From positions 381,307 to 445,306 of the forward strand of contig CP179888.1 in the NCBI GenBank assembly GCA_047456305.1: a DNA stretch of 64,000 bases, in the 5' to 3' direction. The notes below the pieces were generated by a model, which saw nothing but the letters and a program-made list of their open reading frames with translations, did no database searches and was not told the DNA's origin. Source of the stretch: Candidatus Nealsonbacteria bacterium. GTDB taxonomy: Bacteria > Patescibacteriota > Minisyncoccia > Minisyncoccales > CAZKCU01. Within the stretch, counting starts at the first letter, position 1; each line of letters starts with the position of its first letter. The translations under genes were made by a program, and so were the position numbers. Shown piece by piece: positions 1 to 64,000 of this stretch.

Positions 1-56
1 CGCCGGACGGAACATCGTCAGAAGAAGTCCCACCAAAAGAAACACCATTTGAGCAA

Positions 57-1661
57 TTGAGTGAGAATAAACAAGTAGAAAAAGAGATGCCGCTCGAAAT
101 AGAAGAAGGGTTACCCTTCACAGAGGAAATTGTTGCAGCCCAAGTTGTACCCACGAAGGGTCCAAATTGGACATTAATTTTGGCTATTATCGGTATAATT
201 GCAGCAATAGGAGTAGTGATATACTTCCTTTTCAAAAGGTGCAAAAAGGGGTTAAAGTTAAATAGGATAACTATTTTCTTGTTTATCCTTTTAATAATAT
301 TTTTATTAATTGGTACCTGGTTATATTTTTATATATCTCAAAAAAATGATACCGCGATTTATGATAGATCATCCGAATTTGTTTATACTAAAATACTAAA
401 AGTAATATCGCTTACTCCTGATCTTGTTTTGGTTGTTACAGAAAACCCAAAAGGACCGGCCGAATTAGGACCAACTGGAATATACAACTTTGATGCTGTT
501 TTTGCTGCTACCGAGAACCCGGATGACACAGATTCGAGCCTTGAAGTAATTGTTACCGAAAAAGAATTAATTAAATTATATGATAAAAAGATACTTGGTT
601 TTTATGTCCGCATAGGAGGATTACAAGGAGATGTTGAGAAAGCTAATGAGAGATATATATTTAAATTTAGAGGACTAAAATATCTCAAATTATTATTTGA
701 GGAAGGGTATCTTGACAAAGTTGATGTGGGTTTTTTCTACCCAGATCTTTTCGTAACAGAAGAAGGAAGAACAAAAGCATTTATTTTTGCCCATACTTTT
801 ATTACCTTTAAGCACGAACTGACACATCACAGATTTGCGACCGACCCGCTTTACCAGCAGGAAGTTATAGGAAAATGGAGAAGATTAGAAAATGAAAACA
901 AAAAGAAGATAATAATGGCCCTAATTAAGAGAGACTACTCTTTTGGGAGGGAAATAGATCTAAAAGAATGGAAAAAGTTAGACGAAGGTCAAAGAAATAA
1001 AAAAATAGAAGAGCTAATTAAGAAAGGTGAGAGACTATACGAGTTCATCGAAAAGGGTGAGAACCTACACGAGTTAATTCAAAAGAACAAGGAGATGGAA
1101 GAGGTAATCTTAAAGAATAGGTCACTAGTCATAGCCATTGATGAATGGATTGCACACTGCAACGAAGATAATAAGTATGATGCATTTGAGGGCGGTATAG
1201 ATGTTATGCAGGATATTACACAGAAGGACGGGGTTTGGGATAAACATTGGTATAACCTTGTAGATAAAAACGGAAAAGAACTTTTTTATAATGATAGTAA
1301 CGATGATGAAACATATAAAAAATATAGAGACAAACATCCTGAAAAATTTAGGACTACAGAAAAGCAGCCAAAGAGAGAAGAAGATATTCAGGAACCAGAA
1401 ATTTTTAACGAATTAGATGCAAACAAGTATTATAGTATCCATGGTACTTGTCCTCCAGGATATGAGTTGGTTGAATATCCGGGTGAGCGTGATATTCCGG
1501 GCCCAACCTATGCGGAGGCAACAAGACGTCTAGAGGAAGCAGGAAAGAGACTCGAGGAAGCTCCAAAAAATGATCCAGAAGCCATAATAAGAGCCATAAA
1601 AGAACTTAACGAAGCTACATTACTTTATCATCATGGACGCAGATGTGAAAAACAAAAATGA
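57..1661 (+). CDS. hypothetical membrane-anchored protein with an HExxH (HELTH) metallopeptidase-like motif; possibly 5'-partial
   Basis: Long ORF. The frame is open back to base 3, so the real start may lie upstream of the window (in-window candidates are TTG 57 and ATG 87). It has two hydrophobic helices, then a large soluble part containing FKHELTHHRF. No family recognised. Confidence 0.5.
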   Translation: MSENKQVEKEMPLEIEEGLPFTEEIVAAQVVPTKGPNWTLILAIIGIIAAIGVVIYFLFKRCKKGLKLNRITIFLFILLIIFLLIGTWLYFYISQKNDTAIYDRSSEFVYTKILKVISLTPDLVLVVTENPKGPAELGPTGIYNFDAVFAATENPDDTDSSLEVIVTEKELIKLYDKKILGFYVRIGGLQGDVEKANERYIFKFRGLKYLKLLFEEGYLDKVDVGFFYPDLFVTEEGRTKAFIFAHTFITFKHELTHHRFATDPLYQQEVIGKWRRLENENKKKIIMALIKRDYSFGREIDLKEWKKLDEGQRNKKIEELIKKGERLYEFIEKGENLHELIQKNKEMEEVILKNRSLVIAIDEWIAHCNEDNKYDAFEGGIDVMQDITQKDGVWDKHWYNLVDKNGKELFYNDSNDDETYKKYRDKHPEKFRTTEKQPKREEDIQEPEIFNELDANKYYSIHGTCPPGYELVEYPGERDIPGPTYAEATRRLEEAGKRLEEAPKNDPEAIIRAIKELNEATLLYHHGRRCEKQK

Positions 1662-2428
1662 ATCAAATAAAAAATTATCAGGCACTTATGAAAAAGATTA
1701 AATTAAATTTAAAATTAAAAATCCTTATTGGGATTCTGATTGTGGGAATTATTTCAATTGTTGGGTGGTGGATTCGGGAAAAACTTGAAACTAAAACCGA
1801 GATTAAAAAGAAAGTAGAGGTTCCTCTTGAGAAATGCATTGAAGCCTCTTCTTTTGTGGATTATTATGAAAAAGCTGGAATTCCTTTTGAGCCCGAATGG
1901 ATGAGTGGATTGATAAAGTCTGAGCCTATTCCAATAAAAATAAATTTCTCCGATATAGAGATCTATAATATCCCTCTTGAGAGGGCTGGCGGTGATTGGT
2001 TTACAGAGCCAATAATTAAATCTGATAACTTATATTGCGAATTAATAGATAAAAATATTGAGACACTTTTTGCTCCTATTCAAAAAAAAGAAGCAATAGA
2101 TTATGTTATTTTTCGATTAGTAACTCTTGGCCAAAGCGGATACGCGGTTGAACGCACTACCATTTTGGATAAGAAAGATTATGAAAATGATTATGAAAAT
2201 TATGAATGCGGTAAATCTATTTCTGATTTTGAAAAAAGAATTACTACTCTTCAGGAAACAAAAGGTGGCTTTTTGGTAAATTGGGTATATTATACTATCT
2301 TTGGCACAAGAGCTGGTTATTATGAGGAGAAAATAAAAGTTGGATATAATGCTAAAATAGAATTGTTTGAGGAAGCCAATGGATTCCTCAAGCCCTTTAT
2401 TGATTGTGGCGAAGGCGCCATATTTTAA
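1658..2428 (+). CDS. hypothetical protein with an N-terminal TM anchor
   Basis: ATGA overlap with the upstream gene. N-terminal hydrophobic helix (ILIGILIVGIISIVGWWI). No recognisable motif. Confidence 0.45.
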   Translation: MNQIKNYQALMKKIKLNLKLKILIGILIVGIISIVGWWIREKLETKTEIKKKVEVPLEKCIEASSFVDYYEKAGIPFEPEWMSGLIKSEPIPIKINFSDIEIYNIPLERAGGDWFTEPIIKSDNLYCELIDKNIETLFAPIQKKEAIDYVIFRLVTLGQSGYAVERTTILDKKDYENDYENYECGKSISDFEKRITTLQETKGGFLVNWVYYTIFGTRAGYYEEKIKVGYNAKIELFEEANGFLKPFIDCGEGAIF

Positions 2429-2522
2429 ATTAAGAAGAACTACAGGCTTGTCATTTGAGAATAGATAGCATTCAAGTTCACCTGCGAGTTCACCTGAAGT
2501 ATCATACAATTAAAGCAAAAAA

Positions 2523-2546
2523 AGCCCATCGCTGGGCTGTCTTTAT
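2523..2546 (-). terminator. hairpin terminator between convergent genes (better on the minus strand)
   Basis: AGCCCA-tcgc-TGGGCT hairpin. On the minus strand it is followed by a T7 run. It lies just downstream of the 2620 end of the minus-strand operon. Confidence 0.6.
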
Positions 2547-2619
2547 TTTCCTGTTATGAGTCATAATTGAGCGTTAAAATAACGCTTAGTTTTTACTAAT
2601 TACTGAAATTTAATTGTAT

Positions 2620-3147
2620 TTATAGCTCTAAATCAAGAATCTTCTTTCTAAGGGGTCGTTTGAATATGCCTTTACAAAGATGATTTATAATTTCAATAAT
2701 TGCGGAAAGTCCTCTCTTTATTACTTTTTCATATTCAGTAATATCTGTTTGATCTTCATCCTGCCGTGGGTGCGTGATTTTATCCCGAAATCTCTTGAGT
2801 TCTAGGAAATGGGGCCAAGAAGGATTACGCTCAAAATCGAAATCGGGGACAAATTTACAGATTAAGAATCTTAACTTATCTTCAAGTTTATGATACTCCA
2901 TTTGCTCAACAATTTGGAATCTCCCTTGTAAAATATCCAACTTCTTATCAGTTAAAAAAGCTATTTCATAGAGCTGAAAGATTTTACCTTGAGCAAGCGT
3001 GTCGCCAACATAATTAATGAACGCTTCAATCGCGCTCATTGCACAAAATATTGATACTCTATAGCATCGTTTTGCTTCTCGTTCTCTCCCCGCTTTAAAT
3101 GCTTCTTTGGCAAAGTAATTTGAATCCTCAAGATAATCTTCAAACAT
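2620..3147 (-). CDS. HEPN-like protein (R-x4-H motif), putative RNase effector
   Basis: 175 aa of helical-looking sequence. The motif LKRFRDKITHPR fits the HEPN Rx4-6H signature. The start ATG lies 1 nt after the stop of the upstream gene (TAA-C-ATG). Confidence 0.45.
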   Translation of the reverse strand: MFEDYLEDSNYFAKEAFKAGREREAKRCYRVSIFCAMSAIEAFINYVGDTLAQGKIFQLYEIAFLTDKKLDILQGRFQIVEQMEYHKLEDKLRFLICKFVPDFDFERNPSWPHFLELKRFRDKITHPRQDEDQTDITEYEKVIKRGLSAIIEIINHLCKGIFKRPLRKKILDLEL

Positions 3148-3148
3148 G

Positions 3149-4459
3149 TTATATTCTCTCTAGGGCTTTATCTGCTTCAAGTTTAATCTTTTTGGCTTCG
3201 TAGGATTTAATCGCAGCATTAGTCAATTTGAGAGTAATTTTATGTTGTTTTGCTTTGGTTGCTTGTAGGAAGAATACCTCAATCATTCTTCCCAACTCCA
3301 CATTATTAATACGCGACCCAAGACCACGATAAGTGTCGGGATCTACACCTTTTAATCTTGAACTCAGTAAAGCTTTTGCATTCAGTGGATCTTCTGGAGG
3401 AGACACTTTTGCAAGTGCGTAGTGGTGAGCTAATGCTTTTGGATTTCTCTGAAGGAACCCGCTAGCATACGCCCAGCTTGCTGCTACGCATGGATGTGTT
3501 GCTTTATTTGCAAATTCTATATATCTATCCGTGGTTCTTCCAAATACTCTTTGCCTTTGTAATTTATGAAGTCGAGCAAATTCTTGCCCCATTATTTTTA
3601 AAGCTTTGTCTGACCACTGAATTTTTTCGCGTAATTTTTTATAATACTCATCTAACCCAGGACCTGAAAAACAAACTATAGGAAGGTGAAAAGTATCTTT
3701 TTTTGCACCTTTTCCTAAGAAAAAATTAATCAATAAAGTTCTTGCTATGCGCACAGTAGGGATTCCTTTAGGACTTCTTTTATCCGCGAAATTCTGACCT
3801 TTTTCAAGTATCCCTGTAGCTTGGCACCAATCTCTTAGATCAGTACCTAAGAGATCTTCGTTCATTCTGTCTAATAAATCATTAGATATAGCAATTGAGG
3901 TATTATTTGCCATTGCAATATTAACCTTTTGTTCTATTGACAAATCGAAATAGATTCTAGCCCCATGAAAAGCTGAAACGTCTTTTTTTATCGCCTTCCT
4001 AATGGCAATAATTCTATGTTGCCCGCCAAAGACTTTTAGTGGTTTTTGGGGCCTGTAAGAAAGGTCATATTCCATTACTAAATCTTCGAAACTCCTTCCC
4101 TTTAGCGCATCGTCTTCCATCAATCGATACGCATAGTTGTCAGTATAAATTCCACGGTTAAGTTTGTAGTCCTCACTTTCCGTAGGGTCAAGTACGGCGT
4201 CTAAATCGGTTCTCGATGCAAGAACACTTGAATCAAGGTGACAACTTATGTAATAGGCTCCACTTCTTTTATCAAGCATAAGTAAACTTTTCGTTCCACT
4301 ATTTTTCTCAAAAGTTTGAAAAACTTTGAAGAACTTTTGAATTTTTCCAATTACCTTGGCGTCAGGAGTAAACCCTTTTGGAACAACAAGAAGCTCTTTA
4401 ACATTATTGTTTTCACTGTATCTTTTTTTAATTTTTGGTTTAGTCATTATATCTAACAA
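3149..4459 (-). CDS. ParB/DndB-like DGQHR-domain protein
   Basis: PLKVFGGQHRIIAIRKAI matches the (D/G)GQHR motif of DndB/DGQHR and ParB-Srx-fold proteins. The ORF starts at TTG 4459; ATG at 4447 (MTKPKIKK) is more plausible. Confidence 0.55.
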   Translation of the reverse strand: MLDIMTKPKIKKRYSENNNVKELLVVPKGFTPDAKVIGKIQKFFKVFQTFEKNSGTKSLLMLDKRSGAYYISCHLDSSVLASRTDLDAVLDPTESEDYKLNRGIYTDNYAYRLMEDDALKGRSFEDLVMEYDLSYRPQKPLKVFGGQHRIIAIRKAIKKDVSAFHGARIYFDLSIEQKVNIAMANNTSIAISNDLLDRMNEDLLGTDLRDWCQATGILEKGQNFADKRSPKGIPTVRIARTLLINFFLGKGAKKDTFHLPIVCFSGPGLDEYYKKLREKIQWSDKALKIMGQEFARLHKLQRQRVFGRTTDRYIEFANKATHPCVAASWAYASGFLQRNPKALAHHYALAKVSPPEDPLNAKALLSSRLKGVDPDTYRGLGSRINNVELGRMIEVFFLQATKAKQHKITLKLTNAAIKSYEAKKIKLEADKALERI

Positions 4460-4796
4460 ATCTTATGTAATTTTTTAAGGTTTACTTTAAAATAAACCTT
4501 TTATTTTACTCCATCACAATTATTTTACCTTATCACAAACAAAAAATAGAACAACAATCTTCTGGTAGAAAATCAGAATTCTGGAAGACTATCTAAACAT
4601 ATAAACTTTCATTTTCAACTCAAACCCTAGATAACTTGTGAGAAGGCTTTTTAGGACCAAGATGGGTAGTTATAAAAACACTAAATGTTTTATGGTTATA
4701 GTCCATTCGTGGGTAGAAAAAAGAATCAGATCCTTAATGTTGGTTCATTTTTATATTTCATTCTATCAAAAAATCGCCACTTTGGCGATTTTTCCA

Positions 4797-4891
4797 TTAA
4801 ACCCTCACTTCTAATTCAAACTTAAATGTTGTATTGCGTCCATAATCATAAAATGATATGAGCTCTTTAAACCTTCACCTCTAATTCAAAC
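4797..4891 (+). repeat. two 25-nt direct repeats spaced exactly 70 bp apart in a 520-bp non-coding region
   Basis: TTAAACCCTCACTTCTAATTCAAAC (4797-4821) and TTAAACCTTCACCTCTAATTCAAAC (4867-4891). A degenerate third copy lies near 4927. Confidence 0.7.
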
Positions 4892-4979
4892 CTCATATAA
4901 TTAGTAGACCATTGTACATGGTCTTTCTAAACCATGCCAACCAAACAGATTTAAACAACGCCCAGTCTCAGAGGTTGTT

Positions 4980-5723
4980 TTGACTCTCTTTTTTATTTTT
5001 GGTATAGTTTTCTTATTACTAATTATGGACAAATTTTTTTTAATTCAACTTACTACTAATCTTTATTACCTGACTTTGCTTTTTCCCAAAAAAGAGCCCT
5101 TGAGGTATAAAATAAGAGAATTGGCCGATGACATTTTAGCCGCCCTAATTTCATCTCCCCATCAACATAAATGTGACGAAGCAAGGCCTCGTCACATTAA
5201 CACTGGCGCTGATATTATACAAGAATTGGAAATTCTTGATAGCTTCTTTGAGGTGGCAAAAGCCCAAAACTGGGTAAGTCCGGCTGAAACCTTGAAATTA
5301 CAGCAAGAATATAGTAAGCTAAAAGAGAATTTGAAAACGCAGGTTAATTTTAATAGAAGTTTAGTACCAGCGACCCAAGTTAGAAACGTAACGAAGCAAG
5401 GCCTCGTTAAATTAAGTCCTCGGAGTGAAGGGGATTGCGAGAGGAGCCCCAAAGCTATTTTTGCTGAAAGGAGAGTAGTCAAAGAGGATAAATCCTCTTC
5501 TTCACCCTTCGCTGCGGCTCGGCTAAATGAACGCCAGAAAAAAATCTTGGGAATTTTAAAAGAAAGAGAAAAAGCCCAGGTTTGGGAAATTAAGAAAATT
5601 TTTCCCGAAGTGACCAAAAGAACTCTCCGAAGAGATTTTGAACAATTGCTAAAACAAGGATTTATTGAAAGAATAGGAGAAAAGAATGACACTTTTTACC
5701 AAGTTAAATCCAATTTTGACTAA
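4980..5723 (+). CDS. putative transcriptional regulator with a C-terminal DeoR-type winged HTH; carries repeat insertions
   Basis: The C-terminus NERQKKILGILKEREKAQVWEIKKIFPEVTKRTLRRDFEQLLKQGFIERIG is a DeoR-like wHTH. The likely start is ATG 5025 (MDKFF). The central part is built from GC-rich hairpin repeats. Confidence 0.55.
   Translation: MTLFFIFGIVFLLLIMDKFFLIQLTTNLYYLTLLFPKKEPLRYKIRELADDILAALISSPHQHKCDEARPRHINTGADIIQELEILDSFFEVAKAQNWVSPAETLKLQQEYSKLKENLKTQVNFNRSLVPATQVRNVTKQGLVKLSPRSEGDCERSPKAIFAERRVVKEDKSSSSPFAAARLNERQKKILGILKEREKAQVWEIKKIFPEVTKRTLRRDFEQLLKQGFIERIGEKNDTFYQVKSNFD
5478..5528 (+). repeat. family-A palindromic element, in frame (VKEDKSSSSPFAAARLN)
   Basis: GTCAAAGAGGATAAATCCTCTTCTTCACCCTTCGCTGCGGCTCGGCTAAAT. 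It has the same architecture and reading frame as the copies in murB, recJ and mnmA. Confidence 0.85.
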
Positions 5724-5747
5724 ATAAAGGTAGGACATTATATTATA

Positions 5748-5767
5748 GGTAGGACATATGTCCTACC
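5748..5767. promoter_or_regulatory. perfect 20-bp palindrome (candidate operator or terminator stem)
   Basis: GGTAGGACATATGTCCTACC, with an extra half-site GGTAGGACAT at 5729-5738. A second palindrome, TAGAGACCGGGTCTCTA, lies at 5779-5795. Both sit between the regulator gene and the sigma-factor gene. Confidence 0.5.
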
Positions 5768-5803
5768 CTTACAGTTGTTAGAGACCGGGTCTCTATCTAT
5801 CTT

Positions 5804-6307
5804 ATGGCTAATCAACGGAAAATTTTCAGCAGTATTTATGACAAATATGTAAATAAGATTTACCGTTTTATTTTTATTAAGGTTAGTTCTCAGGAAATAG
5901 CCGAGGATTTATGTTCAGAGACTTTTTTACGGGGTTGGCAGGTTTTTAAAGAAAGGAGAGACATTGAAAATCCGCCGGCCTTTTTATATCAAATTGCCCG
6001 CAATTTGGTTATTGACCATTATCGGGAAAAGGGTAAAGCCAAAATTGTTTCAGCTGAATATTGGGAAGTCACTGATCCTCACCAGAATTTAGAAGAAAAA
6101 TCTCTGTTGGGGTCCGACATCGATAATATCAGAATAGTTTTGGCTAGCCTCCGAGAAGAATATCAGGACGTGATTATTTGGCATTACTTGGATGGGTTAA
6201 CTTTTTCTGAAATGGGTCGGATATTAAACAAATCAGAGAATGCAGTGAGAGTCCAAACCCATCGTGCCTTGAAAGAACTTAGAAAAAAACTTATTCGTGA
6301 GAGCTAA
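5804..6307 (+). CDS. ECF-type RNA polymerase sigma-70 family factor
   Basis: Region 2 (YRFIFIKV...AEDLCSETFLRGW, ARNLVIDHYR) and region 4 (GLTFSEMGRILNKSENAVRVQTHRALKELR). Confidence 0.9.
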   Translation: MANQRKIFSSIYDKYVNKIYRFIFIKVSSQEIAEDLCSETFLRGWQVFKERRDIENPPAFLYQIARNLVIDHYREKGKAKIVSAEYWEVTDPHQNLEEKSLLGSDIDNIRIVLASLREEYQDVIIWHYLDGLTFSEMGRILNKSENAVRVQTHRALKELRKKLIRES

Positions 6308-7166
6308 AATCCAATTTCAAACAGATATAATAAAAAGATACGAAAATGGTGAAAGTTTGTATCAAATAGCAGAAGATGAAAGGTGTAACTACTCTACCGT
6401 ACTTAGAGAATTAAGAAGAAAAGGAGTAAACGTATCCCGGAGGTATTGGACAAAAAAGGAAATAGAAAAGCTTAAAAAACTTTATCCTATTAGTTCTCCG
6501 GAAGAACTCCTAAAAGAGTTCCTTAATAGGACAGAAAAAACAATTCGGGCCATAGCTTCCAAATTCAAAGTAAGAAAAAGAGAATGTAAGATTTGTGAAA
6601 TTTGCGGAAAAAAATTTACTATAAAACACCGGCGTAATCGCAAATATAAAACAATTTGTCGACTATGTGCAATAAAAAAATGGGGGGAAGAGCACCCAGA
6701 AAATCGTAAGAAAAGCCGAAAAAAATGGGGACAGAAAAACCCAGAATATAAAAAAGAATATAGGAAAGAACATATAAAACAAATAAGAAAGTATATGAAT
6801 GCCTATGCGAAACAACAAAGAGAGAAGGATCCTAAATTTCGTCTAGACCAAAATATGAGAAAACTTATTTGCCAATCTTTAAAAGGTAAAAAAGCGGGCA
6901 GGAGATGGGAAAAGTTGGTTAGTTATAATCTTAAGGAGCTAATGGAACACTTGGAAAATCAGTTTGATGAAAAAATGAATTGGGACAACTATGGAAGTTA
7001 TTGGCATGTTGATCATATTAGGCCAAGAAGTTTATTTAAATATACTTGCCCAGAAGACTCAGAATTTAAAAAATGCTGGGCTTTAGAAAATTTGCAGCCA
7101 TTAGAAAAAACTGCGAACTTAAGAAAAAGTAATAAAATATTGCAGAATTCCAGGATAATAGTGTAA
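6297..7166 (+). CDS. HNH endonuclease with an N-terminal HTH (free-standing, homing-type)
   Basis: C-terminal HNH motif GSYWHVDHIRPRS...ENLQPLEKTANLRKSNK. Cys pairs CKICEICG and CRLC. N-terminal HTH (ESLYQIAEDERCNYSTVLRELRRKG). GTG start overlaps the sigma gene stop. Confidence 0.8.
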   Translation: MRAKIQFQTDIIKRYENGESLYQIAEDERCNYSTVLRELRRKGVNVSRRYWTKKEIEKLKKLYPISSPEELLKEFLNRTEKTIRAIASKFKVRKRECKICEICGKKFTIKHRRNRKYKTICRLCAIKKWGEEHPENRKKSRKKWGQKNPEYKKEYRKEHIKQIRKYMNAYAKQQREKDPKFRLDQNMRKLICQSLKGKKAGRRWEKLVSYNLKELMEHLENQFDEKMNWDNYGSYWHVDHIRPRSLFKYTCPEDSEFKKCWALENLQPLEKTANLRKSNKILQNSRIIV

Positions 7167-7219
7167 TAGGAAGTCAAATCCTGCGTCATAATATAAAGGA
7201 CAACTAAAGGTATTTTAAA

Positions 7220-8002
7220 ATGACTGAAGCTGAACTCATTAAAAAAATTCAAGAACTCAAGCAGATTCAACCCAGAAAAGACTGGGTTTTGTTTACTAAA
7301 AGCCAGATTTTAGGAGAAGAACCAAAAATGGACGTGTCCCTATTTTCGTTGGTTGGCAAAATTTTCCCGATGGCGCAAATTTTCTCACCATTTCGTTTCC
7401 TTAATTTTAAAAATTTAAAACCAGTTTTAGTTACCTTAGCTTCTCTATTTATTTTAATATCCGGGGCTTTTATTTTTGCCCAAAATTCTCTACCCGGCGA
7501 TTTACTTTTTCCAGTAAAGAAAATTACTGAAAGGAGCCAGTCAGTTTTTGTCTCTGAGGACAACGTAATAAAATTTGAGTTGGATATTGCAGAGAAACGA
7601 TTAGACGACCTTGCTAAGGTTGCCGAGAAGAACTCAGTGAAGAATTTAGCGCCGGCAATTAACGAATATAAAGAAAGCGTGTCTGATGTGGCAAAGAGTT
7701 TGGCAGTAGAAAATAATAAAGAGGTTGTAAAAGAGATAGTTAGTGGAGTGAAAAAATTAGAAGAGAAAGAGCAGCAAGTGAGAACGCTGGGAGCAGTAAT
7801 AGGAGAAAATGAGGAGTTAGACAAAGCCGTTGCTCAAAAAATGGTAGAAACCTTGGAGATCCTTATTAAGGATTTAGAAGGGAGGTCTTTAACAGAAGAC
7901 CAGCAAGAGGATTTTGCTAAAGCCAAAGAATATTTTGAAGCCGGTGATTATAACCAGGCGCTTATAGAACTTCTGAATTTTGGTCAGGAAAGGGAGGATT
8001 AA
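7220..8002 (+). CDS. anti-sigma-like membrane protein (DUF5667-like)
   Basis: Short N-terminal cytoplasmic segment, one TM helix (PVLVTLASLFILISGAFIF), then a helical extracytoplasmic domain. It lies downstream of the ECF sigma gene. Confidence 0.5.
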   Translation: MTEAELIKKIQELKQIQPRKDWVLFTKSQILGEEPKMDVSLFSLVGKIFPMAQIFSPFRFLNFKNLKPVLVTLASLFILISGAFIFAQNSLPGDLLFPVKKITERSQSVFVSEDNVIKFELDIAEKRLDDLAKVAEKNSVKNLAPAINEYKESVSDVAKSLAVENNKEVVKEIVSGVKKLEEKEQQVRTLGAVIGENEELDKAVAQKMVETLEILIKDLEGRSLTEDQQEDFAKAKEYFEAGDYNQALIELLNFGQERED

Positions 8003-8076
8003 TTTTGCTCAAAATCAATAGATTGAAAATTGGAACGTCGCGAAACTCGTGACTATTACGTAAGGTCGCGAGACAC

Positions 8077-8104
8077 CAAGCACATAACAAAGATTATGTG
8101 CTCG
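8077..8104. repeat. family-B hairpin (GAGCACATAA...TTATGTGCTC)
   Basis: CCAAGCACATAACAAAGATTATGTGCTCGG. Related copies lie at 29306-29332 and, degenerate, inside pgk at 43738-43769. Confidence 0.75.
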
Positions 8105-8158
8105 GATAAATGGTCGGCGCGACAGAAATAAATTATTAATTAATAATTCAGAAAATAA

Positions 8159-10162
8159 ATGAAAAAATTAATGAAAAAGATTGTAGTAAGTATAGTGGGT
8201 TTATCAATGGTACTGATGATGGGGGGAATTGCTCAAGGCGCAACAGTTGAAGAGCTTGAAGATCAAATTGCTGACCTGTTAGCTGAAATAGAAGACTTGC
8301 AAGCTCAAGTAGCTGGGCTTACGGGAGAAGGTGTGGGCGTTTCTTGCACTTTTACTCGTAATCTTTACCCAGGAATGAGTGGCGCCGATGTCAAATGCTT
8401 GCAGGAATACTTAAATGACGCTGGCTACGCTGTAGCTGCTTCAGGTGCTGGCTCTCCTGGTAATGAGACCGAATATTTTGGTCCTCTTACCCAGGCTGCA
8501 GTTGGAGCATGGCAAGACGCTAACGGCGTTGTCTATGGAGCATATAAAGGTTATTTTGGTCCTCTTTCCCAGACTAAATACGACGCGTTAGCTGCCGCAG
8601 CTCCTGCTGAAGAGGAAGAGGAAGAAGAGGAAGCCGTCCTTGAAGGTGGCGCAGGTTCAATTACCGACGCCGACTTTATCTCTTCTCTCAACAACGAGGA
8701 GGTTGGCGAGGGCGCAGAGGATATAGAAGTCGCCGGTCTTGAGATCGAAGCAGATGAAGGTTCGGACATCGAACTTACGGCAGTGCGTCTTGTCTTTGTA
8801 AAGGAAAGCACGGGTGAGGATTCATCCGATGACTTCGAGGACTACGCCGAGGATGTCTCTCTCTGGTTTGACGGAGAGGAAGTTGCTCGCGTTGACGGAG
8901 ATAAATTCGACGACGACAATGACTACTCGCGAACGATCACTCTTGCCTCCGGTGCGGTTATTAGAGCGGACGAGACCGAAGAGCTTGTGGTAGCTGTTTC
9001 GGGAATCGGTAACCTTGACTCTAATGATGCAGGGGAAGAGTGGACCGTTGAGTTTAATAGCATCCGCTTCCGTGACGCGCAAGATGCAGTCATCACGGAT
9101 GCTAACACGGGCGACATTGATGAGGCTACGCGCGAGTTCTCCTTTGAAGTTTTTGCTACTGCAGCAGACATTGATTTGAAGATTCGCGCTGACGATGATG
9201 AAGTCAACGACGCTCACGTGATCAACGTTGATGACGACAATGACACTGATGATGTTGAGGTTCTCTCATTCACCATTGAGATTGAGGGAGATTCCGATGT
9301 AGAGCTTAAGAAGCTTCCAGTAGAGTTTGATAGTGTTAATACTACCGCAACTACATACATCGATGACATGGTATCCAGCGTCCAGCTTTTGATGGATGGT
9401 GACGAGATCGGTAGCGAAAACCTCGCTGCTGACGATGATGACAACCAAACCGTTACCTTCGAGGATCTTGACGTCGTGCTTGAGGCTGGCGAGACATACG
9501 ATTTCCTCGTAACCGCTAACTTCAACGCGCTTGACGGAAGCGACCTTGTTGCCGGTGACACGTTCGCAGCAAATATTGGCTCAACAGAACGAGGCAACAT
9601 TGATGCGGAAGACGAGTCCGGAGAGGATCTTGGGACGGGCGACATGAGCGGTACAGTAACCGGTGGAGCCCACGCGATTTATGACATCAGCTTCACCTTC
9701 GAGTTGGAGAGCATATCATCCTCAATCACTACAGCGCGCGACCCAGGCACCAGTTGTTCAGCTGATACTGCTACCTATGCCATTAAGTTTGAATTAACTG
9801 CTTTTGATGGTGATATAAGTATTGACAGAAGCAGTCAAGAAGATGACACTGATGCGGCTGGCCAAGGTGTTGAGTATGTTGTTACCAATACTACTTCAAG
9901 CTCAGCAACCAGCTCATTGACTTCAACTGCAGGTGATAACCCAGATGTTAGTGGTGCGGCATGGCTTCTTGAAGAAGGTGTGCCTGAAGAGTTCACCCTT
10001 AGTGTGGCAGTTACACCGAATGCTAATCACTTCGCGAAGGTTTACCTTGAATCAATCAACTGGGATTATGATACAGATCAGACCGCAACCTTGTTCTACA
10101 CAGCAGGACTTGGCGAAGAAAAAACATCAACAGATGAGTGTTACTTGAGTGTCACCCCCTAA
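8159..10162 (+). CDS. secreted, highly acidic surface protein with an N-terminal coiled coil and a peptidoglycan-binding domain
   Basis: Signal peptide (MKKLMKKIVVSIVGLSMVLMMGGIAQG), coiled coil (VEELEDQIADLLAEIEDLQAQVAGL), PG_binding_1-like segment (LYPGMSGADVKCLQEYLNDAGY...GPLTQAAV), an E8 run, then about 480 aa rich in D/E/T/S/A. Confidence 0.7.
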   Translation: MKKLMKKIVVSIVGLSMVLMMGGIAQGATVEELEDQIADLLAEIEDLQAQVAGLTGEGVGVSCTFTRNLYPGMSGADVKCLQEYLNDAGYAVAASGAGSPGNETEYFGPLTQAAVGAWQDANGVVYGAYKGYFGPLSQTKYDALAAAAPAEEEEEEEEAVLEGGAGSITDADFISSLNNEEVGEGAEDIEVAGLEIEADEGSDIELTAVRLVFVKESTGEDSSDDFEDYAEDVSLWFDGEEVARVDGDKFDDDNDYSRTITLASGAVIRADETEELVVAVSGIGNLDSNDAGEEWTVEFNSIRFRDAQDAVITDANTGDIDEATREFSFEVFATAADIDLKIRADDDEVNDAHVINVDDDNDTDDVEVLSFTIEIEGDSDVELKKLPVEFDSVNTTATTYIDDMVSSVQLLMDGDEIGSENLAADDDDNQTVTFEDLDVVLEAGETYDFLVTANFNALDGSDLVAGDTFAANIGSTERGNIDAEDESGEDLGTGDMSGTVTGGAHAIYDISFTFELESISSSITTARDPGTSCSADTATYAIKFELTAFDGDISIDRSSQEDDTDAAGQGVEYVVTNTTSSSATSSLTSTAGDNPDVSGAAWLLEEGVPEEFTLSVAVTPNANHFAKVYLESINWDYDTDQTATLFYTAGLGEEKTSTDECYLSVTP

Positions 10163-10216
10163 CCTGATCTGAAGTTTCCGGATAATTCGTGATCTTTTTG
10201 TCTTTCCTTGTGAGGC

Positions 10217-10250
10217 CTGAAAAGCCGCTCCTCGACGGAGCGGTTTTCAG
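10217..10250 (+). terminator. long stem-loop downstream of the surface-protein gene
   Basis: CTGAAAAGCCGCTCC-tcgac-GGAGCGGTTTTCAG forms a stem of about 14 bp with one bulge. There is no long T-run. Confidence 0.4.
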
Positions 10251-10252
10251 TT

Positions 10253-10294
10253 ACGCTGATATAGACGCCGATCTAGACGCTGAAATTACGCTGA
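10253..10294. repeat. array of four phased ACGC(T/C)GA heptamers
   Basis: Heptamers at 10253, 10265, 10277 and 10288 (spacing 12, 12, 11). The array is the inverted counterpart of the one at 10740-10780. Confidence 0.8.
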
Positions 10295-10335
10295 ATATTT
10301 GTGAAATTTCCAAAAGACATTTATAATAGTATAAT

Positions 10336-10749
10336 ATGGTTAAGAAAAAAGTTTCTGATTTCTTGTACGAAAAGGAGTCATACGAAATCTGAGGAGCATG
10401 CTTTGGTGTTTATAAAACATTTGGCGGAGCATTTAAGGAAAAAGCAATAGATCGAGCCTTAACAAAGGCTTTGGAAAAACGGGGATTAAAAGTGGAAGAG
10501 CAGAAGCGTATTGATATTTATTTTGAAAACGAGAAGGTAGGTACTTATGTCCCAGATAAAATTATTAATGAATGTATTCTTTCAGAAATTAAAGTAAAAT
10601 CTTTTTTGACTAAGCAAGATATAGACCAGTTTTGGAAATATCTAAGAGGTTCAGAATATAAACTTGGTTTTTTAATAAACTTTGGCTCAAATAAATTGAC
10701 AATAAAAAGGGTCGTATATGATACTGCTAGAAGAAATTATCAGCGTTAA
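10336..10749 (+). pseudogene. GxxExxY-family (PD-(D/E)XK-like) protein gene interrupted by one in-frame TGA
   Basis: ATG 10336 gives MVKKKVSDFLYEKESYEI, then TGA at 10390-10392. The same frame continues GACFGVYKTFGGAFKEKAIDRALTKALEKRGLKVEEQ...FLINFGSNKLTIKRVVY. The total of about 137 codons is normal for this family. Confidence 0.7.
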
Positions 10750-10780
10750 TTCAGCGTATTCATCAGCGTAACTTCAGCGT
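10740..10780. repeat. array of four phased TCAGCGT heptamers
   Basis: Heptamers at 10740, 10751, 10764 and 10774. The array ends 3 nt before the ATG of the next gene. Confidence 0.8.
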
Positions 10781-10783
10781 CAT

Positions 10784-12496
10784 ATGTCTCAAAAAGTCAA
10801 ACTTACAACAATCTTTCTTGGAATAACACTCTTGGCAGTTCCATTGGCAGTCAGCGCTGTTTCCTTGAGTCAGCAAAGCAATTTTTTTGTAGATTCCTCT
10901 TATGATTTGTATGGCAGAAAAGAAATTTCAGCTACTTTAGAAAAAATCACCAATCAAGTTTATTTTTATGTTGATACAACTTGGTGGGATAAGTTAGATT
11001 ATTCAAAAAAAATGGAAATTGGTAAAAAACTTTATGATTTGAGCGATGAATTTGAAAGAAAAATTTATCCAATCTTAACTTCTACTTTTGGTTCAGAATG
11101 GAAGCCCGGAATTGACAAAGACGAGAGAATAACGATCTTGATTCATCCGATGAAAAAAGAAGCCGGCGGTTATTTTAATTCCGGCGATGTCTATTTCAAA
11201 CTTCAATATCCGAGGTCAAATCAAAGAGAAATGGTTTATTTAAATAGCCAGCATATTGATAAACCTGAAGCAAAAAGTTTGCTTGCTCACGAATTTACCC
11301 ATTTAATCACGGTCAACCAGAAAGATTTATTAAGAAATGTGACCGAGGAGGTCTGGCTGAATGAAGCCCGGGCAGAATATGCTCCGACTTTACTGGGTTA
11401 TGACGATATTTACAAGGGAAGCAATCTTGAGAGAAGGGTCAAAGCTTTTCTGGAAAAACCAAATGATTCTTTAACCGAGTGGCGGAACGAGAAAGAAGAC
11501 TATGGCGCAATAAATTTATTTACTCAGTATCTGGTTGACTATTACGGAAAGAAGATTTTAGTTGATTCTCTGCAATCTTCAAAAGTAGGAATTCCTTCAA
11601 TAAATGAGGCCCTGACAAAAAATGGTTTCAAAGAAGATTTTTCCCAGATCTTCACTGACTGGACAATTTCTGTTTTAGTTAATGATTGTAATTTAGGAGA
11701 AAAATACTGCTATAAAAATGAAAATTTAAAAAACCTCAAAATAGTTCCTGAAAGTAGTTTTCTTTCAACAGCAATAGAAAGCAGTTTATCCGTTTACAGC
11801 CGAATAAAGGATTGGTCGGCAAGATGGCAAAGGCTTTTTGGGGGAAAAGGAGGGTTGACTTTTAAATTCAGCGGCAGAGAAGGGGTGAAATTCAAAGTTC
11901 CTTATGTGTTGTGCGATTATGCGAATAATTGCTCTGTGAAGTTTTTTAATTTAGACGAACAGCAAAAAGGAGAAGTTATTATTCCGGAATTCACTTCAAA
12001 ATATTCTTCTTTAACTTTAATTCCTTCTGTTCAAAATAAATTATCTGGTTTTACCGACAATGAGCCAACTTATCTTTTTTCTTGGGACGTTAGGATAAAA
12101 GAGGTATCAAGAGATGACCCAGAATTAGTTAAAAAACTTTTAGCTCAAATTGCGAGCCTAAAAGCAGAAATTGCCAGGCTTCAAGCTCAAATTAATACTA
12201 TTTTAGGAAAGGAACAAACTCAGGTCTCTTGTTTGAGGTTTGAAAGCAATCTTTATTATGGAATGAGAGATAATTCCGAGGTAGGTTGTTTACAGGAATT
12301 TTTAAAAAATCAGGGGCAGGAAATTTATCCTGAAGGATTGGTCACTGGAAACTTTCTTATTTTGACTAAGACTGCTGTAATTCGCTTTCAGGAAAAATAT
12401 AATTCAGAAATATTAAAACCCCTCGGTTTAGAGAGGGGAACAGGCTATGTGGGCCCAGCAACAAGAATAAAAATCAATCACCTCCTCGGCTTTTAA
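10784..12496 (+). CDS. secreted MA-clan zinc peptidase-like protein with a C-terminal coiled coil and PG-binding domain
   Basis: Signal peptide. HExxH plus a downstream Glu (LLAHEFTHLITV...WLNEARAEY). C-terminal LLAQIASLKAEIARLQAQI followed by a PG_binding_1-like segment (LYYGMRDNSEVGCLQEFLKNQG...). Confidence 0.65.
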   Translation: MSQKVKLTTIFLGITLLAVPLAVSAVSLSQQSNFFVDSSYDLYGRKEISATLEKITNQVYFYVDTTWWDKLDYSKKMEIGKKLYDLSDEFERKIYPILTSTFGSEWKPGIDKDERITILIHPMKKEAGGYFNSGDVYFKLQYPRSNQREMVYLNSQHIDKPEAKSLLAHEFTHLITVNQKDLLRNVTEEVWLNEARAEYAPTLLGYDDIYKGSNLERRVKAFLEKPNDSLTEWRNEKEDYGAINLFTQYLVDYYGKKILVDSLQSSKVGIPSINEALTKNGFKEDFSQIFTDWTISVLVNDCNLGEKYCYKNENLKNLKIVPESSFLSTAIESSLSVYSRIKDWSARWQRLFGGKGGLTFKFSGREGVKFKVPYVLCDYANNCSVKFFNLDEQQKGEVIIPEFTSKYSSLTLIPSVQNKLSGFTDNEPTYLFSWDVRIKEVSRDDPELVKKLLAQIASLKAEIARLQAQINTILGKEQTQVSCLRFESNLYYGMRDNSEVGCLQEFLKNQGQEIYPEGLVTGNFLILTKTAVIRFQEKYNSEILKPLGLERGTGYVGPATRIKINHLLGF

Positions 12497-12508
12497 TTTA
12501 AAATTAAG

Positions 12509-14827
12509 TTATTGTTCCAAGCTTCTCAAAAATTCATCTACCACTGGTTTAGCTTTAGGGTCCAACTCCAACGCTTTTAAAGCTACTTCTCTTGCTTTTC
12601 CTTTATCTCCCAATTCTTTATAAATAACAGCCAAAGAAGCATAAAGTTGGGCTTTTTTAGTTTTATCAGAGGTAATTGAAATTAATCTTGGATAAGTTTC
12701 AGCTAAACCTTGGTAGTTTTTAATTCTCATATACATATTAAGTAGTTGTGATAGAGCTTCTTTTGATTCCGTGTTGTAATCTTTTTCTTGAGCAAGGGCT
12801 ATAAAATAATTAAATTCTTCAGAATTTTCTAAATAAGCTTGGATTAATGCCATTAGCCAATAACATTCTCCAGAATTTGGATTTAAATTAATACATTGTT
12901 GGGCTTTTTCTTTTGCTTTCTGGTATTCGCCGGTTATTAAATTAGTTTTTGACCACTCAGTAAAAATTTCCTGGTGTTTTGGACTTAATAAGTGAGCTTT
13001 CTCAAAGTAATAATTTGCCTCATTTTTTAGCTTCTCTATTTCTTCTGTGATAATGTTATCATTAAGTTCAAGTTTTTTTTCCATTAAGACATTAGTGTAT
13101 TCAGCGAGCAAAAGCCAATTTCGAGTATAATAAGGATGAATCTCTATATTTTTTTTAAGAAGTTGAATTGCTTTTTTAGCAAACTCCTCAGCTGATTTTG
13201 ATTTTTCGTCAGTACAAGTTTGAATAATACCTGCACATTTTAGTCGTAAATAATTGTCTATGATACTATGGGAAGAAGAGATATTTTCTATTATTTTTAA
13301 AGATTTTTCACACTTTTCGTTTTTCGAAAAATAAATAGCTAAATTTAAATCTTTGTTAATTTGAAAAGGCTTTAGATTAAAAGACCAAATAAACCAGATT
13401 AAACAAATCAAAAGGACAAATATTATTGTTTTTTTATATTTATATAATCTATTAATAACAGCTTTCTCTATTTTTTTATTATTATTTAGAGAATCGACTT
13501 CCATTCGCAAATTAGCATTAGATATCAGATGCAAAGAATAGCTGATTAGAAGAAAGGAGATGAGATAAGAAGAAAAAGTATCAAAACTAGAAAGATTGGC
13601 TATTAAATAACCGACGAAAGTTGCCTGAATTCCATGACAAATTACAGCTGTTTCTGGTCGCTTTCTTTTTACTTTCTGGAGCTGCCAAAACAGAGTTCCA
13701 AAAAGCGAAAGATAAATTATTAGAGCCGGGATACCAGCTGCAATCGGGATATCAAAAATAAAATTATGAGCTCTATCCCACCATTCTACTCCTCTTAGAA
13801 GCAGGGAAGTATCATAATACTTGTCAAAAGCAATCATAAAATTCTCTGGTCCATAACCTAAAACTGGTCTGGCTTTAAGAGCTTCCCATGAAACTTTCCA
13901 GCTGGAAATTCGGGGGTCTCCAAGAGCGGTTTTAATTGAAAGCCGGCTTATAGTCCCTCTGATAAGTTTATTTTCCTGAATAACTTGAGGAAGTTGGGAC
14001 TGGGTATTAATATAATAAATTCCGCAAATTCCTAAAATTAAAAGAATCCCGGTAAAAACTTTAACCAAAAGCAATCTCTTTGGATAAAAAAATAAAAACC
14101 AAAGAAAACCAACAACTAATCCAATATAAACAGCTCTGGTTTTAGCTAAAAAAATAATAATAAAAAGAAACAGTAAAAAAGAAGAGAAATAAAAAATCTT
14201 TCTTTTAAAATTCTTCTTTTGAATTCCGAAAGAGAGAGTTAAAAAACTCAAAAGCAAAAGATAAATCGCCAACATTATTGGATTGCCGAAGGTGGAAAAG
14301 GGGCGGCCTTCATAAGTAATAAGGATATCTTTAAACAAACCCTGCCATTGAAAAACAGCGAAAATTGAAACAAAAATTCCAATCAAAATGGCGAAATTCC
14401 AGATTTTCTGCCAATCTAATTTTCGTAAAACTAAAAAAGATAAGACAGCAAAAATAATATAGAAAGAAAAATTTACAAAGCCGCCGGAACGATAAGGATT
14501 TCCCCAGAGGCTAAAGTGAGGGTCTAAAGAAAAAATTGTTGCCAAAAGGTAAATTCCGAATAAGGCAACCAAAAGCCAGAAGGCCAGAGATACTGATTTT
14601 ATTTTGTTTTTGATATTAAAGATATCAACTTTTTTATAGAGAATCTGCCCCAAAAACAAGAAAACTAAAATAGAAAGGATAATGCGAAAAACTATGGTTT
14701 TGCCCCAGCCAATAGGCGTAAACCAAGGGGGCAAATTCAAAAGCGGCAAAGACAAAATCAAAAAAAAGCCAATTAAATAGAACCAACGGAATCTATTTTG
14801 AGGTAAGATTATCTGCTTGTCTTTCAT
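12509..14827 (-). CDS. O-antigen ligase/polymerase (Wzy_C)-family membrane protein with C-terminal TPR repeats
   Basis: About 12 TM helices, the Wzy_C-like motif WDRAHNFIFDIPIAAGIPALIIY, and a C-terminal TPR-like half. Confidence 0.75.
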   Translation of the reverse strand: MKDKQIILPQNRFRWFYLIGFFLILSLPLLNLPPWFTPIGWGKTIVFRIILSILVFLFLGQILYKKVDIFNIKNKIKSVSLAFWLLVALFGIYLLATIFSLDPHFSLWGNPYRSGGFVNFSFYIIFAVLSFLVLRKLDWQKIWNFAILIGIFVSIFAVFQWQGLFKDILITYEGRPFSTFGNPIMLAIYLLLLSFLTLSFGIQKKNFKRKIFYFSSFLLFLFIIIFLAKTRAVYIGLVVGFLWFLFFYPKRLLLVKVFTGILLILGICGIYYINTQSQLPQVIQENKLIRGTISRLSIKTALGDPRISSWKVSWEALKARPVLGYGPENFMIAFDKYYDTSLLLRGVEWWDRAHNFIFDIPIAAGIPALIIYLSLFGTLFWQLQKVKRKRPETAVICHGIQATFVGYLIANLSSFDTFSSYLISFLLISYSLHLISNANLRMEVDSLNNNKKIEKAVINRLYKYKKTIIFVLLICLIWFIWSFNLKPFQINKDLNLAIYFSKNEKCEKSLKIIENISSSHSIIDNYLRLKCAGIIQTCTDEKSKSAEEFAKKAIQLLKKNIEIHPYYTRNWLLLAEYTNVLMEKKLELNDNIITEEIEKLKNEANYYFEKAHLLSPKHQEIFTEWSKTNLITGEYQKAKEKAQQCINLNPNSGECYWLMALIQAYLENSEEFNYFIALAQEKDYNTESKEALSQLLNMYMRIKNYQGLAETYPRLISITSDKTKKAQLYASLAVIYKELGDKGKAREVALKALELDPKAKPVVDEFLRSLEQ

Positions 14828-14864
14828 ATTATTTTATGATACAAAGAAAATATAAAAACCACAA

Positions 14865-15335
14865 ATGAAAATGGGAAATAAAAAGAAAAAAATTATTGTA
14901 GCAGTAAGTGGGGGATTTGATCCACTCCATGCCGGCCATATCAAATTATTTAAAGCAGCTAAAAAACTCGGGGATAAGTTGATAGTAATTTTAAATAATG
15001 ATAATTGGTTAAAGAAAAAGAAGGGTTTTGTATTTATCCCTCAAAATGAAAGAAAGGAGATTATTAAATCATTAAAATGGGTTGATAGAGTTATTATCGC
15101 TGGGCACGGTCCCGACCCAAAAGATCTGAGCGTGGGGGCTGAGCTTAAAAAATTGAGGCCGAACATTTTTGCCAACGGCGGGGATAGAACCAAAAAAAAT
15201 ATTCCCGAAGTAGCAATATGTAAAACAATTAACTGTAAGATGGTTTTTAATGTGGGGAAGGGCGGAAAAATTCAATCAAGTTCCTGGTTATTAAAAAAAT
15301 TCTTAAAGGCAAAAAATATTTCCCGGGAGTCATAA
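14865..15335 (+). CDS. cytidylyl/adenylyltransferase-family protein (RfaE domain II / TagD-like)
   Basis: VAVSGGFDPLHAGHIKLFKAAKKLGDKLIVILNND carries the nucleotidyltransferase HxGH signature. Confidence 0.8.
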   Translation: MKMGNKKKKIIVAVSGGFDPLHAGHIKLFKAAKKLGDKLIVILNNDNWLKKKKGFVFIPQNERKEIIKSLKWVDRVIIAGHGPDPKDLSVGAELKKLRPNIFANGGDRTKKNIPEVAICKTINCKMVFNVGKGGKIQSSSWLLKKFLKAKNISRES

Positions 15336-15429
15336 ATTACTATAGGGCTAAATTTTTAACCTAATTTTGATACTAATTGACCCCTCTTGACACCATTTTC
15401 TAAGAGGGGTTATTATTAATAATAGATAT

Positions 15430-15678
15430 ATGCCAAAAGAAATTAAACCAAATCAGGTTTATACAACTAAAGAAGCGCAGGATTTTCTAAAAATAAGCAC
15501 CAGCACTACCAAGAGATTATTAAAGAAAGGAATAATTAAAGCCTATAAAGTGGGAGGCAGATACCGAATTTGGGGAAGCGAAATCTTAAAATTGGTTTCC
15601 CCAGAAGTTGAGTCAGGGGTTTATAAGGTTTATAAACGCCTTAGAGAAAAAACCAAAAAAACCATTGAAAAATGGTGA
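15430..15678 (+). CDS. excisionase/MerR-type helix-turn-helix DNA-binding protein
   Basis: YTTKEAQDFLKISTSTTKRLLKKGIIKAYKVGGRYRI matches the HTH_17 pattern. Confidence 0.7.
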   Translation: MPKEIKPNQVYTTKEAQDFLKISTSTTKRLLKKGIIKAYKVGGRYRIWGSEILKLVSPEVESGVYKVYKRLREKTKKTIEKW

Positions 15679-15698
15679 TTTTTTAATAAAAAGTAATT

Positions 15699-17159
15699 AT
15701 GAAAATTAGAAATTTCACTGATGTTAAGTCATTATTTTTTGATAATAAAACCCTTAAACAAACGATTTTTAAAAATATTAGTTGGCTAATAGTAGCTGAA
15801 GTAATTTCAAAAGGAATTGGATTTTTAGTAGTTGTTTGGTTGGCTCGTCATTTTGGTCCAACAATTTATGGTCAATGGGCATTTGCTTTGAGTTTTGTGG
15901 CTATTTTCGCTGTATTGGCTGATTTTGGATTTTCAACTTTAACTGTAAGAGAAATTGCCAGAGATAAATTTAAAAGTGCAAAGTATATTGACAATATAAT
16001 AGGAATGAAATTAATTTTGGGACTGGTTACTCTTGGCTTGATTGCTTTTGTTATCCAATTTTTAGGAAAAGAACCGGAAATCGTAAAATTAGTCTATTTT
16101 TTAGGAATTTATGTAGTTTTAAATACTTTTGCTACCTTTTTTCACTCAATTTTTAGAGCAAATGAAAAAATGGAATATGAGGCGGCCTCTCGAGTTATTC
16201 AGAGTGTAAGTTTATTGGGATTGGTAGCCTTTTTTATTCTTAATAAAGGCTCTATTTTAACTATAAGTTATGCCTATCTCAGCGCTGTTTTAATTGGAAT
16301 AATTTTTACTTTAATTTTTATCAGGTGCTATTTTTCAAAGTTCTTTTTAAAAATTAATTTTGAAATATGTCAGGAAATTTTTAAAGAAGCCTGGCCAATC
16401 GGTTTAGTTGCTTTAGCCACTACTATTTGTTATTCTTTAGGTTCGGTATTACTTGGCCTTATGAGATCAGATATAGAAGTGGGTTGGTATAATGCTGCTT
16501 CTCGAATAATATTCGCCATTATTCCCTTCTCGAGTATCTTCTTTTTTAGCTTTTTTCCTCAAATGAGTCGAGCTTTCAAAGAAAGCTACGATAATTTAAA
16601 GAATGTCGTTGAAAAATATGCTCTTTTAATGTTCGGAGTAGGATTACCTCTGGGAATTGGCGGCTTTATAGTCGCTCCAGAGTTAATAAAATTTTTATAT
16701 GGACAGCCATATCTTGAAACCACATTGCCTTTCCAGATATTAGTTTGGAATTTGACAATAATTTTTATGATCACTCTCTATGGAAATTCTTTATGGGCCC
16801 TTGATAAACAAAAAGATTTTTTAAAAGCAGTTTTAATCGGAGCAACATTCAACATTGCTGCAAATTTAGTTTTAATACCAAAATATGGCATAATTGGAGC
16901 GGCAATTGCTGCCCTTTTAACAGAAATTGTAATATTTATAAAAGTATCTATTGAATTTAATAAAACAATCAAAATAAATTTGAAAAATATTCTTTTACCT
17001 ACTGGTGTTTCTTCCATTTCTATGGCCTTAGTTTTAATCGGAGTAAAAGAAATAGGAATTATGAATCCAATTTTATTAATTCTATGTGGTGGAATAATTT
17101 ATATTTTAATACTTTATTTCTATATAAGAAAAAATCTTGGAACGATGATAAAAATTTAA
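15699..17159 (+). CDS. polysaccharide flippase (Wzx, MOP superfamily)
   Basis: 486 aa with about 12-14 TM helices, and it sits in a glycan cluster. Confidence 0.75.
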   Translation: MKIRNFTDVKSLFFDNKTLKQTIFKNISWLIVAEVISKGIGFLVVVWLARHFGPTIYGQWAFALSFVAIFAVLADFGFSTLTVREIARDKFKSAKYIDNIIGMKLILGLVTLGLIAFVIQFLGKEPEIVKLVYFLGIYVVLNTFATFFHSIFRANEKMEYEAASRVIQSVSLLGLVAFFILNKGSILTISYAYLSAVLIGIIFTLIFIRCYFSKFFLKINFEICQEIFKEAWPIGLVALATTICYSLGSVLLGLMRSDIEVGWYNAASRIIFAIIPFSSIFFFSFFPQMSRAFKESYDNLKNVVEKYALLMFGVGLPLGIGGFIVAPELIKFLYGQPYLETTLPFQILVWNLTIIFMITLYGNSLWALDKQKDFLKAVLIGATFNIAANLVLIPKYGIIGAAIAALLTEIVIFIKVSIEFNKTIKINLKNILLPTGVSSISMALVLIGVKEIGIMNPILLILCGGIIYILILYFYIRKNLGTMIKI

Positions 17160-17177
17160 ATTAAATAAACAAGTTCT

Positions 17178-17495
17178 ATGGATCAACAACCTTTCACATT
17201 TATTAAACGTATCCGCGAGTTGCGCAAAATATCAGGAGGTTCTCTTAATTGCGGTTGGATGTGTGATGAAATTGTATTTTTATTATATAGTTTAGTAAAA
17301 GTATATAAACCAGAGCTGGTAATCCAAACAGGGCATTTATGGGGTAAATCTATTTGTATTGTGTTAGATGCTTTAACAAATGGATTTCTAATGGGTGATT
17401 ATTCGATTGAAGACCGAGAACAAAACGGCGATCTTAAATTCTTAGAGTTTCTTAAAAAAAATAAACCCGCCCCCCCCAAAAAAAATGTAAGGTGA
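17178..17495 (+). CDS. class I SAM-dependent methyltransferase, N-terminal fragment (frame broken at a C8A8 tract)
   Basis: Contains a motif-I-like strand, ELVIQTGHLWGKSICIVL. The ORF ends just after the homopolymer at 17470-17485. Confidence 0.6.
   Translation: MDQQPFTFIKRIRELRKISGGSLNCGWMCDEIVFLLYSLVKVYKPELVIQTGHLWGKSICIVLDALTNGFLMGDYSIEDREQNGDLKFLEFLKKNKPAPPKKNVR
17470..17485 (+). repeat. homopolymer C8 followed by A8 at the junction of two ORF fragments
   Basis: GCCCCCCCCAAAAAAAATG. Adding one nt (or removing two) fuses 17178..17495 with 17492..18004. Confidence 0.9.
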
Positions 17496-18004
17496 TGAGT
17501 ATCGATCCGGATCCCTCTGGGGTCCCACATATTGAAGAAAGTATTAGATATCTTATTTCTCATTATGATAACTTCGAATTTAAGAAGATGAAAAGTTCAG
17601 AATTTTTTGACAAATATAGAAATCAACTATCTGTCGACTTCAAAGGAAAAAGAGTATTGGGTATTATCGATGGCGACCATTCAGCATATGGGTGCATTCG
17701 AGACCTTTACGATTTCTATAGTATTGGAGCGGGCTTAATACTCGTAGATGATACTGTTTGGTTACCTCATATTGGTAGAATAGCTCGATTATTTGCGAAA
17801 CGGAAAGGATATGAATTTTTTGATTTCTCGCTTTATAACGGTATGGGTATATTGTATAAAAAACCTACCATTACTATCGGCACTTCTTCTGTATTTGACA
17901 AAATAATTTATTGGTTATGGTTTTTTGGGAACAATACAAATTTTCTCCACACTACTGTCAAATTTGTCCGTAAAGTAAAATCAATTATCAAAAAGTATTT
18001 TTAA
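17492..18004 (+). CDS. class I SAM-dependent methyltransferase, C-terminal fragment
   Basis: VMSIDPDP (beta-2/acidic motif), then VLGIIDGDHSAYGCIRDLYDFYSIGAGLILVDD (Methyltransf_24-like). This frame is open upstream to 17465. Confidence 0.6.
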   Translation: MMSIDPDPSGVPHIEESIRYLISHYDNFEFKKMKSSEFFDKYRNQLSVDFKGKRVLGIIDGDHSAYGCIRDLYDFYSIGAGLILVDDTVWLPHIGRIARLFAKRKGYEFFDFSLYNGMGILYKKPTITIGTSSVFDKIIYWLWFFGNNTNFLHTTVKFVRKVKSIIKKYF

Positions 18005-18128
18005 AAACTTATTATGATAAGTAAATCAAATAAAATTTGTCTGGTAACAACAACTATTAGTAAAGGCGATTTTCTTGATTATTATTTAGAGAAATTTATG
18101 TGGGCGAATGTGCCTTAAGTAAAATATT

Positions 18129-18842
18129 ATGAAGATCATAAAACGTCTTACATATAGCCGAAAATTTAGAAGATTAGCTCGATTCCTTCATCTTAGCAAT
18201 ATTCTCAGGAAATTATATTACTATTTCTTGCATCCACCAGATGGGATACTTACATTAGAAGTCAGTGGGATAACTGCTCAATTCTATATTCGGACACCTG
18301 GGGAATTAAGGGTGCTAGAATCAATGGGAGGAGAACAGCATATTTTAAAGCTATTAATTCCTAGACTCCGCCCAGGAGATGTCGTCTACGATATTGGAGG
18401 ATATGTTGGTCTCTATACTATTCTTCTAGCAAAAGTAGTAGGGCAAAAAGGTCAGGTGATTGCTTTTGAACCCCAGAGTCAAAATTTTGAGCATCTTTTA
18501 GATAACTTAAAGTTGAACCGTTTAACAAACGTTCGGGTTTTTCAAAAAGCCTTAGGCGATCGAGAAGAAAAAAGAAAGCTTTACTTAGGTGAGGGTACTT
18601 GGACTGCTAGTTTAGTTCGACCATTCAAAACAGAGACAGATTACACATTGGTAGAGCTTGTGAAAGGGGACCAATTCGTAAAGGCTGAGAATTTGTCTAT
18701 ACCAAAGGCGGTGAAGATTGATGTCGGGGGATACGAATATAATATGATTAAGGGGTTGCGTCGTACCCTAGCGCATCCCGCTTGTGAAATAGTATGCTGT
18801 GAGGTTCACCCCCCCCCTGTTACCAGCCGGAATTGCTTCTGA
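18129..18842 (+). CDS. FkbM-family methyltransferase, truncated by a frameshift at a C9 tract
   Basis: VVYDIGGYVGLYTILLAKVVGQKGQVIAFEPQSQNFEHLLDNLKLNRLTNVRVFQKALG. After C9 (18809-18817) the +1 frame continues with LLPAGIASDAIPGLLKSFGFKRVEIYP... and reaches TAA at 18967-18969. Confidence 0.75.
   Translation: MKIIKRLTYSRKFRRLARFLHLSNILRKLYYYFLHPPDGILTLEVSGITAQFYIRTPGELRVLESMGGEQHILKLLIPRLRPGDVVYDIGGYVGLYTILLAKVVGQKGQVIAFEPQSQNFEHLLDNLKLNRLTNVRVFQKALGDREEKRKLYLGEGTWTASLVRPFKTETDYTLVELVKGDQFVKAENLSIPKAVKIDVGGYEYNMIKGLRRTLAHPACEIVCCEVHPPPVTSRNCF
18809..18817 (+). repeat. homopolymer C9 inside the FkbM methyltransferase gene
   Basis: CACCCCCCCCCTG. Loss of one C restores a protein of about 279 aa. 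Confidence 0.9.
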
Positions 18843-19007
18843 TGCGATTCCCGGTTTGTTAAAATCATTCGGCTTTAAACGGGTCGAAATTTATCCTCGT
18901 GAGAGCGAGCACCATATAGTTGCTTATAAAACAGCTCTAACTAAAGAATTAAGAAATTCATCGAATTAACAAAGAGAGAGGATTAAAATGAAACCAAAAA
19001 ATAATCT

Positions 19008-20120
19008 ATGAAACAATGTTTAGTGCTCACAACCATTAATATACCTTATTTACTCCGCGATTATGCGAAAAATTTTGTAAAATATAAACACCAAAAAGAC
19101 GTTGAAATATTGGTTATTGGAGATATTAAGACACCGGCTAAAGTTAATTCTTTAATAGATGAGGTCAGGAGTTTGGGAGTATCGGCACACTATATTAATA
19201 TTTCCACTCAAAAGAATTGGTTGAGTAAATTTCCTACCTTAGATAATATTATTCCTTATAACTCAGATAATCGGCGCAATATTGGCTACTTGATGGCAGT
19301 TGAGCGAGGAGCTGGCATTATCGTTATCATTGATGATGATAACTTCGTGGATCCAAAGCAAGATTTCTTTAAGGATCATTCGATAGTTGGTCAAGTTGTC
19401 GAATTTGATGCAGTTAGTTCCGAAAGTGGCTGGTTTAATGTTTGCTCAATGTTAAAAGTAAAGCCAGATCGGGTTATTTTTCCTCGTGGTTTTCCTTATT
19501 CTAAGCGATGGAAAGGTGGAGATATTAGACAGCGGAGAACCCGCGGACGCGTAGTTATTAATGAAGGACTTTGGTTCAATGACCCGGACATTGATTCAAT
19601 TACAAGGTTGACAGAAGATGTAAAGGTAACAGGGATTATTAAAGATCGGTTGGTGCTGGATCAAGGTACTTTTGCTCCAATTAATACCCAAAATACTGCA
19701 TTCCACCGGGATATCTTACCATGTGCCTATTTTTTACTTATGGGTAAAAACATACGAGGCCTGAAGATTGACCGCTACGGCGATATTTGGTTTGGATTGT
19801 TCGCTAAAAAAATTATTGACCATTTGAATGACTACGTAAGTTTTGGAAAACCCTTTTCAATTCACCGGCGTAATCAACATAATCTTTTTAAAGATCTCCA
19901 GCAAGAACTTTGGGCAATAATCTTAACTGATACCTTGGTTGAATTCTTAGAATCTATAAACCTTAAAAGCTCCACTTATAACGACTGTTATCATGAGTTA
20001 GCTGATCAACTCGAGAAGTTTGCTTCAAATAACAAGAATTTGGATAAAGAAGTCCAGTCCTACTTTAAAGAGATTTCATCAGCTATGAGAGTTTGGTTGA
20101 GTGTTTGTGCATCTCTTTAG
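19008..20120 (+). CDS. putative glycosyltransferase (RGP/GT75-like, DDD motif)
   Basis: CLVLTTINIPYLL... and GIIVIIDDDNFV resemble the reversibly-glycosylated-polypeptide family. The assignment is tentative. Confidence 0.45.
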   Translation: MKQCLVLTTINIPYLLRDYAKNFVKYKHQKDVEILVIGDIKTPAKVNSLIDEVRSLGVSAHYINISTQKNWLSKFPTLDNIIPYNSDNRRNIGYLMAVERGAGIIVIIDDDNFVDPKQDFFKDHSIVGQVVEFDAVSSESGWFNVCSMLKVKPDRVIFPRGFPYSKRWKGGDIRQRRTRGRVVINEGLWFNDPDIDSITRLTEDVKVTGIIKDRLVLDQGTFAPINTQNTAFHRDILPCAYFLLMGKNIRGLKIDRYGDIWFGLFAKKIIDHLNDYVSFGKPFSIHRRNQHNLFKDLQQELWAIILTDTLVEFLESINLKSSTYNDCYHELADQLEKFASNNKNLDKEVQSYFKEISSAMRVWLSVCASL

Positions 20121-20166
20121 CAATAAAATTCAAGATTAATATCTCTCACTTAAATTAAGCGAATTT

Positions 20167-21390
20167 ATGAAGATTTTACTTGTACAACCATATGCACTTG
20201 GACCTGGTCATTATGAAGCTTACACCCAGAGATTGTGTGCGGGCTTTTGCAAATTAAGTGTGGATACCACTTTAATAACTGCTGCTGGAACAAGAGGAGG
20301 TTGGGAAAATGAATTGCCACTTCGGTCCCTCCAAGCAATGAAAGCTAATTCATCTTTTCTTTTCACTTTAGATGCTGGTAAAAAATTACAGGTAATCGAT
20401 AGAGTAATGGGACGAATACGCTTTCTCTGGACAAGTTGGGTTGTTGAAAGAGTAGCTTTTACTCATTTTGTTAAAGATGACTACGACATTTTACATTTTA
20501 TTGACGCTGAACCAATAACCCTATCGATACTTTTTTTGTTATTTGGTAAGCCCCAAAATGTTTTTTTGACCATTCCAGCACCTTATACCATTCCTGCTCG
20601 TGGAAAATCTATTTATCGATATACTTATGACCCCCTTAGAAGAGCCATGGCTCGTTGGCTATTTAAATATATCAAGCCCATTACTCATAGCCAACATGTT
20701 AAAAAATCTCTTTTTAATCTTAAAATTGTATCTAAGGTGGAAGTGCCGGTTATTCCTTGGGGAATCGATACTCCCTCCTTAACTTGCAACCGTTTAGAAG
20801 CTCGACAAAAATTAGGAATCAAAGAAGATTCTCCCATTTTAGGTTTTTTTGGTTACCTCCTTCCCCAAAAAGGATTTGATCTGGTCCTTAAAACCTGGCC
20901 CTCTTTAAACCAAAAATGCCTTCTTTTAGCTTTTGTTCATTCGGATAGACCTGGTGGGGAAAGCAAGATTAGAAATCGAGTCCAGGAAGCAGGTATTAAT
21001 AATCGCACTCTTATTAAATTTGGTTATGCTTCAGAAAAGGAGTTAGCCCTCCATATTCGGGCCTGCGATGGTATTCTCTTGCCTTATCAAAAAACCTTTC
21101 AAGGAGAAAGTGGCATTATGGCTTTGGCCCTTTCTCACCAAATTCCCTTAATTGCTGCTAATACCGGTAGAATAGGGGAGGTGGTTTCTCAAAACAATCT
21201 TGGGATTATATTTAAACCAGATTCTTCCTTGTCATTTAAGGAGGGGATAGATAAATTTCTTAATTTTAAAAAAGAAGAAATTAATCAAATAAAAAAGAAT
21301 ATTAACTTGTATACTAAATTGTATAGTTGGAAAGAAATTGCCAATCAGCACTTAATGGCCTACCAGAAAGATAAAAAATATGAGCGATGA
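20167..21390 (+). CDS. glycosyltransferase family 4 (GT-B)
   Basis: The C-terminal half resembles glycos_transf_1 (ILGFFGYLLPQKGFDL..., LLPYQKTFQGESGIMALALSHQIPLIA). Confidence 0.7.
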   Translation: MKILLVQPYALGPGHYEAYTQRLCAGFCKLSVDTTLITAAGTRGGWENELPLRSLQAMKANSSFLFTLDAGKKLQVIDRVMGRIRFLWTSWVVERVAFTHFVKDDYDILHFIDAEPITLSILFLLFGKPQNVFLTIPAPYTIPARGKSIYRYTYDPLRRAMARWLFKYIKPITHSQHVKKSLFNLKIVSKVEVPVIPWGIDTPSLTCNRLEARQKLGIKEDSPILGFFGYLLPQKGFDLVLKTWPSLNQKCLLLAFVHSDRPGGESKIRNRVQEAGINNRTLIKFGYASEKELALHIRACDGILLPYQKTFQGESGIMALALSHQIPLIAANTGRIGEVVSQNNLGIIFKPDSSLSFKEGIDKFLNFKKEEINQIKKNINLYTKLYSWKEIANQHLMAYQKDKKYER

Positions 21391-22645
21391 GAGAGAAAAA
21401 TTAAAAGTTTTAGTGTGCGCCTATGCCTGCCAACCAGGAGGTTCTTTAAAATGGGTGGGGCTTGGAGAGTTGATTTTGGGTTGGAACATTGTTAACCAAC
21501 TTGGTCGGTTTCATCGAATTTGGGTTTTGACCCATTCTCAGAATCGTGCTGGTATAGAAGCTGCACTTCAAAAAAAAATTCTCTCTAATGTCCATTTTTA
21601 TTATATTGATTTACCCGCTTTATTCAGACCTTTATTAAATTTTGAAGGAGGTATTCACCTCTATGCTTATTTGTGGCAAATAAAAGCATATTTTGTATCC
21701 CGTAAATTACATCAAAAGCTTCATTTTGATGTTTTTCACCATGTTACTTATGCCAATGACTGGATGGCTTCTTTCATTGGTGCTTTATTGCCCATTCCCT
21801 ACATTAGAGGACCAGGGGGAGGGGCTCATTGTGTTCCAAAAGGTTTTTTTCAAGAATTCTCCTTTCGAGAGCATTTCTGGGATCTGCTTCGTGCAATTGG
21901 ACAATGGCTCTTTCGGCATGATATATTTTTCATATTGGGTCAGCGGCGTGCCCGGGCGATTATGGTTTGTAGCCGTGAATCACTGGGGGCAATACCTGAA
22001 AAGTGGCGGCAAAAAACCCATCTTTTCCCAGTAAACGGAATAACGAGAAGAGATTTGACCCTCCTTGCTCCAAGAAAAATAAACAGTAATAAATTCCGCG
22101 TTTTTTCTGTTGGCAAATTAATCCGAATTAAAGCCTTTAACTTAGCAATAAAAGCTTTTAAAATCTTTGCCGATAAAGTTCCAGAAGCTGAATTAACTAT
22201 TATTGGTGATGGGCCAGAACTTACACGATTGAAAAATTTATCTTCCAAATTGGACCTTGAGAAAAAAGTTCATTTTCTAGGTTGGTTACCTCGGGAGGAA
22301 TTATTATTTAAAATGCCTTCATTCGATGTATTTCTTTTTCCCGGCTTGGGTGGAACGGTAGTAATGGAAGCAATGGCCGCTGGTAAACCAGTGATCTGCC
22401 TTGATATCGCGAGTCCTGGGATAAATGTTACAAATGACTGTGGTATAAAAATCAAACCTTATTCTCCTGACCAGGTAATCAAAAAAATGGCAGAAGCTTT
22501 AGAACGTTTATATCGAGACAAAGAATTAAGGCTTCGATTAGGAAATGCAGCCAGAATCCGGGTAGAGAGAGAGTATCGCTGGGATCGTTTAGGCGAACGC
22601 CTACTAAAAATCTATCAAGAAGTTCTAAGAAAAAATAAAGCATGA
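21380..22645 (+). CDS. glycosyltransferase family 4 (GT-B)
   Basis: GDGPELTRLKNLSSKLDLEKKVHFLGWLPREEL...VMEAMAAGKPVICLD is a typical group-1 GT signature. Confidence 0.8.
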   Translation: MSDEREKLKVLVCAYACQPGGSLKWVGLGELILGWNIVNQLGRFHRIWVLTHSQNRAGIEAALQKKILSNVHFYYIDLPALFRPLLNFEGGIHLYAYLWQIKAYFVSRKLHQKLHFDVFHHVTYANDWMASFIGALLPIPYIRGPGGGAHCVPKGFFQEFSFREHFWDLLRAIGQWLFRHDIFFILGQRRARAIMVCSRESLGAIPEKWRQKTHLFPVNGITRRDLTLLAPRKINSNKFRVFSVGKLIRIKAFNLAIKAFKIFADKVPEAELTIIGDGPELTRLKNLSSKLDLEKKVHFLGWLPREELLFKMPSFDVFLFPGLGGTVVMEAMAAGKPVICLDIASPGINVTNDCGIKIKPYSPDQVIKKMAEALERLYRDKELRLRLGNAARIRVEREYRWDRLGERLLKIYQEVLRKNKA

Positions 22646-24021
22646 AATCTGTTACTTTAACTACTTCAATTAAAGACCAACCCACAATAAAAAATAAGAT
22701 TTTAGACACAGATCAAAAGTTGGCGCCTGGTTTATTGCTAAGCCTAATACTTTGGCTTATGCTTTGGGTGGGATATAATATTGGAATCGAACGAGCAATT
22801 TCTCCTGGTTTTCCACATAGCACACTCGATTTAATTCATAGGGTTCGCGCCTTTCTGCCCCTTTCGTCTGCTTATTTAGCCATTATCTTACTATTGGGAC
22901 GGCATCCTCTTTCCATAAGGCTCTTTAGAGGTCCTTTGGGCCTGCTGGCACTCTACACTATTTTTGGTATTACTTCGTCAATACTTTCAAGGGAACCGTT
23001 TACGGCTTTATCCTGGGCTATTTTGTATGGTGCTGTTTTGATAGTGGTCTGGGCAATTTCGGTTGGTTCAAATTCGTTGTCTCGTCTTTCCTCCGTCATT
23101 AATCTTAACTGGGCTATCGTTGCTGTCGTGGGAGTTTCCTTACTTGTGTTTTTTCTATTTCAGCCAGGCGTAATTTCATCGCTAATCGCTGGTAATTTTC
23201 CGGTTGGAAGACCTTATGGGGAATTAGCAGGAGAGGAAAAGGAAATAATGGGAATGCCAGGAACCCGTCCCACCGGTCTTGGAAGATATGCTGGGGTAGT
23301 AGCAATTGTTTTCTTGGCCAGACTTTTATTTCCTAAAAAGAGGTCAAAGTCTCTTTGGTTTTTCTTATTCCTCTTTTTTCTATTTTTACTTATTTTTTCC
23401 CAGGCCCGGACAGCCATTTTAGCTTTTCTTGCTGGAGGGCTTTTGATTCTTTGGTTGAAGACTCGGTCAAAACTCCTCTTAACCTTCGGAATAATCTTTG
23501 GTCTCTTTCTCCTTGGTCTGACCGGATTTTACCAGGCTTTTTATACCTATTTAATAGAAAAGATGCCTTTTGTTTTTACTTTAAGCGGTCGAACTATTGG
23601 CGTCTGGCCCGAGGCTTGGCAGTTTTTTTTGAGTTCGCCATTTTTAGGTTGGGGATTTCATGCCGATAGAATTTTTTTAGAAGGCCAGCATATCCACAAC
23701 GCCGTTCTTCATGCACTAGTTCAAACAGGATTAATTGGCACTATTTTTTTTGTCTCCGCCTTTATTTGGGCCTGGATCATTTTATTTCGGCTTCTTAAAC
23801 AGCCACGATTTCAAAAAACGGAAAAGCCTCGTTTAATTGAGATAGCCGGGGTGCTGGCTTTTTTTACAGTCAGAAGTATTACCGAATCAACCGGAGCATT
23901 TTTTGGGGCGGACTGGATTTTGCTGGCTCCTCTTTTGGCCTATATTACAATTCTAAATCAGAGAAATTTTTATTTTAAGTCAGTGAAAGGACAATATATT
24001 AAGAAAAAAGAAGTTGCTTAA
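22642..24021 (+). CDS. O-antigen polymerase/ligase (Wzy)-family membrane protein
   Basis: Polytopic membrane protein with the Wzy_C-like motif GQHIHNAVLHALVQTGLIGTIFF. Confidence 0.75.
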   Translation: MKSVTLTTSIKDQPTIKNKILDTDQKLAPGLLLSLILWLMLWVGYNIGIERAISPGFPHSTLDLIHRVRAFLPLSSAYLAIILLLGRHPLSIRLFRGPLGLLALYTIFGITSSILSREPFTALSWAILYGAVLIVVWAISVGSNSLSRLSSVINLNWAIVAVVGVSLLVFFLFQPGVISSLIAGNFPVGRPYGELAGEEKEIMGMPGTRPTGLGRYAGVVAIVFLARLLFPKKRSKSLWFFLFLFFLFLLIFSQARTAILAFLAGGLLILWLKTRSKLLLTFGIIFGLFLLGLTGFYQAFYTYLIEKMPFVFTLSGRTIGVWPEAWQFFLSSPFLGWGFHADRIFLEGQHIHNAVLHALVQTGLIGTIFFVSAFIWAWIILFRLLKQPRFQKTEKPRLIEIAGVLAFFTVRSITESTGAFFGADWILLAPLLAYITILNQRNFYFKSVKGQYIKKKEVA

Positions 24022-24024
24022 TCT

Positions 24025-24810
24025 ATGGTGAAAAATAACTTCAAACAAATTCCATCTATTCAGATTTTAGGCAGCAGGGTCCATATGGTTCAAATTCCAG
24101 AAGTAGTGGAGCTCATAGCTCATTGGATTGAAAAGGAGTCTCAAAAATACCATTGGATTGTTGTTACTGGTATGCATGGGGTGATGGAAGCTTACAGAGA
24201 TGTAAAATTCAAAGCCATTCTTAACTCAGCTGATCTTTTTGTTCCAGACGGGATTTCTCTAATTTGGATAGCTCGTTATCGAGGTTTTCCCCTTAAAAAA
24301 AGAGTATCTGGAGCTGACTTAATGTGGGAATATTTTAAACTTGCCAACAAAAAAGGTTATCGGAATTTTTTCTATGGCGATACCAAAGAGACGCTTCAGG
24401 AGTTAGCTAAAAAGCTGTTAATAGATTTCCCCGAGCTTAAAATAGTAGGTCTTTATTCTCCTCCATTTCGGGCTTTAACTCCAGAAGAAGATGCAGAGAT
24501 TGTCAGGAAAATCAACGAAAAAAAACCAGATATTCTTTGGGTGGCTCTTGGTTTACCGGAGCAGGAACGTTGGATATTTGAACACCGAGACAAATTGGAA
24601 ATCCCTGTAGTAATAGGCGTTGGGGCAGCTTTTAAGTTTTTAAGTGGTAAAGTAAAAAGAGCTCCGGCCTGGTTAGGAGATTTGGGATTAGAATGGTTGT
24701 GGAGATTTTTTCACGAACCCCGGAAACTTTGGCGTCGAGTTTTTTTAGACATACCTGCTTTTATTTTTTTAGTTTTACTTGAATTGATTGGATTTAAAAC
24801 TAAAAAATGA
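24025..24810 (+). CDS. WecG/TagA/CpsF-family glycosyltransferase (GT26)
   Basis: ADLFVPDGISLIWIARYRG..., PDILWVALGLPEQERWI, VGAAFKFLSGKVKRAP. Confidence 0.85.
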   Translation: MVKNNFKQIPSIQILGSRVHMVQIPEVVELIAHWIEKESQKYHWIVVTGMHGVMEAYRDVKFKAILNSADLFVPDGISLIWIARYRGFPLKKRVSGADLMWEYFKLANKKGYRNFFYGDTKETLQELAKKLLIDFPELKIVGLYSPPFRALTPEEDAEIVRKINEKKPDILWVALGLPEQERWIFEHRDKLEIPVVIGVGAAFKFLSGKVKRAPAWLGDLGLEWLWRFFHEPRKLWRRVFLDIPAFIFLVLLELIGFKTKK

Positions 24811-24824
24811 TAAAATAAAATAAT

Positions 24825-25796
24825 ATGGAAAAAACAGAAAAAATTTTAGTTACGGGTGCAGGTGGTTTTATTGGCCATTATTTAGTTAGATTTTTAAAGA
24901 AAAAAGGATATTGGGTAAGAGGAGTTGATATTAAATATCCAGAATTCTCTTCAAAAGATGAAGCTGATGAATTTTTATTATTAGATTTAAGATTCTTAGA
25001 TAATTGCCTTAAAGCGACTAAAGGAATAGATGAAGTTTATGCCTTAGCTGCCAATATGGGCGGAATTGGATTTATTACCTTTCACACCTCAGACGTTCTT
25101 TATGATAATGTTTGCATTAATGCTAACACAGCCGAGGCTTCCAAGAGAAATGGAGTTAAAAGATTACTCTTTTCTTCATCAGCTTGTATTTATCCAACAT
25201 TCAAACAAGAAAATCCAGACGTAACAGCGTTGAAAGAAAGCGATGCTTATCCGGCTTTTCCTGATAATGAATATGGATGGGAGAAATTATTTTCAGAAAG
25301 ATTATATAAAAGTTACTCTGATTTTTATGGGGTGAGAATAACTAGATACCATAATATCTATGGGCCAGAAGGAACTTTCGAAGGAGGAAGAGAAAAAGCG
25401 CCGGCTGCACTCTGTCGGAAAATAGCTTTAGTCAAAGACGGAGGAGAGATTGAGGTGTGGGGAGATGGAAATCAGACGCGATCATTCTATTATATAGATG
25501 ATTGCTTAGAAGGAACTTATAAATTAATGAGGTCAAATTATAAAGAACCTCTAAATGTTGGTTCTGACAGATTAATAACTATTAATGATTTTATAGATTT
25601 AATTGCTAATATTGCGGGCAAGAAAATCAAAAAGAGACACAATTTAACTAAACCCCAAGGAGTGAGGGGTAGAAATTCTGATAATACTCTTTGTAAAAAG
25701 ATTCTTAATTGGAAATCTAAGATTCCCCTTGAAGAGGGTTTAAAAAGAACCTACCAATGGATTGAAAAAGAACTAAGAAAGCAGGGAAGAATTTAA
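24825..25796 (+). CDS. NAD-dependent epimerase, GDP-mannose 3,5-epimerase-like
   Basis: VTGAGGFIGHYL. A long stretch (AANMGGIGFI...GVKRLLFSSSACIYP...LKESDAYPAFPDNEYGWEKL...RYHNIYGPEGTFEGGREKAPAALCRK) closely follows the GME family pattern. Confidence 0.8.
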   Translation: MEKTEKILVTGAGGFIGHYLVRFLKKKGYWVRGVDIKYPEFSSKDEADEFLLLDLRFLDNCLKATKGIDEVYALAANMGGIGFITFHTSDVLYDNVCINANTAEASKRNGVKRLLFSSSACIYPTFKQENPDVTALKESDAYPAFPDNEYGWEKLFSERLYKSYSDFYGVRITRYHNIYGPEGTFEGGREKAPAALCRKIALVKDGGEIEVWGDGNQTRSFYYIDDCLEGTYKLMRSNYKEPLNVGSDRLITINDFIDLIANIAGKKIKKRHNLTKPQGVRGRNSDNTLCKKILNWKSKIPLEEGLKRTYQWIEKELRKQGRI

Positions 25797-25797
25797 A

Positions 25798-27120
25798 ATG
25801 CAAAAAAAGATTTTTTTAAAATTCGTTCTTATAATTGGAGATGTTTTTTTAATGTATGGGGCTTTGCTTTTGACTCTAGCCTTAAGATACAGAGATTTTT
25901 CTTTCCTGCCAGGTTCCCAAACTAAAATTTTTCTTTTTCATTTTTCTTTTATTTATCTATTTTGGCTTTTTTTTCTCTTTCTCCTAGATTTTTATGAAAT
26001 TCCGCCCTTCAAAAAAGTTTTCGATTTTTTCTCTAATTTAATAATTTTCCTTTTTTTGGCTGGCACCTTTGGAATAATTTATTTTTATCTCCGGCCTCAG
26101 ATGATTATTACTCCAAAGACCATTTTAGTTTTAGATGTTTTAATATTTGGGCTTTTTCTTTGCGGTTGGCGATATGTTTTTAGTTGGATTTTAAAACTTC
26201 AGAATTTTAGAGAAAAAATGGTAATAATTGGCTTTCAGCCAGAACTTAAAGATATATCATCAAACCTACTTTACCAAAATGGGTATGAAATTGTAGCGTC
26301 TTTTGACCCCGATTCTTTTGAGATTTCTAAACTCAAAGAAATAATAGAGAAAGAAAATATTAATTCAATAGTTTTTGCTTTAGATTTTCACAAAAATGAA
26401 GAATTAGTACAGCAGATTTTTCAAAATTTACCTCTTAAATTGAACTATATTAGCTTCGTCGATTTTTATGAGTCATTAACTAAAAAAGTACCTATTGAAG
26501 GTATCAGCGAAATCTGGTTTTTAGAGAATCTCTCCCGGGCGGAAAGAAAAATTGATGAAGTCCTAAAACGGAGTTTCGATATTATATTTTCCTTAATTGG
26601 ACTTTTAATTACTGCTATTTTGTTTCCCTTCATTGCTTTAGCGATAAAATTAGATTCTCCTGGTTCTATTTTTTATATTCAAAAAAGAGTTGGTAAAGAT
26701 AGAAAAATTTTTACTTTATATAAATTTCGAACTATGAAAGAAAGCCCAAATCAATACAAAGAACCCTGGAGGGAGAGGGATCCCAGCCAGATTACCAGAG
26801 TCGGTAAGGTATTACGAAAAACTAATTTAGATGAATTTCCTCAATTTTGGAGTATTTTAAAAGGAGATTTGAGCTTTATTGGACCAAGGGCAGAATGGGA
26901 AAAATTGGCTAGGGTTTTTGAAAAAGAAATTCCTTTTTATTCTCAACGTTGTCTAATAAGACCTGGCTTTACTGGTTGGGCCCAAATTAATTTCCCCCCT
27001 TCTACCTCAATTGAAGAAGCAAAAGAGAAATTTAAATATGACCTTTACTATATTAAAAATCGCTCCTTCTTTTTGGATTTGGGAATTATTTTAAAAACGA
27101 TTAGAATCATTTTTAAATAG
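25798..27120 (+). CDS. polyprenyl-phosphate glycosyl-1-phosphate transferase (WbaP/EpsB-type bacterial sugar transferase)
   Basis: KRSFDIIFSLIGLLIT...LDSPGSIFYIQKRVGKDRKIFTLYKFRTM...DEFPQFWSILKGDLSFIGPRAE. Confidence 0.9.
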   Translation: MQKKIFLKFVLIIGDVFLMYGALLLTLALRYRDFSFLPGSQTKIFLFHFSFIYLFWLFFLFLLDFYEIPPFKKVFDFFSNLIIFLFLAGTFGIIYFYLRPQMIITPKTILVLDVLIFGLFLCGWRYVFSWILKLQNFREKMVIIGFQPELKDISSNLLYQNGYEIVASFDPDSFEISKLKEIIEKENINSIVFALDFHKNEELVQQIFQNLPLKLNYISFVDFYESLTKKVPIEGISEIWFLENLSRAERKIDEVLKRSFDIIFSLIGLLITAILFPFIALAIKLDSPGSIFYIQKRVGKDRKIFTLYKFRTMKESPNQYKEPWRERDPSQITRVGKVLRKTNLDEFPQFWSILKGDLSFIGPRAEWEKLARVFEKEIPFYSQRCLIRPGFTGWAQINFPPSTSIEEAKEKFKYDLYYIKNRSFFLDLGIILKTIRIIFK

Positions 27121-27162
27121 ACATTCCCCGAAGGTAAATTATTTGCTATAATTAGAAAATAC

Positions 27163-27876
27163 ATGAACCAACAAGAAAACATTCAAACAGAATATGAGGA
27201 GGAAATTGATTTAATGGATTATATTAAAGTGATATTTAAAAGGAAGTGGTTGATTTTAGTTATATTTTTAGTGGCTGTAATTGCAGCTGGAGTTTTTAGT
27301 TATTTCGCCCCCAAAATTTATAAAATTAGTGCTTCTTTTGAGATAGGGATAATAGGAGATAAAATAATAGAAGAACCTAACCAGGTAATAGGAAAAATTA
27401 ACGGTGATGCCTATGGGATTTTAGTGAGAGAAAAATTAGGGATATTAGAGTACCCAGAAGTAAAAGCTGAGAATCCAAAAGGGACCAATTTGGTAATAAC
27501 TGAAACAGAATCTATTAATCCGGAGTTGACTAAAAACGTTTTAAATGAAATTAATAATTTAATCATAGAAGACCACCAAAGAGAAATTAACCTCCGAAAA
27601 GAACTTTTAGAAAAAGAGATTCAAGGATTGCAGGAAAGTATTAATTATTTAATTTCCAAAAACCAGGAAATAGTCCTTCTTCAATTAAAGCTGCATGACT
27701 TACAAAAACAAAAAGAGAATTTTCAACCTACCCAGGTAATTTTAAAAGCTACGGTTTCTAAAAAACCGATAAAACCAAAACTGGCCTTAAATATCATTAT
27801 AGCCGGGGTATTGGGAATTTTCGTGGGACTATTTTTTGCTTTTGGAAAAGAATGGTGGGAGAAGAATAGAACGTAA
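27163..27876 (+). CDS. Wzz-like polysaccharide chain-length determinant
   Basis: EIDLMDYIKVIFKRKWLILVIF... (TM1), a coiled-coil middle part, and a C-terminal TM helix (LNIIIAGVLGIFVGLFFAF). Confidence 0.75.
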   Translation: MNQQENIQTEYEEEIDLMDYIKVIFKRKWLILVIFLVAVIAAGVFSYFAPKIYKISASFEIGIIGDKIIEEPNQVIGKINGDAYGILVREKLGILEYPEVKAENPKGTNLVITETESINPELTKNVLNEINNLIIEDHQREINLRKELLEKEIQGLQESINYLISKNQEIVLLQLKLHDLQKQKENFQPTQVILKATVSKKPIKPKLALNIIIAGVLGIFVGLFFAFGKEWWEKNRT

Positions 27877-27879
27877 CTA

Positions 27880-27908
27880 TTGACAAAAATTGTTTGTTTT
27901 GCTAATAT
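27880..27908 (+). promoter_or_regulatory. sigma-70-type promoter (TTGACA-17 nt-TAATAT)
   Basis: TTGACA at 27880-27885 and TAATAT at 27903-27908, with a 17-nt spacer, directly after the wzz stop. Confidence 0.55.
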
Positions 27909-27914
27909 AGAAAC

Positions 27915-27986
27915 AGTGAGTGCGCCAAACGGCACTCCATCTAAGTCGACGACAGGCTTCCCTCGAGCGAAGCCTGTTGTTTTTTA
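27915..27986 (+). ncRNA. candidate small RNA (promoter + two hairpins + intrinsic terminator)
   Basis: Hairpin GAGTGC-gccaaacg-GCACTC, then ACAGGCTTC-cctcgagc-GAAGCCTGT followed by TTGTTTTTTATT. No ORF. Identity unknown. Confidence 0.35.
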
Positions 27987-28162
27987 TTAATCTTTGATAA
28001 AATATAATTGGGTCGGGAGGATAGCACTCACTAAAGACTTAGAATAGGAGTTAACTCTCCCGGCCCTTTTTATTTTTGTGGTAGAATAAAGACGATGAGA
28101 TTTCTGCGAAATTTCATCTAAGAAGCTTCGTAAATTTCTAACGAAATTTACTTGCTAAATTA

Positions 28163-29068
28163 ATGAGTATTAAAAAACTTTTACCAAGAGTTAAAACGAA
28201 TACTTCTTTAAAAAACTACACTACTTTTAAGATTGGGGGTCGGGCTAAATACTTTTATGTAGCAAAAACAAAAGAGAATTTGGTGAAAGCAGTAAGGGTG
28301 GTAAAGAAAATGAAATTGCCATTTTTTGTTTTGGGAGGAGGCTCAAATTTATTGATTTCTGACAAAGGGTTTAAAGGACTAGTTATAAAATTCGGTCAAC
28401 CGCTTTCTTTATATGTTTCAAAAGGCCTAGAATGGGCAGTTGGTATTCCCGGAACTATTCAGGGAGCAGTTTGGAGTAATGCTGGCGCTTTCAAAAAGTC
28501 AATGAAAGATGTTGTTAAAGAAGTTGAGGTTTTTGATACTAAAACAGGAAAAGTTAAAATTTTTAAAAATAAAGACTGCCGGTTTTCCTACAGAAATAGC
28601 ATTTTCAGAAAGGAAAAAAATTTAATTATTCTTTCGGTAAAAATCAAATCGAAAAAAAGTAATACCAAAAAAATAAAGCAATATTCAGACTATAGAAAAA
28701 AAACTCAACCATTAGAGTTTCCTTCAGCAGGAAGTATTTTTAAGAATCCGAAGAACTTAGTGGCAGGAGAATTATTGGGCGAAGAAGATAAACCTTCTTC
28801 TTCAGCCTTCGCTGCCGCTCGGCTAATTGGCGAAGAAGATAAACCTTCTTCTTCAGCCTTCGCTGCCGCTCGGCTAATTGAAGAATGCGGATTGAAAGGA
28901 AAAAAAATTGGAGAGGTTCAGGTTTCTAAAAAACATGCAAATTTTATTATTAATTTAGGAGATGGAAAGGCAAGAGATGTTAAAAAATTGATAAATTTAA
29001 TAAAAAGAAAAGTGAAAAGTAAATTTGGAGCAAATTTGGAAGAGGAGATTCAATATTTAGGTTTTTAA
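28163..29068 (+). CDS. murB: UDP-N-acetylenolpyruvoylglucosamine reductase MurB (with a 34-aa repeat insertion)
   Basis: LKNYTTFKIGGRAKYF, FFVLGGGSNLLISD, PSAGSIFKNP, IEECGLKGKKIGEVQVSKKHANFIINLG. Confidence 0.93.
   Translation: MSIKKLLPRVKTNTSLKNYTTFKIGGRAKYFYVAKTKENLVKAVRVVKKMKLPFFVLGGGSNLLISDKGFKGLVIKFGQPLSLYVSKGLEWAVGIPGTIQGAVWSNAGAFKKSMKDVVKEVEVFDTKTGKVKIFKNKDCRFSYRNSIFRKEKNLIILSVKIKSKKSNTKKIKQYSDYRKKTQPLEFPSAGSIFKNPKNLVAGELLGEEDKPSSSAFAAARLIGEEDKPSSSAFAAARLIEECGLKGKKIGEVQVSKKHANFIINLGDGKARDVKKLINLIKRKVKSKFGANLEEEIQYLGF
28778..28879 (+). repeat. family-A palindromic element, two perfect tandem 51-bp copies, in frame in murB
   Basis: GGCGAAGAAGATAAACCTTCTTCTTCAGCCTTCGCTGCCGCTCGGCTAATT occurs twice (28778-28828 and 28829-28879). 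Each encodes GEEDKPSSSAFAAARLI. Confidence 0.95.
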
Positions 29069-29140
29069 AAATGAAAATTTTTTAATTTTTAACTTTTCCA
29101 CTATTGACAAACTTTCTTGAAATGAAAAAATAAAGTAATA

Positions 29141-29189
29141 GGAACCGTTTGCTTCGCTCACTGTAATTTGCTCTGCAAATTAAAAAAAA
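29141..29189 (+). repeat. family-C/D element (short form)
   Basis: GGAACCGTTTGCTTCGCTCACTGTAATTTGCTCTGCAAATTAAAAAAAA. It is related to the copies at 33262-33317 (minus strand) and 40284-40424. Confidence 0.7.
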
Positions 29190-29246
29190 CTTTTTTCCAA
29201 ATAGTGGTCGACTATTTGCGGCATTTTTTAAAAAAAATCTAATTTC

Positions 29247-29294
29247 ATGGCAAAGAAAAAAAAGAAAAAGAAGAAGAAAAAGAAGAAGAAATAA
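29247..29294 (+). CDS. 15-codon micro-ORF, MAK(13) (poly-lysine); coding status uncertain
   Basis: ATG GCA followed by 13 AAG/AAA codons and TAA, immediately upstream of a strong terminator hairpin. Confidence 0.2.
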   Translation: MAKKKKKKKKKKKKK

Positions 29295-29305
29295 AATCTT
29301 CTCAG

Positions 29306-29342
29306 CCGAGCACATAAATCTTATGTGCTCGGTTGTTTTTTT
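29306..29342 (+). terminator. intrinsic terminator (family-B hairpin)
   Basis: CCGAGCACATAA-atc-TTATGTGCTCGG is a perfect 12-bp stem, followed by TTGTTTTTTT. Confidence 0.8.
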
Positions 29343-29366
29343 GTATAGATTTGTTAATATTGAATG

Positions 29367-29420
29367 ACGAAGAGAATTTCATTCTCTTCTTTACCTTCGC
29401 TTCCTTCGGAAGCTCGGTGT
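29367..29420 (+). repeat. family-A palindromic element, intergenic copy just upstream of hpf
   Basis: GACGAAGAGAATTTCATTCTCTTCTTTACCTTCGCTTCCTTCGGAAGCTCGGTGT. It artificially extends the hpf ORF at the 5' end. Confidence 0.8.
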
Positions 29421-29867
29421 ATGAAGATTATTATAAAAACGAAAAATATAAAACTAAACCGGCCCCTCAAGGATTATATTGAGGAAAAACTAAACTCTCT
29501 TGAAAAATTTTTAAAAACTTTTCAAAAGAAAATATATTATAATCATTTTTTTGGCAAAGGAAAGCCAAGAATTGAGGCCTGGGTAGAAATTGGGAAGGAA
29601 AGTTTACATCATCGAAAGGGGCCTGTTTTTCGGGCCGAAGTTCAAATGAGATTTCCGGGAATGAGTTTGAGAGCAGAAGCTGTTTCAAAAAATTTAAGAA
29701 CAGCTATAACCGAAGTAAAGGATGAATTACAGAGAGAATTTAAACAATATAAAGAAAAAATAACTTCTTTGGGCAAAAGAAAAACCAGGGCTCTAAAAAA
29801 AGACCTCCGTCTATCTCCTCAGGCGAGGTTTTATAGAAAGGGAAGAATAAGGGAAGAGGGAATATAG
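29421..29867 (+). CDS. hpf: ribosome hibernation-promoting factor / ribosome-associated inhibitor (HPF/RaiA family)
   Basis: MKIIIKTKNIKLNRPLKDYIEEKLNSLEKF... is typical of the family. The ORF-track start at 29364 lies inside a repeat, so ATG 29421 is preferred. Confidence 0.8.
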   Translation: MKIIIKTKNIKLNRPLKDYIEEKLNSLEKFLKTFQKKIYYNHFFGKGKPRIEAWVEIGKESLHHRKGPVFRAEVQMRFPGMSLRAEAVSKNLRTAITEVKDELQREFKQYKEKITSLGKRKTRALKKDLRLSPQARFYRKGRIREEGI

Positions 29868-29890
29868 AAGCTAAAAGTTTAAAGACTAAA

Positions 29891-29920
29891 TAAACCCCGT
29901 TAGAGACTAACGGGGTTTAC
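29891..29920. terminator. palindrome TAAACCCCGTTAG-AGA-CTAACGGGGTTTA between convergent genes
   Basis: Perfect hairpin shared by the hpf 3' end and the stop region of the minus-strand ATPase gene. The same arm sequence recurs at 34338-34403. Confidence 0.6.
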
Positions 29921-32123
29921 TAAAATCGATATTATATCTACCACATCTTGAGCCCAGAGAGGCAATTTTTTTTCCATCTCTTATTATATTTATTACCTCA
30001 CAACGATTTGAACACTTATGACAAGTAAAAGAAGCGGTAGTGTATTGGAAGTTAGCTAAATTAAATCCTTTAAAAAGAGATTTAGTTGGGTTGGCTTCTT
30101 GGGCAAGAATAGCCGCCCCAATTGCACCAATTATTGGGGCATGTTTGGGGACAATTACTTTATGGGAAAGTTCTTCCTCCAATGCTTTTACCACTGCTTT
30201 GTTAAGAGCAACACCTCCCTGGAAAATATAAGGTGGTTTTATATCTTTTCCCTTAGCAACCAGGGCAAGATAATTTCTGACAAGACTTTTAGCTACTCCT
30301 GATAAAATATTTTCTTTTGCCACTCCGGCATTCAATTTATGGACACAGGAGGTTGTTCCAAAGACAGCACATTTAGCGCTAATTGTGGCAGTTGATTTTG
30401 CTTTAAGGGCAAGATTACCAAATTTTTCTATTGGAATTCCTAATCTGAAGGACACATTCTCAAGGTAGGCGCCACAGCCGCCAGAACAATTATGAACTGT
30501 CAAAAGATTAGCTATATATGAATTATCATCTTCTGTTTTTAGATTATACACCTTTCCTTTAAAGTCTTTTTTTTCAATTTGTTCTATCGGCTCGAACAGC
30601 CAATTAGAATGAATAAATGACTTAAAAGGACTTCTCTTAGATACTTTTTTATCGATAAGTCTATTAATATCAGTGCCATAAACTGCAATATGATAACTGA
30701 TATTTCCACTCGTGGTCTTTTGGTTAGAATTGAAAAGTTTACATTTAATCTGATTTCCTAACAATATCCAATATAACTGATGTGCTAATTTTTCAGACGT
30801 CGTTGTTGCTGTATAGCTATTAGCGCTTTTTCCGTGTCTTTTGTCTTTTTTAATTCTAAGACAACCATCTCCTATAAAAAAACCCTTCACCAATTCCAGT
30901 TGTAGCTTTGGAGCCAGAGTCATAAGTTCTGCTGCTATTTCTTTTTTATTGCAATATTCACCACAGAGATAGTTAAATATAGAAGCGAGACTTTTATTAT
31001 AGACTTCTAACTTTAAAGTTTTGTGTTGTGGTAAAAAAGAAACTTTTGTGGATACATCAAAATTTTTTGTTAAAGTCTGAATTATTTCATCCACGTAATT
31101 TTTTTCTTTTATATTAAAAACAAATATGATACCGGCAATATGCTTAATTTTTTTGTTAGTTCTTTTTTTATTCCAAGAAAGATTGCCTTCAGCTAAATAA
31201 TAGCCTAAAACACGCAATAGTTTTGGGGTGAAGGAGAATTTACTAACTTCTCTCAATTTATGATGTTTAAGATATATAGTTTTACCTTTCCAATCTAGAT
31301 ATTCTTTGTTGTTTATTTCTTGTGGTAAGGGAGTAACAATAAAATCTCCCATTTTTAACTCTTTGGCTTGAATAAATTCTGGTTCATAAAACATTTTAGA
31401 ACCTTTCTTACATCTATGCCTTTTGCACCAATCTACATTTCTTTCTCCAAGTGGTTTACATACTCTAATCTTTTCTATTTTTCCTTCCCGAAAATCCTGA
31501 TAACATTTAATAGTATCTCTTTTCAAAGCCAAAACAGGATGTTCTGGTGTTATTTTTAATTCTTTCTTTCCTATCTTGATTTTTAATATTTTTCCACTAT
31601 AATTTCGAATAAACTTATTTTTCACTTTTTTGAATTGGCCGCGATGTGTTAATACTTTTTCATTAGGTTTAACATCTTTTATGGGTTTTGGTATGTAACT
31701 CTCAGCAGTAATTTTTGTATCGTCAGGCACACAAATTTGATTCATACCAAAGTCTATTAAAACCTCGTTTCTCAAAATAAGAATTTTACTGTCTTCTTGT
31801 CCAAGGTCAAAAATAGTTTGAGCATTGGGTATAAAATGCAAGGTGCCAACAGCATGGGCAAGGATTTCAGTTTTTGTTATATCAGCGCCAATAAAAGCCC
31901 CTCCTAATTTTCTACCTGCCCCGGTAGTTCCAACAGCTGTGATTTCAACATCTTTCCTGAGTTTTTTTAATCCCTTTTTGATGGTTTCAATCACTCCAAG
32001 GTTTTTTATATAAACCCAATCAATTAATTTACCTTCTTTTGTTATTAAGGCAAATTTTATTGTTCCATTTCCGATGTCAAGGCCCAAAGCTGCTTTTATT
32101 TTGCTGATTTTTTTCGTTTCCAT
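29907..32123 (-). CDS. BcrAD/BadFG-type ATPase (acyl-CoA dehydratase activase-related) interrupted by an intein
   Basis: N-extein is LGLDIGNGTIKFAL...AVGTTGAGRK...DLGQEDSKILIL...FGMNQI. C-extein is CSGGCGAYLE...SAKCAVFGTTS...IFQGGVALNKAVVKALEEEL...GAIGAAILA, plus a C-terminal CHKCSNRC...RCGRY Cys cluster. Confidence 0.85.
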   Translation of the reverse strand: METKKISKIKAALGLDIGNGTIKFALITKEGKLIDWVYIKNLGVIETIKKGLKKLRKDVEITAVGTTGAGRKLGGAFIGADITKTEILAHAVGTLHFIPNAQTIFDLGQEDSKILILRNEVLIDFGMNQICVPDDTKITAESYIPKPIKDVKPNEKVLTHRGQFKKVKNKFIRNYSGKILKIKIGKKELKITPEHPVLALKRDTIKCYQDFREGKIEKIRVCKPLGERNVDWCKRHRCKKGSKMFYEPEFIQAKELKMGDFIVTPLPQEINNKEYLDWKGKTIYLKHHKLREVSKFSFTPKLLRVLGYYLAEGNLSWNKKRTNKKIKHIAGIIFVFNIKEKNYVDEIIQTLTKNFDVSTKVSFLPQHKTLKLEVYNKSLASIFNYLCGEYCNKKEIAAELMTLAPKLQLELVKGFFIGDGCLRIKKDKRHGKSANSYTATTTSEKLAHQLYWILLGNQIKCKLFNSNQKTTSGNISYHIAVYGTDINRLIDKKVSKRSPFKSFIHSNWLFEPIEQIEKKDFKGKVYNLKTEDDNSYIANLLTVHNCSGGCGAYLENVSFRLGIPIEKFGNLALKAKSTATISAKCAVFGTTSCVHKLNAGVAKENILSGVAKSLVRNYLALVAKGKDIKPPYIFQGGVALNKAVVKALEEELSHKVIVPKHAPIIGAIGAAILAQEANPTKSLFKGFNLANFQYTTASFTCHKCSNRCEVINIIRDGKKIASLGSRCGRYNIDFSKPR
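30489..31733 (-). mobile_element. 415-aa intein with a LAGLIDADG homing-endonuclease domain
   Basis: Begins with Cys (CVPDDTKI, codon 31733-31731). TxxH block (ITPEHPVL). LAGLIDADG motifs LGYYLAEGN and VKGFFIGDGC. Ends ...YIANLLTVHN, followed by the +1 Cys (codon 30488-30486). Confidence 0.9.
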
Positions 32124-32150
32124 AATAATGTCCTAATTTGGATAGGTTAT

Positions 32151-33281
32151 TTATTTTTCCCTCTCCTTTTTTCTTTTAATCATTTCAACAAAAGCCTCGA
32201 TTCTGTTATCTATAGCTGTTTCAGATGTATTCTCATCAAAGGAAAGAGCAAGAAAGGGGATATTATATTTTTGGGAAATTGTCGGCAAAAACATCTGGGC
32301 AATGTTTTCTGGCATACAGCCTCGGGGTTGGATAAGAATAAGGCCATCATAGCCTTCTTTTCCGTAAAGGATAGCTTTTCCAATTGATTGTTGGTCCTCG
32401 CCTCCACCCGGGACCTTTAAATATTGAGGAGCAATCATATGCTTTATCCACCAACGGGGAAAATTTAGTTTAACTGAAGCGAGCAACCATCCTGCTTCAG
32501 ATGTTTTTTGGCTTACAAGTACACCTCTTTCCCCAAGTTTAGATTCTATATTTTTATTGACAAAAGGTTCAAGGACGCAAAAAGCTTCCCCAAGTATCCC
32601 TACCTTTAAAATATCATGAGGGTCTTTCTTATCTCTTTTTATAATTTTAAACATTTCATTTATTTTTAAATTTAGCAAACTCATTTCTTTTAATGTTTGA
32701 GCTTTATCTACTTCTTTGAGAGCTTCTTCCATTACTTTTGAACTTTCACCCTTTCTTAACTCATAGGGTCTTGTCTTTCTGGCTAAAATTTCTATTTTTT
32801 CTATAACTTTTAATTTTCTCCAAAAAAAAGGAATGGGTTTTAAGCTTTTTTTTAGTGATATTTTGGGATTTGCTTTTTTTAGAGTTTTTATTGCATCTTG
32901 AGGGTTACTTGCAGTAATTATTCTAAATTTATATCCAATCTTTTTTAATGTTATTCTTTGGAGTTTAGAATAATAGCGAAGCCTGCAGAGACTTCCTTTC
33001 CCACCAGCCATAATTATGACCGTTGCTCCTTTTTCAAGGCACTCTATCATATTACCAAGAGTGAGCTTATATGGATAACAGGCGTCTGTTGGAGAATATT
33101 TTACCCCAAGTTTTTCCGTGTGTTTGGAGATTGGAGGCGGAATTAAAACATTAAAACCAAGCTTTTCAAGAAATGCTTTACCAGCAATCCAGGTATATCC
33201 GCAATTGGGAAAGGTGATAATTTCTTTCATAGTGTTGATTATTTCTGAATTTATATTTAATTTGCGAAGCAAATTGCCCAC
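32151..33281 (-). CDS. acyl-CoA dehydratase activase-related protein (DUF2229/HGD-D-like subunit)
   Basis: ITFPNCGYTW...SPTDACYPYKLTLGNMIECLEKGA...GSLCRLRYY...LSFDENTSETAIDNRIEAFVEMI. The probable true start is ATG 33230 (MKEIITF), because the first 17 codons of the ORF are a repeat element. Confidence 0.7.
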   Translation of the reverse strand: MGNLLRKLNINSEIINTMKEIITFPNCGYTWIAGKAFLEKLGFNVLIPPPISKHTEKLGVKYSPTDACYPYKLTLGNMIECLEKGATVIIMAGGKGSLCRLRYYSKLQRITLKKIGYKFRIITASNPQDAIKTLKKANPKISLKKSLKPIPFFWRKLKVIEKIEILARKTRPYELRKGESSKVMEEALKEVDKAQTLKEMSLLNLKINEMFKIIKRDKKDPHDILKVGILGEAFCVLEPFVNKNIESKLGERGVLVSQKTSEAGWLLASVKLNFPRWWIKHMIAPQYLKVPGGGEDQQSIGKAILYGKEGYDGLILIQPRGCMPENIAQMFLPTISQKYNIPFLALSFDENTSETAIDNRIEAFVEMIKRKKEREK

Positions 33282-33317
33282 TATTCACACACAGCAGTGA
33301 GGGCAGCTGACGGTTCC
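33262..33317 (-). repeat. family-C/D element (long form) between two operon genes
   Basis: Minus strand reads GGAACCGTCAGCTGCCCTCACTGCTGTGTGTGAATAGTGGGCAATTTGCTTCGCAAA. It contains the 22-nt core GCTGTGTGYGAAYAGTGGGCAA. Confidence 0.75.
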
Positions 33318-33327
33318 TTTTAAGGAT

Positions 33328-34239
33328 TTAACCTTTTCTTTTTAACATTTCGAGGAAGGCCTCAATTCTTGTTTTGACGGTTTCTTTGCTAGTGTTTTCA
33401 TCAACAAGGATAGAAAGAATTGGTTTTTTTGAGTCTTCAAGCAATAACTGTTCATGGAGAAGAGAATCCGGACCGCAATTGAAAGAAGAAATAAGAATGA
33501 GGCCTGATATTTTTTTAACAGATAAGGCCCAATAAGCAGCTCCAATAACTTCCCTTTCATATGACCAATAAATAAAAGGCTTTTCTTTGAGATATCTATC
33601 AGAAAGAGATTGAGGCACAAGATTAGAGGTGATAACATTGACATTTTGCTTTTCTATTTCAGAGATTAATCCTTGATTGATATAATTATCATAAATGTTA
33701 TATTCGTGACCTACCACGGCGACAGTAAGGAGAGGCGAGGCTAATTTTTTTTGAAACTCCTTTTCAAGAGAAATTTTATTCATTTCTTGGGCATTAAGAG
33801 CCGCTCTCCAAGCTTTTATAATTTTTAGAGGGTTTTTTTTAAGTTTCAAGCCCAAAAGGAAAAAAGAGAGAAATATTGGTTTTCTTTTAATATTGATTGT
33901 TGTCGTTAATATCTTTTGGGGGGATTTACTCCTGATGACCATGGTAGCTGTATCTGGTAAGGTTATAAGCTTTGGGCAGGTTATACTTTTTTTATCGATT
34001 ATCCAGTATCTTGGGATAAAAATCCAGTCGCATTTATCAATAAGGTCAAGACAGTGCCCATAAAAATTTTTTACTGGAATACAAAGTTCATCAACTGATT
34101 TTTTTGTTCCCTGTTCAACTATCTTTTTGTTTGTATCAGATGAGTTAACAACCTCCATTCCGAGTTTTTTAAAGAATACCTCCCAGAGACTGTGATATTT
34201 ATACCAAAGTAATCCTTTGGGAAGACCTATTTTTTTCAT
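33328..34239 (-). CDS. acyl-CoA dehydratase activase-related protein (DUF2229-like subunit)
   Basis: IGLPKGLLWYKYHSLWEVFFKKLGMEVVNSSDTNKKIVEQG...ELCIPVKNFYGHCLDL...LSILVDENTSKETVKTRIEAFLEML. Confidence 0.7.
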   Translation of the reverse strand: MKKIGLPKGLLWYKYHSLWEVFFKKLGMEVVNSSDTNKKIVEQGTKKSVDELCIPVKNFYGHCLDLIDKCDWIFIPRYWIIDKKSITCPKLITLPDTATMVIRSKSPQKILTTTINIKRKPIFLSFFLLGLKLKKNPLKIIKAWRAALNAQEMNKISLEKEFQKKLASPLLTVAVVGHEYNIYDNYINQGLISEIEKQNVNVITSNLVPQSLSDRYLKEKPFIYWSYEREVIGAAYWALSVKKISGLILISSFNCGPDSLLHEQLLLEDSKKPILSILVDENTSKETVKTRIEAFLEMLKRKG

Positions 34240-34337
34240 ATTTTCTAACTTTCCTTTTGAAACTGTATTTCTATTATATCATATATCAAAAATATAAAAT
34301 GTAGAAAAGACTTCCAAGATTTTCCCAAATATAAGGC

Positions 34338-34403
34338 TTTACCCCGTTAGAGATTTGCTTTTTTTGTACTTTCTCTATGCCTTTGTAATCTCTAACGGGG
34401 TTT
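34338..34403. repeat. inverted repeat AAACCCCGTTAGAGAT ... ATCTCTAACGGGGTTT (32-nt spacer)
   Basis: The arms are identical to the palindrome at 29891-29920. It lies in the divergent region between the activase operon and secA. Confidence 0.8.
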
Positions 34404-34428
34404 ACAAATCCCTTAATTTTAATATAAT
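34401..34428 (+). promoter_or_regulatory. candidate secA promoter (TTTACA-16 nt-TATAAT)
   Basis: -35 at 34401-34406 and -10 at 34423-34428. The ATG at 34440 implies a leader of only about 5 nt. Confidence 0.4.
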
Positions 34429-34439
34429 TAAAAAGTATT

Positions 34440-36926
34440 ATGCCATTCCTTACTAAAATTTTTGGTGATGCTAACGAAAAATATTTAAAAAAACTTCAGC
34501 CCCTGATTGAGGAAATAAATAAACTCGAACCAGAATTCGAGAATTTTTCTAATGAGAAACTGAAAGAGAAAACTTTAGAATTTAGAGAGAGGTTAAAAGC
34601 GGCTCCCAAAGAGAAATGTTTAGATGATATTTTACCTGAGGCCTTTGCCCTGGTTCGAGAAGGAGCAAAAAGAACTTTAAAACAACGGCATTTTGATGTC
34701 CAGTTAATTGGCGGAATAGTTTTGCATCAAGGAAAAATCGCTGAAATGAAAACCGGTGAAGGGAAAACTTTAGCTGCTACCCTGCCGGTTTATTTAAATG
34801 GTTTAGAAGAAAAAGGAGTTCATATTGTTACTGTTAATGATTATTTAGCCAGGAGAGATACGGTCTGGATGGGACAAATCTACCATGTCTTAGGACTCTC
34901 GGTTGGTTGTTTAAACCACGACCAAACCTTTTTATATGACCCAGAATACAAAAAGGCCGAAGAAGAGGATAAGATTAGAGATGAGATGGGAGGTTTTAAA
35001 GTGGTTGAAGATTTTCTGAAACCTTGTTCTCGAAAAGAGGCTTATTTAGCTGATATTACCTACGGAACCAATAACGAGTTTGGCTTTGATTATTTAAGAG
35101 ACAATATGGTCTATGATTTGAAAGACCAGGTTCAACGTGGTTTTCATTATGCCATTATTGATGAGGTTGACTCGATTTTAATTGATGAAGCCAGGACTCC
35201 CTTAATTATCTCTGCTCCCGATACCGAGAGTTCAAAATGGTATCAAGAGTTTGCCAAAATTATTCCAAAATTGAATCCAAAGACTGATTATGAAATTGAT
35301 GAGAAGCAGAAGGCAGTTACCTTAACTGAAGAGGGAATAAATAAAATAGAAAAAATTTTGGGGTTAGAAAATATTTATAAGGATAAAGGAATAAAATATT
35401 TACATCATTTAGAACAGGCCTTAAAGGCTGAGGCGATGTTCAAGCGTGACAGAGATTACGTAGTTAAAGATGGGCAGGTTGTCATTGTTGATGAATTTAC
35501 CGGCAGGTTAATGCCGGGTCGTCGTTGGTCAGGCGGGCTGCACCAAGCTATTGAGGCTAAAGAAGGAGCGGAGGTGCAACCTGAATCATTGACATTAGCT
35601 ACCATTACTTTTCAAAATTATTTCCGTCTTTATAAAAAATTGGCCGGAATGACCGGGACAGCTGTTACCTCGGCTGAGGAATTTGATAAAGTTTATAGGT
35701 TGGAGGTTATTGTTGTGCCAACCAACAAACCGCTGATTAGAAAGAGTTTGGCAGATAGCATTTACAAAACCGAGAGAGGAAAATTTAAGGCAGTAATTCA
35801 AGGAATTAAGGAAAAAAATTTAAGAGGTCAGCCAGTTTTAGTGGGCACTACCTCAATTGTGAAAAATGAATATCTGGGGAAATTACTGGATAGGGAAGGG
35901 ATTCCTCATCAGATTTTAAATGCCAAACATCATGAAAGAGAAGGGGAAATCATTGCTCAGGCAGGCAGGAAAGGAGCAGTAACTATAGCTACTAATATGG
36001 CAGGTAGGGGGGTGGATATAATTTTAGGAGGTAACCCTCCAAATCCTGAAGAGGCTAAAGGAGTCAAAGAGCTTGGCGGACTCCATGTTATTGGCACCGA
36101 ACGCCATGAGGCTAGAAGAATTGATAACCAGCTTCGGGGAAGATCAGGAAGGCAGGGTGATTCGGGTTCCAGTCAATTTTTTGTTTCTTTGGAAGATGAT
36201 TTATTGAGAATTTTTGGCGGAGATAGAATAAAATCTTTGATGGGTTATTTAAAAATTCCCGAGGACCAGCCGATTGAGGCTAATCTTATTTCCGGGGTGA
36301 TTGAGCAGTCCCAGACAAAAATTGAGGGAATGAACTTTGATTTAAGAAAACATGTTTTAGAGTATGATGATGTAATGAATAAACACCGGGAAACAATCTA
36401 TAAAAAAAGAAAAGAAATACTCAAAGCATCCCCTGAACAGTTAAGGGAAAGAATTTTACAAATGATAAAAAAAACAGGTTTCTCAGAAAAAGATTATAGA
36501 GCTAAAGAAAAAGAGATAGGTCCAGAAAATATGCCAAAAATTGAGAAATTAGTCAGTTTAAGAACCTTAGATATGTTATGGATGGACCATTTATATTATA
36601 TGGAAGATTTAAGAGGTTCGGTCAGCCTGCGAGCTTACGGTCAAAGAGACCCTTTGGTTGAATACAAATCAGAAGGACACAAAATGTTTCAGAGATTACT
36701 TTCAACAATCGAATCAACTATTGCCAACACTATTTTAAAAGTAAAGCTCCAGCCCCAGATTGGAAGACCGTTGATTCAGGCAGATAAAAAAGCTGATTTA
36801 GCTCGATTTAATCAAGGGATCAAAAATAAGCCTGGCCGAAACGATCCCTGTCCCTGCGGGAAAATTAACCCTCAGACCGGAAAACCAATTAAATACAAGA
36901 AATGCTGTTATCCTAAATACGGCTAA
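34440..36926 (+). CDS. secA: preprotein translocase ATPase SecA
   Basis: Walker [38 protein letters not shown], and the C-terminal zinc motif CPCG...KKCC. Confidence 0.98.
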
Positions 36927-36935
36927 ATTAATAAG

Positions 36936-38318
36936 ATGAAAAAAAGAAAAATCTATTTTAAAATTTTAGTTATTTTTATCTTAGCCTTTTTTGTTGGGAA
37001 TTTAAGCTACCCTAAATATTTTAATCAGGGGATTGATTTTTTGAATCAAAAATTTTCCTGGAAATTAGCTCATTTCTGGGAAATACCTTTTAAATTAGGT
37101 TTAGATCTTCAGGGTGGCGTCCACCTTCTTTATCAGGCTGATCTCTCCAATATTTTGCCAGAAGATAGGGGAAGTTCGATGGAAGGTTTGAGAGATGTCA
37201 TTGAGAGAAGAGTAAATCTTTTCGGAGTAAAGGAACCAGTGGTTCAAGTTCAGGGAGAAAGATTAATCATTGAGTTAGCTGGAATAAAAGATGTTTCAGA
37301 AGGAATTCGAATGATTGGCCAAACTCCCTATTTAGAATTCAAAGAACAAAGGTCAGAACAAGAAACCCAAAAAATACTTGCCAAACAAAAAGAAATGGAA
37401 GGTTTGACCTTAGAACAAATGAAAGAAGTTCAAGATTGGCAATTGGCTCTTGAAGACCCTTATTTTAAATCCACTCCTTTGACTGGAAAATATTTAAAAA
37501 AATCTGAAATTGGCTTTGACCAGACTACTCAAAAGCCCCTAATTTTGCTTCAATTTGATGAAGAGGGATCGAAAATTTTTGAAGATTTAACTTCAAAAAA
37601 TATTGGGAAACCATTAGCAATATATTTGGATTATCAACTTCAACAAGCTCCAATAGTTCAAGAAAAAATTTCTGGCGGTAAGGCTCAAATTACCGGTAAC
37701 TTTACTTTAGATGAAGTTAAAAAAAGAGTAAGAGAATTAAATGCTGGAGCTCTACCTGTACCCATTGAATTAATTTCTCAACAAGCAGTAGGACCGAGTC
37801 TGGGTAAAATTTCTTTGGAACAATCTTTAAAAGCCGGAGTTTTTGGTTTTTTAGCCATAATTTTATTTATGATTCTTTTTTATAGGTTAGCCGGGATCCT
37901 ATCTTCAATTGCCTTAGGAATTTATATTGCTTTAGTTTTATCTCTCTTTAAAATTATTCCAGTTACTCTTACCTTGGCTGGAATCGGTGGTCTTATTTTA
38001 TCTATCGGTATGGCAGTTGATGCTAATATTTTAATTTTTTCTCGAATGAAAGAAGAGTTAGCTGAGAAAAAAACCTTTTCAGCTTCTCTGGAAGAAGGAT
38101 TCAAGAGGGCCTGGCCTTCCATTCGAGATGGAAACCTAACCACCTTAATTGTGGTTCTAATTTTATTTAGCTTTGGTACCAGTTTCATTAAGGGTTTTGC
38201 TCTGACTTTGGGTTTAGGAATTTTCTTAAGTATGTTTTCAGCAATTTTCATTACCAAGAACTTCTTGAAATCTTTTGAAGGAACAAAATTAGAGAAAATA
38301 GGTTGGCTGTGGAGATGA
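36936..38318 (+). CDS. secD: protein translocase subunit SecD
   Basis: LGLDLQGGVHLLYQAD, the periplasmic domain, and the C-terminal 6-TM bundle (ILSIGMAVDANILIFSRMKEE). Confidence 0.93.
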   Translation: MKKRKIYFKILVIFILAFFVGNLSYPKYFNQGIDFLNQKFSWKLAHFWEIPFKLGLDLQGGVHLLYQADLSNILPEDRGSSMEGLRDVIERRVNLFGVKEPVVQVQGERLIIELAGIKDVSEGIRMIGQTPYLEFKEQRSEQETQKILAKQKEMEGLTLEQMKEVQDWQLALEDPYFKSTPLTGKYLKKSEIGFDQTTQKPLILLQFDEEGSKIFEDLTSKNIGKPLAIYLDYQLQQAPIVQEKISGGKAQITGNFTLDEVKKRVRELNAGALPVPIELISQQAVGPSLGKISLEQSLKAGVFGFLAIILFMILFYRLAGILSSIALGIYIALVLSLFKIIPVTLTLAGIGGLILSIGMAVDANILIFSRMKEELAEKKTFSASLEEGFKRAWPSIRDGNLTTLIVVLILFSFGTSFIKGFALTLGLGIFLSMFSAIFITKNFLKSFEGTKLEKIGWLWR

Positions 38319-39208
38319 ATATTAATTTTCTAAAATTTAAAAAAATTTATTTCGTTTTTTCTGGGATTTTAATCTTGGGGAGTTTGGTTTGTCTAATTAT
38401 TTTTGGTTTAAATCCGGGAATTGATTTTACTGGCGGAAGTATTTTGGAAGTGGAATACAAACAGGAAAGGCCTTCAAATAAGATAATAAAGGAAAAACTG
38501 GTTGACATTGATTTGGGGAAAATTTACGTTCAACCTACTGGAGAAAGGGGAGTGATTTTAAGAATGAAAGATATTTCAGAAGATACTCATCAGGAGGTTT
38601 TGCAAAAGTTAAAGGAAAACAATGAAGTTGAGGAAAAACGTTTTGAAGCAATTGGGCCAGCGATTGGTAGTGAATTAAAGAAAACTACTAAAATTGTTAT
38701 AATATTCTCTTTGTTGGCAATAGTTCTCTATATTGCCTTTGCCTTTAGAAAAATTTCTCGACCAGTTAAATCTTGGCAATATGGAATTGCTGCCCTTTTA
38801 GCCCTTTTCCATGATGTTTTAATACCTTTAGGGGTTTTTTCAGTTTTGGGAAAAATTTATGGCATCCAAATAACTATTCCGGTAGTTGTTGCTCTGCTTA
38901 CGGTCTTGGGTTATTCTATTAATGATACAGTAGTAGTTTTTGATAGAATAAGAGAAAATCTCTGGAAGATAACAGGTCTAAGCTTTGAAGAAACAGTAAA
39001 TAAAAGCCTTAACCAAACTTTGGTTCGATCAATTAACACCTCTTTAACTAGCTTATTTGTTTTGGCAGCTATCTTTTTCTTTGGAGGGGAGACTTTAAGA
39101 TATTTTTCTTTAGTTTTGATTATTGGAGTATTATGCGGTGTTTATTCTTCAATCTTTATTGCCAGCCCCCTATTGGTTAGTTGGTCAAAATGGCGAAAGA
39201 AGGGTTGA
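38315..39208 (+). CDS. secF: protein translocase subunit SecF
   Basis: GIDFTGGSILEV, LGYSINDTVVVFDRIREN. ATG 38315 makes an ATGA overlap with the secD stop (the ORF-track TTG at 38303 is less likely). Confidence 0.92.
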   Translation: MNINFLKFKKIYFVFSGILILGSLVCLIIFGLNPGIDFTGGSILEVEYKQERPSNKIIKEKLVDIDLGKIYVQPTGERGVILRMKDISEDTHQEVLQKLKENNEVEEKRFEAIGPAIGSELKKTTKIVIIFSLLAIVLYIAFAFRKISRPVKSWQYGIAALLALFHDVLIPLGVFSVLGKIYGIQITIPVVVALLTVLGYSINDTVVVFDRIRENLWKITGLSFEETVNKSLNQTLVRSINTSLTSLFVLAAIFFFGGETLRYFSLVLIIGVLCGVYSSIFIASPLLVSWSKWRKKG

Positions 39209-39241
39209 CCAAATGTCCTAAGCGTGCTTAAATAATATAAT

Positions 39242-40282
39242 ATGAACTTTAATTATCTTAAAATTTGTCAAGACTTAGTCAGTGATTTACCTCAGAGAAC
39301 AAAAGATATTATCTTGCGCCGTTTCGGTTTAAAAAAATCCGGCCAGAAGGAAACCTTAGAGCAAATTGGGAAAAGTTATGGTATTACTCGAGAGAGGGTT
39401 CGCCAGATCGAAGATGATGGGATGGCGAAGTTGAAGCCAAAAATAGGGAAATATCAAGAAATTTTCCAGTATTTTGCTAATCAGCTTAAAGCTACAGGTG
39501 GTTTAAAGAAAGAAGATATCTTGCTTAATCTTTTTGGAGGTAAAAGGTTTCAAAATCATGTTTTCTTTTTATTGACTTTAAGCCCTTCCTTTAACAGGCT
39601 TTCAGAGACTAAAGACTTCTATTCTTTATGGGCAATAGATTCCAATGTTTTAGCTCTTGCCAAAAAGGCAATAGGTTCTTTTTATAATATTCTTGGGGAG
39701 ACAAAGTCCTCTCTAATTATAGAAGAACTTGAACCTTATCAAATTTTTGGAAAAGACTTAGAAAAACAAACCGTCAACTGCTTAAGTTCCCAGGCCTTAC
39801 TTTCTTTCCTTGAAATTTCAAAATTAATACAGCAAAATCCCCAAGGTTTATTTGGCCTAAAAGATTGGCCAGAGATTAATCCCAGGGGAATTAAAGACAA
39901 AGCTTATCTAATCCTAAAAAAGGAAGATAGGCCCCTCCATTTTACTAAAATAACTCAGTTTATTGGCAAGGCGAATCTGGGATGGAAGTTTTTTCATCCA
40001 AATCTCCAGAGCGTTCATAACGAATTAATCCGAGATCCCAGATTTGTTTTAGTTGGCCGAGGACTTTATGCCTTGAGAGAGTGGGGATATGAACAGGGAG
40101 TAGTAAAAGATATTATTTCTAAAATTTTAAAAGAAAAAAAAGAACCCCTTTCGAAAGAAGAAATTGTTGAAAATGTTTTAAAACAGCGCTTTGTTAAAGA
40201 AAATACGATTTTATTGAATTTAAACAACAAAGAATATTTTTTAAGAGACCCAAAGGGAAAATATACTATCAGAGAGATTTGA
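39242..40282 (+). CDS. sigma-70 region-4-like HTH plus HARE-HTH domain protein
   Basis: The N-terminus ETLEQIGKSYGITRERVRQIEDDGMAKLK is sigma region 4.2-like. The C-terminal parts PLHFTKITQFI...RFVLVGRGLYALREWGY and PLSKEEIVENVL are HARE-HTH-like. Confidence 0.6.
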   Translation: MNFNYLKICQDLVSDLPQRTKDIILRRFGLKKSGQKETLEQIGKSYGITRERVRQIEDDGMAKLKPKIGKYQEIFQYFANQLKATGGLKKEDILLNLFGGKRFQNHVFFLLTLSPSFNRLSETKDFYSLWAIDSNVLALAKKAIGSFYNILGETKSSLIIEELEPYQIFGKDLEKQTVNCLSSQALLSFLEISKLIQQNPQGLFGLKDWPEINPRGIKDKAYLILKKEDRPLHFTKITQFIGKANLGWKFFHPNLQSVHNELIRDPRFVLVGRGLYALREWGYEQGVVKDIISKILKEKKEPLSKEEIVENVLKQRFVKENTILLNLNNKEYFLRDPKGKYTIREI

Positions 40283-40283
40283 T

Positions 40284-40424
40284 AACCGGTCGCTTTATCG
40301 CTCCCTGTAATTTGCTCGCAATTAAAATAACCGGTTCCCTGCTGTGTGCGAACAGTGGGCAATACAAACCAGTTGGGCTAACGCCCTCCTTGTAATTGCT
40401 CCGCAATTAAAAAAAATAAAAAAG
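40284..40424 (+). repeat. two adjacent family-C/D elements
   Basis: AACCGGTCGCTTTATCGCTCCCTGTAATTTGCTCGCAATTAAAAT followed by AACCGGTTCCCTGCTGTGTGCGAACAGTGGGCAA...CTTGTAATTGCTCCGCAATTAAAAAAAA. Confidence 0.75.
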
Positions 40425-41723
40425 ATGCCTTTAGAGATTTCAGATTTAATAATGGTTTCTGGACCGATTTTAGAAAAGGTTTGGCTAATTTTCAAAACCT
40501 GGTGGTGGATAGCATTGCCTTTTTTATTTTGGCGACCATTTCGAATTCTTTATTTTTATCTTATTCAAGAAAGATGGGATGATAGCATACCAAAGATTAT
40601 ACTCGAGATTAGAATGCCAAAAGAGGTATTAAAACCCATCAAAGCCATGGAGCAGGTCTTTGCCGGTCTCCACTCAATCCACGATGTCTTCACCTGGAGA
40701 GAAAAATGGATTGAAGGTCAATTTTTGCCTTCAATATCTTTGGAAATTGTCAGTATAGGTGGCGAAGTTCATTTTTATATCAGGGCGTTCAAGATGTTTC
40801 GGAATGTCATTGAATCAAATATCTACTCTCAATATCCAGAAGCAGAGATTTTTGAAGTCGAAGATTATACCAAACTCGTCCCTCAGGATATTCCCAACAA
40901 AGATTGGGACCTCTGGGGTACGAGTTTTATTAATACTAAGCCAGATCCCTATCCAATCAAAACCTATCCCAAATTTGAATTAGAAAGAGAAATTAAAGAA
41001 GAAAAAAGGATTGATCCTTTAGCCGGGCTTCTTGAGGGAATGGCAAGTCTTAAACCAGGAGAACAACTCTGGCTTCAGATTAGAGCCACCCCAATTAGAG
41101 AAGAGAAACCCTGGATAAAAGAGGGCTTGAAGATAAAGGATAAGTTAGTCAGAAGGCCGGAGAAACCAAAGTCCAAGCCAATGATTCAAGAAGCTGCTGA
41201 AGTTTTAATTACTGGCAAGCCGCCTGGAGTAGCTCCGCCAGAGGAAAAAGAAATTATCCCTCCGGAAATGAAACTTACTCCCGGGGAGAGAGAAATAGTA
41301 GCGGCTATTGAAGAAAAAATTGGTAAATTTGGCTACGATTGCCATATTAGGTTTATCTATCTTGGAAAGCAAGATGTTTTTTTTAAACCAATGGTTAAAA
41401 GTGTTTTTGGTTTTTTTAAGGAAATTTCTACTGAGAACTTAGGTGGTTTTAAGCCTGACAAAAGGATACAGACTAAAGTAAAATCAGTTCCCTTCTGGTT
41501 TTTGGACGCAAGGAGAGTTTATATAAGGAAAAGAAGACTGTTTAGAAATTATCAGAAGAGATGGACTCCTTGGTTTCCCAGAACGGGAGGGACATCTATT
41601 TTAAATACTGAGGAATTAGCCACCTTGTATCATTTTCCTGGCAGAATTGTTGCTCCCGCTCCCGCTATCCCTCGAGTTGAAGCTAAAAAAGGAGAGGCAC
41701 CTCCGGGATTACCAACTGAGTAA
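40425..41723 (+). CDS. conserved hypothetical membrane protein (partner of the downstream TraD-like ATPase)
   Basis: The ORF-track start at 40344 lies in a repeat, so ATG 40425 (MPLEISDLIM) is preferred. Two N-terminal TM helices, then a soluble domain of about 380 aa. No family named. Confidence 0.5.
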   Translation: MPLEISDLIMVSGPILEKVWLIFKTWWWIALPFLFWRPFRILYFYLIQERWDDSIPKIILEIRMPKEVLKPIKAMEQVFAGLHSIHDVFTWREKWIEGQFLPSISLEIVSIGGEVHFYIRAFKMFRNVIESNIYSQYPEAEIFEVEDYTKLVPQDIPNKDWDLWGTSFINTKPDPYPIKTYPKFELEREIKEEKRIDPLAGLLEGMASLKPGEQLWLQIRATPIREEKPWIKEGLKIKDKLVRRPEKPKSKPMIQEAAEVLITGKPPGVAPPEEKEIIPPEMKLTPGEREIVAAIEEKIGKFGYDCHIRFIYLGKQDVFFKPMVKSVFGFFKEISTENLGGFKPDKRIQTKVKSVPFWFLDARRVYIRKRRLFRNYQKRWTPWFPRTGGTSILNTEELATLYHFPGRIVAPAPAIPRVEAKKGEAPPGLPTE

Positions 41724-41851
41724 TAAAAAAATGAATAGTCAAAGAGAACTCCGTTCTCTTTTCCATCTTCGTTTTAATAAATTAAAACTCGATGAATAAA
41801 AACTCGAGTTATAGTCAAAGAAGGTAAACCTTCTTTTTCATCTTCGTTTTT
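41724..41851 (+). repeat. tandem duplication of a hairpin unit related to family A
   Basis: ATAGTCAAAGAGAACTCCGTTCTCTTTTCCATCTTCGTTTT...AAAACTCGATGAATAA and ATAGTCAAAGAAGGTAAACCTTCTTTTTCATCTTCGTTTTT...AAAACTCGATGAATAA. Confidence 0.8.
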
Positions 41852-43477
41852 ATGAATAAAAACTCGATGAATAACGATATAATTTTTTTTGCTGAAACCA
41901 CTTTTCGTAATATCAGGAAAAAATTCGGCATAAAAACCGACGATAGACGTCGGCATATTTATGTTGTTGGGAAAACCGGTATGGGTAAAACAGTGATGAT
42001 GGAAAATATGGCAATCCAGGATATAAAGCAGGGCAAGGGAATTGCTTTTATTGATCCCCACGGAGAGGCTGCTGAAAACCTTTTAAATTTTATTCCTTCT
42101 GATCGAATTAATGATGTTATCTATTTTAATCCGGCTGATTTAAATTATCCCATCGCTTTTAATGTTATGGAAAAAGTTGATTTAGAGCATAGACATTTGG
42201 CGGCCTCGGGCCTAATGGGGGTTTTTAAAAAAATCTGGCCCGATGTCTGGTCAGCCAGAATGGAATATATTTTGAATAATTCCATTTTAGCTTTACTTGA
42301 ATATCCGGGCTCAACCCTGCTTGGAGTAAACCGAATGCTGGCTGATCCCGATTATCGAAAAAAAGTGGTGGAGAGGATCACTGACCCGGTGGTTAAAGCT
42401 TTTTGGATTACTGAATTTGCTCGTTACACCCAGAGATACGAAGTTGAGGCAACAGCTGCCATCCAGAATAAAGTTGGTCAGTTTATTTCCGCCCCTTTAA
42501 TTAGGAATATTATTGGTCAGGTTCAATCTTCGATTGATATGAGGAAAGTAATGGATGATGGCAAAATCTTAATTGCTAATATATCTAAAGGAAAGGTGGG
42601 AGAGGATAATTCCTTGCTTTTGGGAGCTCTTTTGATTACCAAAGTGCAGTTAGCTGCGATGTCAAGAGTAGATATGCCTGAAGAGCAGAGACGAGATTTC
42701 TTTTTATATGTTGATGAATTTCAGAACTTTGCCACTGAATCTTTTGTCAATATCTTATCTGAGGCAAGGAAATATAGGTTGTCTTTAGTTTTAGGGCATC
42801 AATACATTGCTCAGATGGAAGAAAAGGTAAGAGATGCTGTTTTCGGCAACATTGGAACAATAGTTTCTTTTAGAGTTGGAGCTGAAGATGCTGAATATCT
42901 GGAAAAAGAATTTGTTCCTGAATTTACAGCTACTGACTTAGTTAATCTTGGAAAATATAATATCTATTTGAAATTAATGATTGATGGAATAGCCGGCAGA
43001 CCTTTCTCGGCTGAAACCTTGCCTCCAATGTTAAAACCGGAGAAATCGAATCGAGAGAAGATTATTAAAGTTTCCCGCGAAAGATATGGGACTCCTCGGC
43101 AAGTTGTTGAGGAAAAAATTAAGCGCTGGATAGGAACTTTAGAATTTCCGGTTAGTCCCCAGTCCGTCTCCCCGGTTCTTTATGATGCCAAATGTTCTCT
43201 CTGCGGAAAATGGACCAAGGTTGTTTTTCCTCCTGATGGGGTCCGGCCGGTTTATTGTAAACCCTGCCGAAAAAAAATGGAAAGAGAGAAGGAACAAAGA
43301 GAAAATGGAGTTATTTCCCTGAAAGAGGCAACTAAAAAAGAGCCTGTTTCTTTTTTGCCCTCAAAAAAAACTTTCGGGCGAGAAAAAACTGAAAAAGAGA
43401 AAAAAAGAAAAACCGTTAACTTAGAAGAATTAAAAAAAACCCTGGAAGAATCCCTGAAAAAAAGAAAAAAGCAATAA
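41852..43477 (+). CDS. TraD/VirD4-like (type IV coupling protein / HerA-FtsK superfamily) P-loop ATPase with a C-terminal zinc ribbon
   Basis: Walker A VVGKTGMGKT, Walker B FFLYVDEFQNF, LVLGHQY, and C-terminal CSLCGKWTKVVFPPDGVRPVYCKPCRKK. Confidence 0.7.
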   Translation: MNKNSMNNDIIFFAETTFRNIRKKFGIKTDDRRRHIYVVGKTGMGKTVMMENMAIQDIKQGKGIAFIDPHGEAAENLLNFIPSDRINDVIYFNPADLNYPIAFNVMEKVDLEHRHLAASGLMGVFKKIWPDVWSARMEYILNNSILALLEYPGSTLLGVNRMLADPDYRKKVVERITDPVVKAFWITEFARYTQRYEVEATAAIQNKVGQFISAPLIRNIIGQVQSSIDMRKVMDDGKILIANISKGKVGEDNSLLLGALLITKVQLAAMSRVDMPEEQRRDFFLYVDEFQNFATESFVNILSEARKYRLSLVLGHQYIAQMEEKVRDAVFGNIGTIVSFRVGAEDAEYLEKEFVPEFTATDLVNLGKYNIYLKLMIDGIAGRPFSAETLPPMLKPEKSNREKIIKVSRERYGTPRQVVEEKIKRWIGTLEFPVSPQSVSPVLYDAKCSLCGKWTKVVFPPDGVRPVYCKPCRKKMEREKEQRENGVISLKEATKKEPVSFLPSKKTFGREKTEKEKKRKTVNLEELKKTLEESLKKRKKQ

Positions 43478-43479
43478 TT

Positions 43480-44691
43480 ATGAAAACATTAAAAGATTTT
43501 AATTTTAAAAATAAACGAGTATTGGTTAGATGTGATTTTAATGTTCCATTTGATGAAAAGGGAGGGATAGGTGATGATTTCCGAATTAAACAGTCCCTGC
43601 CTACTATTGAATATTTAAAAAAGAAGGGGGCTAAAATAATTTTAATCAGTCATTTGGGAAGGCCAAAAGGCAAAGAGAAAAAATATAGTTTAAAACCAGT
43701 TTCTCTGAGATTAGAGCAATTATTAGAGCAAAAGGTTCACCGAGCACATAACGGATTATCTGCTTTGGTAAAATTTTTAGATGACTGCCTGGGAGAGAAA
43801 GTAAAAAAGGAAATAGAAAATATGAAAGCTGGAGAAGTATTTCTTTTGGAAAACCTCAGATTTTATGAAGAAGAAGAGCAAAATAAGGAAAATTTTGCCA
43901 AAGCCCTTTCAGAATTAGCCGATATCTATATTAATGATGGATTTGGCGCTTGTCACAGAGCGCATGCTTCAGTCGCAGGAATACCAAAATATCTGCCTTC
44001 TGGAGCCGGGTTTTTGCTTGAAAAAGAAGTTAAAATTCTTTCTAAAGTTTTGGAAAATCCTTGGCGGCCTTTAATAATGGTGATTGGCGGGGTAAAAATT
44101 TCTACTAAAATTAAAGTAATTGAAAATTTTTTAAAAACAGCTGACCATCTACTTTTAGGAGGAGAAATTGCTAATGCTGTTTTAGAGCTAAAAGGGATTT
44201 TGATTGGTAAGGGCTTGCCAGAGAGTTCTGAAGTAATGAGGAAAATTGAAAAAATTAATTTAACTAATCCCAGACTTCATCTGCCAATTGATGGAGTTAT
44301 TTCATTAGCTGATGTTGAAAGAGGATTAGAGGAGGGTTATATCAGACAGTCAGCTCCGGGAATAGTAAAAAGAGAAGAAGGGTTTTATGATATTGGTCCA
44401 GAAACAATCAAAATTTTTTCTGAAATAATTAAAGAAGCTAAAATGATTATCTGGTCGGGCCCTCTGGGAATGTATGAGAAAGAGCAATTTGAAAAAGGAA
44501 CAAAAGAAATAGCCAAAACCATTGCCAGAAATTATTCGGCTTTTAAAATTGTTGGCGGAGGAGATCTCATCTCGGCCTTAAATAAATTTAATCTCTTAGA
44601 TAAATTTGACCATGTTTCCACCGGCGGCGGGGCAATGCTTGAATTTTTGAGCGGTGAAAAACTACCGGGAATCGAAGCACTATCAAAATAA
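43480..44691 (+). CDS. pgk: phosphoglycerate kinase
   Basis: VLVRCDFNVP, SHLGRPKG, NDGFGACHRAHAS, GGGDLISA, STGGGAMLEFL. Confidence 0.97.
   Translation: MKTLKDFNFKNKRVLVRCDFNVPFDEKGGIGDDFRIKQSLPTIEYLKKKGAKIILISHLGRPKGKEKKYSLKPVSLRLEQLLEQKVHRAHNGLSALVKFLDDCLGEKVKKEIENMKAGEVFLLENLRFYEEEEQNKENFAKALSELADIYINDGFGACHRAHASVAGIPKYLPSGAGFLLEKEVKILSKVLENPWRPLIMVIGGVKISTKIKVIENFLKTADHLLLGGEIANAVLELKGILIGKGLPESSEVMRKIEKINLTNPRLHLPIDGVISLADVERGLEEGYIRQSAPGIVKREEGFYDIGPETIKIFSEIIKEAKMIIWSGPLGMYEKEQFEKGTKEIAKTIARNYSAFKIVGGGDLISALNKFNLLDKFDHVSTGGGAMLEFLSGEKLPGIEALSK
43738..43769 (+). repeat. degenerate family-B hairpin inside pgk (in frame)
   Basis: CACCGAGCACATAACGGATTATCTGCTTTGGT encodes HRAHNGLSAL, which is extra relative to the usual ...LLgkeVkF... 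segment of PGK. Confidence 0.6.
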
Positions 44692-44696
44692 TTCCT

Positions 44697-45932
44697 ATGG
44701 AAATAAAAAATCTTAAAAAAGCAGCTGAGCGAATTTTAAAAGCGATAAAAAAGAAGGAAAAAATTATTATTTATGGTGATGCTGATTTAGATGGAGCAAC
44801 CTCGGTAATTATTTTAAAAGAAAGTATTCAAAATTTAGGCGGAGAGGTTTCGGCAATTTATTTTCCCGATCGAGAAAAAGAAGGATATGGGATAAATAAA
44901 ACAGCCCTTGATTTTTTAAAAACCATTAGTCCTGCTTTGTTGGTTGCCTTAGATTGTGGAATTGGGAATTTTGAGGAAGTGAAAATAGCTAAAACTTTAG
45001 GTTTTGAAGTAATAATTATTGACCATCATCAAATCTTAGATAAGTTACCTAAAGCCCAAATTATTGTTGATCCTAAACAAAAAGGAGATAAATATCCATT
45101 TAAAGGGCTAGCTACCGTAGGAATAATTTTTAGGCTTTCCCGACTTCTTTTAAAAGAAAAAATGTCAGAAGTAATGAGAAAAAATTTCTTGGAATTAGTG
45201 GCTTTGGGCACTATCGCCGATATGATGCCAGAAGAAAATGAAAATCAGCTTTTTATAACGGAGGGCTTAGAGTCATTAGAAAATTCCTGGCGACCAGGAA
45301 TTAAAGTATTTTTAAATAGCATCCCTTTTACTTTCCAAGAGAAAAAATATCCGAATTTCCGTCAGAAAATCTCTAAAATAATTTCTATTTTAAATGTCAG
45401 GGATATTGAGAATAAAATGCCAGCTTCATTTAGAGTTTTGGCAAGTTCCTCTTTGAAAGATGCAAAAAAGATTATCGAAAAACTTTTAAAGAAAAATGAA
45501 CTAAAAAAAGAAAAAATAAAGGAAATGATTCAGGAGGTCGAAGAAGATTTATTTTCTTCTTCCCCCTTCGCTGGCGCTCGGGAAACGGGCGATGAAGCTA
45601 AAGCTTCATCTTCACCCTTCGCTAACGCTCGGGTAAATGAAGAAATTATTTTTAAAGGAAAATCTAATTGGGAATTAATTTTACTCAGTCAGGTAGCTTC
45701 AATAATTTGTAATAAATATAAAAAACCTACTTTTCTTTTCAAAGAGGGAGAAACAAAGAGCCAGGGAACGGTAAGAATACCCAAGGGATTAGATGGAGTG
45801 AAGGCTATGATGAGTTGCCGTCAACTTCTGGAAACTTATGGAGGTCATCCTGCAGCTGCAGGTTTTTCATTAGAAAATGAGAATTTAGAAAAATTTAGAG
45901 AATGTCTAAATAAATATTTTAAAAAAATATGA
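44697..45932 (+). CDS. DHH/DHHA1 phosphoesterase, RecJ-like
   Basis: IIIYGDADLDGATS, VIIIDHH, GGHPAAAGF. Confidence 0.8.
   Translation: MEIKNLKKAAERILKAIKKKEKIIIYGDADLDGATSVIILKESIQNLGGEVSAIYFPDREKEGYGINKTALDFLKTISPALLVALDCGIGNFEEVKIAKTLGFEVIIIDHHQILDKLPKAQIIVDPKQKGDKYPFKGLATVGIIFRLSRLLLKEKMSEVMRKNFLELVALGTIADMMPEENENQLFITEGLESLENSWRPGIKVFLNSIPFTFQEKKYPNFRQKISKIISILNVRDIENKMPASFRVLASSSLKDAKKIIEKLLKKNELKKEKIKEMIQEVEEDLFSSSPFAGARETGDEAKASSSPFANARVNEEIIFKGKSNWELILLSQVASIICNKYKKPTFLFKEGETKSQGTVRIPKGLDGVKAMMSCRQLLETYGGHPAAAGFSLENENLEKFRECLNKYFKKI
45537..45638 (+). repeat. two adjacent family-A palindromic elements, in frame in the recJ-like gene
   Basis: GTCGAAGAAGATTTATTTTCTTCTTCCCCCTTCGCTGGCGCTCGGGAAAC and GGGCGATGAAGCTAAAGCTTCATCTTCACCCTTCGCTAACGCTCGGGTAAAT. 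They encode VEEDLFSSSPFAGARETGDEAKASSSPFANARVN. Confidence 0.9.
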
Positions 45933-46369
45933 AAAAAATAATAATTTATACCGATGGAGGATCTCGAGGCAATCCCGGGCCGGCAGCAATTGGATTTCTG
46001 TTTTGTAATGAAAAAGACCAAATTATTAAAAAATATTCTGAGTATCTTGGTACAGCTACTAATAATGAGGCTGAATATCAGGCAGTGATTTTTGCCTTAA
46101 AAAAATTTAAAGCTCTCTTTGGAAAAAAATTAGCCAAATCCTCAGAAATTGAATTAAGATTAGACTCCGAACTTTTAATAAAACAATTAAAGGGAGAATA
46201 TAAAGTTCTTGATTCAAAAATTCAGCTTTTATTCATTACCGTCTGGAATCTAAAGATTGATTTCAAAAAAGTTAAATTTAAACTTATTTCTCGCAACAAA
46301 AATAAAGAAGCTGACAAATTGGTCAATGAAGCTTTAGACTACAACCCACCCGCCACCCTCCCATTATAG
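45929..46369 (+). CDS. rnhA: ribonuclease HI family protein
   Basis: IIIYTDGGSRGNPGPAAIGF, TNNEAEYQAVIFAL, NKEADKLVNEAL. Confidence 0.85.
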   Translation: MKKIIIYTDGGSRGNPGPAAIGFLFCNEKDQIIKKYSEYLGTATNNEAEYQAVIFALKKFKALFGKKLAKSSEIELRLDSELLIKQLKGEYKVLDSKIQLLFITVWNLKIDFKKVKFKLISRNKNKEADKLVNEALDYNPPATLPL

Positions 46370-46425
46370 ATGGGTCCCTGTCAAACCAAAGCTCAGAAAC
46401 TATTTTAAAAAGAAACATTTTAAAT

Positions 46426-46457
46426 CAAAAAAACAGAGAACCGGTCTCTGTTTTTTT
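46426..46457. terminator. bidirectional intrinsic terminator
   Basis: A8-CAGAGA-accgg-TCTCTG-T7. It serves rnhA on the plus strand and the RNase P RNA on the minus strand. Confidence 0.75.
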
Positions 46458-46460
46458 GAT

Positions 46461-46892
46461 GTCCCAGTAAGTCTGTAAGCCGAATTCTGTCTTGCCCTCC
46501 CAACTTTTGCCACGGGATTTCAAAAAAATCAGCAAATTCTTTGGCAAAAGTTAGGAGGGTGAAGTGATTATCTATCTAGGCCTGAGATTGCTCCCAGGCT
46601 CAAGCGAACTACTTTGAACCCTTTCAACTTTGCGTAAAAAGTTGCGGGGCTTTGTTCTTGCTCTTGGGCAGGAATTTAACCGTTTCACTCCCGGAGTTAC
46701 CTCCAGGATTCATCCAATTATTGGATGCCTCTTGTCTTACGATTTGAGGCGTCACTGTTCGCATCCCTCGTCTCGCGACGTACGGGTATTGCCCGTTACC
46801 ATTTTAACCAGTTTTAAAACTGGTAAGAGTTCGGACTTTCCTCCCCCTTTTTCTGATTAGAAAAAGAGAGCAATCACTCAACTTACAAGGAC
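46461..46892 (-). ncRNA. rnpB: RNase P RNA (bacterial type)
   Basis: The minus strand contains GGGGGAGGAAAGTCCGAACTC (the universally conserved GAGGAAAGUCC region) near the 5' end and ACAGAATTCGGCTTACAGAC (the ACAGAAnnCGGCUUA region) near the 3' end. P1 pairs GTCCTTGTAAGT at the 5' end with ACTTACTGGGAC at the 3' end. Confidence 0.9.
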
Positions 46893-46898
46893 ATATTC

Positions 46899-46927
46899 AT
46901 TTTACCCCTTTAAATTTTTTCTGTCAA
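46899..46927 (-). promoter_or_regulatory. rnpB promoter (TTGACA-17 nt-TAAAAT)
   Basis: On the minus strand, TTGACA is at 46927-46922 and TAAAAT at 46904-46899. The predicted TSS, about 7 nt downstream, coincides with the start of P1 at 46892. Confidence 0.65.
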
Positions 46928-46955
46928 GGATTATAATGATATATTGCTTTAAATT

Positions 46956-48599
46956 ATGAATTTTAATAAATTTTTAAATTCTCAGACAAAGACCGTTACT
47001 TTCGCTGCTGTTTTGCTTGGGTTATCGGCCGGAATTAGCGCCATTTTAGGATTGATAAGAGACAGGCTTTTAGCCGGGAGGTTTGGAGCAGGAATTGAGC
47101 TAGATATTTATTTTGCCGCTTTCCGAATTCCCGATTTTGTCTATGGAATTTTGATTGTCGGAGGAATTACCGCCGCCTTTTTACCAGTATTTTCTGAATA
47201 TTTTCAGAAAAACTCCAAAGAAGGCTGGGAGCTCACAAATAATGTCTTAAATTGCTTTTTAATTTTACTTATTTTTATTTGTCTAATATTGGCTATTTTT
47301 ACCCCTTTTATTATTAATTTTGTCGCTCCGGGTTTTGGGCCTGAACAAAAAGTCCTGACAATCGCCCTGACCAGAATAATGTTTTTTAGCCCGATTTTAT
47401 TTGGTATTTCCAGCATTTTTTCTGGAATTTTACAATATTTCAATAGATTTTTAGTTTATTCTCTAGCTCCAATTTTATATAATTTAGGCATCATCTCAGG
47501 TATTTTATTTTTTGTTCCTATTTTTGGTCTTTTTGGCTTAGCTTACGGTGTAATTTTAGGAGCTTTTTTGCACCTTTTTATCCAGATTTTCTCGGTTAAG
47601 GGCTCAGGATATTGCTATCGGCCCTTTTTTAATTTTAAATACCCTGGTCTAAGAAAAATTTTTAGGTTAATGATTCCAAGAACTATTGGTCAGGCCTCTT
47701 ATCATCTAAATTTAATTGTCATTACCGCTATTGCCTCAACCTTGGCTTCTGGAAGTATTGCCATTTTTAACTTTTCTAACAATCTTCAATGGTTTCCGGT
47801 TGGAATAATTGGAGTTTCCTTTGCCATAGCTGCTTTTCCAACTCTATCTCGGGCCTGGATACGCCGGCAAAAAGAAAAATTTCTTGAAACTTTCTCCTCG
47901 GTTTTTCGGCAGATTCTCTTTTTAATAATTCCAGTCAGTATCTTGATGTTTATTTTAAGAGCCCAATTAGTTCGACTTATTTTGGGAACGGGTCAATTCG
48001 GTTGGCTGGAAACAAGACTGACAGCAGCTTCTCTTGGTCTTTTTTCCTTCGCTCTTTTTGCTTCCAGTCTTATTCCTCTCACTGCTCGAGCCTTTTTTTC
48101 TTTTCAGGACACCAAAACCCCGGTAATAATTGCTATTTTCTCAATGGTTTTAAATATTATTTTATGTTTTCTGTTTGTCTGGCTTTTAAAGTTTCCAAAT
48201 CTTTTTCAGAACTTCATGGTAAATTTTTTTAAACTTCAGGGAATTAAAAATATAAGCGTCATTGGTCTTCCATTAGCTCTGTCCATATCAGGGATATTTC
48301 AAGTATCTCTGCTTTTAACTTTTTTATACAGAAAAATTGGAGATTTTAAACAAAAAGAGATTTACCACTCTCTTAAAAAAATTCTTCTTTCTGGCATTTT
48401 AATGATACCTTTTGTCTATTTAACCCTTAAAATTGTAGCTATTTTTGTCAATATGCAGACTTTTTTTGGAGTTTTCTGCCAGACAATCTTTGCCGGCCTG
48501 GTAGGAGTTTTTATTTATACAGTAAGCACCAAACTTTTAAAATCACCAGAGCTCAAAACTATTAAATCTTCAATTTTAAGACAGTTTACCAAAACTTAA
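46956..48599 (+). CDS. murJ: lipid II flippase MurJ (MviN family)
   Basis: LGLIRDRLLAGRFGAGIELDIYFAAFRIPDF and about 14 TM helices. Confidence 0.9.
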   Translation: MNFNKFLNSQTKTVTFAAVLLGLSAGISAILGLIRDRLLAGRFGAGIELDIYFAAFRIPDFVYGILIVGGITAAFLPVFSEYFQKNSKEGWELTNNVLNCFLILLIFICLILAIFTPFIINFVAPGFGPEQKVLTIALTRIMFFSPILFGISSIFSGILQYFNRFLVYSLAPILYNLGIISGILFFVPIFGLFGLAYGVILGAFLHLFIQIFSVKGSGYCYRPFFNFKYPGLRKIFRLMIPRTIGQASYHLNLIVITAIASTLASGSIAIFNFSNNLQWFPVGIIGVSFAIAAFPTLSRAWIRRQKEKFLETFSSVFRQILFLIIPVSILMFILRAQLVRLILGTGQFGWLETRLTAASLGLFSFALFASSLIPLTARAFFSFQDTKTPVIIAIFSMVLNIILCFLFVWLLKFPNLFQNFMVNFFKLQGIKNISVIGLPLALSISGIFQVSLLLTFLYRKIGDFKQKEIYHSLKKILLSGILMIPFVYLTLKIVAIFVNMQTFFGVFCQTIFAGLVGVFIYTVSTKLLKSPELKTIKSSILRQFTKT

Positions 48600-48716
48600 A
48601 TAATGCTACAATAAAGGGACCAATAGAAAGGCAACCATACTCAAAACAACCAGAGAGATTAAAATAATCCAAACTATTTTAAAAATTGTTTTCGCTTTAA
48701 TCTTGGTCATTATCTT

Positions 48717-49145
48717 ATGATACAAAGAATAAGGAAATTTAAAAAGGGGCGGGCTCGCCCGCCCAAATTTCGAAGAAACTTGGTGCGGGCTCGCCAGACA
48801 ATACTTTTTTCTGCACTGCTCATATTATTATTTTTTTTAGCGATAGGTTTTCTAATCATTTCTAATTGGAGAATAAATCAGAGGAGGTCAGGGCTCATTT
48901 CCCAAATTAGGAATTTACAAGAAGAGATTCAAGTTTTAGAGGAAAAAAATCAAGAATTGAAGGCCGGAATTTCTCAGATTTCAAGCCAAAGTTATTTAGA
49001 AAAAGTGGCTCGAGAAAGCCTTGGCCTTAAAAAACCAGGCGAAGAGGTAACAGTAGTTTTACCACCTCCAGAAGAAGAAAAAGAAGTTAAAGAAGAAGAA
49101 AAAGGAATTTGGGAAAGGTTCTTAGAAAAGCTGAAATTTTGGTAA
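48717..49145 (+). CDS. septum formation initiator (FtsB/DivIC family)
   Basis: Basic N-tail, one TM helix, coiled coil (IRNLQEEIQVLEEKNQELKAGI), and YLEKVARESLGLKKPGE. The N-tail contains a GC-rich hairpin, so the start is uncertain. Confidence 0.75.
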   Translation: MIQRIRKFKKGRARPPKFRRNLVRARQTILFSALLILLFFLAIGFLIISNWRINQRRSGLISQIRNLQEEIQVLEEKNQELKAGISQISSQSYLEKVARESLGLKKPGEEVTVVLPPPEEEKEVKEEEKGIWERFLEKLKFW

Positions 49146-49148
49146 GCT

Positions 49149-49219
49149 GCGGGATTAGTTGAGAGGTTCAACGTCACCTTCCCAAGGTGAAAACACGGGT
49201 TCGATTCCCGTATCCCGCT
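49149..49219 (+). tRNA. tRNA-Gly (anticodon CCC)
   Basis: Cloverleaf: acceptor GCGGGAT/ATCCCGC, D stem GTTG/CAAC, anticodon stem TCACC/GGTGA with loop TTCCCAA, T arm ACGGG-TTCGATT-CCCGT. No encoded CCA. Confidence 0.85.
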
Positions 49220-49222
49220 TAG

Positions 49223-49294
49223 GCCGGGATAGCTCAGTGGAAGAGCAATGGTTCCGTAAACCATGGGTCGAGAGTTCGAATCTCTCTCCCGGCT
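49223..49294 (+). tRNA. tRNA-Thr (anticodon CGT) with an unusual C at position 33
   Basis: Acceptor GCCGGGA/TCCCGGC, D stem GCTC/GAGC, anticodon stem ATGGT/ACCAT with loop TCCGTAA, T arm GAGAG-TTCGAAT-CTCTC. Confidence 0.7.
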
Positions 49295-49354
49295 AAGAAT
49301 TTTATAGGGGTTTACTTTTTTAAAAATTATGTTAAATTAAAAAAGAAAAGGACG

Positions 49355-50429
49355 ATGACTGATATAGTTTTACAATTAAAGGAACTTCAATCTAAACTCC
49401 ATCATTTGATGGACTGTCTTTGACATTGCCAAAAAGAGAGAAAAAATTAAAGAATTAGAAAAAAAGACAGAAAAATCAGATTTTTGGCAAGACAAAGAAA
49501 GGGCAAGAAAAACCAGTCAGGAGATAGCAAAAATAAGGGAAGAATTAGAAGAGTTTGACGAATTAGAGATTAAACTGGAATTACTAAAAGAAGAAAAGGA
49601 TGAAAAGAAAATCGAAGATTTCAAGAGAGAATTAAAACAAAAGGAGCTCCGAGTTTTTCTTTCTGGAAAATATGACAAAGGGAATGCTATTTTAGAAATT
49701 TCAGCTGGAGCAGGAGGACAGGACTCTCAAGATTGGGCAACAATGCTGCTCAGGGTTTATGAAAGATATTGTGCTTTGAAAGGATATAAAACAAAAATTT
49801 TGAGTCAATCCTTTGGAGAAGGAGGAGGCCCTGAAGGAAGAATCGGGACAAAACAAGTTTCCTTGGAAATTAAAGGAGCTTCAGCTTATGGTTTTTTGAA
49901 AAGAGAAACCGGGGTTCACAGACTCGTGCGAATTTCTCCCTTCTCAGCTAAAAATCTTCGCCATACCTCTTTTGCTTTAGTTGAAGTTTTACCTGAGATT
50001 TCTGAGAAAGAGGAACCTGAAATAAAAATTAGACCAGAAGACCTAAAATTAGAAACCTTTAGAGCTTCGGGTCCTGGTGGCCAATATGTTAATCGACGGG
50101 AATCAGCAGTGAGAATTACCCATCTTCCAACCGGGATTCAGGCAGCTTCCCAAGCAGAAAGACTGCAGGGGGTAAATCGAGAAAAGGCGATGAAAGTTTT
50201 AACTGCCAAACTCTATCAGTTAAAAGAGGCAGAGCGCCAAAAAAAATTAAAGGAAATTAAAGGAAAACAAATCTCGGCCAGTTGGGGAAATCAGATTAGG
50301 TCTTATATTTTGCATCCTTACAAACTGGTAAAAGATTTGAGAACAAAAGTTCAAACCTCAGATATTGAGGGAGTATTAGATGGAAATTTAGATAAATTTA
50401 TTGAAGCTGAAATAAAATATAATTCGTGA
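49355..50429 (+). CDS. prfB: peptide chain release factor 2, with programmed +1 frameshift
   Basis: Frame 0 reads ATG 49355...CTT TGA (49418-49423). Shifting +1 at CTT-TGA-C continues with DIAKKREKIKELE... into ORF 49743..50429, which carries SPF (SPFSAKN) and GGQ (SGPGGQYVN). Confidence 0.92.
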
Positions 50430-51121
50430 TAAAATTTCAAAATATTACCAAAATTTATCCTCCTCATTCATTTGGGGAAGCGACTGTTGCCATAGAGGAC
50501 GTCTCTTTTAAAGTAAATAAAAAAGAGTTTGTTTCAGTTGTCGGTAGGTCAGGAGCTGGTAAAACAACCTTATTAAAACTACTTCTTGGCGAAGAAAAAC
50601 CAACTAAAGGCCGGGTTTTTTTTGACGGTCAAGATGTTCATAAAATAAAACCAGCAGATTTTTTTAAGCTCCGGCGAAGAATTGGAACGGTTTTCCAAGA
50701 TTATAAATTATTTCCCTCAAAAACAACCTATGAAAATATTGCCTATGTGATGGAAGTAATGGGGGCCAGTGAAGAAGAAATATCAAGGAATGTGCAAGAA
50801 GTCCTGAAAATCGTTGGTTTAACTAGTAGAGCTTATAATTTTCCTGAGGAGCTTTCTGGAGGTGAGCGCCAAAGAGTAGCCATTGCCAGAGCTTTAATCC
50901 ACCGGCCGGAAGTGATTTTAGCTGATGAGCCAACTGGCAACCTCGATCCCTATAATACCTTGGATATCATTCGGCTTTTATTAAAAATTCATGAATTTGG
51001 TGCCACTGTTATTTTAGCCACCCATGATAAACAAACTATCAATGTTCTGGGAAAGAGGGTGATAACCTTAGAACAAGGCAGGATTATCAGGGATGAGGAG
51101 AAGGGAAGATTCATTTTTTAA
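50426..51121 (+). CDS. ftsE: cell-division ABC ATPase FtsE
   Basis: [40 protein letters not shown]. It is followed by ftsX. Confidence 0.9.
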
Positions 51122-51302
51122 ATTTTAAAATACATCCCAAATCGGAAAGGGGTCGGGAGAACCCTTCGGTTCTCCCGTGTAGGAAAATATTAAAAACCGA
51201 GGGTTTTTAAGGAGCGAGCCCGAAGCGAGGCGGAGCCGAGCGCTGGCACTTTGTGCCAGAGAGGGCGAGCGACCTCACAATGTATTACCACTATGCTTAT
51301 TT

Positions 51303-52198
51303 CGCTTAAAAGAATAATTCGTTCTGGCTGGTTAAATTTCTCCCGTAATAAGGGGCTTTCTTTGGCTACTATTTTTATTATGGTGATGACTATTTCTTTG
51401 GTGACCTCGCTTTTCCTTTTTAGAGATATAAGCCAATTTTTAATCTCGAGCCTTCAGGAAAAAGTTGATATTAGTGTCTATTTTAAAGAAGCTGTTCAGG
51501 AAGAAGATATTTTGCGCTTTAGAGAAGAAATTAACAAAATTCCAGAAGTGAAAAATGTTGAATATGTTTCTCGCGAAACCGCTTTGGAGCGTTTTATCCA
51601 GAGATATAAAGATAACCAGATTATAATGGAGTCTTTGGCTGAAGTAGGGAATCCTCTTTTGGCTTCTTTAAATATTAAAGCCTGGGAGGCCAGTCAATAT
51701 ATAACGGTAACAAATTTTTTGGAAACCTCTTCCTATAAAAATCTAATTGATAAAGTTGACTATTATCAAAGAAAACCGGTGATTGAAAGAATTTTTTCCA
51801 TAACCTCTACTATTAATAAAACTGGAATTGGATTTTCCCTAATATTGGCTATATTGGCGATTTTAGTTGCCTTCAATACTATAAGATTAGCAATTTATAA
51901 TTCAAAAGAAGAAATTTCAGTTATGAGATTGGTTGGAGCTTCTGACTGGTTTATTCGGGGACCTTTCTTGGTTCAAGGGGCAATTTCTGGTTTTGCTGCA
52001 GTCCTAATTACCCTTTTAATTTTTACTGGAGCTCTTTTCTTTTTAAGTCCAAAACTAGAAATTTTGTTCCCAGGACTTAATATTTTTAATTCTTTTACCG
52101 GCAATCTCGGGATATTATTTTTAATTCAGATTTTTACTGGAGTAGGCCTGGGAGTGGTTTCAAGCATTATCGCTATCAGAAAATATTTAAAGGTATAA
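51303..52198 (+). CDS. ftsX: cell-division permease-like protein FtsX
   Basis: MLISLKRIIRSGWLNFSRNKGLSLATIFIM... has FtsX topology (TM1, periplasmic domain, three C-terminal TM helices). The ORF-track start at 51251 lies in a GC-rich repeat. Confidence 0.88.
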
Positions 52199-52211
52199 CA
52201 AGTGAAAATAT

Positions 52212-52282
52212 TGCCGGGTGGTGTAATGGTAGCACACGAGATTCTGGCTCTCGTAATCTTGGTTCGAGTCCAAGCCCGGCAG
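52212..52282 (+). tRNA. tRNA-Gln (anticodon CTG)
   Basis: U1-A72 acceptor (TGCCGGG/CCCGGCA) and discriminator G. Anticodon stem CGAGA/TCTCG with loop TTCTGGC. T arm CTTGG-TTCGAGT-CCAAG. Confidence 0.8.
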
Positions 52283-52374
52283 CACTTCATTTTTGGACTC
52301 AAATTTCACTAACTAGGCGTGGACGTTAGAACTTTTATCGCCAATCAGGCGGTTTTTTGATAAAATGAAATAAT

Positions 52375-54150
52375 ATGCTTATCACAGAAGGTAGAGCTAA
52401 CGGTAAATATATTTTAATCGTTGTTGTTTTAACTGCCATTGTTGGCGGAGGAGTTTGGTTATTAGCGAAACGAGACGTTCGTTTTACTGAATTTTCTGAG
52501 ATAAATAAACCAGAAGAAAATGGAATGGATGTTAATAATGAGATTAATATCCATGAATATCCGAGTGATAGCGAGCAATTTAGAAATCTGACTATAAAAT
52601 TTGTGAGAGAGATAGCTGAGAATTACTTTGATGAACAACTGATAAAATACCCGGAGGAATTAGGAATTAGAGGTAATTGGGTTCCTTATATAACCATATA
52701 TCATCAGGGAGAAATAAAAGGGCATGGGAAAGGAGAAAATGAAATATTATCTTTTGCTTTAGCTGAAGCAACAAAAGTTGCTTTTAGTGATGAGAGGTGC
52801 GAAAACTTAACTAAAAAAGATCTTAAGGATGTAATATTTTTGGTCAAATTTTTAATTCCTCCAAATCAGTTTTCTTTTGTAGAATATGACGGGAAAGGGA
52901 AAGAACTTGTTGGAGATTTAGTAGTAATCCGAAATTTAGACAAAGAGTTAATTCGTCAGAAAATTGAACAAGGAAAAGAATTTTTATACAGGGTAATGAA
53001 TAAAAATGAGTACGGTTTCTATAAAAAATATGATGCTCTAAATGATGATTTTGAAGATAGACTGCATACTGTATATTCTGCTTCAATTATATATACTTTT
53101 TTATACATTTATGATTTGGAAAAGGACGAGAAAATTTTAGAATACATACCCGATTGGGGCAACTTTCTTTTTTTCATGCAAAACAAAGATGAGGAAGATG
53201 AAAGGTACGGCGCCTTTCATTATTCTTACTATTTAGATAGCAAGGAACGAGAAAAGAAATTTGTAGTTGGGACAAGTGCATTAACTATATTTACATTATT
53301 AAGATTATATGATTTAACTAACGACTCAAAATACTTGGAATCTGCGAAATTGGCTGGTGATTGGTTAACTACAATGCAGAAACCAGATGGAAGCATAAGG
53401 TCCTATGTAAGATATTCAGATGGGCAATGGGTGTACGGTGATAAAGAATCCCTTCTTTACAACGGCCAGGTGCTTTCTGCTCTTTCTAAGCTTTTTCAAG
53501 CTACCGGAGATAAAAAGTATTACGATACTGCTGAAGGAATTGCAAAACTGTTCGTAGAGAAATATGAAAAAGAAAAAGGTTATATTAAAGGTGAATATCG
53601 AGAGAAAAATCCGATATCAAATTCTTGGGTAGTAATGTCATTAATGGATTTTTATAGAGTAAATCAAGCTGATTATTACAAAAACATAATTTTTGAACTA
53701 AGTGAAAAAATTTTAGAAAATCAAAAAAATGACATGAATAACCTTTTACATTATGGTGGCTGGGGTGAAGTGTATTCAACAAGTGGAATTGGTTGGATAA
53801 GTGAAGTGATGGTGGAAACATATATATTCTGCAAAGAATTCACCCCTACACCAAATTTTGGTGTGGGGGCAAGCAAAGAAGATTGTAATAAGTATAAAGA
53901 TTCTGCGATAAAGGCAATGAGATTACTTATTCAGAATACCTATTCAGAAGAAAACACCTTTTTTCTTAAAAATCCAAAAAGAGCAATGGGAGGTGTTTTT
54001 TGGAATGAACAAAATAAATATGTAAGAACTGATTCGGTATGTCATGCTTTAAATGGTTATGTCAGAATAATGAATGATTTAGAGGATGGATTATTACTTT
54101 CGGTTCCAGAGAAATCATTTGAAGCAATTTTAAATGAGCTTAAAAAATAA
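52375..54150 (+). CDS. hypothetical membrane-anchored protein with a probable (alpha/alpha)6-toroid-like repeat domain
   Basis: N-terminal TM helix. Repeated helical hairpins such as LTIFTLLRLYDLTNDSKYLESAKLAGDWLTTMQKPDGS. No confident family. Confidence 0.4.
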   Translation: MLITEGRANGKYILIVVVLTAIVGGGVWLLAKRDVRFTEFSEINKPEENGMDVNNEINIHEYPSDSEQFRNLTIKFVREIAENYFDEQLIKYPEELGIRGNWVPYITIYHQGEIKGHGKGENEILSFALAEATKVAFSDERCENLTKKDLKDVIFLVKFLIPPNQFSFVEYDGKGKELVGDLVVIRNLDKELIRQKIEQGKEFLYRVMNKNEYGFYKKYDALNDDFEDRLHTVYSASIIYTFLYIYDLEKDEKILEYIPDWGNFLFFMQNKDEEDERYGAFHYSYYLDSKEREKKFVVGTSALTIFTLLRLYDLTNDSKYLESAKLAGDWLTTMQKPDGSIRSYVRYSDGQWVYGDKESLLYNGQVLSALSKLFQATGDKKYYDTAEGIAKLFVEKYEKEKGYIKGEYREKNPISNSWVVMSLMDFYRVNQADYYKNIIFELSEKILENQKNDMNNLLHYGGWGEVYSTSGIGWISEVMVETYIFCKEFTPTPNFGVGASKEDCNKYKDSAIKAMRLLIQNTYSEENTFFLKNPKRAMGGVFWNEQNKYVRTDSVCHALNGYVRIMNDLEDGLLLSVPEKSFEAILNELKK

Positions 54151-54207
54151 AGATATAGCGAATAACAGGGTGGGGCTATGTCCAGAATACGAGTAGTTAA
54201 GCAAGAA

Positions 54208-54231
54208 GCCCATCGCTGGGTGATTTTTTTT
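54208..54231 (+). terminator. intrinsic terminator
   Basis: GCCCA-tcgc-TGGGT followed by T8. It shares the 15-nt string AAGCCCATCGCTGGG with the terminator at 2523. Confidence 0.5.
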
Positions 54232-54365
54232 CGGCCTTGACTTTTTCCTGAATTGTTATTAAGATATAAAATCACGAGAGACGAAGGAGGACGGTATGGG
54301 AAGTGCCTTAAAAAGTGAATATGGATTAAAACAAAAAGACAGAATTAAAAAAAAGGAGGTAACAA

Positions 54366-56318
54366 ATGAAAAGGAAGACAGCTTTTCAAAAGATCATTGA
54401 CAGTCATCTGGTAAAGATCCTTCCTGACGGAGGGATGGTTTTGAAGCTAGACTGGGTTTGGGGACATGAGATTACCACACCGAACGCCATAATAGACATG
54501 AAAGTACGAGGATGTGAAGCCGTTTTCGATCCTAACAAGATTAAGATGATGATTGATCATGTTAACCCGCCCAAAGACACAGCTTCGGCTATTCAAGCCG
54601 AAATCGTCCGTAAATGGAGCGAAGCCCACGGTATCGAGTTTCTCGATGTCGGACGTAACGGTGTATGCCACGCTATTATTCCGGAAAAGGGATGGATACT
54701 CCCTGGTCAGATTGGTATTATGGGCGACAGTCACACCTGCACACATAGCGCTTTCTGCGCTTTCACGGCAGGAGTTGGTACGACAGAACTCGAAAACGGT
54801 ATTATTACTGGTCTTTGGATCTGTCCGTCACAGAAAGTCATCCGCGTTAATTTCACTGGCAAATTGCCGGCAAATGTTTTTGCAAAGGATCTTATTCTGG
54901 CGCTCATTGCGAAGATCGGCGTCAAGGGTGCGACTAACGCAGTGCTCGAATTCGATGGCCCTGTAATTACAGACATGACCATGGAAGGCAGAATGACAAT
55001 CGCCAACATGTCAGTAGAAGCTGGAGCCACATCAGGCATGATGATGGTTGATAAAAAGACCATAGATTATCTGTATCCGATTTTAGATAAAATGTTCCAT
55101 GATGGTTCCCTGGGAGATATAAATCTTGAAGAATGGGACAGTGATTCGGATGCGGAGTATGATCGGGTTATCGAGATTGATGTTTCTAATATGGTTCCAG
55201 TCATTACGGATAAATATTCACCTGGCGATGTTGTGAAGGTTTCCGAACTTGTCGGCAAACGGGTCAATCAGGTTTATATCGGTTCATGCACGAATGGCAG
55301 AATCGAAGATCTGAGGATAGTGGCCAGCATTTTCCGTCAGGTAGGCGCCAGGGTAGCGGACAATTTACGTTGTATAGTTGTTCCCGCCACCCAGTACATC
55401 TACGAGAGGGCGCTTCAGGAAGGAATAATCGAGACTTTCGTAAAAGCTGGATGTTTCGTAAGCGGACCAACCTGTGGTGCATGCCTTGGTATGAGCTGCG
55501 GTGTTATTGCTCCCGGAGAGGTATGCGTTTCCACTACGAACCGCAATTTTCCCGGACGTATGGGCAAAGGCGGAATGGTGCATTTAACATCTCCGGCAAC
55601 AGCAGCCCTTACTGCTCTTAAGGGTGAGATCGCTGAACCGACAATTAAGATGTGCGAGCGTACACTCAATGATTGTTCCGTCATTGTTCCACCTAAAAGG
55701 GAGGCTATTCAGTTGTCGGGATGGGGAAAAACGGAATCAAAACGACCCGAATACAGCAACCTTTTAAGCCTTATCGGCGGAGGACAGCATAAGGATTTTT
55801 CAGGAAAGGTGTTCTATTTACCCGTTGACAATGTTGATACCGACCAGATTATTCCAGCCAAGTATTTGACTGAGACAAAAAAAGAAGAGTTTGGCAAACA
55901 CTGCCTTGAGGATGCTTCGATATCTTCCGAGGACAGACCAAAGCTTTTCCAGTCACAGATAATCGTAGCTGGCGATAATTTCGGTTGTGGCTCTTCAAGG
56001 GAGCACGCACCATGGGCATTAGAAGGAGTCGGCATCAGGTGTGTCATTGCTCCGAGCTTTGCGCGCATCTTTGAGAACAATATGTTCGCGAATGGGCTTC
56101 TTTGTATCACCTTTCCGAAGGAAACGATAGAATTTCTTTTTGATGAAAAGCCTGAAGAACTCTCGGTCGACTGGGAAAAAGGCATTGTGAAGTGGGATAC
56201 CAATGGTGACGCCAGCTTCGAGATTTCAGACTACCAAAAAGAGCTAATCAAGAAAGGTGGAAGCGTCGGCATTATGCTTAAACTCGCCGCAGATCTGCAG
56301 GCAGAAGGTAAAATATAG
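54366..56318 (+). CDS. fused aconitase-family dehydratase, large + small subunit (LeuC-LeuD / homoaconitase-like)
   Basis: N-terminal part: GHEITTPNAI, MGDSHTCTHSAFCAF, GSCTNGRIEDL, GPTCGACLGM, STTNRNFPGRMG. C-terminal part: NVDTDQIIPAKYL, GDNFGCGSSREHAPWAL. A strong SD (AAGGAGGT) lies 8 nt upstream. Confidence 0.88.
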   Translation: MKRKTAFQKIIDSHLVKILPDGGMVLKLDWVWGHEITTPNAIIDMKVRGCEAVFDPNKIKMMIDHVNPPKDTASAIQAEIVRKWSEAHGIEFLDVGRNGVCHAIIPEKGWILPGQIGIMGDSHTCTHSAFCAFTAGVGTTELENGIITGLWICPSQKVIRVNFTGKLPANVFAKDLILALIAKIGVKGATNAVLEFDGPVITDMTMEGRMTIANMSVEAGATSGMMMVDKKTIDYLYPILDKMFHDGSLGDINLEEWDSDSDAEYDRVIEIDVSNMVPVITDKYSPGDVVKVSELVGKRVNQVYIGSCTNGRIEDLRIVASIFRQVGARVADNLRCIVVPATQYIYERALQEGIIETFVKAGCFVSGPTCGACLGMSCGVIAPGEVCVSTTNRNFPGRMGKGGMVHLTSPATAALTALKGEIAEPTIKMCERTLNDCSVIVPPKREAIQLSGWGKTESKRPEYSNLLSLIGGGQHKDFSGKVFYLPVDNVDTDQIIPAKYLTETKKEEFGKHCLEDASISSEDRPKLFQSQIIVAGDNFGCGSSREHAPWALEGVGIRCVIAPSFARIFENNMFANGLLCITFPKETIEFLFDEKPEELSVDWEKGIVKWDTNGDASFEISDYQKELIKKGGSVGIMLKLAADLQAEGKI

Positions 56319-56331
56319 AAAGGAGAAAGAT

Positions 56332-57489
56332 ATGATAGAAAAAAGAATTGCATTAGTACTGGGAGACGGTTCGGGGCCAGAAATGATGAAATTTGCATGT
56401 GCAATTGCCATCGAAGCGGCCAAGAAAGACGGGATAGAGATTGTTTTTGAAGAAACACCGATGGGATGGAATGCCTACGAAAAGTATGGCGATACCCTTC
56501 CGCAGGAATCATTTAAGAGAGCGGTTGATATCGGCATCATATTTTTCGGTGGCGTTGGCGACCCGAAATTCGACAATACCATCGGCGCGAAAAAACCAGA
56601 GATGAAACCCGAAGCAAGAGCATTGCTCTCTTTGAGGAGTAATATGGGACTTCTTCTAAACTTCCGTCCCATGATCTACTACAAAGCGCTCGCTCATCTC
56701 GCGAACGTGAAACCCGAAACGATACCGGACGAAGGAATCCAGCAGATCTGGATACGCTTTCTTCTCGAAGATAGTTACTTTGGTAATCAGGATTTCATCG
56801 ACGATATCCCAGCTGAAGTGAATAAGAAGCTTGGAATAAAGCTGAAGAAAGAGATAACCGGCAATGAGGAAATCGTGACCGATATCGCTTACTTTCGCAA
56901 GAGTACGGTCGAAAAATATCTGAGATCGGCCTTCTCTTATGCCCGGGATATAAAACTGCCTCTCATTTCGATCGACAAAGCTAACGTCATGGCGCGGTAT
57001 GATTTCTGGAGGAAGGTTGCGACAAAAATTGGAAGAGACGAATTTCCTGATGTTCCACTTATTCATCAGTATGTTGATTCAGCTAACGCTCTTCTCTTTA
57101 CCCCCGCGAAACTTCACGGCGTGATTGCATGCGGGAACGAACATGGCGATATTCTTTCTGATGGCGCGGCTGTTGCTCTCGGAAGTATGGGAATGATGTG
57201 TTCATCGGCCATCAATCCTGATACTGGCGCGGCCATGTTCGAAAGCGGTGCCGGAACAGCTCCTACACTAGCCGGACAGGATAAAGCGAATCCTTTAGGT
57301 CGTATTCTCACTGCCGCCATGATGCTCAGGCACATCGGTGCAGTGAATGGCGCAAGTGCGATTGAAACAGCAGTTAATAAGGTCTTGCAGGACGGCTATC
57401 GCACGAGTGATCTTTTCTGCGCTACCGACGACCCTAAAAAACTTCTAGGAACTTCGGAGATGGGAGAAATAGTTCTTTCTTATATGTGA
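56332..57489 (+). CDS. isocitrate/isopropylmalate dehydrogenase-family protein (LeuB-like, divergent)
   Basis: IALVLGDGSGPEMM, FFGGVGDPKFD, NEHGDILSDGAAVALGSMGM, DKANPLGRILTAAMML. The start ATG 56332 is preceded by AAGGAG (the ORF-track start at 56257 overlaps the upstream gene). Confidence 0.82.
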   Translation: MIEKRIALVLGDGSGPEMMKFACAIAIEAAKKDGIEIVFEETPMGWNAYEKYGDTLPQESFKRAVDIGIIFFGGVGDPKFDNTIGAKKPEMKPEARALLSLRSNMGLLLNFRPMIYYKALAHLANVKPETIPDEGIQQIWIRFLLEDSYFGNQDFIDDIPAEVNKKLGIKLKKEITGNEEIVTDIAYFRKSTVEKYLRSAFSYARDIKLPLISIDKANVMARYDFWRKVATKIGRDEFPDVPLIHQYVDSANALLFTPAKLHGVIACGNEHGDILSDGAAVALGSMGMMCSSAINPDTGAAMFESGAGTAPTLAGQDKANPLGRILTAAMMLRHIGAVNGASAIETAVNKVLQDGYRTSDLFCATDDPKKLLGTSEMGEIVLSYM

Positions 57490-57513
57490 ATCTCATTAAA
57501 CGATGATGTGAAA

Positions 57514-57550
57514 GGCGCTAACAATTCAATGTTAGCGCCATTTCTTTTTT
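57514..57550 (+). terminator. intrinsic terminator after the LeuB-like gene
   Basis: GGCGCTAACA-attcaa-TGTTAGCGCC is a 10-bp stem, followed by ATTTCTTTTTT. Confidence 0.8.
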
Positions 57551-57850
57551 ATTGACTAGAGTTGCTTTGTAATAATTCTGTTGATTATTGTAAAATTAAC
57601 TTGGGATATTGGATTATTTCTAACCAGTTCATTTTTCTAAAATCGTCTAATAATCCTAAACGAACAGAATTATGCTCGGTTCTTGTGACCGAGCCGCCTC
57701 AATTTATCGCCAAGCCCGCCCAAGTTTTTGGAAAAAAATTTAGGTGGGCAAAAGGGTGGTTTTTTAAAGCTGTTTAGGTTCATATAGTATAAACCTGGGC
57801 CAGTATAATTTTTTGACTTTTTTTACAGATATAATATAATATAAGGTATT

Positions 57851-59854
57851 ATGGCCGCCAACCTACTTAAACAACTATTAACTTCTATTCATTTGTATTA
57901 TGATTTAGGCTCAGCTTCTCTACGGGCGCGAGCCGTAGGTGAAATTATTGCAAAGGTACTTTTTGTCAAAAATGGACGGGGACTTATGTTTGAAGAAATC
58001 GCTGAAGAGGTAGCTCATCTGGTTGAGGTTAAAAAAATGCCAAAAGATGATATTTTAGAGGGGCTCGAATTTTTAAGAGATAAGGAAGCTGTAATTTGGC
58101 AGGAATCAACAGACCGGTGGCTTTTAACAAATAAAGCAATAGAGCAAATAGACAATGATTTAAGAAACAGCCAATTGAGGACTAAAAAGATTTTAGAGAA
58201 TTATTTTAGCAGAAAAATTGATTACAAAAGACTGGTTGAATGGTTTAGGTCCGCCTGTGCAGATTTTTTTGGTGCTTACGGTGAAATATGGGTGAAGACC
58301 ATTTATTGTAAGAAAATAGTTGAATTACCAGCAAGAAGCTTTTTAGAAAAAATACTTTCTCATTCAATTAAGAAATGCGGTTTGGAATCTTATTCAAAGG
58401 AGCTTCTAACTGCTTTCCGTCAGTTTTTGCTAAGTTCTAATGAGCAGATAAATACAGCCCAGATTTGGTCATATGCCCAAGCTATGCTTTCTGCAAAATT
58501 AGTAGTTGCCGGTGTAGGACCAGATCCAATGGCAATTAATAAATTTAGAGGCGGACAACTATTTTTTGATACAAATATGTTGTTTGGGATAGTATTGAGG
58601 GAGGATCCTAACGACAAAAGGTTTGTCGGCATAGCTGAATCCTTAAAAGACATAGGAGTTTCTTTACGTATTACTAAGAGAACAAAGGAAGAATACGATA
58701 CTGTAGTAAAGAGGGAGAGAGAAAAATTAATAAAGCTCCTGAAAATTTTGCCCAAGAAAACTTTCAGAGAAGTAATGAAGGATTCGAGAGACCAATTTGC
58801 TTTAGTAGCAATTGCAAGAAATTATGATACCGTAAGAGATTACAAAGCCTTTTTTGAAGAAATTAAAAATCCTCCTACCAGAATGGGAAATCTTAAAATC
58901 AAGATGGAGGATAATCCAGAAATTGATAAAGTAGTCAAGGAAAGTGAAAATTATACAGAAAGGCAGAGGGAGATAGAAAAAGAATGGTTAAAGTATTATT
59001 CCTGGCCAAAACGAAAAAGTTCTATTAACCACGATGTGGCTTTAGATGCCGTTGTTGATTTTCTACGGAAAAGTAATCCAAAAACCTGGATTCTAACAGC
59101 CGATCGATCTATGCAGAGTCTTTCGCGGAAGTGGTCTATCACTTATTTTCCAGCATGGCTTTCATTGGGCACAATGATCCAATTATTGGCAATTTATGAT
59201 ACTGGTCCCAAGTATGATCCATATAATTTTGCTCCTCTGCTCAGTAAATTGATTGAGGCGGAAATTCAAGTTACAGAAGACTTGTATATGGTTGAAGATG
59301 TTATTGAGCTTATTGATATTGAGGAAAGGTCTAAAGAATTGTCAAAGGAAGAGATTAAGGCCTTGGCCAATAAGATTGCTAGGGCACGCATGCTTGGTAA
59401 ATCAAGATATGACAGAGAATTAGCTTTGGATATTAAAAGAGTCTTACAACGGAAAAAGATTATAAAAGAGGAGCAGATTCAGCAGATGGAACAGAGAACA
59501 GTGAATTTGGAAGAAGAGCTTACTCAGGAGCACAAAAAGAAAAATGCTTTTTTTGCAGCTTTAGTCAAAAAATTAGCAAGCAAAAAGAGGCAACAGGAAA
59601 GAATTAAGTACATATTAATATTTATTCTTCTTTTGATAGTAGGAGTGTTAATTATGCTTTTGGGTTTTTACTTATGGAAAAGGAAAGGCAATATAAATAT
59701 AGGAATTATGTGTCTTGGTCTCGGCTTAACAGAAATTATTTTACCAACTTTAAAATGGATATTTCCAAAATATAAAGAGGTTGGAAGAAAAGCAGAAGAG
59801 TGGGCAAGAGATCAGGCACTCCATTTAGCAAACCGGGAAAAAAAGCAAGACTAA
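57851..59854 (+). CDS. membrane-tethered PIN-like nuclease-domain protein (N-terminal wHTH-like, C-terminal coiled coil + 2 TM)
   Basis: PIN-like acidic quartet candidates: LFFDTNMLFG, ITKRTKEEY, NHDVALDAVV, WILTADRSM. Coiled coil at about aa 520-590. TM helices YILIFILLLIVGVLIMLLGFYLW and IGIMCLGLGLTEIILP. Confidence 0.5.
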   Translation: MAANLLKQLLTSIHLYYDLGSASLRARAVGEIIAKVLFVKNGRGLMFEEIAEEVAHLVEVKKMPKDDILEGLEFLRDKEAVIWQESTDRWLLTNKAIEQIDNDLRNSQLRTKKILENYFSRKIDYKRLVEWFRSACADFFGAYGEIWVKTIYCKKIVELPARSFLEKILSHSIKKCGLESYSKELLTAFRQFLLSSNEQINTAQIWSYAQAMLSAKLVVAGVGPDPMAINKFRGGQLFFDTNMLFGIVLREDPNDKRFVGIAESLKDIGVSLRITKRTKEEYDTVVKREREKLIKLLKILPKKTFREVMKDSRDQFALVAIARNYDTVRDYKAFFEEIKNPPTRMGNLKIKMEDNPEIDKVVKESENYTERQREIEKEWLKYYSWPKRKSSINHDVALDAVVDFLRKSNPKTWILTADRSMQSLSRKWSITYFPAWLSLGTMIQLLAIYDTGPKYDPYNFAPLLSKLIEAEIQVTEDLYMVEDVIELIDIEERSKELSKEEIKALANKIARARMLGKSRYDRELALDIKRVLQRKKIIKEEQIQQMEQRTVNLEEELTQEHKKKNAFFAALVKKLASKKRQQERIKYILIFILLLIVGVLIMLLGFYLWKRKGNINIGIMCLGLGLTEIILPTLKWIFPKYKEVGRKAEEWARDQALHLANREKKQD

Positions 59855-59940
59855 ATTTGATTTACTTTTTTATTGCGTTAGAATAAAAGAAGGAGAATAA
59901 TAACAAACAAAGGTCGGTGAGAATTAATTAAAAAGACTTA

Positions 59941-60228
59941 GTGATTATGGCCAACTTTGTTATAAAAAAAGATGGGACAAAGGAACCCTTTGATGCTGAA
60001 AAGATTAGAAGAGCAATTACAGGTGCTGCCCAAAGAACTAATCTTCCAGAAGAGCGAAAAAAAGAGGTAGTAGAACAGGTTTTAAATACAGCACTACAAT
60101 TAGCGAGAGAGAAAGAGGAGATAGCAACTTCAGAGCTTAAAGAAAAAATTCTTAGTGAGTTAGATGCTATTGAACCTTCTATTTCAGAGACCTGGAGAAA
60201 CTACGCTCAAGAGAAAGGCGGGGTTTAA
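59941..60228 (+). CDS. stand-alone ATP-cone domain protein
   Basis: VIKKDGTKEPFDAEKIRRAITGA...EIATSELKEKILSEL matches the ATP-cone pattern. ATG 59947 is the likely start. Confidence 0.7.
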   Translation: MIMANFVIKKDGTKEPFDAEKIRRAITGAAQRTNLPEERKKEVVEQVLNTALQLAREKEEIATSELKEKILSELDAIEPSISETWRNYAQEKGGV

Positions 60229-60248
60229 TACAGAATATTTTTTCACTT

Positions 60249-60304
60249 ACCCGAGCCGCAGGCGAAGGGCGAAGGGTGAAGAAAAGGACGAAGTCCTCTT
60301 CGCC
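60249..60304 (-). repeat. family-A palindromic element, intergenic, reverse orientation
   Basis: Plus strand reads ACCCGAGCCGCAGGCGAAGGGCGAAGGGTGAAGAAAAGGACGAAGTCCTCTTCGCC, the reverse complement of the hairpin + CTTCGC...GGCTCGGGT architecture. Confidence 0.8.
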
Positions 60305-60475
60305 TTTCCAATATAGGTTTTGAAATTGTCCAGTCATACTGGAGTCCCGGCTCGCGAGCTTCGCTCGCGGGCTTTTAAAATAAGTAAAAATTTGTAATAA
60401 TGATTAGACGAACTTATGTGAGAAGAAATTAAAAAAAATGACTAGTACTTTGTGATTTATTTGTAAGATAAACTC

Positions 60476-61192
60476 ATGAAAAAAATTTTACTTAAAATTA
60501 AAAAAATAAAGGCAAAGGCTAATGAGAAAGAGATATTAAAGGGAGTGAGTTTTCAAATAAAAAGGGGAGAAATTCAGGCCCTTTTGGGTCCAAATGCTTC
60601 AGGCAAAAGCACTTTTGCCCAGGTAATAATAGGAAATCCAAAATATAAAATAACTGGAGGAGGAATTTTTTTTGAGGGAAAAGAAATTACAAAATTTTCT
60701 CCTGAAAGGAGAGTAAAATTGGGGATGGCTTTGGCTTGGCAATCTCCTCCCAAAATAAAAGGGGTAAAGCTTTCTCAAATATTGGAGAGAATTTCTCAGC
60801 GGGAAATAGAAATTGAGGAAGCTGAATCTCTTTTGGAAAAGGAAGTAAATCTAGATTTTTCAGGCGGTGAGAAAAAAATCTCAGAACTTTTGCAAGTCAT
60901 ATCTTTGAACCCCAAATTGGTGATTTTTGATGAAATTGATTCCGGTTTAGATATAAAAAGATTGGAAAAAGTGGCAAAAATGATAAAAAAGGAATTAGTT
61001 GATAAAGGGGTTTCTGTTTTATTAATCACTCACTTGGGACAAATTTTACAGTTTCTAAAACCAAATTTAACCAATGTAATGTTAGATGGGAAAATTATTT
61101 GTAAGGGAAGAGATTTTCGAGAAATTTTGAGGACTATTAAAAAATATGACTATGAAAAATGTAAAAAATGTTTATCCACCAAAGTTTCCTGA
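60476..61192 (+). CDS. sufC: Fe-S cluster assembly ATPase SufC
   Basis: LGPNASGKSTFAQVIIGNPKYKITGGGIFFEGKEI, FSGGEKKISELLQ, VIFDEIDSGLD. Confidence 0.85.
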   Translation: MKKILLKIKKIKAKANEKEILKGVSFQIKRGEIQALLGPNASGKSTFAQVIIGNPKYKITGGGIFFEGKEITKFSPERRVKLGMALAWQSPPKIKGVKLSQILERISQREIEIEEAESLLEKEVNLDFSGGEKKISELLQVISLNPKLVIFDEIDSGLDIKRLEKVAKMIKKELVDKGVSVLLITHLGQILQFLKPNLTNVMLDGKIICKGRDFREILRTIKKYDYEKCKKCLSTKVS

Positions 61193-62096
61193 AAAGAAAT
61201 TTGGTCAGGTAAATTATTGGCAGATTGACCACGAGGTCAAAAATATTTTTGAGATAGGAGGAGTAACCATTTTACCAAGTTCCGAAGCTTGGCAGAAATT
61301 TGCTTGGACAAGAAAATTTTTCGGAGAAAAACCAAAAGAAGGATACTTTATTTGGGTCAAAAGAAAAATAGATTTCCCCTTGGCTACTTGTATCACTATT
61401 GCCTCACCAAAAATTTCCCAGGATTTAAGAAATTTATTAGTGATTGAAAAAAATATCAAAGCCAGAGCCAATGTAATTTGTAATGCTAAAGAGAGATTTC
61501 TTTGTGGTAAACATTTAGCCAGAGGAAAACTTATTCTCAAAGAGGGAGTTTTTTTAGAATATAATCATATTCATAAATGGGGCGAGAAAGATAATGTTCA
61601 GCCGGATTATGAATTTACTTTGGAGAAAGGCGCTCGTTTAATTTATAATTATCGAAATTTATTTCCTCCAGAAAATTTGGAGTTCAAGACCACAATTCAT
61701 AGTGGGGAAAATACCTCCTCAAATTTAAATTTTATTATTAATTCTTTAAATTCCAAAACAAAGGTAAAAGATACTGTTTTTTTAGAAGGCAAAAATTCTC
61801 AGACAGTTGTTAGATTAAGATTAGTTGGAAGAAAAAAGAGCCAGATTGAGGCAATTAGTCAGATTTTTGCCTTCTCGCCAGGAAAAGGACATTTGGATTG
61901 TCAGGGATTGTTGGTCGACAAAACTGCCAAAATTTCTTTGATTCCTCAATTAGTTTGCCAAAACAAGAAAGCTCAAATTACTCATGAAGCCTCAATTGGA
62001 AAAATTTCAGAAGAAGAATTAACTTATTTGAGGATGAGGGGATTGACTGAAAAGGAGGCGATAGATTTAATTGTCAGTGGATTTTTAAAAGCATGA
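61146..62096 (+). CDS. SufB/SufD-family Fe-S assembly protein
   Basis: The C-terminal SufBD signature is GHLDCQGLLVDKTAKISLIPQLVCQNKKAQITHEASIGKISEEELTYLRMRGLTEKEAIDLIVSGFL. The start is uncertain (overlaps sufC). Confidence 0.8.
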   Translation: MTMKNVKNVYPPKFPEKKFGQVNYWQIDHEVKNIFEIGGVTILPSSEAWQKFAWTRKFFGEKPKEGYFIWVKRKIDFPLATCITIASPKISQDLRNLLVIEKNIKARANVICNAKERFLCGKHLARGKLILKEGVFLEYNHIHKWGEKDNVQPDYEFTLEKGARLIYNYRNLFPPENLEFKTTIHSGENTSSNLNFIINSLNSKTKVKDTVFLEGKNSQTVVRLRLVGRKKSQIEAISQIFAFSPGKGHLDCQGLLVDKTAKISLIPQLVCQNKKAQITHEASIGKISEEELTYLRMRGLTEKEAIDLIVSGFLKA

Positions 62097-63415
62097 AAAA
62101 TTTAAGTAAAAGGAAAATTGTGGTTGCAATGTCTGGTGGGATAGATAGTTTCGTGGCGGCAACCCTTTTGAAAAGAGTTGGAGTCGATGAACTTCGTTCA
62201 TCTTCACGCACGAGCTCGTTAGAGCGAGTAAGAAAGAATTTTAATTCTTTCGGCTTCGCTAACGCTCGCGTTTTTGTCGATGAACTTCGTTCATCTTCAC
62301 GCTTCGCTAACGCTCGCGTTTTTGTCGATGAACTTCGTTCATCTTCACGCTTCGCTAACGCTCGCGTTTTTGATGTGGTGGGAGTTTTTATGAAACTTAC
62401 TGATCTGCCAAGGTTTAAAGAAAATGAAATGAGAGCTAAAAAAGTTGCTAAAATTCTGGGGATTCCGCTTTTAGTTTTAGATTTAAGAAGGGAATTTAAA
62501 GAAAGAGTTATTAATTTGTTTTTAAAAGAATATAAATTAGGACTAACTCCTAACCCTTGCATAGTCTGTAACAAAGAAATAAAATTTGGATTATTATTAG
62601 AAAAAGCTCTTTCTTTGAATGCAGACTGTATAGCTACTGGTCACTATGCAAGAATTCGAAAATTCGCTGTGTGTGAACAGTGGGCAAATTCGAAACGGAT
62701 TCGTTATTCGTTGATGACTGCTAAAGACAAAGAGAAAGACCAGTCTTATTTTTTATGGCAACTTAATCAAAAGCAATTAAAACATATTTTATTTCCCATC
62801 GGAGATTACACTAAAACTCAAGTTAGAATTATATCAAAAAAATTTAAATTGCCTGTTTTGAAAATTCCAGAATCTCAGGAAATTTGTTTTATTAAGACAA
62901 CTATAAATGATTTTTTAAAGAAATATCTCAAACCAAAACCCGGCCAAATTATTTACTCAACACCCAAGGTTAAGTATCGTGTAATTGGGCGACATCAAGG
63001 ATTAGCCTTTTATACTATTGGACAGCGAAAGGGGATAAAACTTCCCGGAGGACCATATTGGGTTTTGGATAAAGATTTGAAAAAGAATGCTTTAATTGTT
63101 ACCAAGAACGAAAAGGACTTATATAAAAAGGAATTGATTGCCAAGAAGGTTAACTGGATTTCTGGACTCCAACCCACCCTCCGCCCTCCCGCTCGCCAGA
63201 GGCGAGCGGGCCCCTGCCCCAAATTGCCATTAAAAATAAAGGCAAAAATTCGCTATCGTCACGAACCTGCTTCAGCCGTAATTACCCGAAGTTTAAAGTC
63301 TAAAGTTAGTTTAAGGTTTACTCAGCCCCAGCGGGCAATTACTCCTGGCCAGTCAGTAGTTTTTTACAAAGGTCAGGAAGTCTTGGGCGGAGGAGTAATT
63401 AGTGAGTCCTATTAA
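62093..63415 (+). CDS. mnmA: tRNA-specific 2-thiouridylase MnmA (about 80 aa longer than usual because of repeat insertions)
   Basis: PP-loop VVAMSGGIDSFVAA, TPNPCIVCNKEIKF, ATGHYAR, KDQSYFLW, ITPGQSVVFY...LGGGVI. Confidence 0.92.
   Translation: MKNLSKRKIVVAMSGGIDSFVAATLLKRVGVDELRSSSRTSSLERVRKNFNSFGFANARVFVDELRSSSRFANARVFVDELRSSSRFANARVFDVVGVFMKLTDLPRFKENEMRAKKVAKILGIPLLVLDLRREFKERVINLFLKEYKLGLTPNPCIVCNKEIKFGLLLEKALSLNADCIATGHYARIRKFAVCEQWANSKRIRYSLMTAKDKEKDQSYFLWQLNQKQLKHILFPIGDYTKTQVRIISKKFKLPVLKIPESQEICFIKTTINDFLKKYLKPKPGQIIYSTPKVKYRVIGRHQGLAFYTIGQRKGIKLPGGPYWVLDKDLKKNALIVTKNEKDLYKKELIAKKVNWISGLQPTLRPPARQRRAGPCPKLPLKIKAKIRYRHEPASAVITRSLKSKVSLRFTQPQRAITPGQSVVFYKGQEVLGGGVISESY
62183..62371 (+). 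repeat. three tandem family-A elements in frame in mnmA (the first carries a nested 45-nt insertion)
   Basis: GTCGATGAACTTCGTTCATCTTCACGCTTCGCTAACGCTCGCGTTTTT occurs at 62276-62323 and 62324-62371. Copy 1 (62183-62275) is interrupted by ACGAGCTCGTTAGAGCGAGTAAGAAAGAATTTTAATTCTTTCGG. Confidence 0.95.
62666..62687 (+). repeat. family-C core inside mnmA (in frame, AVCEQWAN)
   Basis: GCTGTGTGTGAACAGTGGGCAA. The same 22-mer, with 1-2 differences, occurs at 40341-40362 and on the reverse strand at 33274-33295. Confidence 0.8.
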
Positions 63416-63585
63416 AACAATTTCTATAAAAGGGAAAGACTCAACTTATATTATTGGAGGGAATAAAAATGGTTTAAATAAGAGATTTTTTGACTGTGGA
63501 TATTAAAACCTTGACAGACCATAGTTATGAATATATACTTATAACAGAAAGGTCGACTTTGTTTAAATTTAATTTTTAAAATACT

Positions 63586-63942
63586 ATGCCATTAGGAGAT
63601 AGAACAGGTCCAAGGGGACTTGGACCAATGACGGGAAGAGGATTAGGTTACTGCGCTGGCTATCCTTATCCTGGTTATCTGCACCCTTATGGATTTGGTC
63701 GGGGAAGAGGTTTTGGTCGAGGATGGGGCAGAGGATGGGGCAGAGGTTGGAGAGGGCCTGGTTGGTGGACGGTTCCACCTTATGACCTGGATTATCCTTA
63801 TTCACCTCAGTATCCTTTTCAACCACCAACACCAAAAGAAGAAAAAGGAATGCTAACAGAAGAACTGAAAGCATTGCGAGAAGAAATGAAAGCTATTGAA
63901 GAAAGAATGAAGGAATTAGAGACTAAGAAAAAGAAGAAGTAA
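63586..63942 (+). CDS. DUF5320-like protein with an RGW/RGF repeat and a C-terminal coiled coil
   Basis: The N-terminus MPLGDRTGPRGLGPMTGRGLGYCAGY is typical of DUF5320. It is followed by GRGRGFGRGWGRGWGRGWRG and EELKALREEMKAIEERMKELE. Confidence 0.6.
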   Translation: MPLGDRTGPRGLGPMTGRGLGYCAGYPYPGYLHPYGFGRGRGFGRGWGRGWGRGWRGPGWWTVPPYDLDYPYSPQYPFQPPTPKEEKGMLTEELKALREEMKAIEERMKELETKKKKK

Positions 63943-64000
63943 GAACCTTGCCTTCGGAGAGAACCTTGAATGTTTTCCTCGCTCGGCTCGAAAATCCATA

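Follow-up and report, generated by a model that had tools for sequence, protein, structure and literature searches.

Two methyltransferase genes, MT1 and MT2, follow one another in the glycan cluster of a Candidatus Nealsonbacteria (CPR) bacterium, and each is broken at a poly-C tract. We see about an even chance that they are two independent contingency loci, in which slipped-strand changes of a homopolymer would switch glycan methylation, and that both are OFF in the sequence analyzed here. A change in tract length of one base restores a full-length product from either gene, and both genes are otherwise intact. The tracts are exceptional for this DNA, and the MT2 tract has two lengths in two genomes.

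The window (the whole stretch of DNA analyzed, 64,000 nucleotides) comes from a metagenome-assembled genome consisting of a single contig of 639,534 bp, and 87% of the window is covered by intact ORFs. The glycan cluster occupies positions 15699..27876, with all of its genes on the + strand. Its gene order (Wzx, MT1, MT2, an RGP-like glycosyltransferase, two GT1 genes, Wzy, WecG/TagA, an epimerase, the initiating transferase Bac_transf, and Wzz) bears out the glycan-cluster context that a preliminary description had given to MT1. Gene content varies among related clusters; L001 lacks MT2, and L045, which has heptose-pathway-like genes (GHMP kinase, SIS, and NTP-transferase/phosphatase) upstream, lacks MT1 and the RGP-like glycosyltransferase. 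Judged from its sequence, the locus appears to be a recombination-shuffled glycan cluster, the usual setting for such switches.

The split gene MT1 and its C8A8 tract

The features of MT1 and its upstream neighbor are as follows.
15699-17159, + strand: Wzx flippase (profile matches), upstream neighbor of MT1
17178..17495, + strand: N-terminal ORF of MT1, 105 aa, with the motif-I strand LVIQTGHLWGKS and the end ...KPAPPKKNVR*; NCBI hypothetical protein ACKKMS_02175
17470..17477, + strand: poly-C tract of MT1 (C8), from the homopolymer census
17478..17485, + strand: poly-A tract of MT1 (A8), at which A9 also restores the frame; a zero-frame A_AAA_AAT heptamer lies inside
17465..18004, + strand: C-terminal frame of MT1, with SIDP, DGDH, and LVDD; NCBI hypothetical protein ACKKMS_02180 (169 aa)

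Positions 17460-17495 read AATAAACCCGCCCCCCCCAAAAAAAATGTAAGGTGA, in which the C8 tract directly abuts the A8 tract. The first ORF contains LVIQTGHLWG. The second frame (−1 relative to frame 0 of the first ORF) is open from 17465, after a TAA at 17462-17464; its first start codons are GTG at 17492 and ATG at 17495, and ORF 17492..18004 (170 aa) holds SIDPDP, IIDGDHSAYG, and LILVDD. The preliminary description had given these coordinates and motifs, the frame open back to 17465 and C8A8 as the only separator of the frames, and re-examination of the sequence and ORFs found all of them to be accurate. One additional C or A, which had been said to yield a continuous protein, indeed gives a 275-aa product (...KNKPAPPQKKCKVMSIDPDP...), and removal of two C restores the frame as well (274-275 aa across the repairs). 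Across tract lengths, full-length products (274-276 aa) are encoded at C6, C9, and C12 and products of 103-106 aa at the others.

A search with the repaired protein retrieved 23 relatives from 5.8 billion clusters, nearly all of them single ORFs of 210-350 aa; a 24th match was the window's own C-terminal piece. The repaired protein aligned end to end with 22 relatives encoded by single ORFs, without interruption at the break, confirming the earlier proposal that a single gene is split into these two ORFs. At the break, the alignment shows an invariant P97, a variable linker of 5-7 residues, and then a conserved (P/C)K-x-(I/M)-S-(I/V)-D-P strand. The family is small, with 48 representatives at an E value of 1e-30 or better among 1.84 billion.

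MT1 had also been described as a class I SAM methyltransferase, and this held for the fold but not for membership in a curated family. The repaired protein scored 14.2 bits against Pfam Methyltransf_24 (cut-off 26.3), matched no NCBIfam model, and gave only E > 0.5 in a sequence search of the PDB; placing it in a curated family or with a solved structure by sequence alone thus failed, and a fold search succeeded. Among the 23 family members, 18 matched Methyltransf_24 weakly (best 3.9e-6) and 4 matched RMNT_CmcI. An AlphaFold (AF2) model of P0001, an intact relative with 85% identity, had a Rossmann-type methyltransferase fold (pLDDT 89.5, pTM 0.84). In a Foldseek search of the PDB, this model matched Mg-dependent class I O-methyltransferases with a probability of 1.0 and TM values of 0.5-0.68, including norbelladine OMT, CCoAOMT, COMT, SafC, and the Mycobacterium hassiacum sugar OMT MeT1. 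Because its scores lie below the curated cut-offs, MT1 has the predicted fold of a methyltransferase without curated-family membership, and its identity is well supported by the model and alignment at the level of fold and motif.

Residues Q50, G52, H53, L54, W55, G56, K57, and S58 are invariant in the family and T51 is nearly so; S108, D110, P111, D165, G166, H168, and D191-D192 are also invariant, and D167 nearly so. By analogy with known enzymes, these residues sit where motif I, the acidic residue at the end of β2, and the acidic metal-binding residues would be expected, and they may play these roles. In the P0001 model, the tract corresponds to a variable loop that joins helix 83-95 to strand 103-107.

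Compared with L001, the dN/dS of MT1 is 0.27 upstream of the break and 0.12 downstream. MT1 has no extra stops or indels, and a 170-codon frame stays open past the break in DNA of 33% GC. The gene therefore appears otherwise intact and under purifying selection, and an old pseudogene was ruled out because of the dN/dS of 0.12 downstream of the break.

Variation in the length of the MT1 tract was not found among relatives. The only close one (L001/L002; 85% amino acid and 87% nucleotide identity) reads AAACCTTTCTTTACAAAATGT and has no homopolymer, its codons at the break being CCT TTC TTT ACA AAA versus CCC GCC CCC CCC AAA AAA AA in the window. The preliminary description had named relatives with neither homopolymer nor variation as evidence against phase variation, and this relative literally answers to that; the evidence is weak because it represents a separate lineage. 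Nearer strains were sought by comparing the repaired protein with the protein collection, by exact cluster look-ups of the pieces, and by running the family profile on genome and metagenome contigs. No strain nearer than the 85% relative was present among approximately 15 billion proteins, in the cluster look-ups or genome contigs, or among the metagenome contig matches listed, which did not include even L001. For MT1, the earlier suggestion of a phase-variable candidate is partly supported: the split gene, the methyltransferase fold, and the glycan context bear it out, and no second length of the tract was found.

The FkbM gene MT2 and its C9 tract

A second tract, which the preliminary description did not include, strengthens the idea of a switch. 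It lies in the next gene, where the following features were found.
18014..18119, + strand: remnant (5′ end, 34 codons) of an RGP-family glycosyltransferase, MISKSNKICLVTTTISKGDFLDYY... compared with MITKTNKICLVTTTINDGNFLDYY... in L046
18129..18969, + strand: whole MT2 gene, an FkbM methyltransferase, broken by C9; next gene after MT1
18129..18842, + strand: truncated MT2 ORF, 237 aa, FkbM family, ending HPPPVTSRNCF*
18809..18817, + strand: poly-C tract of MT2 (C9); the homologous L045 tract is C8
18799..18969, + strand: C-terminal frame of MT2, LLPAGIASDAIPGLLKSFGFKRVEIYPRESEHHIVAYK..., kept in full-length relatives, including the invariant L231, P232, G248, and K267
18329..18932, + strand: MT2 segment 98.2% identical to L045, with 11 substitutions and the tract indel alone

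The remnant between MT1 and MT2 appears to mark a rearrangement scar. Removal of one C from MT2 gives a protein of 279 aa; full-length products are encoded at C8 and C11 (279 and 280 aa, respectively) and products of 236-245 aa otherwise. The repaired protein scored 52.3 bits against PF05050 (cut-off 22.7), and the in-frame allele P0145 scored 100.4 against TIGR01444 (cut-off 37.7). Hundreds of relatives (270-285 aa) align with 96% of the repaired MT2 sequence, the invariant E-x-H-P-x-L-L-P included, and the tract spans the invariant P228 together with the variable residue that follows. As encoded, the C9 allele is incomplete; its 237 aa lack the last approximately 50 residues, which contain L231, P232, G248, and K267. 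Since the tract sits 82% of the way along the gene, length changes swap the C-terminus rather than abolish translation early, and the short forms are probably inactive rather than alternative isoforms because they lack these invariant residues. With the MT1 tract in a variable loop and the MT2 tract on P228 and a variable residue, the ON lengths cost at most one extra residue.

The MT2 tract differs from the corresponding codons of relatives with 64-68% identity, which read CAT CCT/CCC ACT TTG; the tract allele reads CAC CCC CCC CTG. This amounts to 4-5 changes, all towards C, three of which are synonymous and lead to rarer codons.

Truncated MT2 shares its 90% cluster with a single further protein, which is 279 aa long and comes from the Logan assembly of SRR30965930 (L045). 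Over 604 bp, 11 substitutions separate the two genes (98.2% identity), and the sole indel is the tract itself, which is C9 and out of frame in the window and C8 and in frame in L045, where it lies at 8822-8829. Two alleles are thus present in two lineages. Before the tract, dN/dS between them is 0.29, with no additional stops. Identity is just 82% in the genes that follow, and the alignment shows a visible mosaic over the 5′-most 200 bp of MT2. A segment of such high identity within flanks of 82%, together with the mosaic 5′ end, suggests that the tract-bearing segment of MT2 is a cassette recently exchanged between distinct lineages. Being a difference between lineages, C8 versus C9 could reflect one fixed mutation or one miscall.

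Two other G/C runs were considered in the related clusters. A C6 run in the initiating transferase (26994 of the window) corresponds to C7 in L045 (14578), but the difference is a T/C substitution and not a change in length. A G7 run in a GT1 gene of L046 encodes Gly-Gly in frame and does not argue for a switch there.

Tract frequency, assembly quality, and alternative explanations

Only two C/G runs of at least 7 nt occur in the 64 kb, C8 at 17470 and C9 at 18809; they are 1.3 kb apart, and each lies at the frameshift of a methyltransferase gene. The preliminary description had called a C8 run very unexpected in such an AT-rich genome, which proved true against real sequence but not against shuffled sequence. 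In dinucleotide-preserving shuffles, C8/G8 matches averaged 1.33 per 64 kb; the observed 3 overlapping matches were reached in 16 of the 100, so the raw count is not significant by this measure. These shuffles are lenient, overestimating long G/C runs, and were uninformative; they were replaced by a run-length background of 239 kb, made up of 23 AT-rich loci and the rest of the window. In this background, G/C runs of 4, 5, 6, 7, and at least 8 nt numbered 263, 41, 9, 2, and 0, respectively, a drop of about five-fold per added base in real AT-rich sequence. CCC accounts for 21% of Pro codons, CAC for 30% of His codons, and CTG for 6% of Leu codons; these are minor codons, and therefore the tracts are not accounted for by the amino acids they encode. 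Both tracts appear to be lineage-specific constructions rather than by-products of the protein sequence.

None of the 32 A/T runs of 8-9 nt that lie within genes disturbs the reading frame. Apart from MT1 and MT2, the frame changes only at the canonical CTT TGA C site of prfB, and no further unprogrammed frameshift was found in the 64 kb. Homopolymer calling therefore looks reliable, and general homopolymer error as a blanket explanation was rejected on the evidence of the in-frame runs. Miscalls confined to the two tracts, introduced in assembly or polishing, would mean true lengths of C9 or A9 in MT1 and C8 in MT2, with the genes intact and the tracts real. We regard this as unlikely, although it deserves weight. 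The single contig suggests a long-read assembly, and homopolymer indels dominate the residual errors of such assemblies; the breaks fall at the two longest G/C homopolymers, neither gene carries another lesion, and the MT2 tract is in frame in the related L045 assembly. Such miscalls would nevertheless need opposite signs, MT1 having lost a base and MT2 having gained one, and they would have spared all 32 of these A/T runs, although G/C homopolymers could differ from A/T ones on some platforms. It is also rather improbable that MT1 and MT2 are ordinary recent pseudogenes, in a stretch of the cluster that decays after rearrangement and gains frameshifts at its most mutable sites, with no adaptive or reversible switching. 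Three consecutive damaged elements in 1.8 kb (MT1, the glycosyltransferase remnant, and MT2) also fit local decay, which is a point against the contingency loci. CPR genomes are reduced, and gene content differs between related clusters (L001 is without MT2 and L045 without MT1), so the two methyltransferases would be dispensable accessories. Decay, however, leaves unexplained both the two C runs of at least 8 nt in a genome of 36% GC and the construction of the MT2 tract by several changes to C, some of them synonymous. The absence of further stops and indels, the long open frame of MT1 with its low dN/dS, and the intact tract-bearing MT2 allele in another lineage argue against it as well.

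Recoding without a change in the DNA would make both genes constitutive, if weak, in expression: MT1 through RNA-polymerase slippage on A8/C8 or a −1 shift on A_AAA_AAT, and MT2 through +1 slippage on CCC_CCC_CCU. The zero-frame codons of MT1, GCC CCC CCC AAA AAA AAT, are suited to this, as a −1 shift on A_AAA_AAT enters the second frame, and Tamas et al. are said to have described in 2008 how slippage on poly(A) restores frameshifted genes in endosymbionts with AT-rich genomes. Efficient slippage starts at about 9 or more A, however, and A8 is shorter; a stimulator of −1 frameshifting was not found after the MT1 tract, where there is no significant downstream structure (z = +0.24). A hairpin does lie 5 nt past the C9 tract of MT2 (z = −2.0; 6 of 200 shuffles fold as well), but it favors a −1 shift, whereas C9 needs +1. 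Since all of the relatives examined encode a single uninterrupted ORF, the frameshift is not conserved, and we consider recoding very unlikely. Hardly probable at all is a functional split of MT1, in which products of 105 and 169 aa would arise by termination-reinitiation and assemble into an active enzyme. The stop TGA (17493-17495) overlaps an ATG (17495-17497) as GTGATG; in the model, the break falls in a surface loop that follows helix 83-95 and precedes strand 103-107; and Met in the window stands in place of the Ile, Leu, or Phe of relatives (KVMSIDP versus KVISIDP). This I-to-M change is nonetheless a single conservative substitution; none of the relatives is split, strand β1 would be parted from the rest of the Rossmann sheet, and the proposal accounts for neither the tract nor MT2.

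If MT1 and MT2 are contingency loci, slipped-strand mispairing in replication would shift the length of each poly-C tract by one base, and in MT1 the adjoining poly-A tract would slip too. MT1 would be ON at C9 (or A9), C6, and C12, and MT2 at C8 and C11. The consensus would be OFF at both genes, C8 leaving a 105-aa stub of MT1 and C9 a 237-aa MT2 without its conserved last segment. Two such switches, if fast and reversible and if both predicted enzymes are active, could produce four combinations of methylated and unmethylated glycan in one population and may change the surface as met by phages or by the host cell of these episymbionts. Tracts of C8-C9 are at the short end of the fast-switching tracts in Campylobacter or Neisseria.

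Relation to known switches and significance for CPR bacteria

Homopolymer phase variation of surface glycans is textbook knowledge for the host-adapted genera Campylobacter, Helicobacter, Neisseria, and Haemophilus. By analogy, the closest precedent for MT1 and MT2 would be Campylobacter jejuni cj1426 and its neighbors. The capsule-locus gene cj1426 is a poly-G phase-variable methyltransferase for 6-O-methylation of heptose (PMC8437040). Like it (with cj1421/cj1422), MT1 and MT2 combine an intragenic G/C homopolymer and an AT-rich genome with a methyltransferase that would decorate a sugar of a surface polysaccharide, and they would likewise be modification genes that switch independently as neighbors within one glycan cluster (PMC8437040; reviewed in PMC8355987). 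The heptose-pathway-like genes upstream in L045 add to the resemblance. By contrast, switching in C. jejuni has been demonstrated experimentally, whereas for MT1 and MT2 we infer it; the enzyme families differ, and no homology with cj1426 is claimed. The organism here is an uncultured environmental CPR bacterium rather than a host-adapted pathogen, and its tracts are 8-9 nt long, located mid-gene and near the 3′ end, one of them being a composite C8A8.

Poly-C or poly-G tracts also act as slipped-strand ON/OFF switches in the glycosyltransferases futA/futB of Helicobacter pylori and lgtA/pgtA of Neisseria. Neisseria pgtA is the subject of PMC2193922. These genes share with MT1 and MT2 the ON/OFF control of surface-glycan structure that a coding homopolymer would provide. 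They differ in being glycosyltransferases of mucosal pathogens, in having longer tracts, mostly located close to the 5′ end, and in the many tract lengths seen in strain surveys, compared with two lengths of one tract here. Homopolymer-mediated switching of a C-terminus is reported for Helicobacter canadensis (PMC2823697), and changes in MT2 tract length similarly alter the C-terminus (279 aa versus 237-245 aa). Unlike that case, the segment lost from MT2 holds the invariant family residues L231, P232, G248, and K267. In insect endosymbionts (Buchnera and Blochmannia), transcriptional slippage at poly(A) tracts rescues frameshifted genes. MT1 resembles these in having, within a small AT-rich genome, an A-run frameshift amenable to correction in RNA; however, the endosymbiont tracts typically have 9-10 or more A, whereas here the run is A8 and the unusual element is poly-C. 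Within the CPR, a Gracilibacterium has a hypervariable PTD-repeat gene (PMC6851277). This was the sole case of repeat-driven hypervariation in a CPR genome found in the literature searched, and it is an in-frame array of 9-mer repeats that varies the protein sequence, not a frameshifting homopolymer that works as an ON/OFF switch.

CPR/Patescibacteria are ultra-small episymbionts known from metagenomes only. No report of homopolymer phase variation in them was found among 8 million full texts. The mechanism itself is known; what would be new, if it is real, is its occurrence in a phylum for which we found no earlier report. We put it at slightly under an even chance that CPR/Patescibacteria use homopolymer contingency loci, with two poly-C tracts providing combinatorial glycan methylation and a cassette that crosses between lineages about 82% identical in the flanks. 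The finding is relevant to annotation as well, since NCBI shows the split pieces of MT1 and MT2 as three separate proteins, under the accessions XOB41508-XOB41510. Such contingency loci, if real, would be the first SSR phase variation in the CPR radiation and would point to pressure on the cell surface from phages or host attachment. Should the tracts switch, a bacterium whose 0.64-Mb genome has minimal regulation would be diversifying its surface by stochastic genetic switches, and these would provide a concrete handle on selection at the envelope of uncultured episymbionts, whether by phages or through host recognition.

Segment exchange in MT2 and its neighborhood

MT2, an FkbM-family methyltransferase gene broken at a C9 tract, was compared with its near-identical allele in L045, a locus from the Logan assembly SRR30965930. 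An internal 604-bp segment of MT2 (window 18329-18932, L045 8342-8944) showed 98.2% identity between the two loci, whereas the cluster genes flanking it showed 82% identity, and the 5' end of MT2 was mosaic in the alignment. This pattern of sequence identity indicates that the MT2 segment bearing the poly-C tract underwent recent recombination. The GC content of the segment is 42%, compared with 36% for the window. The following features lie upstream of MT2 and just past its tract:

18014-18119, 34-codon ORF, MISKSNKICLVTTTISKGDFLDYYLEKFMWANVP*
18822-18859, predicted stem-loop, ACCAGCCGGAAUUGC...GCGAUUCCCGGUUUGU, beginning 5 nt past the C9 tract

The ORF is the 5' remnant of an RGP-family glycosyltransferase gene, resembling L046:1757-2899 from a related CPR glycan cluster, and is a scar of rearrangement between MT2 and MT1, the methyltransferase-fold gene split at a C8A8 tract. 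The stem-loop, which is identical in sequence in L045, gave an energy z-score of -2.0, with equally good folding in 6 of 200 shuffles.

The MT1 family and the surroundings of its tract

MT1 belongs to a rare, uncurated family with a methyltransferase fold, for which 48 representatives were found at an E-value of 1e-30 or better among 1.84 billion. In an alignment of its relatives (P0001-P0023), the motif QxGHLWGKS, which stands where the usual motif is ExGxGxG, is invariant, with T nearly invariant at x; the Cys residue after DGDH is also invariant. Some family members carry the JGI label "cephalosporin hydroxylase." In a 32-nt stretch of MT1 (17454-17485), three 8-nt homopolymers are found, arranged as A8, 8 nt, C8, and A8, and the upstream A8 is kept in L001, the locus of the nearest MT1 relative. 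An extra A in this upstream run was rejected as a rescue of the MT1 frame because the shifted reading immediately meets TAA.

Other features of the window

29907-32123, minus strand, BcrAD/BadFG-type ATPase (CoA-enzyme activase family) with an inserted intein
32151-34239, minus strand, two DUF2229/HGD-D genes, next after the intein-split ATPase
41852-43477, TrwB/TraG-like ATPase (type IV coupling protein) carrying a treble-clef zinc finger at its C terminus
46460-46889, minus strand, RNase P RNA (bacterial class A), 430 nt long
49149-49295, tRNA-Gly(CCC) and tRNA-Thr(CGT), immediately upstream of prfB
49355-50429, prfB (release factor 2)

Beyond the breaks in MT1 and MT2, the only frame change in the window is the classic programmed +1 frameshift site of prfB (CTT TGA C, 49418-49424). 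The RNase P RNA exceeds its model of 367 positions and therefore contains insertions, and the intein bears a LAGLIDADG homing-endonuclease domain. The TrwB/TraG-like ATPase gene adjoins the housekeeping genes pgk, DHH phosphoesterase, and RNase H. Two GC-rich islands, 8001-10000 (47.7%) and 54001-58000 (about 44%; 36% overall), may be acquired DNA; the former spans a 667-aa PG-binding/Cna_B-like surface protein, and the latter spans the aconitase and isocitrate/isopropylmalate dehydrogenase genes.

Homopolymer runs

In L046, a GT1 glycosyltransferase gene has close to its 5' end a G7 run (7184-7190) that codes in frame for Gly-Gly; at the homologous positions, the window and L045 have interrupted G runs whose lengths differ by an in-frame indel. 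Across the whole window, A/T runs stop sharply at 8 nt (A7, n = 59; A8, n = 22; T8, n = 17), with a single A9 at 21570 and none longer than 9 nt, and all in-gene A/T homopolymers are in frame. This distribution suggests that A/T runs of 9 or more are selected against, perhaps because such runs would slip, and does not suggest a ceiling set by basecalling.

Follow-up and report, generated by a model that had tools for sequence, protein, structure and literature searches.

Poly-C tracts in two adjacent methyltransferase genes of a Patescibacteria polysaccharide cluster: candidate switches of glycan O-methylation

Why is a methyltransferase gene that appears otherwise complete interrupted at a run of nine cytosines, and does the interruption represent a reversible switch, a pseudogene, a base-calling error or a site of recoding? 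The question is raised by an FkbM-family gene in the window, by which we mean the whole 64-kb stretch of DNA analysed here, part of a genome of 639.5 kb. The gene and its parts are as follows.

18129..18969, + strand: gene of an FkbM-family (PF05050) SAM-dependent methyltransferase, whole only across two frames
18809..18817, + strand: C9 homopolymer tract, the frameshift site, in the codons CAC CCC CCC (C)TG
18129..18842, + strand: OFF-state ORF as assembled, 237 aa, with the out-of-frame tail PVTSRNCF
18818..18969, + strand: the C-terminal 50 codons of the FkbM gene in the +1 frame, an open frame

An earlier note on this DNA had written the break as CAC followed by C9 and TG. The nine cytosines are there, at 18809-18817 on the + strand, and the CAC has to be corrected: the letters of 18800-18819 (tgaggttcaCCCCCCCCCtg) read CA-C9-TG, the last C of the His codon being the first C of the run. 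The note had also stated that the run interrupts the FkbM frame, with a stop at 18842, and this was borne out, ORF 18129..18842 encoding 237 aa, identical to XOB41510.1 (annotated at NCBI as 'FkbM family methyltransferase'). The +1 frame (ORF 18799..18969) goes on for 50 codons to the TAA at 18967-18969 and encodes ...LLPAGIASDAIPGLLKSFGFKRVEIYPRESEHHIVAYK...; its translation is as the note had quoted it, and the proposed FkbM C-terminus is covered both by PF05050 and by homologues. Removal of one C from the run was computed to give a 279-aa FkbM protein, with the junction peptide ...CCEVHPPLLPAGIASD... across the tract, and this protein aligns over its full length with intact homologues, in agreement with the claim that loss of one C restores the gene. 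Of the tract lengths computed, C8 (279 aa) and C11 (280 aa) are ON, and C9 (237 aa), C7 (243 aa) and C10 (244 aa) are OFF.

The repaired protein scores 52.3 bits against PF05050 (cut-off 22.7), and because residues 88-249 correspond to profile positions 1-171 of 173, the match spans the tract. Homologues of 276-300 aa (64-67% identity) align with 96-97% of the protein, and the region beyond the tract is included. In an end-to-end alignment with 15 homologues, D88, G90 and G94 of the glycine-rich SAM-binding loop YDIGgyvGlY are invariant. The AF2 model (pLDDT 87.7, pTM 0.86) has the class I methyltransferase fold, and class I methyltransferases are its best Foldseek matches in the PDB (E about 1e-8); these are generic members of the class, and no substrate-specific match that would point to the acceptor was found in that search. 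The residues encoded after the tract form a helix (239-246) and two strands (251-256 and 261-266) in the model, with pLDDT of 86-97 for residues 229-270, so the 237-aa product is missing integral parts of the fold.

The earlier note had spoken of two genes in the same cluster interrupted at poly-C, and the other one was found immediately upstream.

17178..18004, + strand: upstream gene, divergent Methyltransf_24/CmcI-like, split into 105 aa and 170 aa, 275 aa when repaired
17470..17485, + strand: C8 tract (17470-17477) followed by A8 (17478-17485), the frame break of the upstream gene

Its two ORFs, 17178..17495 and 17492..18004, are joined as a 275-aa protein by one additional C in the C8 run, which lies 1339 nt 5' of the C9 run; one A added to the A8 run would restore the frame equally well. 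An intact homologue (P0123, present at loci L002 and L003) has 85% protein identity and 87% DNA identity. At the tract this homologue reads CCTTTCTTTAC and the window reads CCCGCCCCCCCCAAAA; the window is 5 nt longer at this point, and the upstream gene is consequently out of frame. The tract falls in a variable loop, residues 96-104 of the structural model (pLDDT 88.6). Of the 22 family members, 18 have a weak match to Methyltransf_24 (best E 3.9e-6), and RMNT_CmcI was matched too; in structure, the model comes closest to cation-dependent O-methyltransferases (TM-scores 0.45-0.57), among them the sugar O-methyltransferase MeT1 of Mycobacterium hassiacum. On these matches it is reasonable to regard the upstream gene as a putative methyltransferase at the level of the fold, an assignment less secure than that of the FkbM gene. 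In NCBI-style annotation the split gene appears as two hypothetical proteins.

Both split genes belong to a polysaccharide cluster, in which the following features are relevant.

12509..27876, no strand assigned: Wzx/Wzy-type polysaccharide cluster, from Pfam annotation
21380..22645, + strand: GT4 glycosyltransferase, conserved partner of the FkbM gene, from adjacency or fusion in relatives

The first part of the cluster consists, in order, of a Wzy_C/TPR protein, a small cytidylyltransferase, an HTH protein, the Wzx flippase and the two split methyltransferase genes. These are followed by an RGP-like glycosyltransferase (GT), two GT4 glycosyltransferases, a second Wzy_C protein, WecG/TagA, an epimerase, a Bac_transf priming transferase and Wzz. 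A promoter-like sequence (15387-15416) and a terminator-like sequence (27948-27981) bracket the + strand genes; both are consensus matches occurring in numbers that the scans would give by chance, and offer a weak hint of the limits of an operon. The FkbM and GT4 genes are adjacent and overlapping in two related loci (L001 and L005); in L087 and L088, where the GT4 part is 76% identical, and in at least five further relatives, a single fusion protein of about 650-700 aa contains both. The window has two additional glycosyltransferase genes (19008-21390) between the FkbM gene and the GT4 gene at 21380-22645. The recurrent adjacency and fusion support the idea that the FkbM enzyme may methylate the sugar handled by that GT4, and together with the cluster context they support its description as a putative methyltransferase of a sugar hydroxyl on the polysaccharide.

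The tract was compared with other alleles. The only other member of the 90%-identity cluster of the truncated protein is P0121, an intact protein of 279 aa encoded on the Logan contig L001 (15.8 kb, run SRR30965930), where the tract is C8 (positions 8822-8829) and the ORF is intact. Positions 18312-18933 of the window are 97.6% identical to L001 (607 of 622), with the tract as the sole indel, and the flanks of the run agree without a difference over 65 nt on its 5' side and 98 nt on its 3' side. A single substitution separates the window from the intact allele in the 115 nt that follow the tract (99% identity). Over the 205 shared codons pN/pS is 0.30, from six synonymous and six non-synonymous differences. 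Two related alleles, an ON and an OFF form with no further lesion in either, therefore differ in tract length; this is one comparison, and the lineages compared share only about 82% identity in their flanking genes. Identity to L001 is only 74% in the first 183 nt of the FkbM gene and 82% in the downstream cluster, against 97.6% for the segment between them, which marks the allele as a mosaic; it seems, from this pattern of identity, that the tract-bearing allele was exchanged recently between the two lineages. Persistence of the tract over a pS of about 0.04 is uninformative, because less than one substitution is expected in nine sites. Exact scans of metagenome, genome and viral contigs with the flanks of the FkbM tract returned no further tract alleles, a scan of metagenome contigs with the flanks of the upstream tract had no match, and a second assembly of this strain was not found by exact look-ups of protein P0001 and two flanking proteins; with no further alleles in the databases searched, L001 is the allele on which the comparison is based.

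More distant homologues give the direction of change. At the site of the tract, four of them (L004, L005, L006 and L087) have no tract, their codons being CAT CCT ACT TTG, CAC CCT ACA TTG and CAT CCC ACT TTG (His-Pro-Thr-Leu) or CAT CCC CAT CTT (His-Pro-His-Leu), and the tract alleles have CAC CCC CCC CTG at the same place. From this distribution, the poly-C tract is the derived state. Starting from L006, the closest of the four, C8 is reached by four changes, all to C, of which three are synonymous and one replaces Thr by Pro. With the codon usage of the window, in which CCC accounts for 21% of Pro, CAC for 29% of His and CTN for 44% of Leu codons, a C8 run would encode about 0.56% of His-Pro-Pro-Leu peptides. 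The four changes to C are consistent with selection for a homopolymer, a fit made without a formal test and in a genome where many sites could yield such a run.

The composition of the window sets the background for such runs. Its G+C content is 35.9%, and, apart from the C9 and C8 tracts, no G/C run in its 64 kb exceeds 6, the length of the C6 at 26994-26999. Both tracts lie on the coding strand of the two neighbouring methyltransferase genes, together 2.6% of the window, and each is at a frame break; thus two of two such tracts are in glycan methyltransferase genes. The earlier note had argued that two tracts make chance less likely. The position of the tracts, in adjacent genes and both at frame breaks, upholds this argument, and the raw count does not: three overlapping C8 matches were found against a dinucleotide-shuffle mean of 1.33 (sd 1.72), and 16 of 100 shuffles reach three, which is not significant. 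We have accordingly dropped the argument from tract number and rely on position and on the comparison of alleles. As an empirical background for G/C runs only, since the GTDB relatives are at most 50% identical and scattered (Nitrospirota, Acidobacteriota and others), 37 low-GC relative loci totalling 509 kb contain two G/C runs of 8 or more, one of them the homologous tract of L001; with that tract set aside, one remains in about 493 kb of homologous low-GC glycan loci of other organisms. Long G/C runs are far rarer in real low-GC sequence than in shuffles.

The reading that we consider probable, if only just, is that the C9 run mediates slipped-strand phase variation of glycan O-methylation. 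Mispairing of the strands in replication would add a C to the run or remove one from it. With C8 or C11 the full 279/280-aa FkbM methyltransferase would be made (ON), and with C9, C7 or C10 a truncated protein of 237-244 aa, devoid of the last helix and two strands of the fold (OFF). The FkbM enzyme would act with the neighbouring GT4 in the Wzx/Wzy pathway, and switching would add an O-methyl group to the surface polysaccharide or take it away. The C8 tract of the upstream O-methyltransferase-like gene would provide a second switch, and the two tracts together four methylation states; in this assembly both genes are OFF. The locus has several properties by which contingency loci are recognised. 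The C9 run lies within the FkbM ORF and shifts its frame; the tracts are 9 and 8 C long, and the threshold for hypermutable G/C tracts in surveys of Campylobacter and Neisseria is about 7-8 or more; length differs with unchanged flanks in one comparison (window C9, L001 C8); and the gene is otherwise intact, as judged by the pN/pS of 0.30 against the ON allele. We infer, beyond this, that switching would be of high frequency and reversible within the population, that its chemistry would be glycan O-methylation, and that it would bring a selective benefit such as phage escape or modulation of host contact.

The first alternative is that both genes are recent and effectively fixed pseudogenes, produced by slippage at chance tracts in dispensable glycan-modification genes of a streamlined genome, with no adaptive or frequent switching. 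It invokes the same molecular event as the switch and denies only that switching is frequent or adaptive. Both genes are indeed OFF in the consensus, the tract count alone is within chance under the shuffles, and the cluster is a mosaic of variable gene content, with two extra glycosyltransferase genes in the window and a different upstream half in L001; such variation among relatives suggests that accessory genes are dispensable. However, the FkbM gene carries a single lesion, at the tract, with the +1 frame open to its natural stop, no second lesion was found in the upstream gene either, and beyond the tract the FkbM gene keeps 99% identity with an intact allele. The tract-bearing allele is common to two lineages, one of which is ON; all four changes at the site were to C despite an AT-rich background; and chance does not easily account for tracts in two neighbouring genes of like function. 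Moreover, a run of C8 or C9 is expected to go on slipping, so that reversion would be unavoidable. On this evidence we regard fixed pseudogenes as unlikely, although the explanation retains some weight. An older, decaying pseudogene, with several lesions or relaxed constraint, was rejected in view of the one lesion and the one substitution in 115 nt after the tract relative to the intact allele.

A second alternative is a miscall or assembly error at long C runs, in which case the true tracts would be C8 here and C9 upstream, both genes would be intact and there would be no OFF state. Each break amounts to one base in one of the window's two longest G/C homopolymers, the related allele in L001 reads C8, and the exact protein look-ups yielded no second assembly of the strain with which the calls could be compared. 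Against this, A/T homopolymers inside ORFs of the window leave the frames unbroken: there are 40 A/T runs of 8 or more, of which 27 are in the middle of ORFs and none breaks the frame (0 of 27), and the same is true of all 66 mid-ORF A/T runs of 7, which argues against a general homopolymer problem. The errors would also have to be in opposite directions, one C too many in the FkbM gene and one too few upstream, and this is a poor fit to a directional homopolymer bias. The earlier note had left the choice between phase variation and a systematic homopolymer error; the first of its options gains from the difference in tract length between lineages (C9 against C8 in L001), and the second loses from the need for opposite errors. 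The note had further held that frameshifts scattered through housekeeping genes would indicate a technical artefact. Within the window these genes look intact (secA, secD/F, pgk, murJ, murB, ftsEX, aconitase, icd, sufBD and mnmA), prfB aside. The sole other frame break in the window is in prfB, at 49418-49424, and the possibility that frameshifts are general in the assembly was discarded when this apparently truncated RF2 gene proved to have the canonical prfB +1 site, CTT TGA C. Altogether, a miscall appears improbable at both tracts. Even with a miscall, the tract, in frame as C8 or C9, would remain a candidate contingency locus.

The third alternative, which we consider very improbable, is recoding, by which a full-length protein would be made from C9 through +1 slippage of tRNA-Pro on CCC-C at a Pro-Pro-Pro stall, or through slippage of RNA polymerase. 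Read in the 0 frame, the site is CAC CCC CCC CCT (His-Pro-Pro-Pro); tRNA-Pro is prone to shift on CCC-C, and ribosomes stall at successive prolines. Since no stop interrupts the +1 frame between 18799 and the 0-frame stop at 18842, a shift at any point of the run would be productive, and the window has a working case of +1 recoding in prfB. On the other hand, the site is not conserved: L001 is in frame with C8, and all other homologues keep their frame with no tract at all. For the upstream gene the shift would have to go the other way (-1, or +2), and no stimulatory element was identified at the site. At most, recoding may let a little full-length protein through in addition to the DNA switch, so that the OFF state would leak. 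As the main mechanism, programmed frameshifting was rejected for want of conservation: the 15 aligned homologues and L001 all use a single frame, and the tract is absent in L004, L005, L006 and L087.

Returning to phase variation, its broader form is that CPR bacteria use poly-C loci to switch the O-methylation of Wzx/Wzy polysaccharides, with two tracts, four states and an allele that has apparently moved between lineages; this we put forward tentatively, as a proposal a little short of an even chance. The mechanism is well known, and it is the lineage that is new, as far as our search of the literature shows. CPR/Patescibacteria are ultra-small, thought to be attached to or dependent on hosts, and exposed to phages, and the cell surface is the site of such interactions; little is known of how they vary it. 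If the proposal is true, a genome of about 0.64 Mb maintains dedicated hypermutable loci for surface variation, like those of Campylobacter and Neisseria. Diversity-generating retroelements occur in CPR, and phase variation would be a second route to surface diversity beside them. Should switching be confirmed by reads, this would be, as far as the search shows, the first simple-sequence-repeat (SSR) contingency locus reported in CPR. The idea is directly testable, as tract lengths can be counted sample by sample in existing metagenomic reads. There is also a consequence for annotation, since pipelines record such genes as short ORFs and the capacity for glycan modification in metagenome-assembled genomes is thereby misjudged at these sites.

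Regarding known systems, the open-access literature searched contained no report of SSR phase variation in CPR/Patescibacteria, and in it Patescibacteria and phase variation are mentioned together only in work on archaeal consortia. The nearest CPR case is a hypervariable gene with an in-frame 9-mer repeat in a Gracilibacterium (PMC6851277). The prfB (RF2) gene resembles the FkbM gene in that one gene occupies two frames in a +1 relationship; its site, however, is a conserved, autoregulatory CTT TGA C, whereas the poly-C site is not conserved and its length varies between alleles. In Mycobacterium tuberculosis, glpK provides a reversible homopolymer frameshift outside the classic phase-variable pathogens (bioRxiv 10.1101/717272; PMC10334774). 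The likeness lies in a short G/C homopolymer in an otherwise ordinary gene, with a transient heritable loss of function; glpK-type cases differ in being established by population sequencing and phenotypes, in concerning metabolic genes, and in belonging to a high-GC genome, whose composition alone makes such runs common. Simple-sequence contingency loci are known from the phasomes of Campylobacter, Helicobacter, Neisseria and Haemophilus, and homopolymeric tracts have been surveyed across prokaryotes (PMC2831843, PMC6321876, PMC8355987). With these loci the present one shares an intragenic G/C tract of at least 8, a place in a gene for a surface structure, a frame-dependent ON/OFF state and differences in length between strains, although only two tracts are found in 64 kb, unlike the surveyed phasomes.

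The closest parallel is Cj1426 of C. jejuni, the capsule heptose 6-O-methyltransferase, in which an intragenic poly-G tract is off at G9 and on at G10 (PMC3546167). Another source on C. jejuni (PMC8437040) describes other tract-bearing modification genes in the same cluster, which together give combinatorial surface variation. The host of the present locus is a member of the Patescibacteria/CPR from environmental metagenomes and not a host-associated pathogen like that of Cj1426. The FkbM tract is near the 3' end of its gene, at codon 228 of 279, and the OFF product is therefore a long truncated protein. As in Cj1426, a G/C tract lies inside the ORF of a surface-polysaccharide methyltransferase, in a low-GC genome, and one base would make the switch. 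The likeness extends to the surroundings of the ON allele: beside two FkbM genes, L001 has genes for a GHMP kinase, a SIS-domain protein and a nucleotidyltransferase, the classes listed for heptose synthesis in the capsule locus of C. jejuni.

The polysaccharide cluster around the FkbM methyltransferase gene is a recombining mosaic, and this can be seen on both sides of that gene. In several relatives, the FkbM methyltransferase and a GT4 glycosyltransferase form a single fusion protein of approximately 650-700 aa (one protein each in locus L087, at 8950-11001, and as P0181, P0194, P0195, P0201 and P0203). In the related loci L001, a 15.8-kb Logan contig, and L005, the two genes are adjacent and overlapping. 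In the window, two inserted glycosyltransferase genes separate the FkbM gene from GT4 (21380-22645). The cluster content 5' of the FkbM gene is also wholly different between L001 (258-8078) and the window (14865-18004). This part of L001 encodes a TylF-like methyltransferase, short-chain dehydrogenase and epimerase genes, a dTDP-sugar isomerase-like gene, a GHMP kinase, a SIS-domain protein, an NTP-transferase/HAD protein and a second FkbM gene, a set resembling a pathway for nucleotide-heptose or 6-deoxyheptose like that of the Campylobacter jejuni capsule locus.

Regarding the homopolymers, the tract in the methyltransferase-like gene upstream of FkbM is compound (17454-17485), running from A8 through TAAACCCG to C8 and a second A8, and the frame could be regained by slippage, whether of the C run or of the A run after it. 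Another CPR glycan locus, L068, from an uncultured Candidatus Saccharibacteria MAG with 26.5% GC, also has a long G/C tract, which is in the ON state (reading frame intact). The tract is a G8 run at 5031-5038, in frame (GAG GGG GGG GCA) within a 356-aa ORF (4189-5259), and the glycan cluster holding this ORF also encodes an FkbM homologue.

Other genes of note in the window:

29907-32123, minus strand: BcrAD/BadFG-type ATPase (activase family) interrupted by an intein, which carries a LAGLIDADG homing-endonuclease domain
32151-33281 and 33328-34239: two DUF2229/HGD-D genes adjoining the ATPase gene
49355-50429: prfB (release factor 2), with a canonical programmed +1 frameshift site, CTT TGA C, at 49418-49424 following codon 22

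A 228-aa ORF with the look of an N-terminally truncated RF2 is the second frame of prfB.

The window also contains a family of dispersed GC-rich elements of approximately 48-51 nt, each composed of a hairpin (GAAGAAGATAAACCTTCTTCTTCA) followed by a CCCTTCGCTGCGGCTCGGC-like sequence. Four of their five sites are in frame within ORFs:

5473-5523: in frame in a DeoR-HTH protein ORF
28773-28874: in frame in murB, a perfect 51-bp unit present twice and giving GEEDKPSSSAFAAARLI twice
41803-41840: a short distance upstream of an ORF that begins at 41852
45532-45656: in frame in a DHH/DHHA1 gene, two copies
62183-62389: in frame in mnmA, a 48-bp unit repeated 2.5-3 times (RFANARVFVDELRSSS), within the HUP domain

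The perfect tandem copies could alternatively have originated as assembly artefacts. Rickettsia palindromic elements insert into coding genes, and the elements of the window, with their in-frame copies inside ORFs, are similar to them.

Follow-up and report, generated by a model that had tools for sequence, protein, structure and literature searches.

We analyzed a 64-kb stretch of DNA (the window) in which murB, the gene for the cell wall enzyme UDP-N-acetylmuramate dehydrogenase, is interrupted by a short tandem repeat. The murB product is 100% identical to a Candidatus Nealsonbacteria MAG protein that bears the name UDP-N-acetylmuramate dehydrogenase and gains 34 residues from two perfect head-to-tail 51-nt units (positions 28778-28879), the ORF reading ...NLVAGELLGEEDKPSSSAFAAARLIGEEDKPSSSAFAAARLIEECGLKG... 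across the insert and LIGEEDKPSSSAFAAAR being one predicted peptide that spans it. Tandem Repeats Finder (TRF) reported the repeat at 28778-28880 with a period of 51, 2.0 copies, 100% matches, and a score of 206, and direct reading delimited the two units as listed in Table 1, both in frame, as the first-pass annotation of this DNA had described them. Further copies of the same element are present elsewhere in the window.

Table 1. The murB gene and the element copies of the window (positions are those of the window; bits and E values refer to the element model).
Feature	Position	Strand	Basis
murB, UDP-N-acetylmuramate dehydrogenase, 301 aa including the 34-aa insert	28163..29068	+	ORF; PF01565 and PF02873; PDB MurB chains
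Element copy 1 in murB, 51 nt, encodes GEEDKPSSSAFAAARLI	28778..28828	+	TRF; sequence; 70.8 bits; single-strand DNA fold
Element copy 2 in murB, identical to copy 1	28829..28879	+	TRF 100%; 62.3 bits
Single copy in HTH_DeoR-domain protein ORF 4980-5723; core with one mismatch (GCGGCTCG)	5475..5526	+	58.4 bits; Pfam
First of two adjacent nonidentical copies in DHH/DHHA1 ("recJ-like") gene 44697-45932	45534..45584	+	59 bits; Pfam
Second copy in DHH/DHHA1 gene; hairpin GATGAAGC/GCTTCATC, stem ACCC/GGGT	45585..45636	+	77.3 bits; fold
Composite 64-aa insert in mnmA (62093-63415)	62180..62372	+	TRF period 48, 2.5 copies, 100%; model; Pfam tRNA_Me_trans
Diverged reverse copy in hairpin 2 of the first mnmA copy, boundaries approximate	62207..62250	-	Sequence read
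Variant copy upstream of ribosome hibernation factor (hpf-like) gene	29363..29421	+	22.5 bits, E = 3.4e-5; fold z-score -4.7
Degenerate AT-rich intergenic copy, core center replaced by an AT hairpin	41735..41796	+	19.3 bits, E = 3.5e-4
Second degenerate copy, mostly intergenic, two-hairpin architecture	41811..41859	+	36.6 bits, E = 1.3e-9; fold z-score -4.2
Reverse-orientation intergenic copy, part of core duplicated	60247..60307	-	36.7 bits, E = 1.3e-9; alignment
Weak candidate, old decayed copy antisense in ORF 57-1661	747..794	-	15.4 bits, E = 0.005, rough calibration

The segment split by the insert had been described as contiguous in characterized MurB proteins, and the structures agree: residues 231 to 235 of the 4PYT chain correspond to query residues 197 to 235, and 1HSK reads PPGHFAGKLIQDSNLQG, uninterrupted at the insert position. 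In the window protein, the final residues of copy 2 (AAR) together with LIEEC replace the start of the native AGxLIExx helix. The insert sits in a surface loop of the enzyme, and the AlphaFold model, in which insert residues 200 to 232 have a pLDDT below 50 and no secondary structure, the rest is mostly confident, and a helix begins at residue 235, predicts it to be a disordered segment. Two other MurB proteins, P0051 and P0055, have the unrelated extra residues FPELKEFNKRKLIPAG at the position of the insert.

Alignment of MurB orthologs, a check that the first-pass annotation had proposed, revealed no copy at this site in 12 sequences, one in 10, and two in 6, so that many close orthologs are contiguous here. 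The sequences with an empty site include P0005, which is 87% identical to the window protein outside the insert in the multiple alignment; P0018 and P0114, which represent one protein, have two copies and one copy, respectively. At the DNA level the empty site reads T-TA-ATAGAAGAA and the filled site T-TA-TTGGGCGAAG...CGGC-TA-ATTGAAGAA. In one relative, whose MurB is 89% identical, the flanks are almost the same but the first copy is not, and two base pairs of its hairpin are changed in a compensatory manner. The site may have received one ancient insertion followed by precise losses and duplications, or else repeated insertions. It is scarcely credible that the segment is native to MurB, as a lineage-specific variable loop comparable to the additional stretch in type I MurB, rather than DNA that was inserted: length does vary naturally in this place, some orthologs and E. 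coli-type MurB having unrelated extra residues there, but close orthologs lack the segment while others have one or two copies of it, unrelated genes and intergenic stretches contain the same 45- to 51-nt unit, and in other lineages the element family occupies two further MurB positions. An assembly artifact, whether of the duplication or of the insert itself, is very unlikely. Such an origin would fit the identity of the two units and the occurrence of the exact protein on one contig only, but the 102-nt pair is shorter than typical reads, the reading frame is intact, and one or two copies, often as slightly different units, also turn up at the site in assemblies made independently from other samples; two copies are found in P0002, P0003/L123, L162, and L213.

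The sequence CTTCGCTNNCGCTCG, with at most one mismatch, has 8 matches in the window, all on the plus strand (0.04 expected from shuffles, with 0 of 100 shuffles reaching 8), and a scan with a covariance-type model recovered about 13 copies, the best match being the second copy in the DHH/DHHA1 gene. Besides murB, the clear host genes in the window encode the HTH_DeoR protein, the DHH/DHHA1 protein, and MnmA. The neighboring DHH/DHHA1 copies differ at 14 positions, and the mnmA insert is a composite in which a forward copy, split by a nested reverse copy (model match at 62219-62257 on the minus strand, 20.4 bits, E = 1.6e-4), is followed by two identical 48-nt copies (62276-62323 and 62324-62371). 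These three hosts account for most of the "at least four other genes" counted earlier; the fourth copy, at 29363-29421, has an expanded apical stem in hairpin 2 (GCTTCC-TTCG-GGAAGC) and lies a little 5' of the point at which the Pfam match to the hpf-like product begins (S30AE, residue 22 of the ORF), and it is probably part of the 5' leader. Intergenic copies, also claimed in the first-pass annotation, are present as well (e.g., 41735-41796 and 60247-60307), and the last bases of the copy at 41811-41859 overlap the start of ORF 41852-43477. The same orientation and reading frame had been reported for the copies in genes of the window, and this is true of the window, but as a bias and not as a rule: across the family 71 of 132 contexts share the frame, and in the window itself the copy at 60247-60307 is reversed and another is nested in reverse inside mnmA.

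Units come in three lengths, 45, 48, and 51 nt, and each folds into a pair of hairpins, one after the other. Hairpin 1 is a perfect stem of 7 to 9 bp that starts with GAWGA, ends with TCWTC, and varies in its distal part, while hairpin 2 is imperfect, with a 4-bp closing stem around the conserved TTCGCTNNCGCTC and the pattern TTC-GC(TNNC)GC-TC; the core of 13 nt is highly conserved. In the first murB copy the two hairpins are GAAGAAG...CTTCTTC and AGCC-TTCGCTGCCGCTC-GGCT, and the closing stem AGCC/GGCT becomes ACCC/GGGT in the DHH/DHHA1 gene and ACGC/GCGT in mnmA, exactly as first read. In a gapless alignment of 68 distinct copies, pairing cells amount to 92.6%, against 77.7 ± 0.8 in shuffles, and 114 cells are changed on both sides, against 34.5 ± 4; slid-register controls all pair at ≤58.8%. 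Covarying pairs make up 5 of 9 in helix 1 and 3 of 4 in helix 2, RNAalifold and single-strand DNA folds agree on the two-hairpin structure, and the z-scores of the single-strand DNA folds range from -2 to -4.7. This covariation shows that both hairpins are maintained, confirming the earlier description of a variable but complementary hairpin joined to a conserved core with a covarying stem. It had also been taken as a sign of selection on a structure; selection could indeed contribute to the upkeep of the stems, but so could self-templated correction of the palindromes or replacement by other family members. Stem mismatches had no strand asymmetry of a kind that would indicate an RNA and not a DNA structure (G.T versus A.C, 23 versus 16, p = 0.34, counted after removal of a C.A pair fixed in one subfamily). 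At the gathering score Rfam returned no family at the element, with sub-threshold chance matches only (E ~0.4-0.5). The element ends, G[GT]CGAWGA... and ...CGCTCGGKWA, are not mutual inverted repeats; in a unit-length circle they would be joined as ...CGCTCGGGAG/GGCGAAG..., where the slash marks the join.

The family extends far beyond the window. A pattern scan of metagenomes found at least 120 contigs or stretches that carry the element (median GC of the fetched loci, 0.37), and the search with a family model that had been suggested as a follow-up yielded 251 matches (E <= 1e-3) across 692 kb of contigs with low GC content. A looser pattern scan of genome contigs was dominated by chance matches in high-GC genomes and contributed two useful Nealsonbacteria loci. 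Among viral contigs the single match has no hairpin and is due to chance, leaving phage carriage unsupported. Candidatus Nealsonbacteria and related CPR-like contigs of low GC content carry the family in abundance; in the literature searched, no paper links such elements to CPR/Patescibacteria, in line with the earlier suggestion that the family is undescribed for genomes of this kind.

We assigned 132 copies to a coding context. ORFs of at least 80 aa contain 111 of them (about 84%), of which 71 use the sense xSSSxFAxAR frame, 29 share a single antisense frame, and 11 use other frames; the remaining 21 are outside long ORFs. The open frame spans the whole element in all 111 copies assigned to such ORFs, both open frames encode similar Ser/acidic peptides, and the unit length is 45 or 48 nt in 12 of 19 non-ORF copies. 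From the open frames and the unit lengths in multiples of three we infer that the inserts are translated. Ribosome bypass or RNA removal, as in T4 gene 60 or the mitochondrial "byp" elements, would instead leave the insert out of the protein. The byp elements are GC-rich hairpins within coding sequence, to which this GC-rich in-gene hairpin has a superficial likeness, but bypass or splicing would need neither a length in multiples of three nor an open frame, and these two properties therefore argue against nontranslation; bypass elements are marked by lengths free of threes, a frame that need not be open, and matching take-off and landing codons, whereas the units here are 45, 48, or 51 nt and open in the frame used, and this reading is extremely unlikely. 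A CRISPR-like array was ruled out by the contiguity of the units, which have no spacers, and an intein or intron was ruled out by the size and the open frame.

A further possibility is that the unit is not selfish DNA but is retained because it does something itself, whether as a peptide module, as a site for DNA uptake or protein binding, or as a hairpin in the mRNA. The highly conserved core, the upkeep of both helices, and the similarity of the peptides from the two open frames would all fit such a role, as would the dependence of CPR bacteria on DNA uptake. However, the copies point either way, use several frames, and are also found between genes, so that no single peptide or mRNA structure is common to all of them; AT-rich decayed copies exist; and whole units are gained or lost between the contigs compared, which is not how uptake sequences arise. 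We consider a function of this kind unlikely.

Three comparisons of filled and empty sites (L184/L199, L199/L184, and L124/L193, with flanks 84 to 100% identical over the compared stretches) each reveal an exact gain of 48 nt flanked by a direct repeat of 3 to 4 nt, GAG or AGGG. Insertion thus consists of exactly one unit at a short target, with the adjacent 3 to 4 nt repeated on both sides. The target motif is (G/A)AG or GTA followed by NNY-RA, which mimics the join between two head-to-tail units of the element. Nor is the sequence of the flanking repeat arbitrary, since the two upstream bases track the 3' end of the element subfamily (TA with TA in 25 cases, AG with A[GA] in 19, and crossed in 1; Fisher p = 8e-12). 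Downstream, position +8 is always a purine and position +9 is A in 53 of 55 sense, 22 of 24 antisense, and 14 of 14 non-ORF copies; because the +8/+9 signal holds in all three classes, codon usage cannot explain it. The likeness of target and junction accounts in turn for the tandem arrays. Among 28 adjacent copy pairs, 8 are identical, 7 differ at 1 to 3 positions, and 13 differ at more than 3, and 25 of the 28 tandem spacings are multiples of three.

A candidate mobilizing enzyme was sought in the window and in related loci. No Y1 transposase was detectable in the window, while genes with a Y1_Tnp domain are present in three element-bearing loci (one from a motif scan and two more from tblastn). 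These genes form a conserved RAYT-like family that lies between ligA and ftsW/rodA in two of three distinct fetched regions and in L048, and its relatives in the third fetched region adjoin pilin and prepilin-peptidase genes. In most loci the RAYT-like genes are flanked by TGTTTAAGG-N4-CCTTAAACA palindromes, and still other palindromes flank those of L132, L216, and L248-L250; those of L248-L250 belong to the RAYT-like family with no Y1_Tnp match on record. The genes with a Y1_Tnp match are those of L048, L132, L216, L245-L247, and L251-L256, and all have palindromes other than the element beside them. The murB-type element never flanks a RAYT-like gene at the loci examined, and the RAYT-flanking palindromes are not dispersed; a link between a RAYT-like enzyme and the element is speculative. 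Local GC skew, compared with element orientation to look for single-strand or lagging-strand targeting, follows gene orientation and not element orientation and is thus uninformative; with gene orientation accounted for, no orientation bias with respect to replication was detected. As no strand asymmetry in stem mismatches was detected either, a single-strand intermediate is unsupported by these indirect signs.

The element might also have spread with no enzyme at all, through microhomology-mediated template switching, gene conversion or recombination with look-alike sites, and array slippage. The 3 to 4 nt plus RA shared by target and element junction, the frequency of identical tandem arrays, the fact that no transposase has been linked to the element, and the differences between close relatives in their murB-site copies, as gene conversion would give, are all compatible with this route. 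Against it, exact single units appear at unrelated loci that have about five specified bases in common, which is very little homology; the downstream Y-R-A, 3 nt from the join, resembles protein recognition; and the upkeep of hairpin 2 and of conserved unpaired bases would go unexplained. We regard spread of this kind as possible but less probable than enzymatic mobilization. A more specific proposal, that the family is a distinct REP-like type adapted to the genes of ultracompact genomes, with unit lengths fixed in threes and one open hydrophilic frame per strand, inserting site specifically through a circular or tandem single-stranded intermediate with the domesticated RAYT-like Y1 enzyme found between ligA and ftsW in some of these genomes acting in trans, is tentative and, on present evidence, rather doubtful.

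Taken together, these observations point to the 102 bases in murB being two copies of a short, selfish, nonautonomous REP/RPE-like repeat, tolerated as a disordered loop, and we put the probability of this interpretation at roughly 80%. Mobilization is the weakest step of the proposed mechanism; it would most likely occur in trans, by an enzyme that recognizes hairpinned single-stranded DNA, along the lines of HUH/Y1 transposition of the IS200/IS605 or RAYT type, with insertion by a short specific sequence and precise excision. Each inserted copy would recreate a good target, so that further copies land beside it and arrays of unlike units result, while slippage or unequal exchange between units would give rise to runs of identical units, of which the murB pair is an example. 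With lengths in multiples of three and two open hydrophilic frames, copies could survive in tolerant surface loops, where they would be translated as disordered Ser/Glu/Ala-rich segments, and copies that break the frame or the fold would be purged by selection.

This interpretation would have several consequences for work on CPR bacteria. Their genomes are tiny and densely coding, their proteins often carry unexplained insertions, and a repeat with a density of about one per 5 kb, for the most part within genes, would explain part of these insertions. Such repeats inflate apparent divergence and break alignments and assemblies, and masking them is needed in phylogenomic and structure prediction work. 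If the family does prove to be a distinct REP-like type, it would be a major source from which CPR proteins continue to gain new surface loops. The recent filled and empty sites and the clear target motif make the mobilization mechanism experimentally approachable, unlike that of most REP-like families.

Several known systems resemble the element to varying degrees. Coding MITEs, such as those of Coxiella burnetii (PMC5896051) and the enterobacterial RU elements (PMC2759123), are likewise small nonautonomous intragenic repeats that add peptide segments, but the element is much shorter, its length is quantized in threes, it has no terminal inverted repeats and no known parent insertion sequence, and its flanking repeats are not target site duplications, which would have a fixed length and any sequence. 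The element also resembles REPIN/RAYT systems (PMC3116915) and the REPs tagged with GTAG or CGTC, some of them intragenic (Di Nocera et al. 2013; PMC3733652): REPs are short stem-loop repeats, some families of which lie in genes, where they add 20 to 30 or more residues as singles, dimers, or clusters (PMC3733652), RAYT-type genes exist in related genomes, and in many copies of our element (G)TAG stands immediately 5' of the hairpin (in the 45-nt class, G in 13, T in 12, A in 21, and G in 21 of 22). In contrast to REPs, which are mostly extragenic and form inverted dimers (REPINs), the element lies predominantly in ORFs, forms direct tandem arrays, and has a conserved second hairpin; extragenic copies in inverted pairs are not its mode of occurrence, GAG takes the place of GTAG in the largest of the 48-nt subfamilies, and the RAYT-like genes at the loci examined have other palindromes beside them, so that the REPtron arrangement, a RAYT gene flanked by its own repeats, was not seen there.

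The element also has much in common with palindrome-associated elements derived from IS200/IS605, which move by HUH/Y1 single-strand transposition. It has hairpins rather than terminal inverted repeats at its ends, inserts beside a short specific sequence in a way that requires no true target duplication, and is gained and lost precisely, which makes such a mechanism compatible with the data, though not exclusively so. It differs in being far smaller than known derivatives, in the lack, at the loci examined, of a cognate transposase gene with these ends, and in having no detected strand or replication bias.

In behavior there is a parallel with the Rickettsia palindromic elements (RPE; Ogata et al. 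2000; PMC3733652; PMC2635572): palindromic repeats of a reduced genome with no transposase of their own, which occur in frame in housekeeping genes and in intergenic DNA and add hydrophilic segments at tolerant positions. The comparison, already drawn in the first-pass annotation, is strengthened by the stable palindromic hairpins with two covarying helices, by in-frame insertion in genes with insert-free orthologs (the zero-, one-, and two-copy MurB proteins and the empty site in an 87% identical one), and by the hundreds of copies. The differences are that the host phylum (CPR/Parcubacteria) is unrelated, that the element has a two-hairpin architecture and frequent head-to-tail tandem arrays, and that its defined target motif mimics its own junction. 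The units of 45 to 51 nt are also much shorter than RPE-1, which is roughly 100 to 150 nt long. We liken the element to RPEs by behavior and not by sequence, as a repeat that appears to work like an RPE and is not filed as a member of that family, and it would represent a second independent case, besides Rickettsia, of selfish palindromes colonizing coding sequence in reduced genomes.

The tandem pair in murB is exact: Tandem Repeats Finder returned a period of 51, 2.0 copies, and 100% identity over 28778-28880, and direct reading of the sequence confirmed two identical units, both in frame. The ORF encodes MurB, with 100% identity to a named UDP-N-acetylmuramate dehydrogenase of a Candidatus Nealsonbacteria MAG, and carries PF01565 and PF02873. 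The matching segment is contiguous in solved structures, as had been proposed for characterized MurB proteins; residues 231 to 235 of the 4PYT chain align with residues 197 to 235 of the query, which thus has 34 extra residues, and PPGHFAGKLIQDS is unbroken at the corresponding segment of 1HSK. Placing the insertion point on a structure had been suggested as a check, and in an AlphaFold model built on a MurB alignment insert residues 200-232 are predicted with pLDDT of <50 and no secondary structure, while the rest of the fold is mostly confident. The next helix of the model begins at residue 235, so LIEEC and the last residues of the second unit together replace the start of the native AGxLIExx helix.

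A comparison of MurB orthologues had been put forward in the first-pass annotation; in our multiple alignment of the window protein with 36 relatives, which match it at 65-93% identity, the site is empty in 12 (e.g., P0005, 87% identical), occupied by one unit in 10 (e.g., P0004 and P0008), and occupied by two in 6 (P0001-P0003, P0016, P0018, and P0106). Another six carry an unrelated extra segment of the FPELKEF... type (e.g., P0051 and P0055), and two are other or unclear (P0023, and P0021 with a reverse-type remnant followed by one unit); the insertion point is thus a naturally permissive loop, where some orthologues carry unrelated residues. One protein is represented both with two units (P0018) and with one (P0114), and the first unit of P0106 holds another insertion nested within it. 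In DNA, metagenome locus L121 has the empty site GGT TAT T-TA-ATA GAA GAA TGC, and the filled window site reads GAA T-TA-TTG GGC GAA G...CGG C-TA-ATT GAA GAA TGC. In locus L123, MurB is 89% identical and the flanks are almost identical, but the first position is taken by another member of the family, 48 nt long, with a hairpin (GAAGAGAG/CTCTCTTC) in which two base pairs are compensatorily changed. Members of the family also occupy two further MurB positions in other lineages, VDELRSSPRSANARV occurring once or three times at one and the reverse-orientation form RASEGSE...DEDENEV at the second. Short lineage-specific inserts at further MurB positions in alignment A2 (NPSPFPKGDRV in P0030, P0109, and P0120; QSAKQSFMLGRAHKSMCSD in P0118) look unlike the element family and may belong to other repeat families.

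That the element is real and abundant is well supported. With ≤1 mismatch allowed, the window contains the core CTTCGCTNNCGCTCG at eight places, each on the plus strand, against 0.04 expected from shuffles. Scanning metagenome contigs with the exact pattern TCTTCNNNCTTCGCTNNCGCTCG matched at least 120 stretches; the fetched loci have a median GC of 0.37, with 126 distinct copies among the matches listed. The same pattern gave a single match in 2.9 million viral contigs, a chance match without the hairpin. A profile scan had been recommended, and a covariance model made from 68 distinct copies recovered the 8 canonical and several diverged copies in the 64-kb window, about 13 in total, and 251 matches at E ≤ 1e-3 in 100 metagenome loci (692 kb), roughly one per 5 kb when the copy that recruited each locus is discounted. 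Rfam holds no matching family. Intergenic copies bear out the annotation's claim of insertion outside genes; of its "at least four other genes," the HTH_DeoR, DHH/DHHA1, and MnmA hosts stand, and the copy at 29363, which lies ahead of the Pfam-supported start of the hibernation-factor gene, is probably in that gene's leader.

Coordinates of element copies, host genes, and other features (window positions unless a locus is named)
Feature	Position	Strand	Remark
murB ORF	28163-29068	+	301 aa
murB units	28778-28828; 28829-28879	+	identical
Diverged copy	29363-29421	+	variant, upstream of hpf
Diverged copy	41735-41796	+	degenerate, intergenic
Diverged copy	41811-41859	+	degenerate, mostly intergenic
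Diverged copy	60247-60307	-	intergenic, reversed
Diverged copy	62180-62275	+	split copy in mnmA
Copy nested in mnmA split copy	about 62207-62250	-	model match 62219-62257
Weak candidate copy	747-794	-
HTH_DeoR host gene	4980-5723
DHH/DHHA1 "recJ-like" host gene	44697-45932
MnmA host gene	62093-63415		insert 64 residues
Y1_Tnp (RAYT-like) genes	L048 6372-7214; L245 3850-4767; L251 3955-4795; L132 7218-8040; L216 10641-10883
GC-rich hairpin, T run	60347-60376		CCCGGCTCGCGAGCTTCGCTCGCGGGC-TTTT; includes CTTCGCTCGCG, reminiscent of element core
GC-rich hairpin, T run	29305-29345		CCGAGCACATAAATCTTATGTGCTCGG-TTGTTTTTTT
AAG/AAA-rich simple repeat	29252-29296		between murB and hibernation-factor gene
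BadF/BadG/BcrA/BcrD-type ATPase gene	29907-32123	-	split by intein (Intein_splicing, LAGLIDADG_3)
Higher-GC segments	8001-10000; 54001-58000		GC 0.44-0.48 vs about 0.34 elsewhere in window
PG_binding_1 protein	8159-10162
Aconitase, isocitrate/isopropylmalate dehydrogenase pair	54366-57489
RNase P RNA match	46460-46889	-	430 nt vs 367-position model

Among other features of the window is a selfish in-frame insert of another kind, 0.8 kb from murB: the intein in the ATPase gene, which includes a LAGLIDADG homing-endonuclease domain (both Pfam matches). The higher-GC segments, which hold the PG_binding_1 protein and the dehydrogenase pair with aconitase, are possible horizontal acquisitions, and the length of the RNase P RNA match indicates that this RNA contains extra sequence. 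By their sequence, the two GC-rich hairpins look like intrinsic terminators.

Each unit folds as two hairpins joined by a TTC linker. Hairpin 1 is perfect, 7-9 bp long, and always opens with GAWGA and closes with TCWTC, with highly variable distal pairs and loop; hairpin 2 surrounds TTC-GC-TNNC-GC-TC with a closing stem of 4 bp, for instance ACCC/GGGT, ACGC/GCGT, or AGCC/GGCT. In a gapless 68-sequence alignment, standard pairs filled 92.6% of cells, compared to 77.7 ± 0.8 in shuffles and ≤58.8% with the partner slid. The variable but complementary hairpin and covarying core stem described earlier were borne out by 114 cells changed on both sides, against 34.5 ± 4 in shuffles, with double changes in 5 of 9 pairs of helix 1 and 3 of 4 of helix 2. 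RNAalifold and single-strand DNA folding gave the same architecture. Even diverged copies in which a longer stem has taken the place of the apex of hairpin 2 retain this layout, which adds to the evidence that shape is preserved as well as sequence. Stem mismatches showed no excess of G.T over A.C (23 vs 16, p = 0.34) and so indicate neither the folding strand nor an RNA versus a DNA form.

Across 132 nonredundant contexts, 71 copies use the sense frame (xSSSxFAxAR), 29 one antisense frame (...TRAxAKGEDE...SSS...), and 11 other frames, with 21 in no ORF of ≥80 aa. The uniform orientation and frame reported for the window therefore hold for its canonical copies but reflect a bias rather than a rule. 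The two preferred frames both yield Ser/Glu/Asp/Ala/Arg-rich peptides, the unit is 45 or 48 nt in 12 of 19 non-ORF copies, and 25 of 28 tandem spacings are divisible by three, features that argue for a codon-quantized family whose inserts are probably translated.

Some contigs with similar flanks (84-100% identity across the stretches compared) differ from each other by precisely one unit of 48 nt. With slashes at the joins, L184 (filled) reads ...CA AG/GGCAAAG...CGGGAG/GGAGAT where L199 (empty) reads ...CCAAG/GGAAAT, and L199 in turn reads TTTTTGAG/GGCGAAG...CGGGAG/TCCGAA where L184 has TTTTTGAG/TCCGAA; L124 is filled as in the latter comparison, and L193 is empty (GAG/CTGGAA). Since L184 and L199 each hold a copy absent from the other, the insertions are recent. 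In single copies, the two upstream bases track the subfamily's own 3' end (TA/TA 25, AG/A[GA] 19, crossed 1; Fisher p = 8e-12). Downstream, +7 is a pyrimidine, +8 is always a purine, and +9 is A in 53 of 55 sense, 22 of 24 antisense, and 14 of 14 non-ORF copies, a signal that codon usage cannot explain, since every context shows it. The target, (G/A)AG or GTA followed by NNY-RA, thus resembles the element's head-to-tail junction (...GGGAG/GGCGA... or ...GGGTA/GTCGA...), and the murB site, TTA/ATT GAA, fits it. An inserted copy would recreate a good target at its own edge; repeated insertion would then give pairs of clearly different units, as in 13 of 28 adjacent pairs, and nested insertions inside hairpin 2 are also consistent with this. 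For the remaining adjacent pairs, 8 identical and 7 near-identical, slippage or unequal exchange is the best explanation; the murB pair and the two 48-nt units of mnmA are among them. At orthologous sites, L238 shares the DHH insertion of 45534-45636 with a different core in its first copy, and L223 has a single unit where window mnmA (62180-62372) has about 3.5; from such comparisons, copy content appears to turn over quickly at fixed sites.

Products of HUH/Y1 single-strand transposition (IS200/IS605, REP/RAYT) end in hairpins, lack terminal inverted repeats, join at a short specific sequence, and are gained and lost precisely (PMC3733652 and general knowledge). The element shares these features, and many copies are preceded by (G)TAG, the REP tag. 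Y1_Tnp genes occur in three element-bearing loci, and the family lies between ligA and ftsW/rodA in L048 and in two of three distinct regions fetched; in the third it adjoins pilin and prepilin-peptidase genes. Domesticated RAYTs typically keep a fixed place in the chromosome, and the ligA-ftsW/rodA position fits this. Each gene is flanked by its own palindrome, different from the element: TGTTTAAGG-N4-CCTTAAACA in L048, L245-L247, and L251-L256, for which a search found no dispersal, and others in L132, L216, and L248-L250. The transposase genes of L132 and L216 themselves contain a further in-frame copy of the palindrome that flanks them. No Y1_Tnp gene was detected in the window, and comparing element orientation with GC skew added no independent signal. 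We regard mobilization by an HUH/Y1-type enzyme as conceivable but rather unlikely; spread without an enzyme, whether by gene conversion or by microhomology-mediated template switching, competes seriously with it.

We rejected a MITE, as terminal inverted repeats are absent and the flanking repeat is nonarbitrary; a REPIN/REPtron, whose defining tests the element failed, the Y1_Tnp genes being flanked by other palindromes; and a translational bypass element, on its own defining tests. We assign a probability of about 0.8 to our main reading: the insert is selfish DNA of the REP/RPE-like kind that is tolerated in the protein as a disordered loop, and local duplication produced the identical pair. 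The in-frame, RPE-like insertion proposed initially agrees with the empty, one-unit, and two-unit MurB orthologues, the copies in several genes, and the exact 48-nt gains, and the mechanism is now testable. Consistent with the annotation's statement that no such family was described for these genomes, the full-text literature searched, in which few subscription journals are covered, held no paper linking palindromic, REP, or RPE-like elements to Patescibacteria, CPR, Parcubacteria, or Nealsonbacteria. In its behavior the element most resembles the RPEs and, among REPs, the intragenic ones that Di Nocera et al. (PMC3733652) catalogued. It is set apart by its host phylum, its small size and two-hairpin layout, its direct tandem arrays, its mostly intragenic location, and a target that mimics its own junction.
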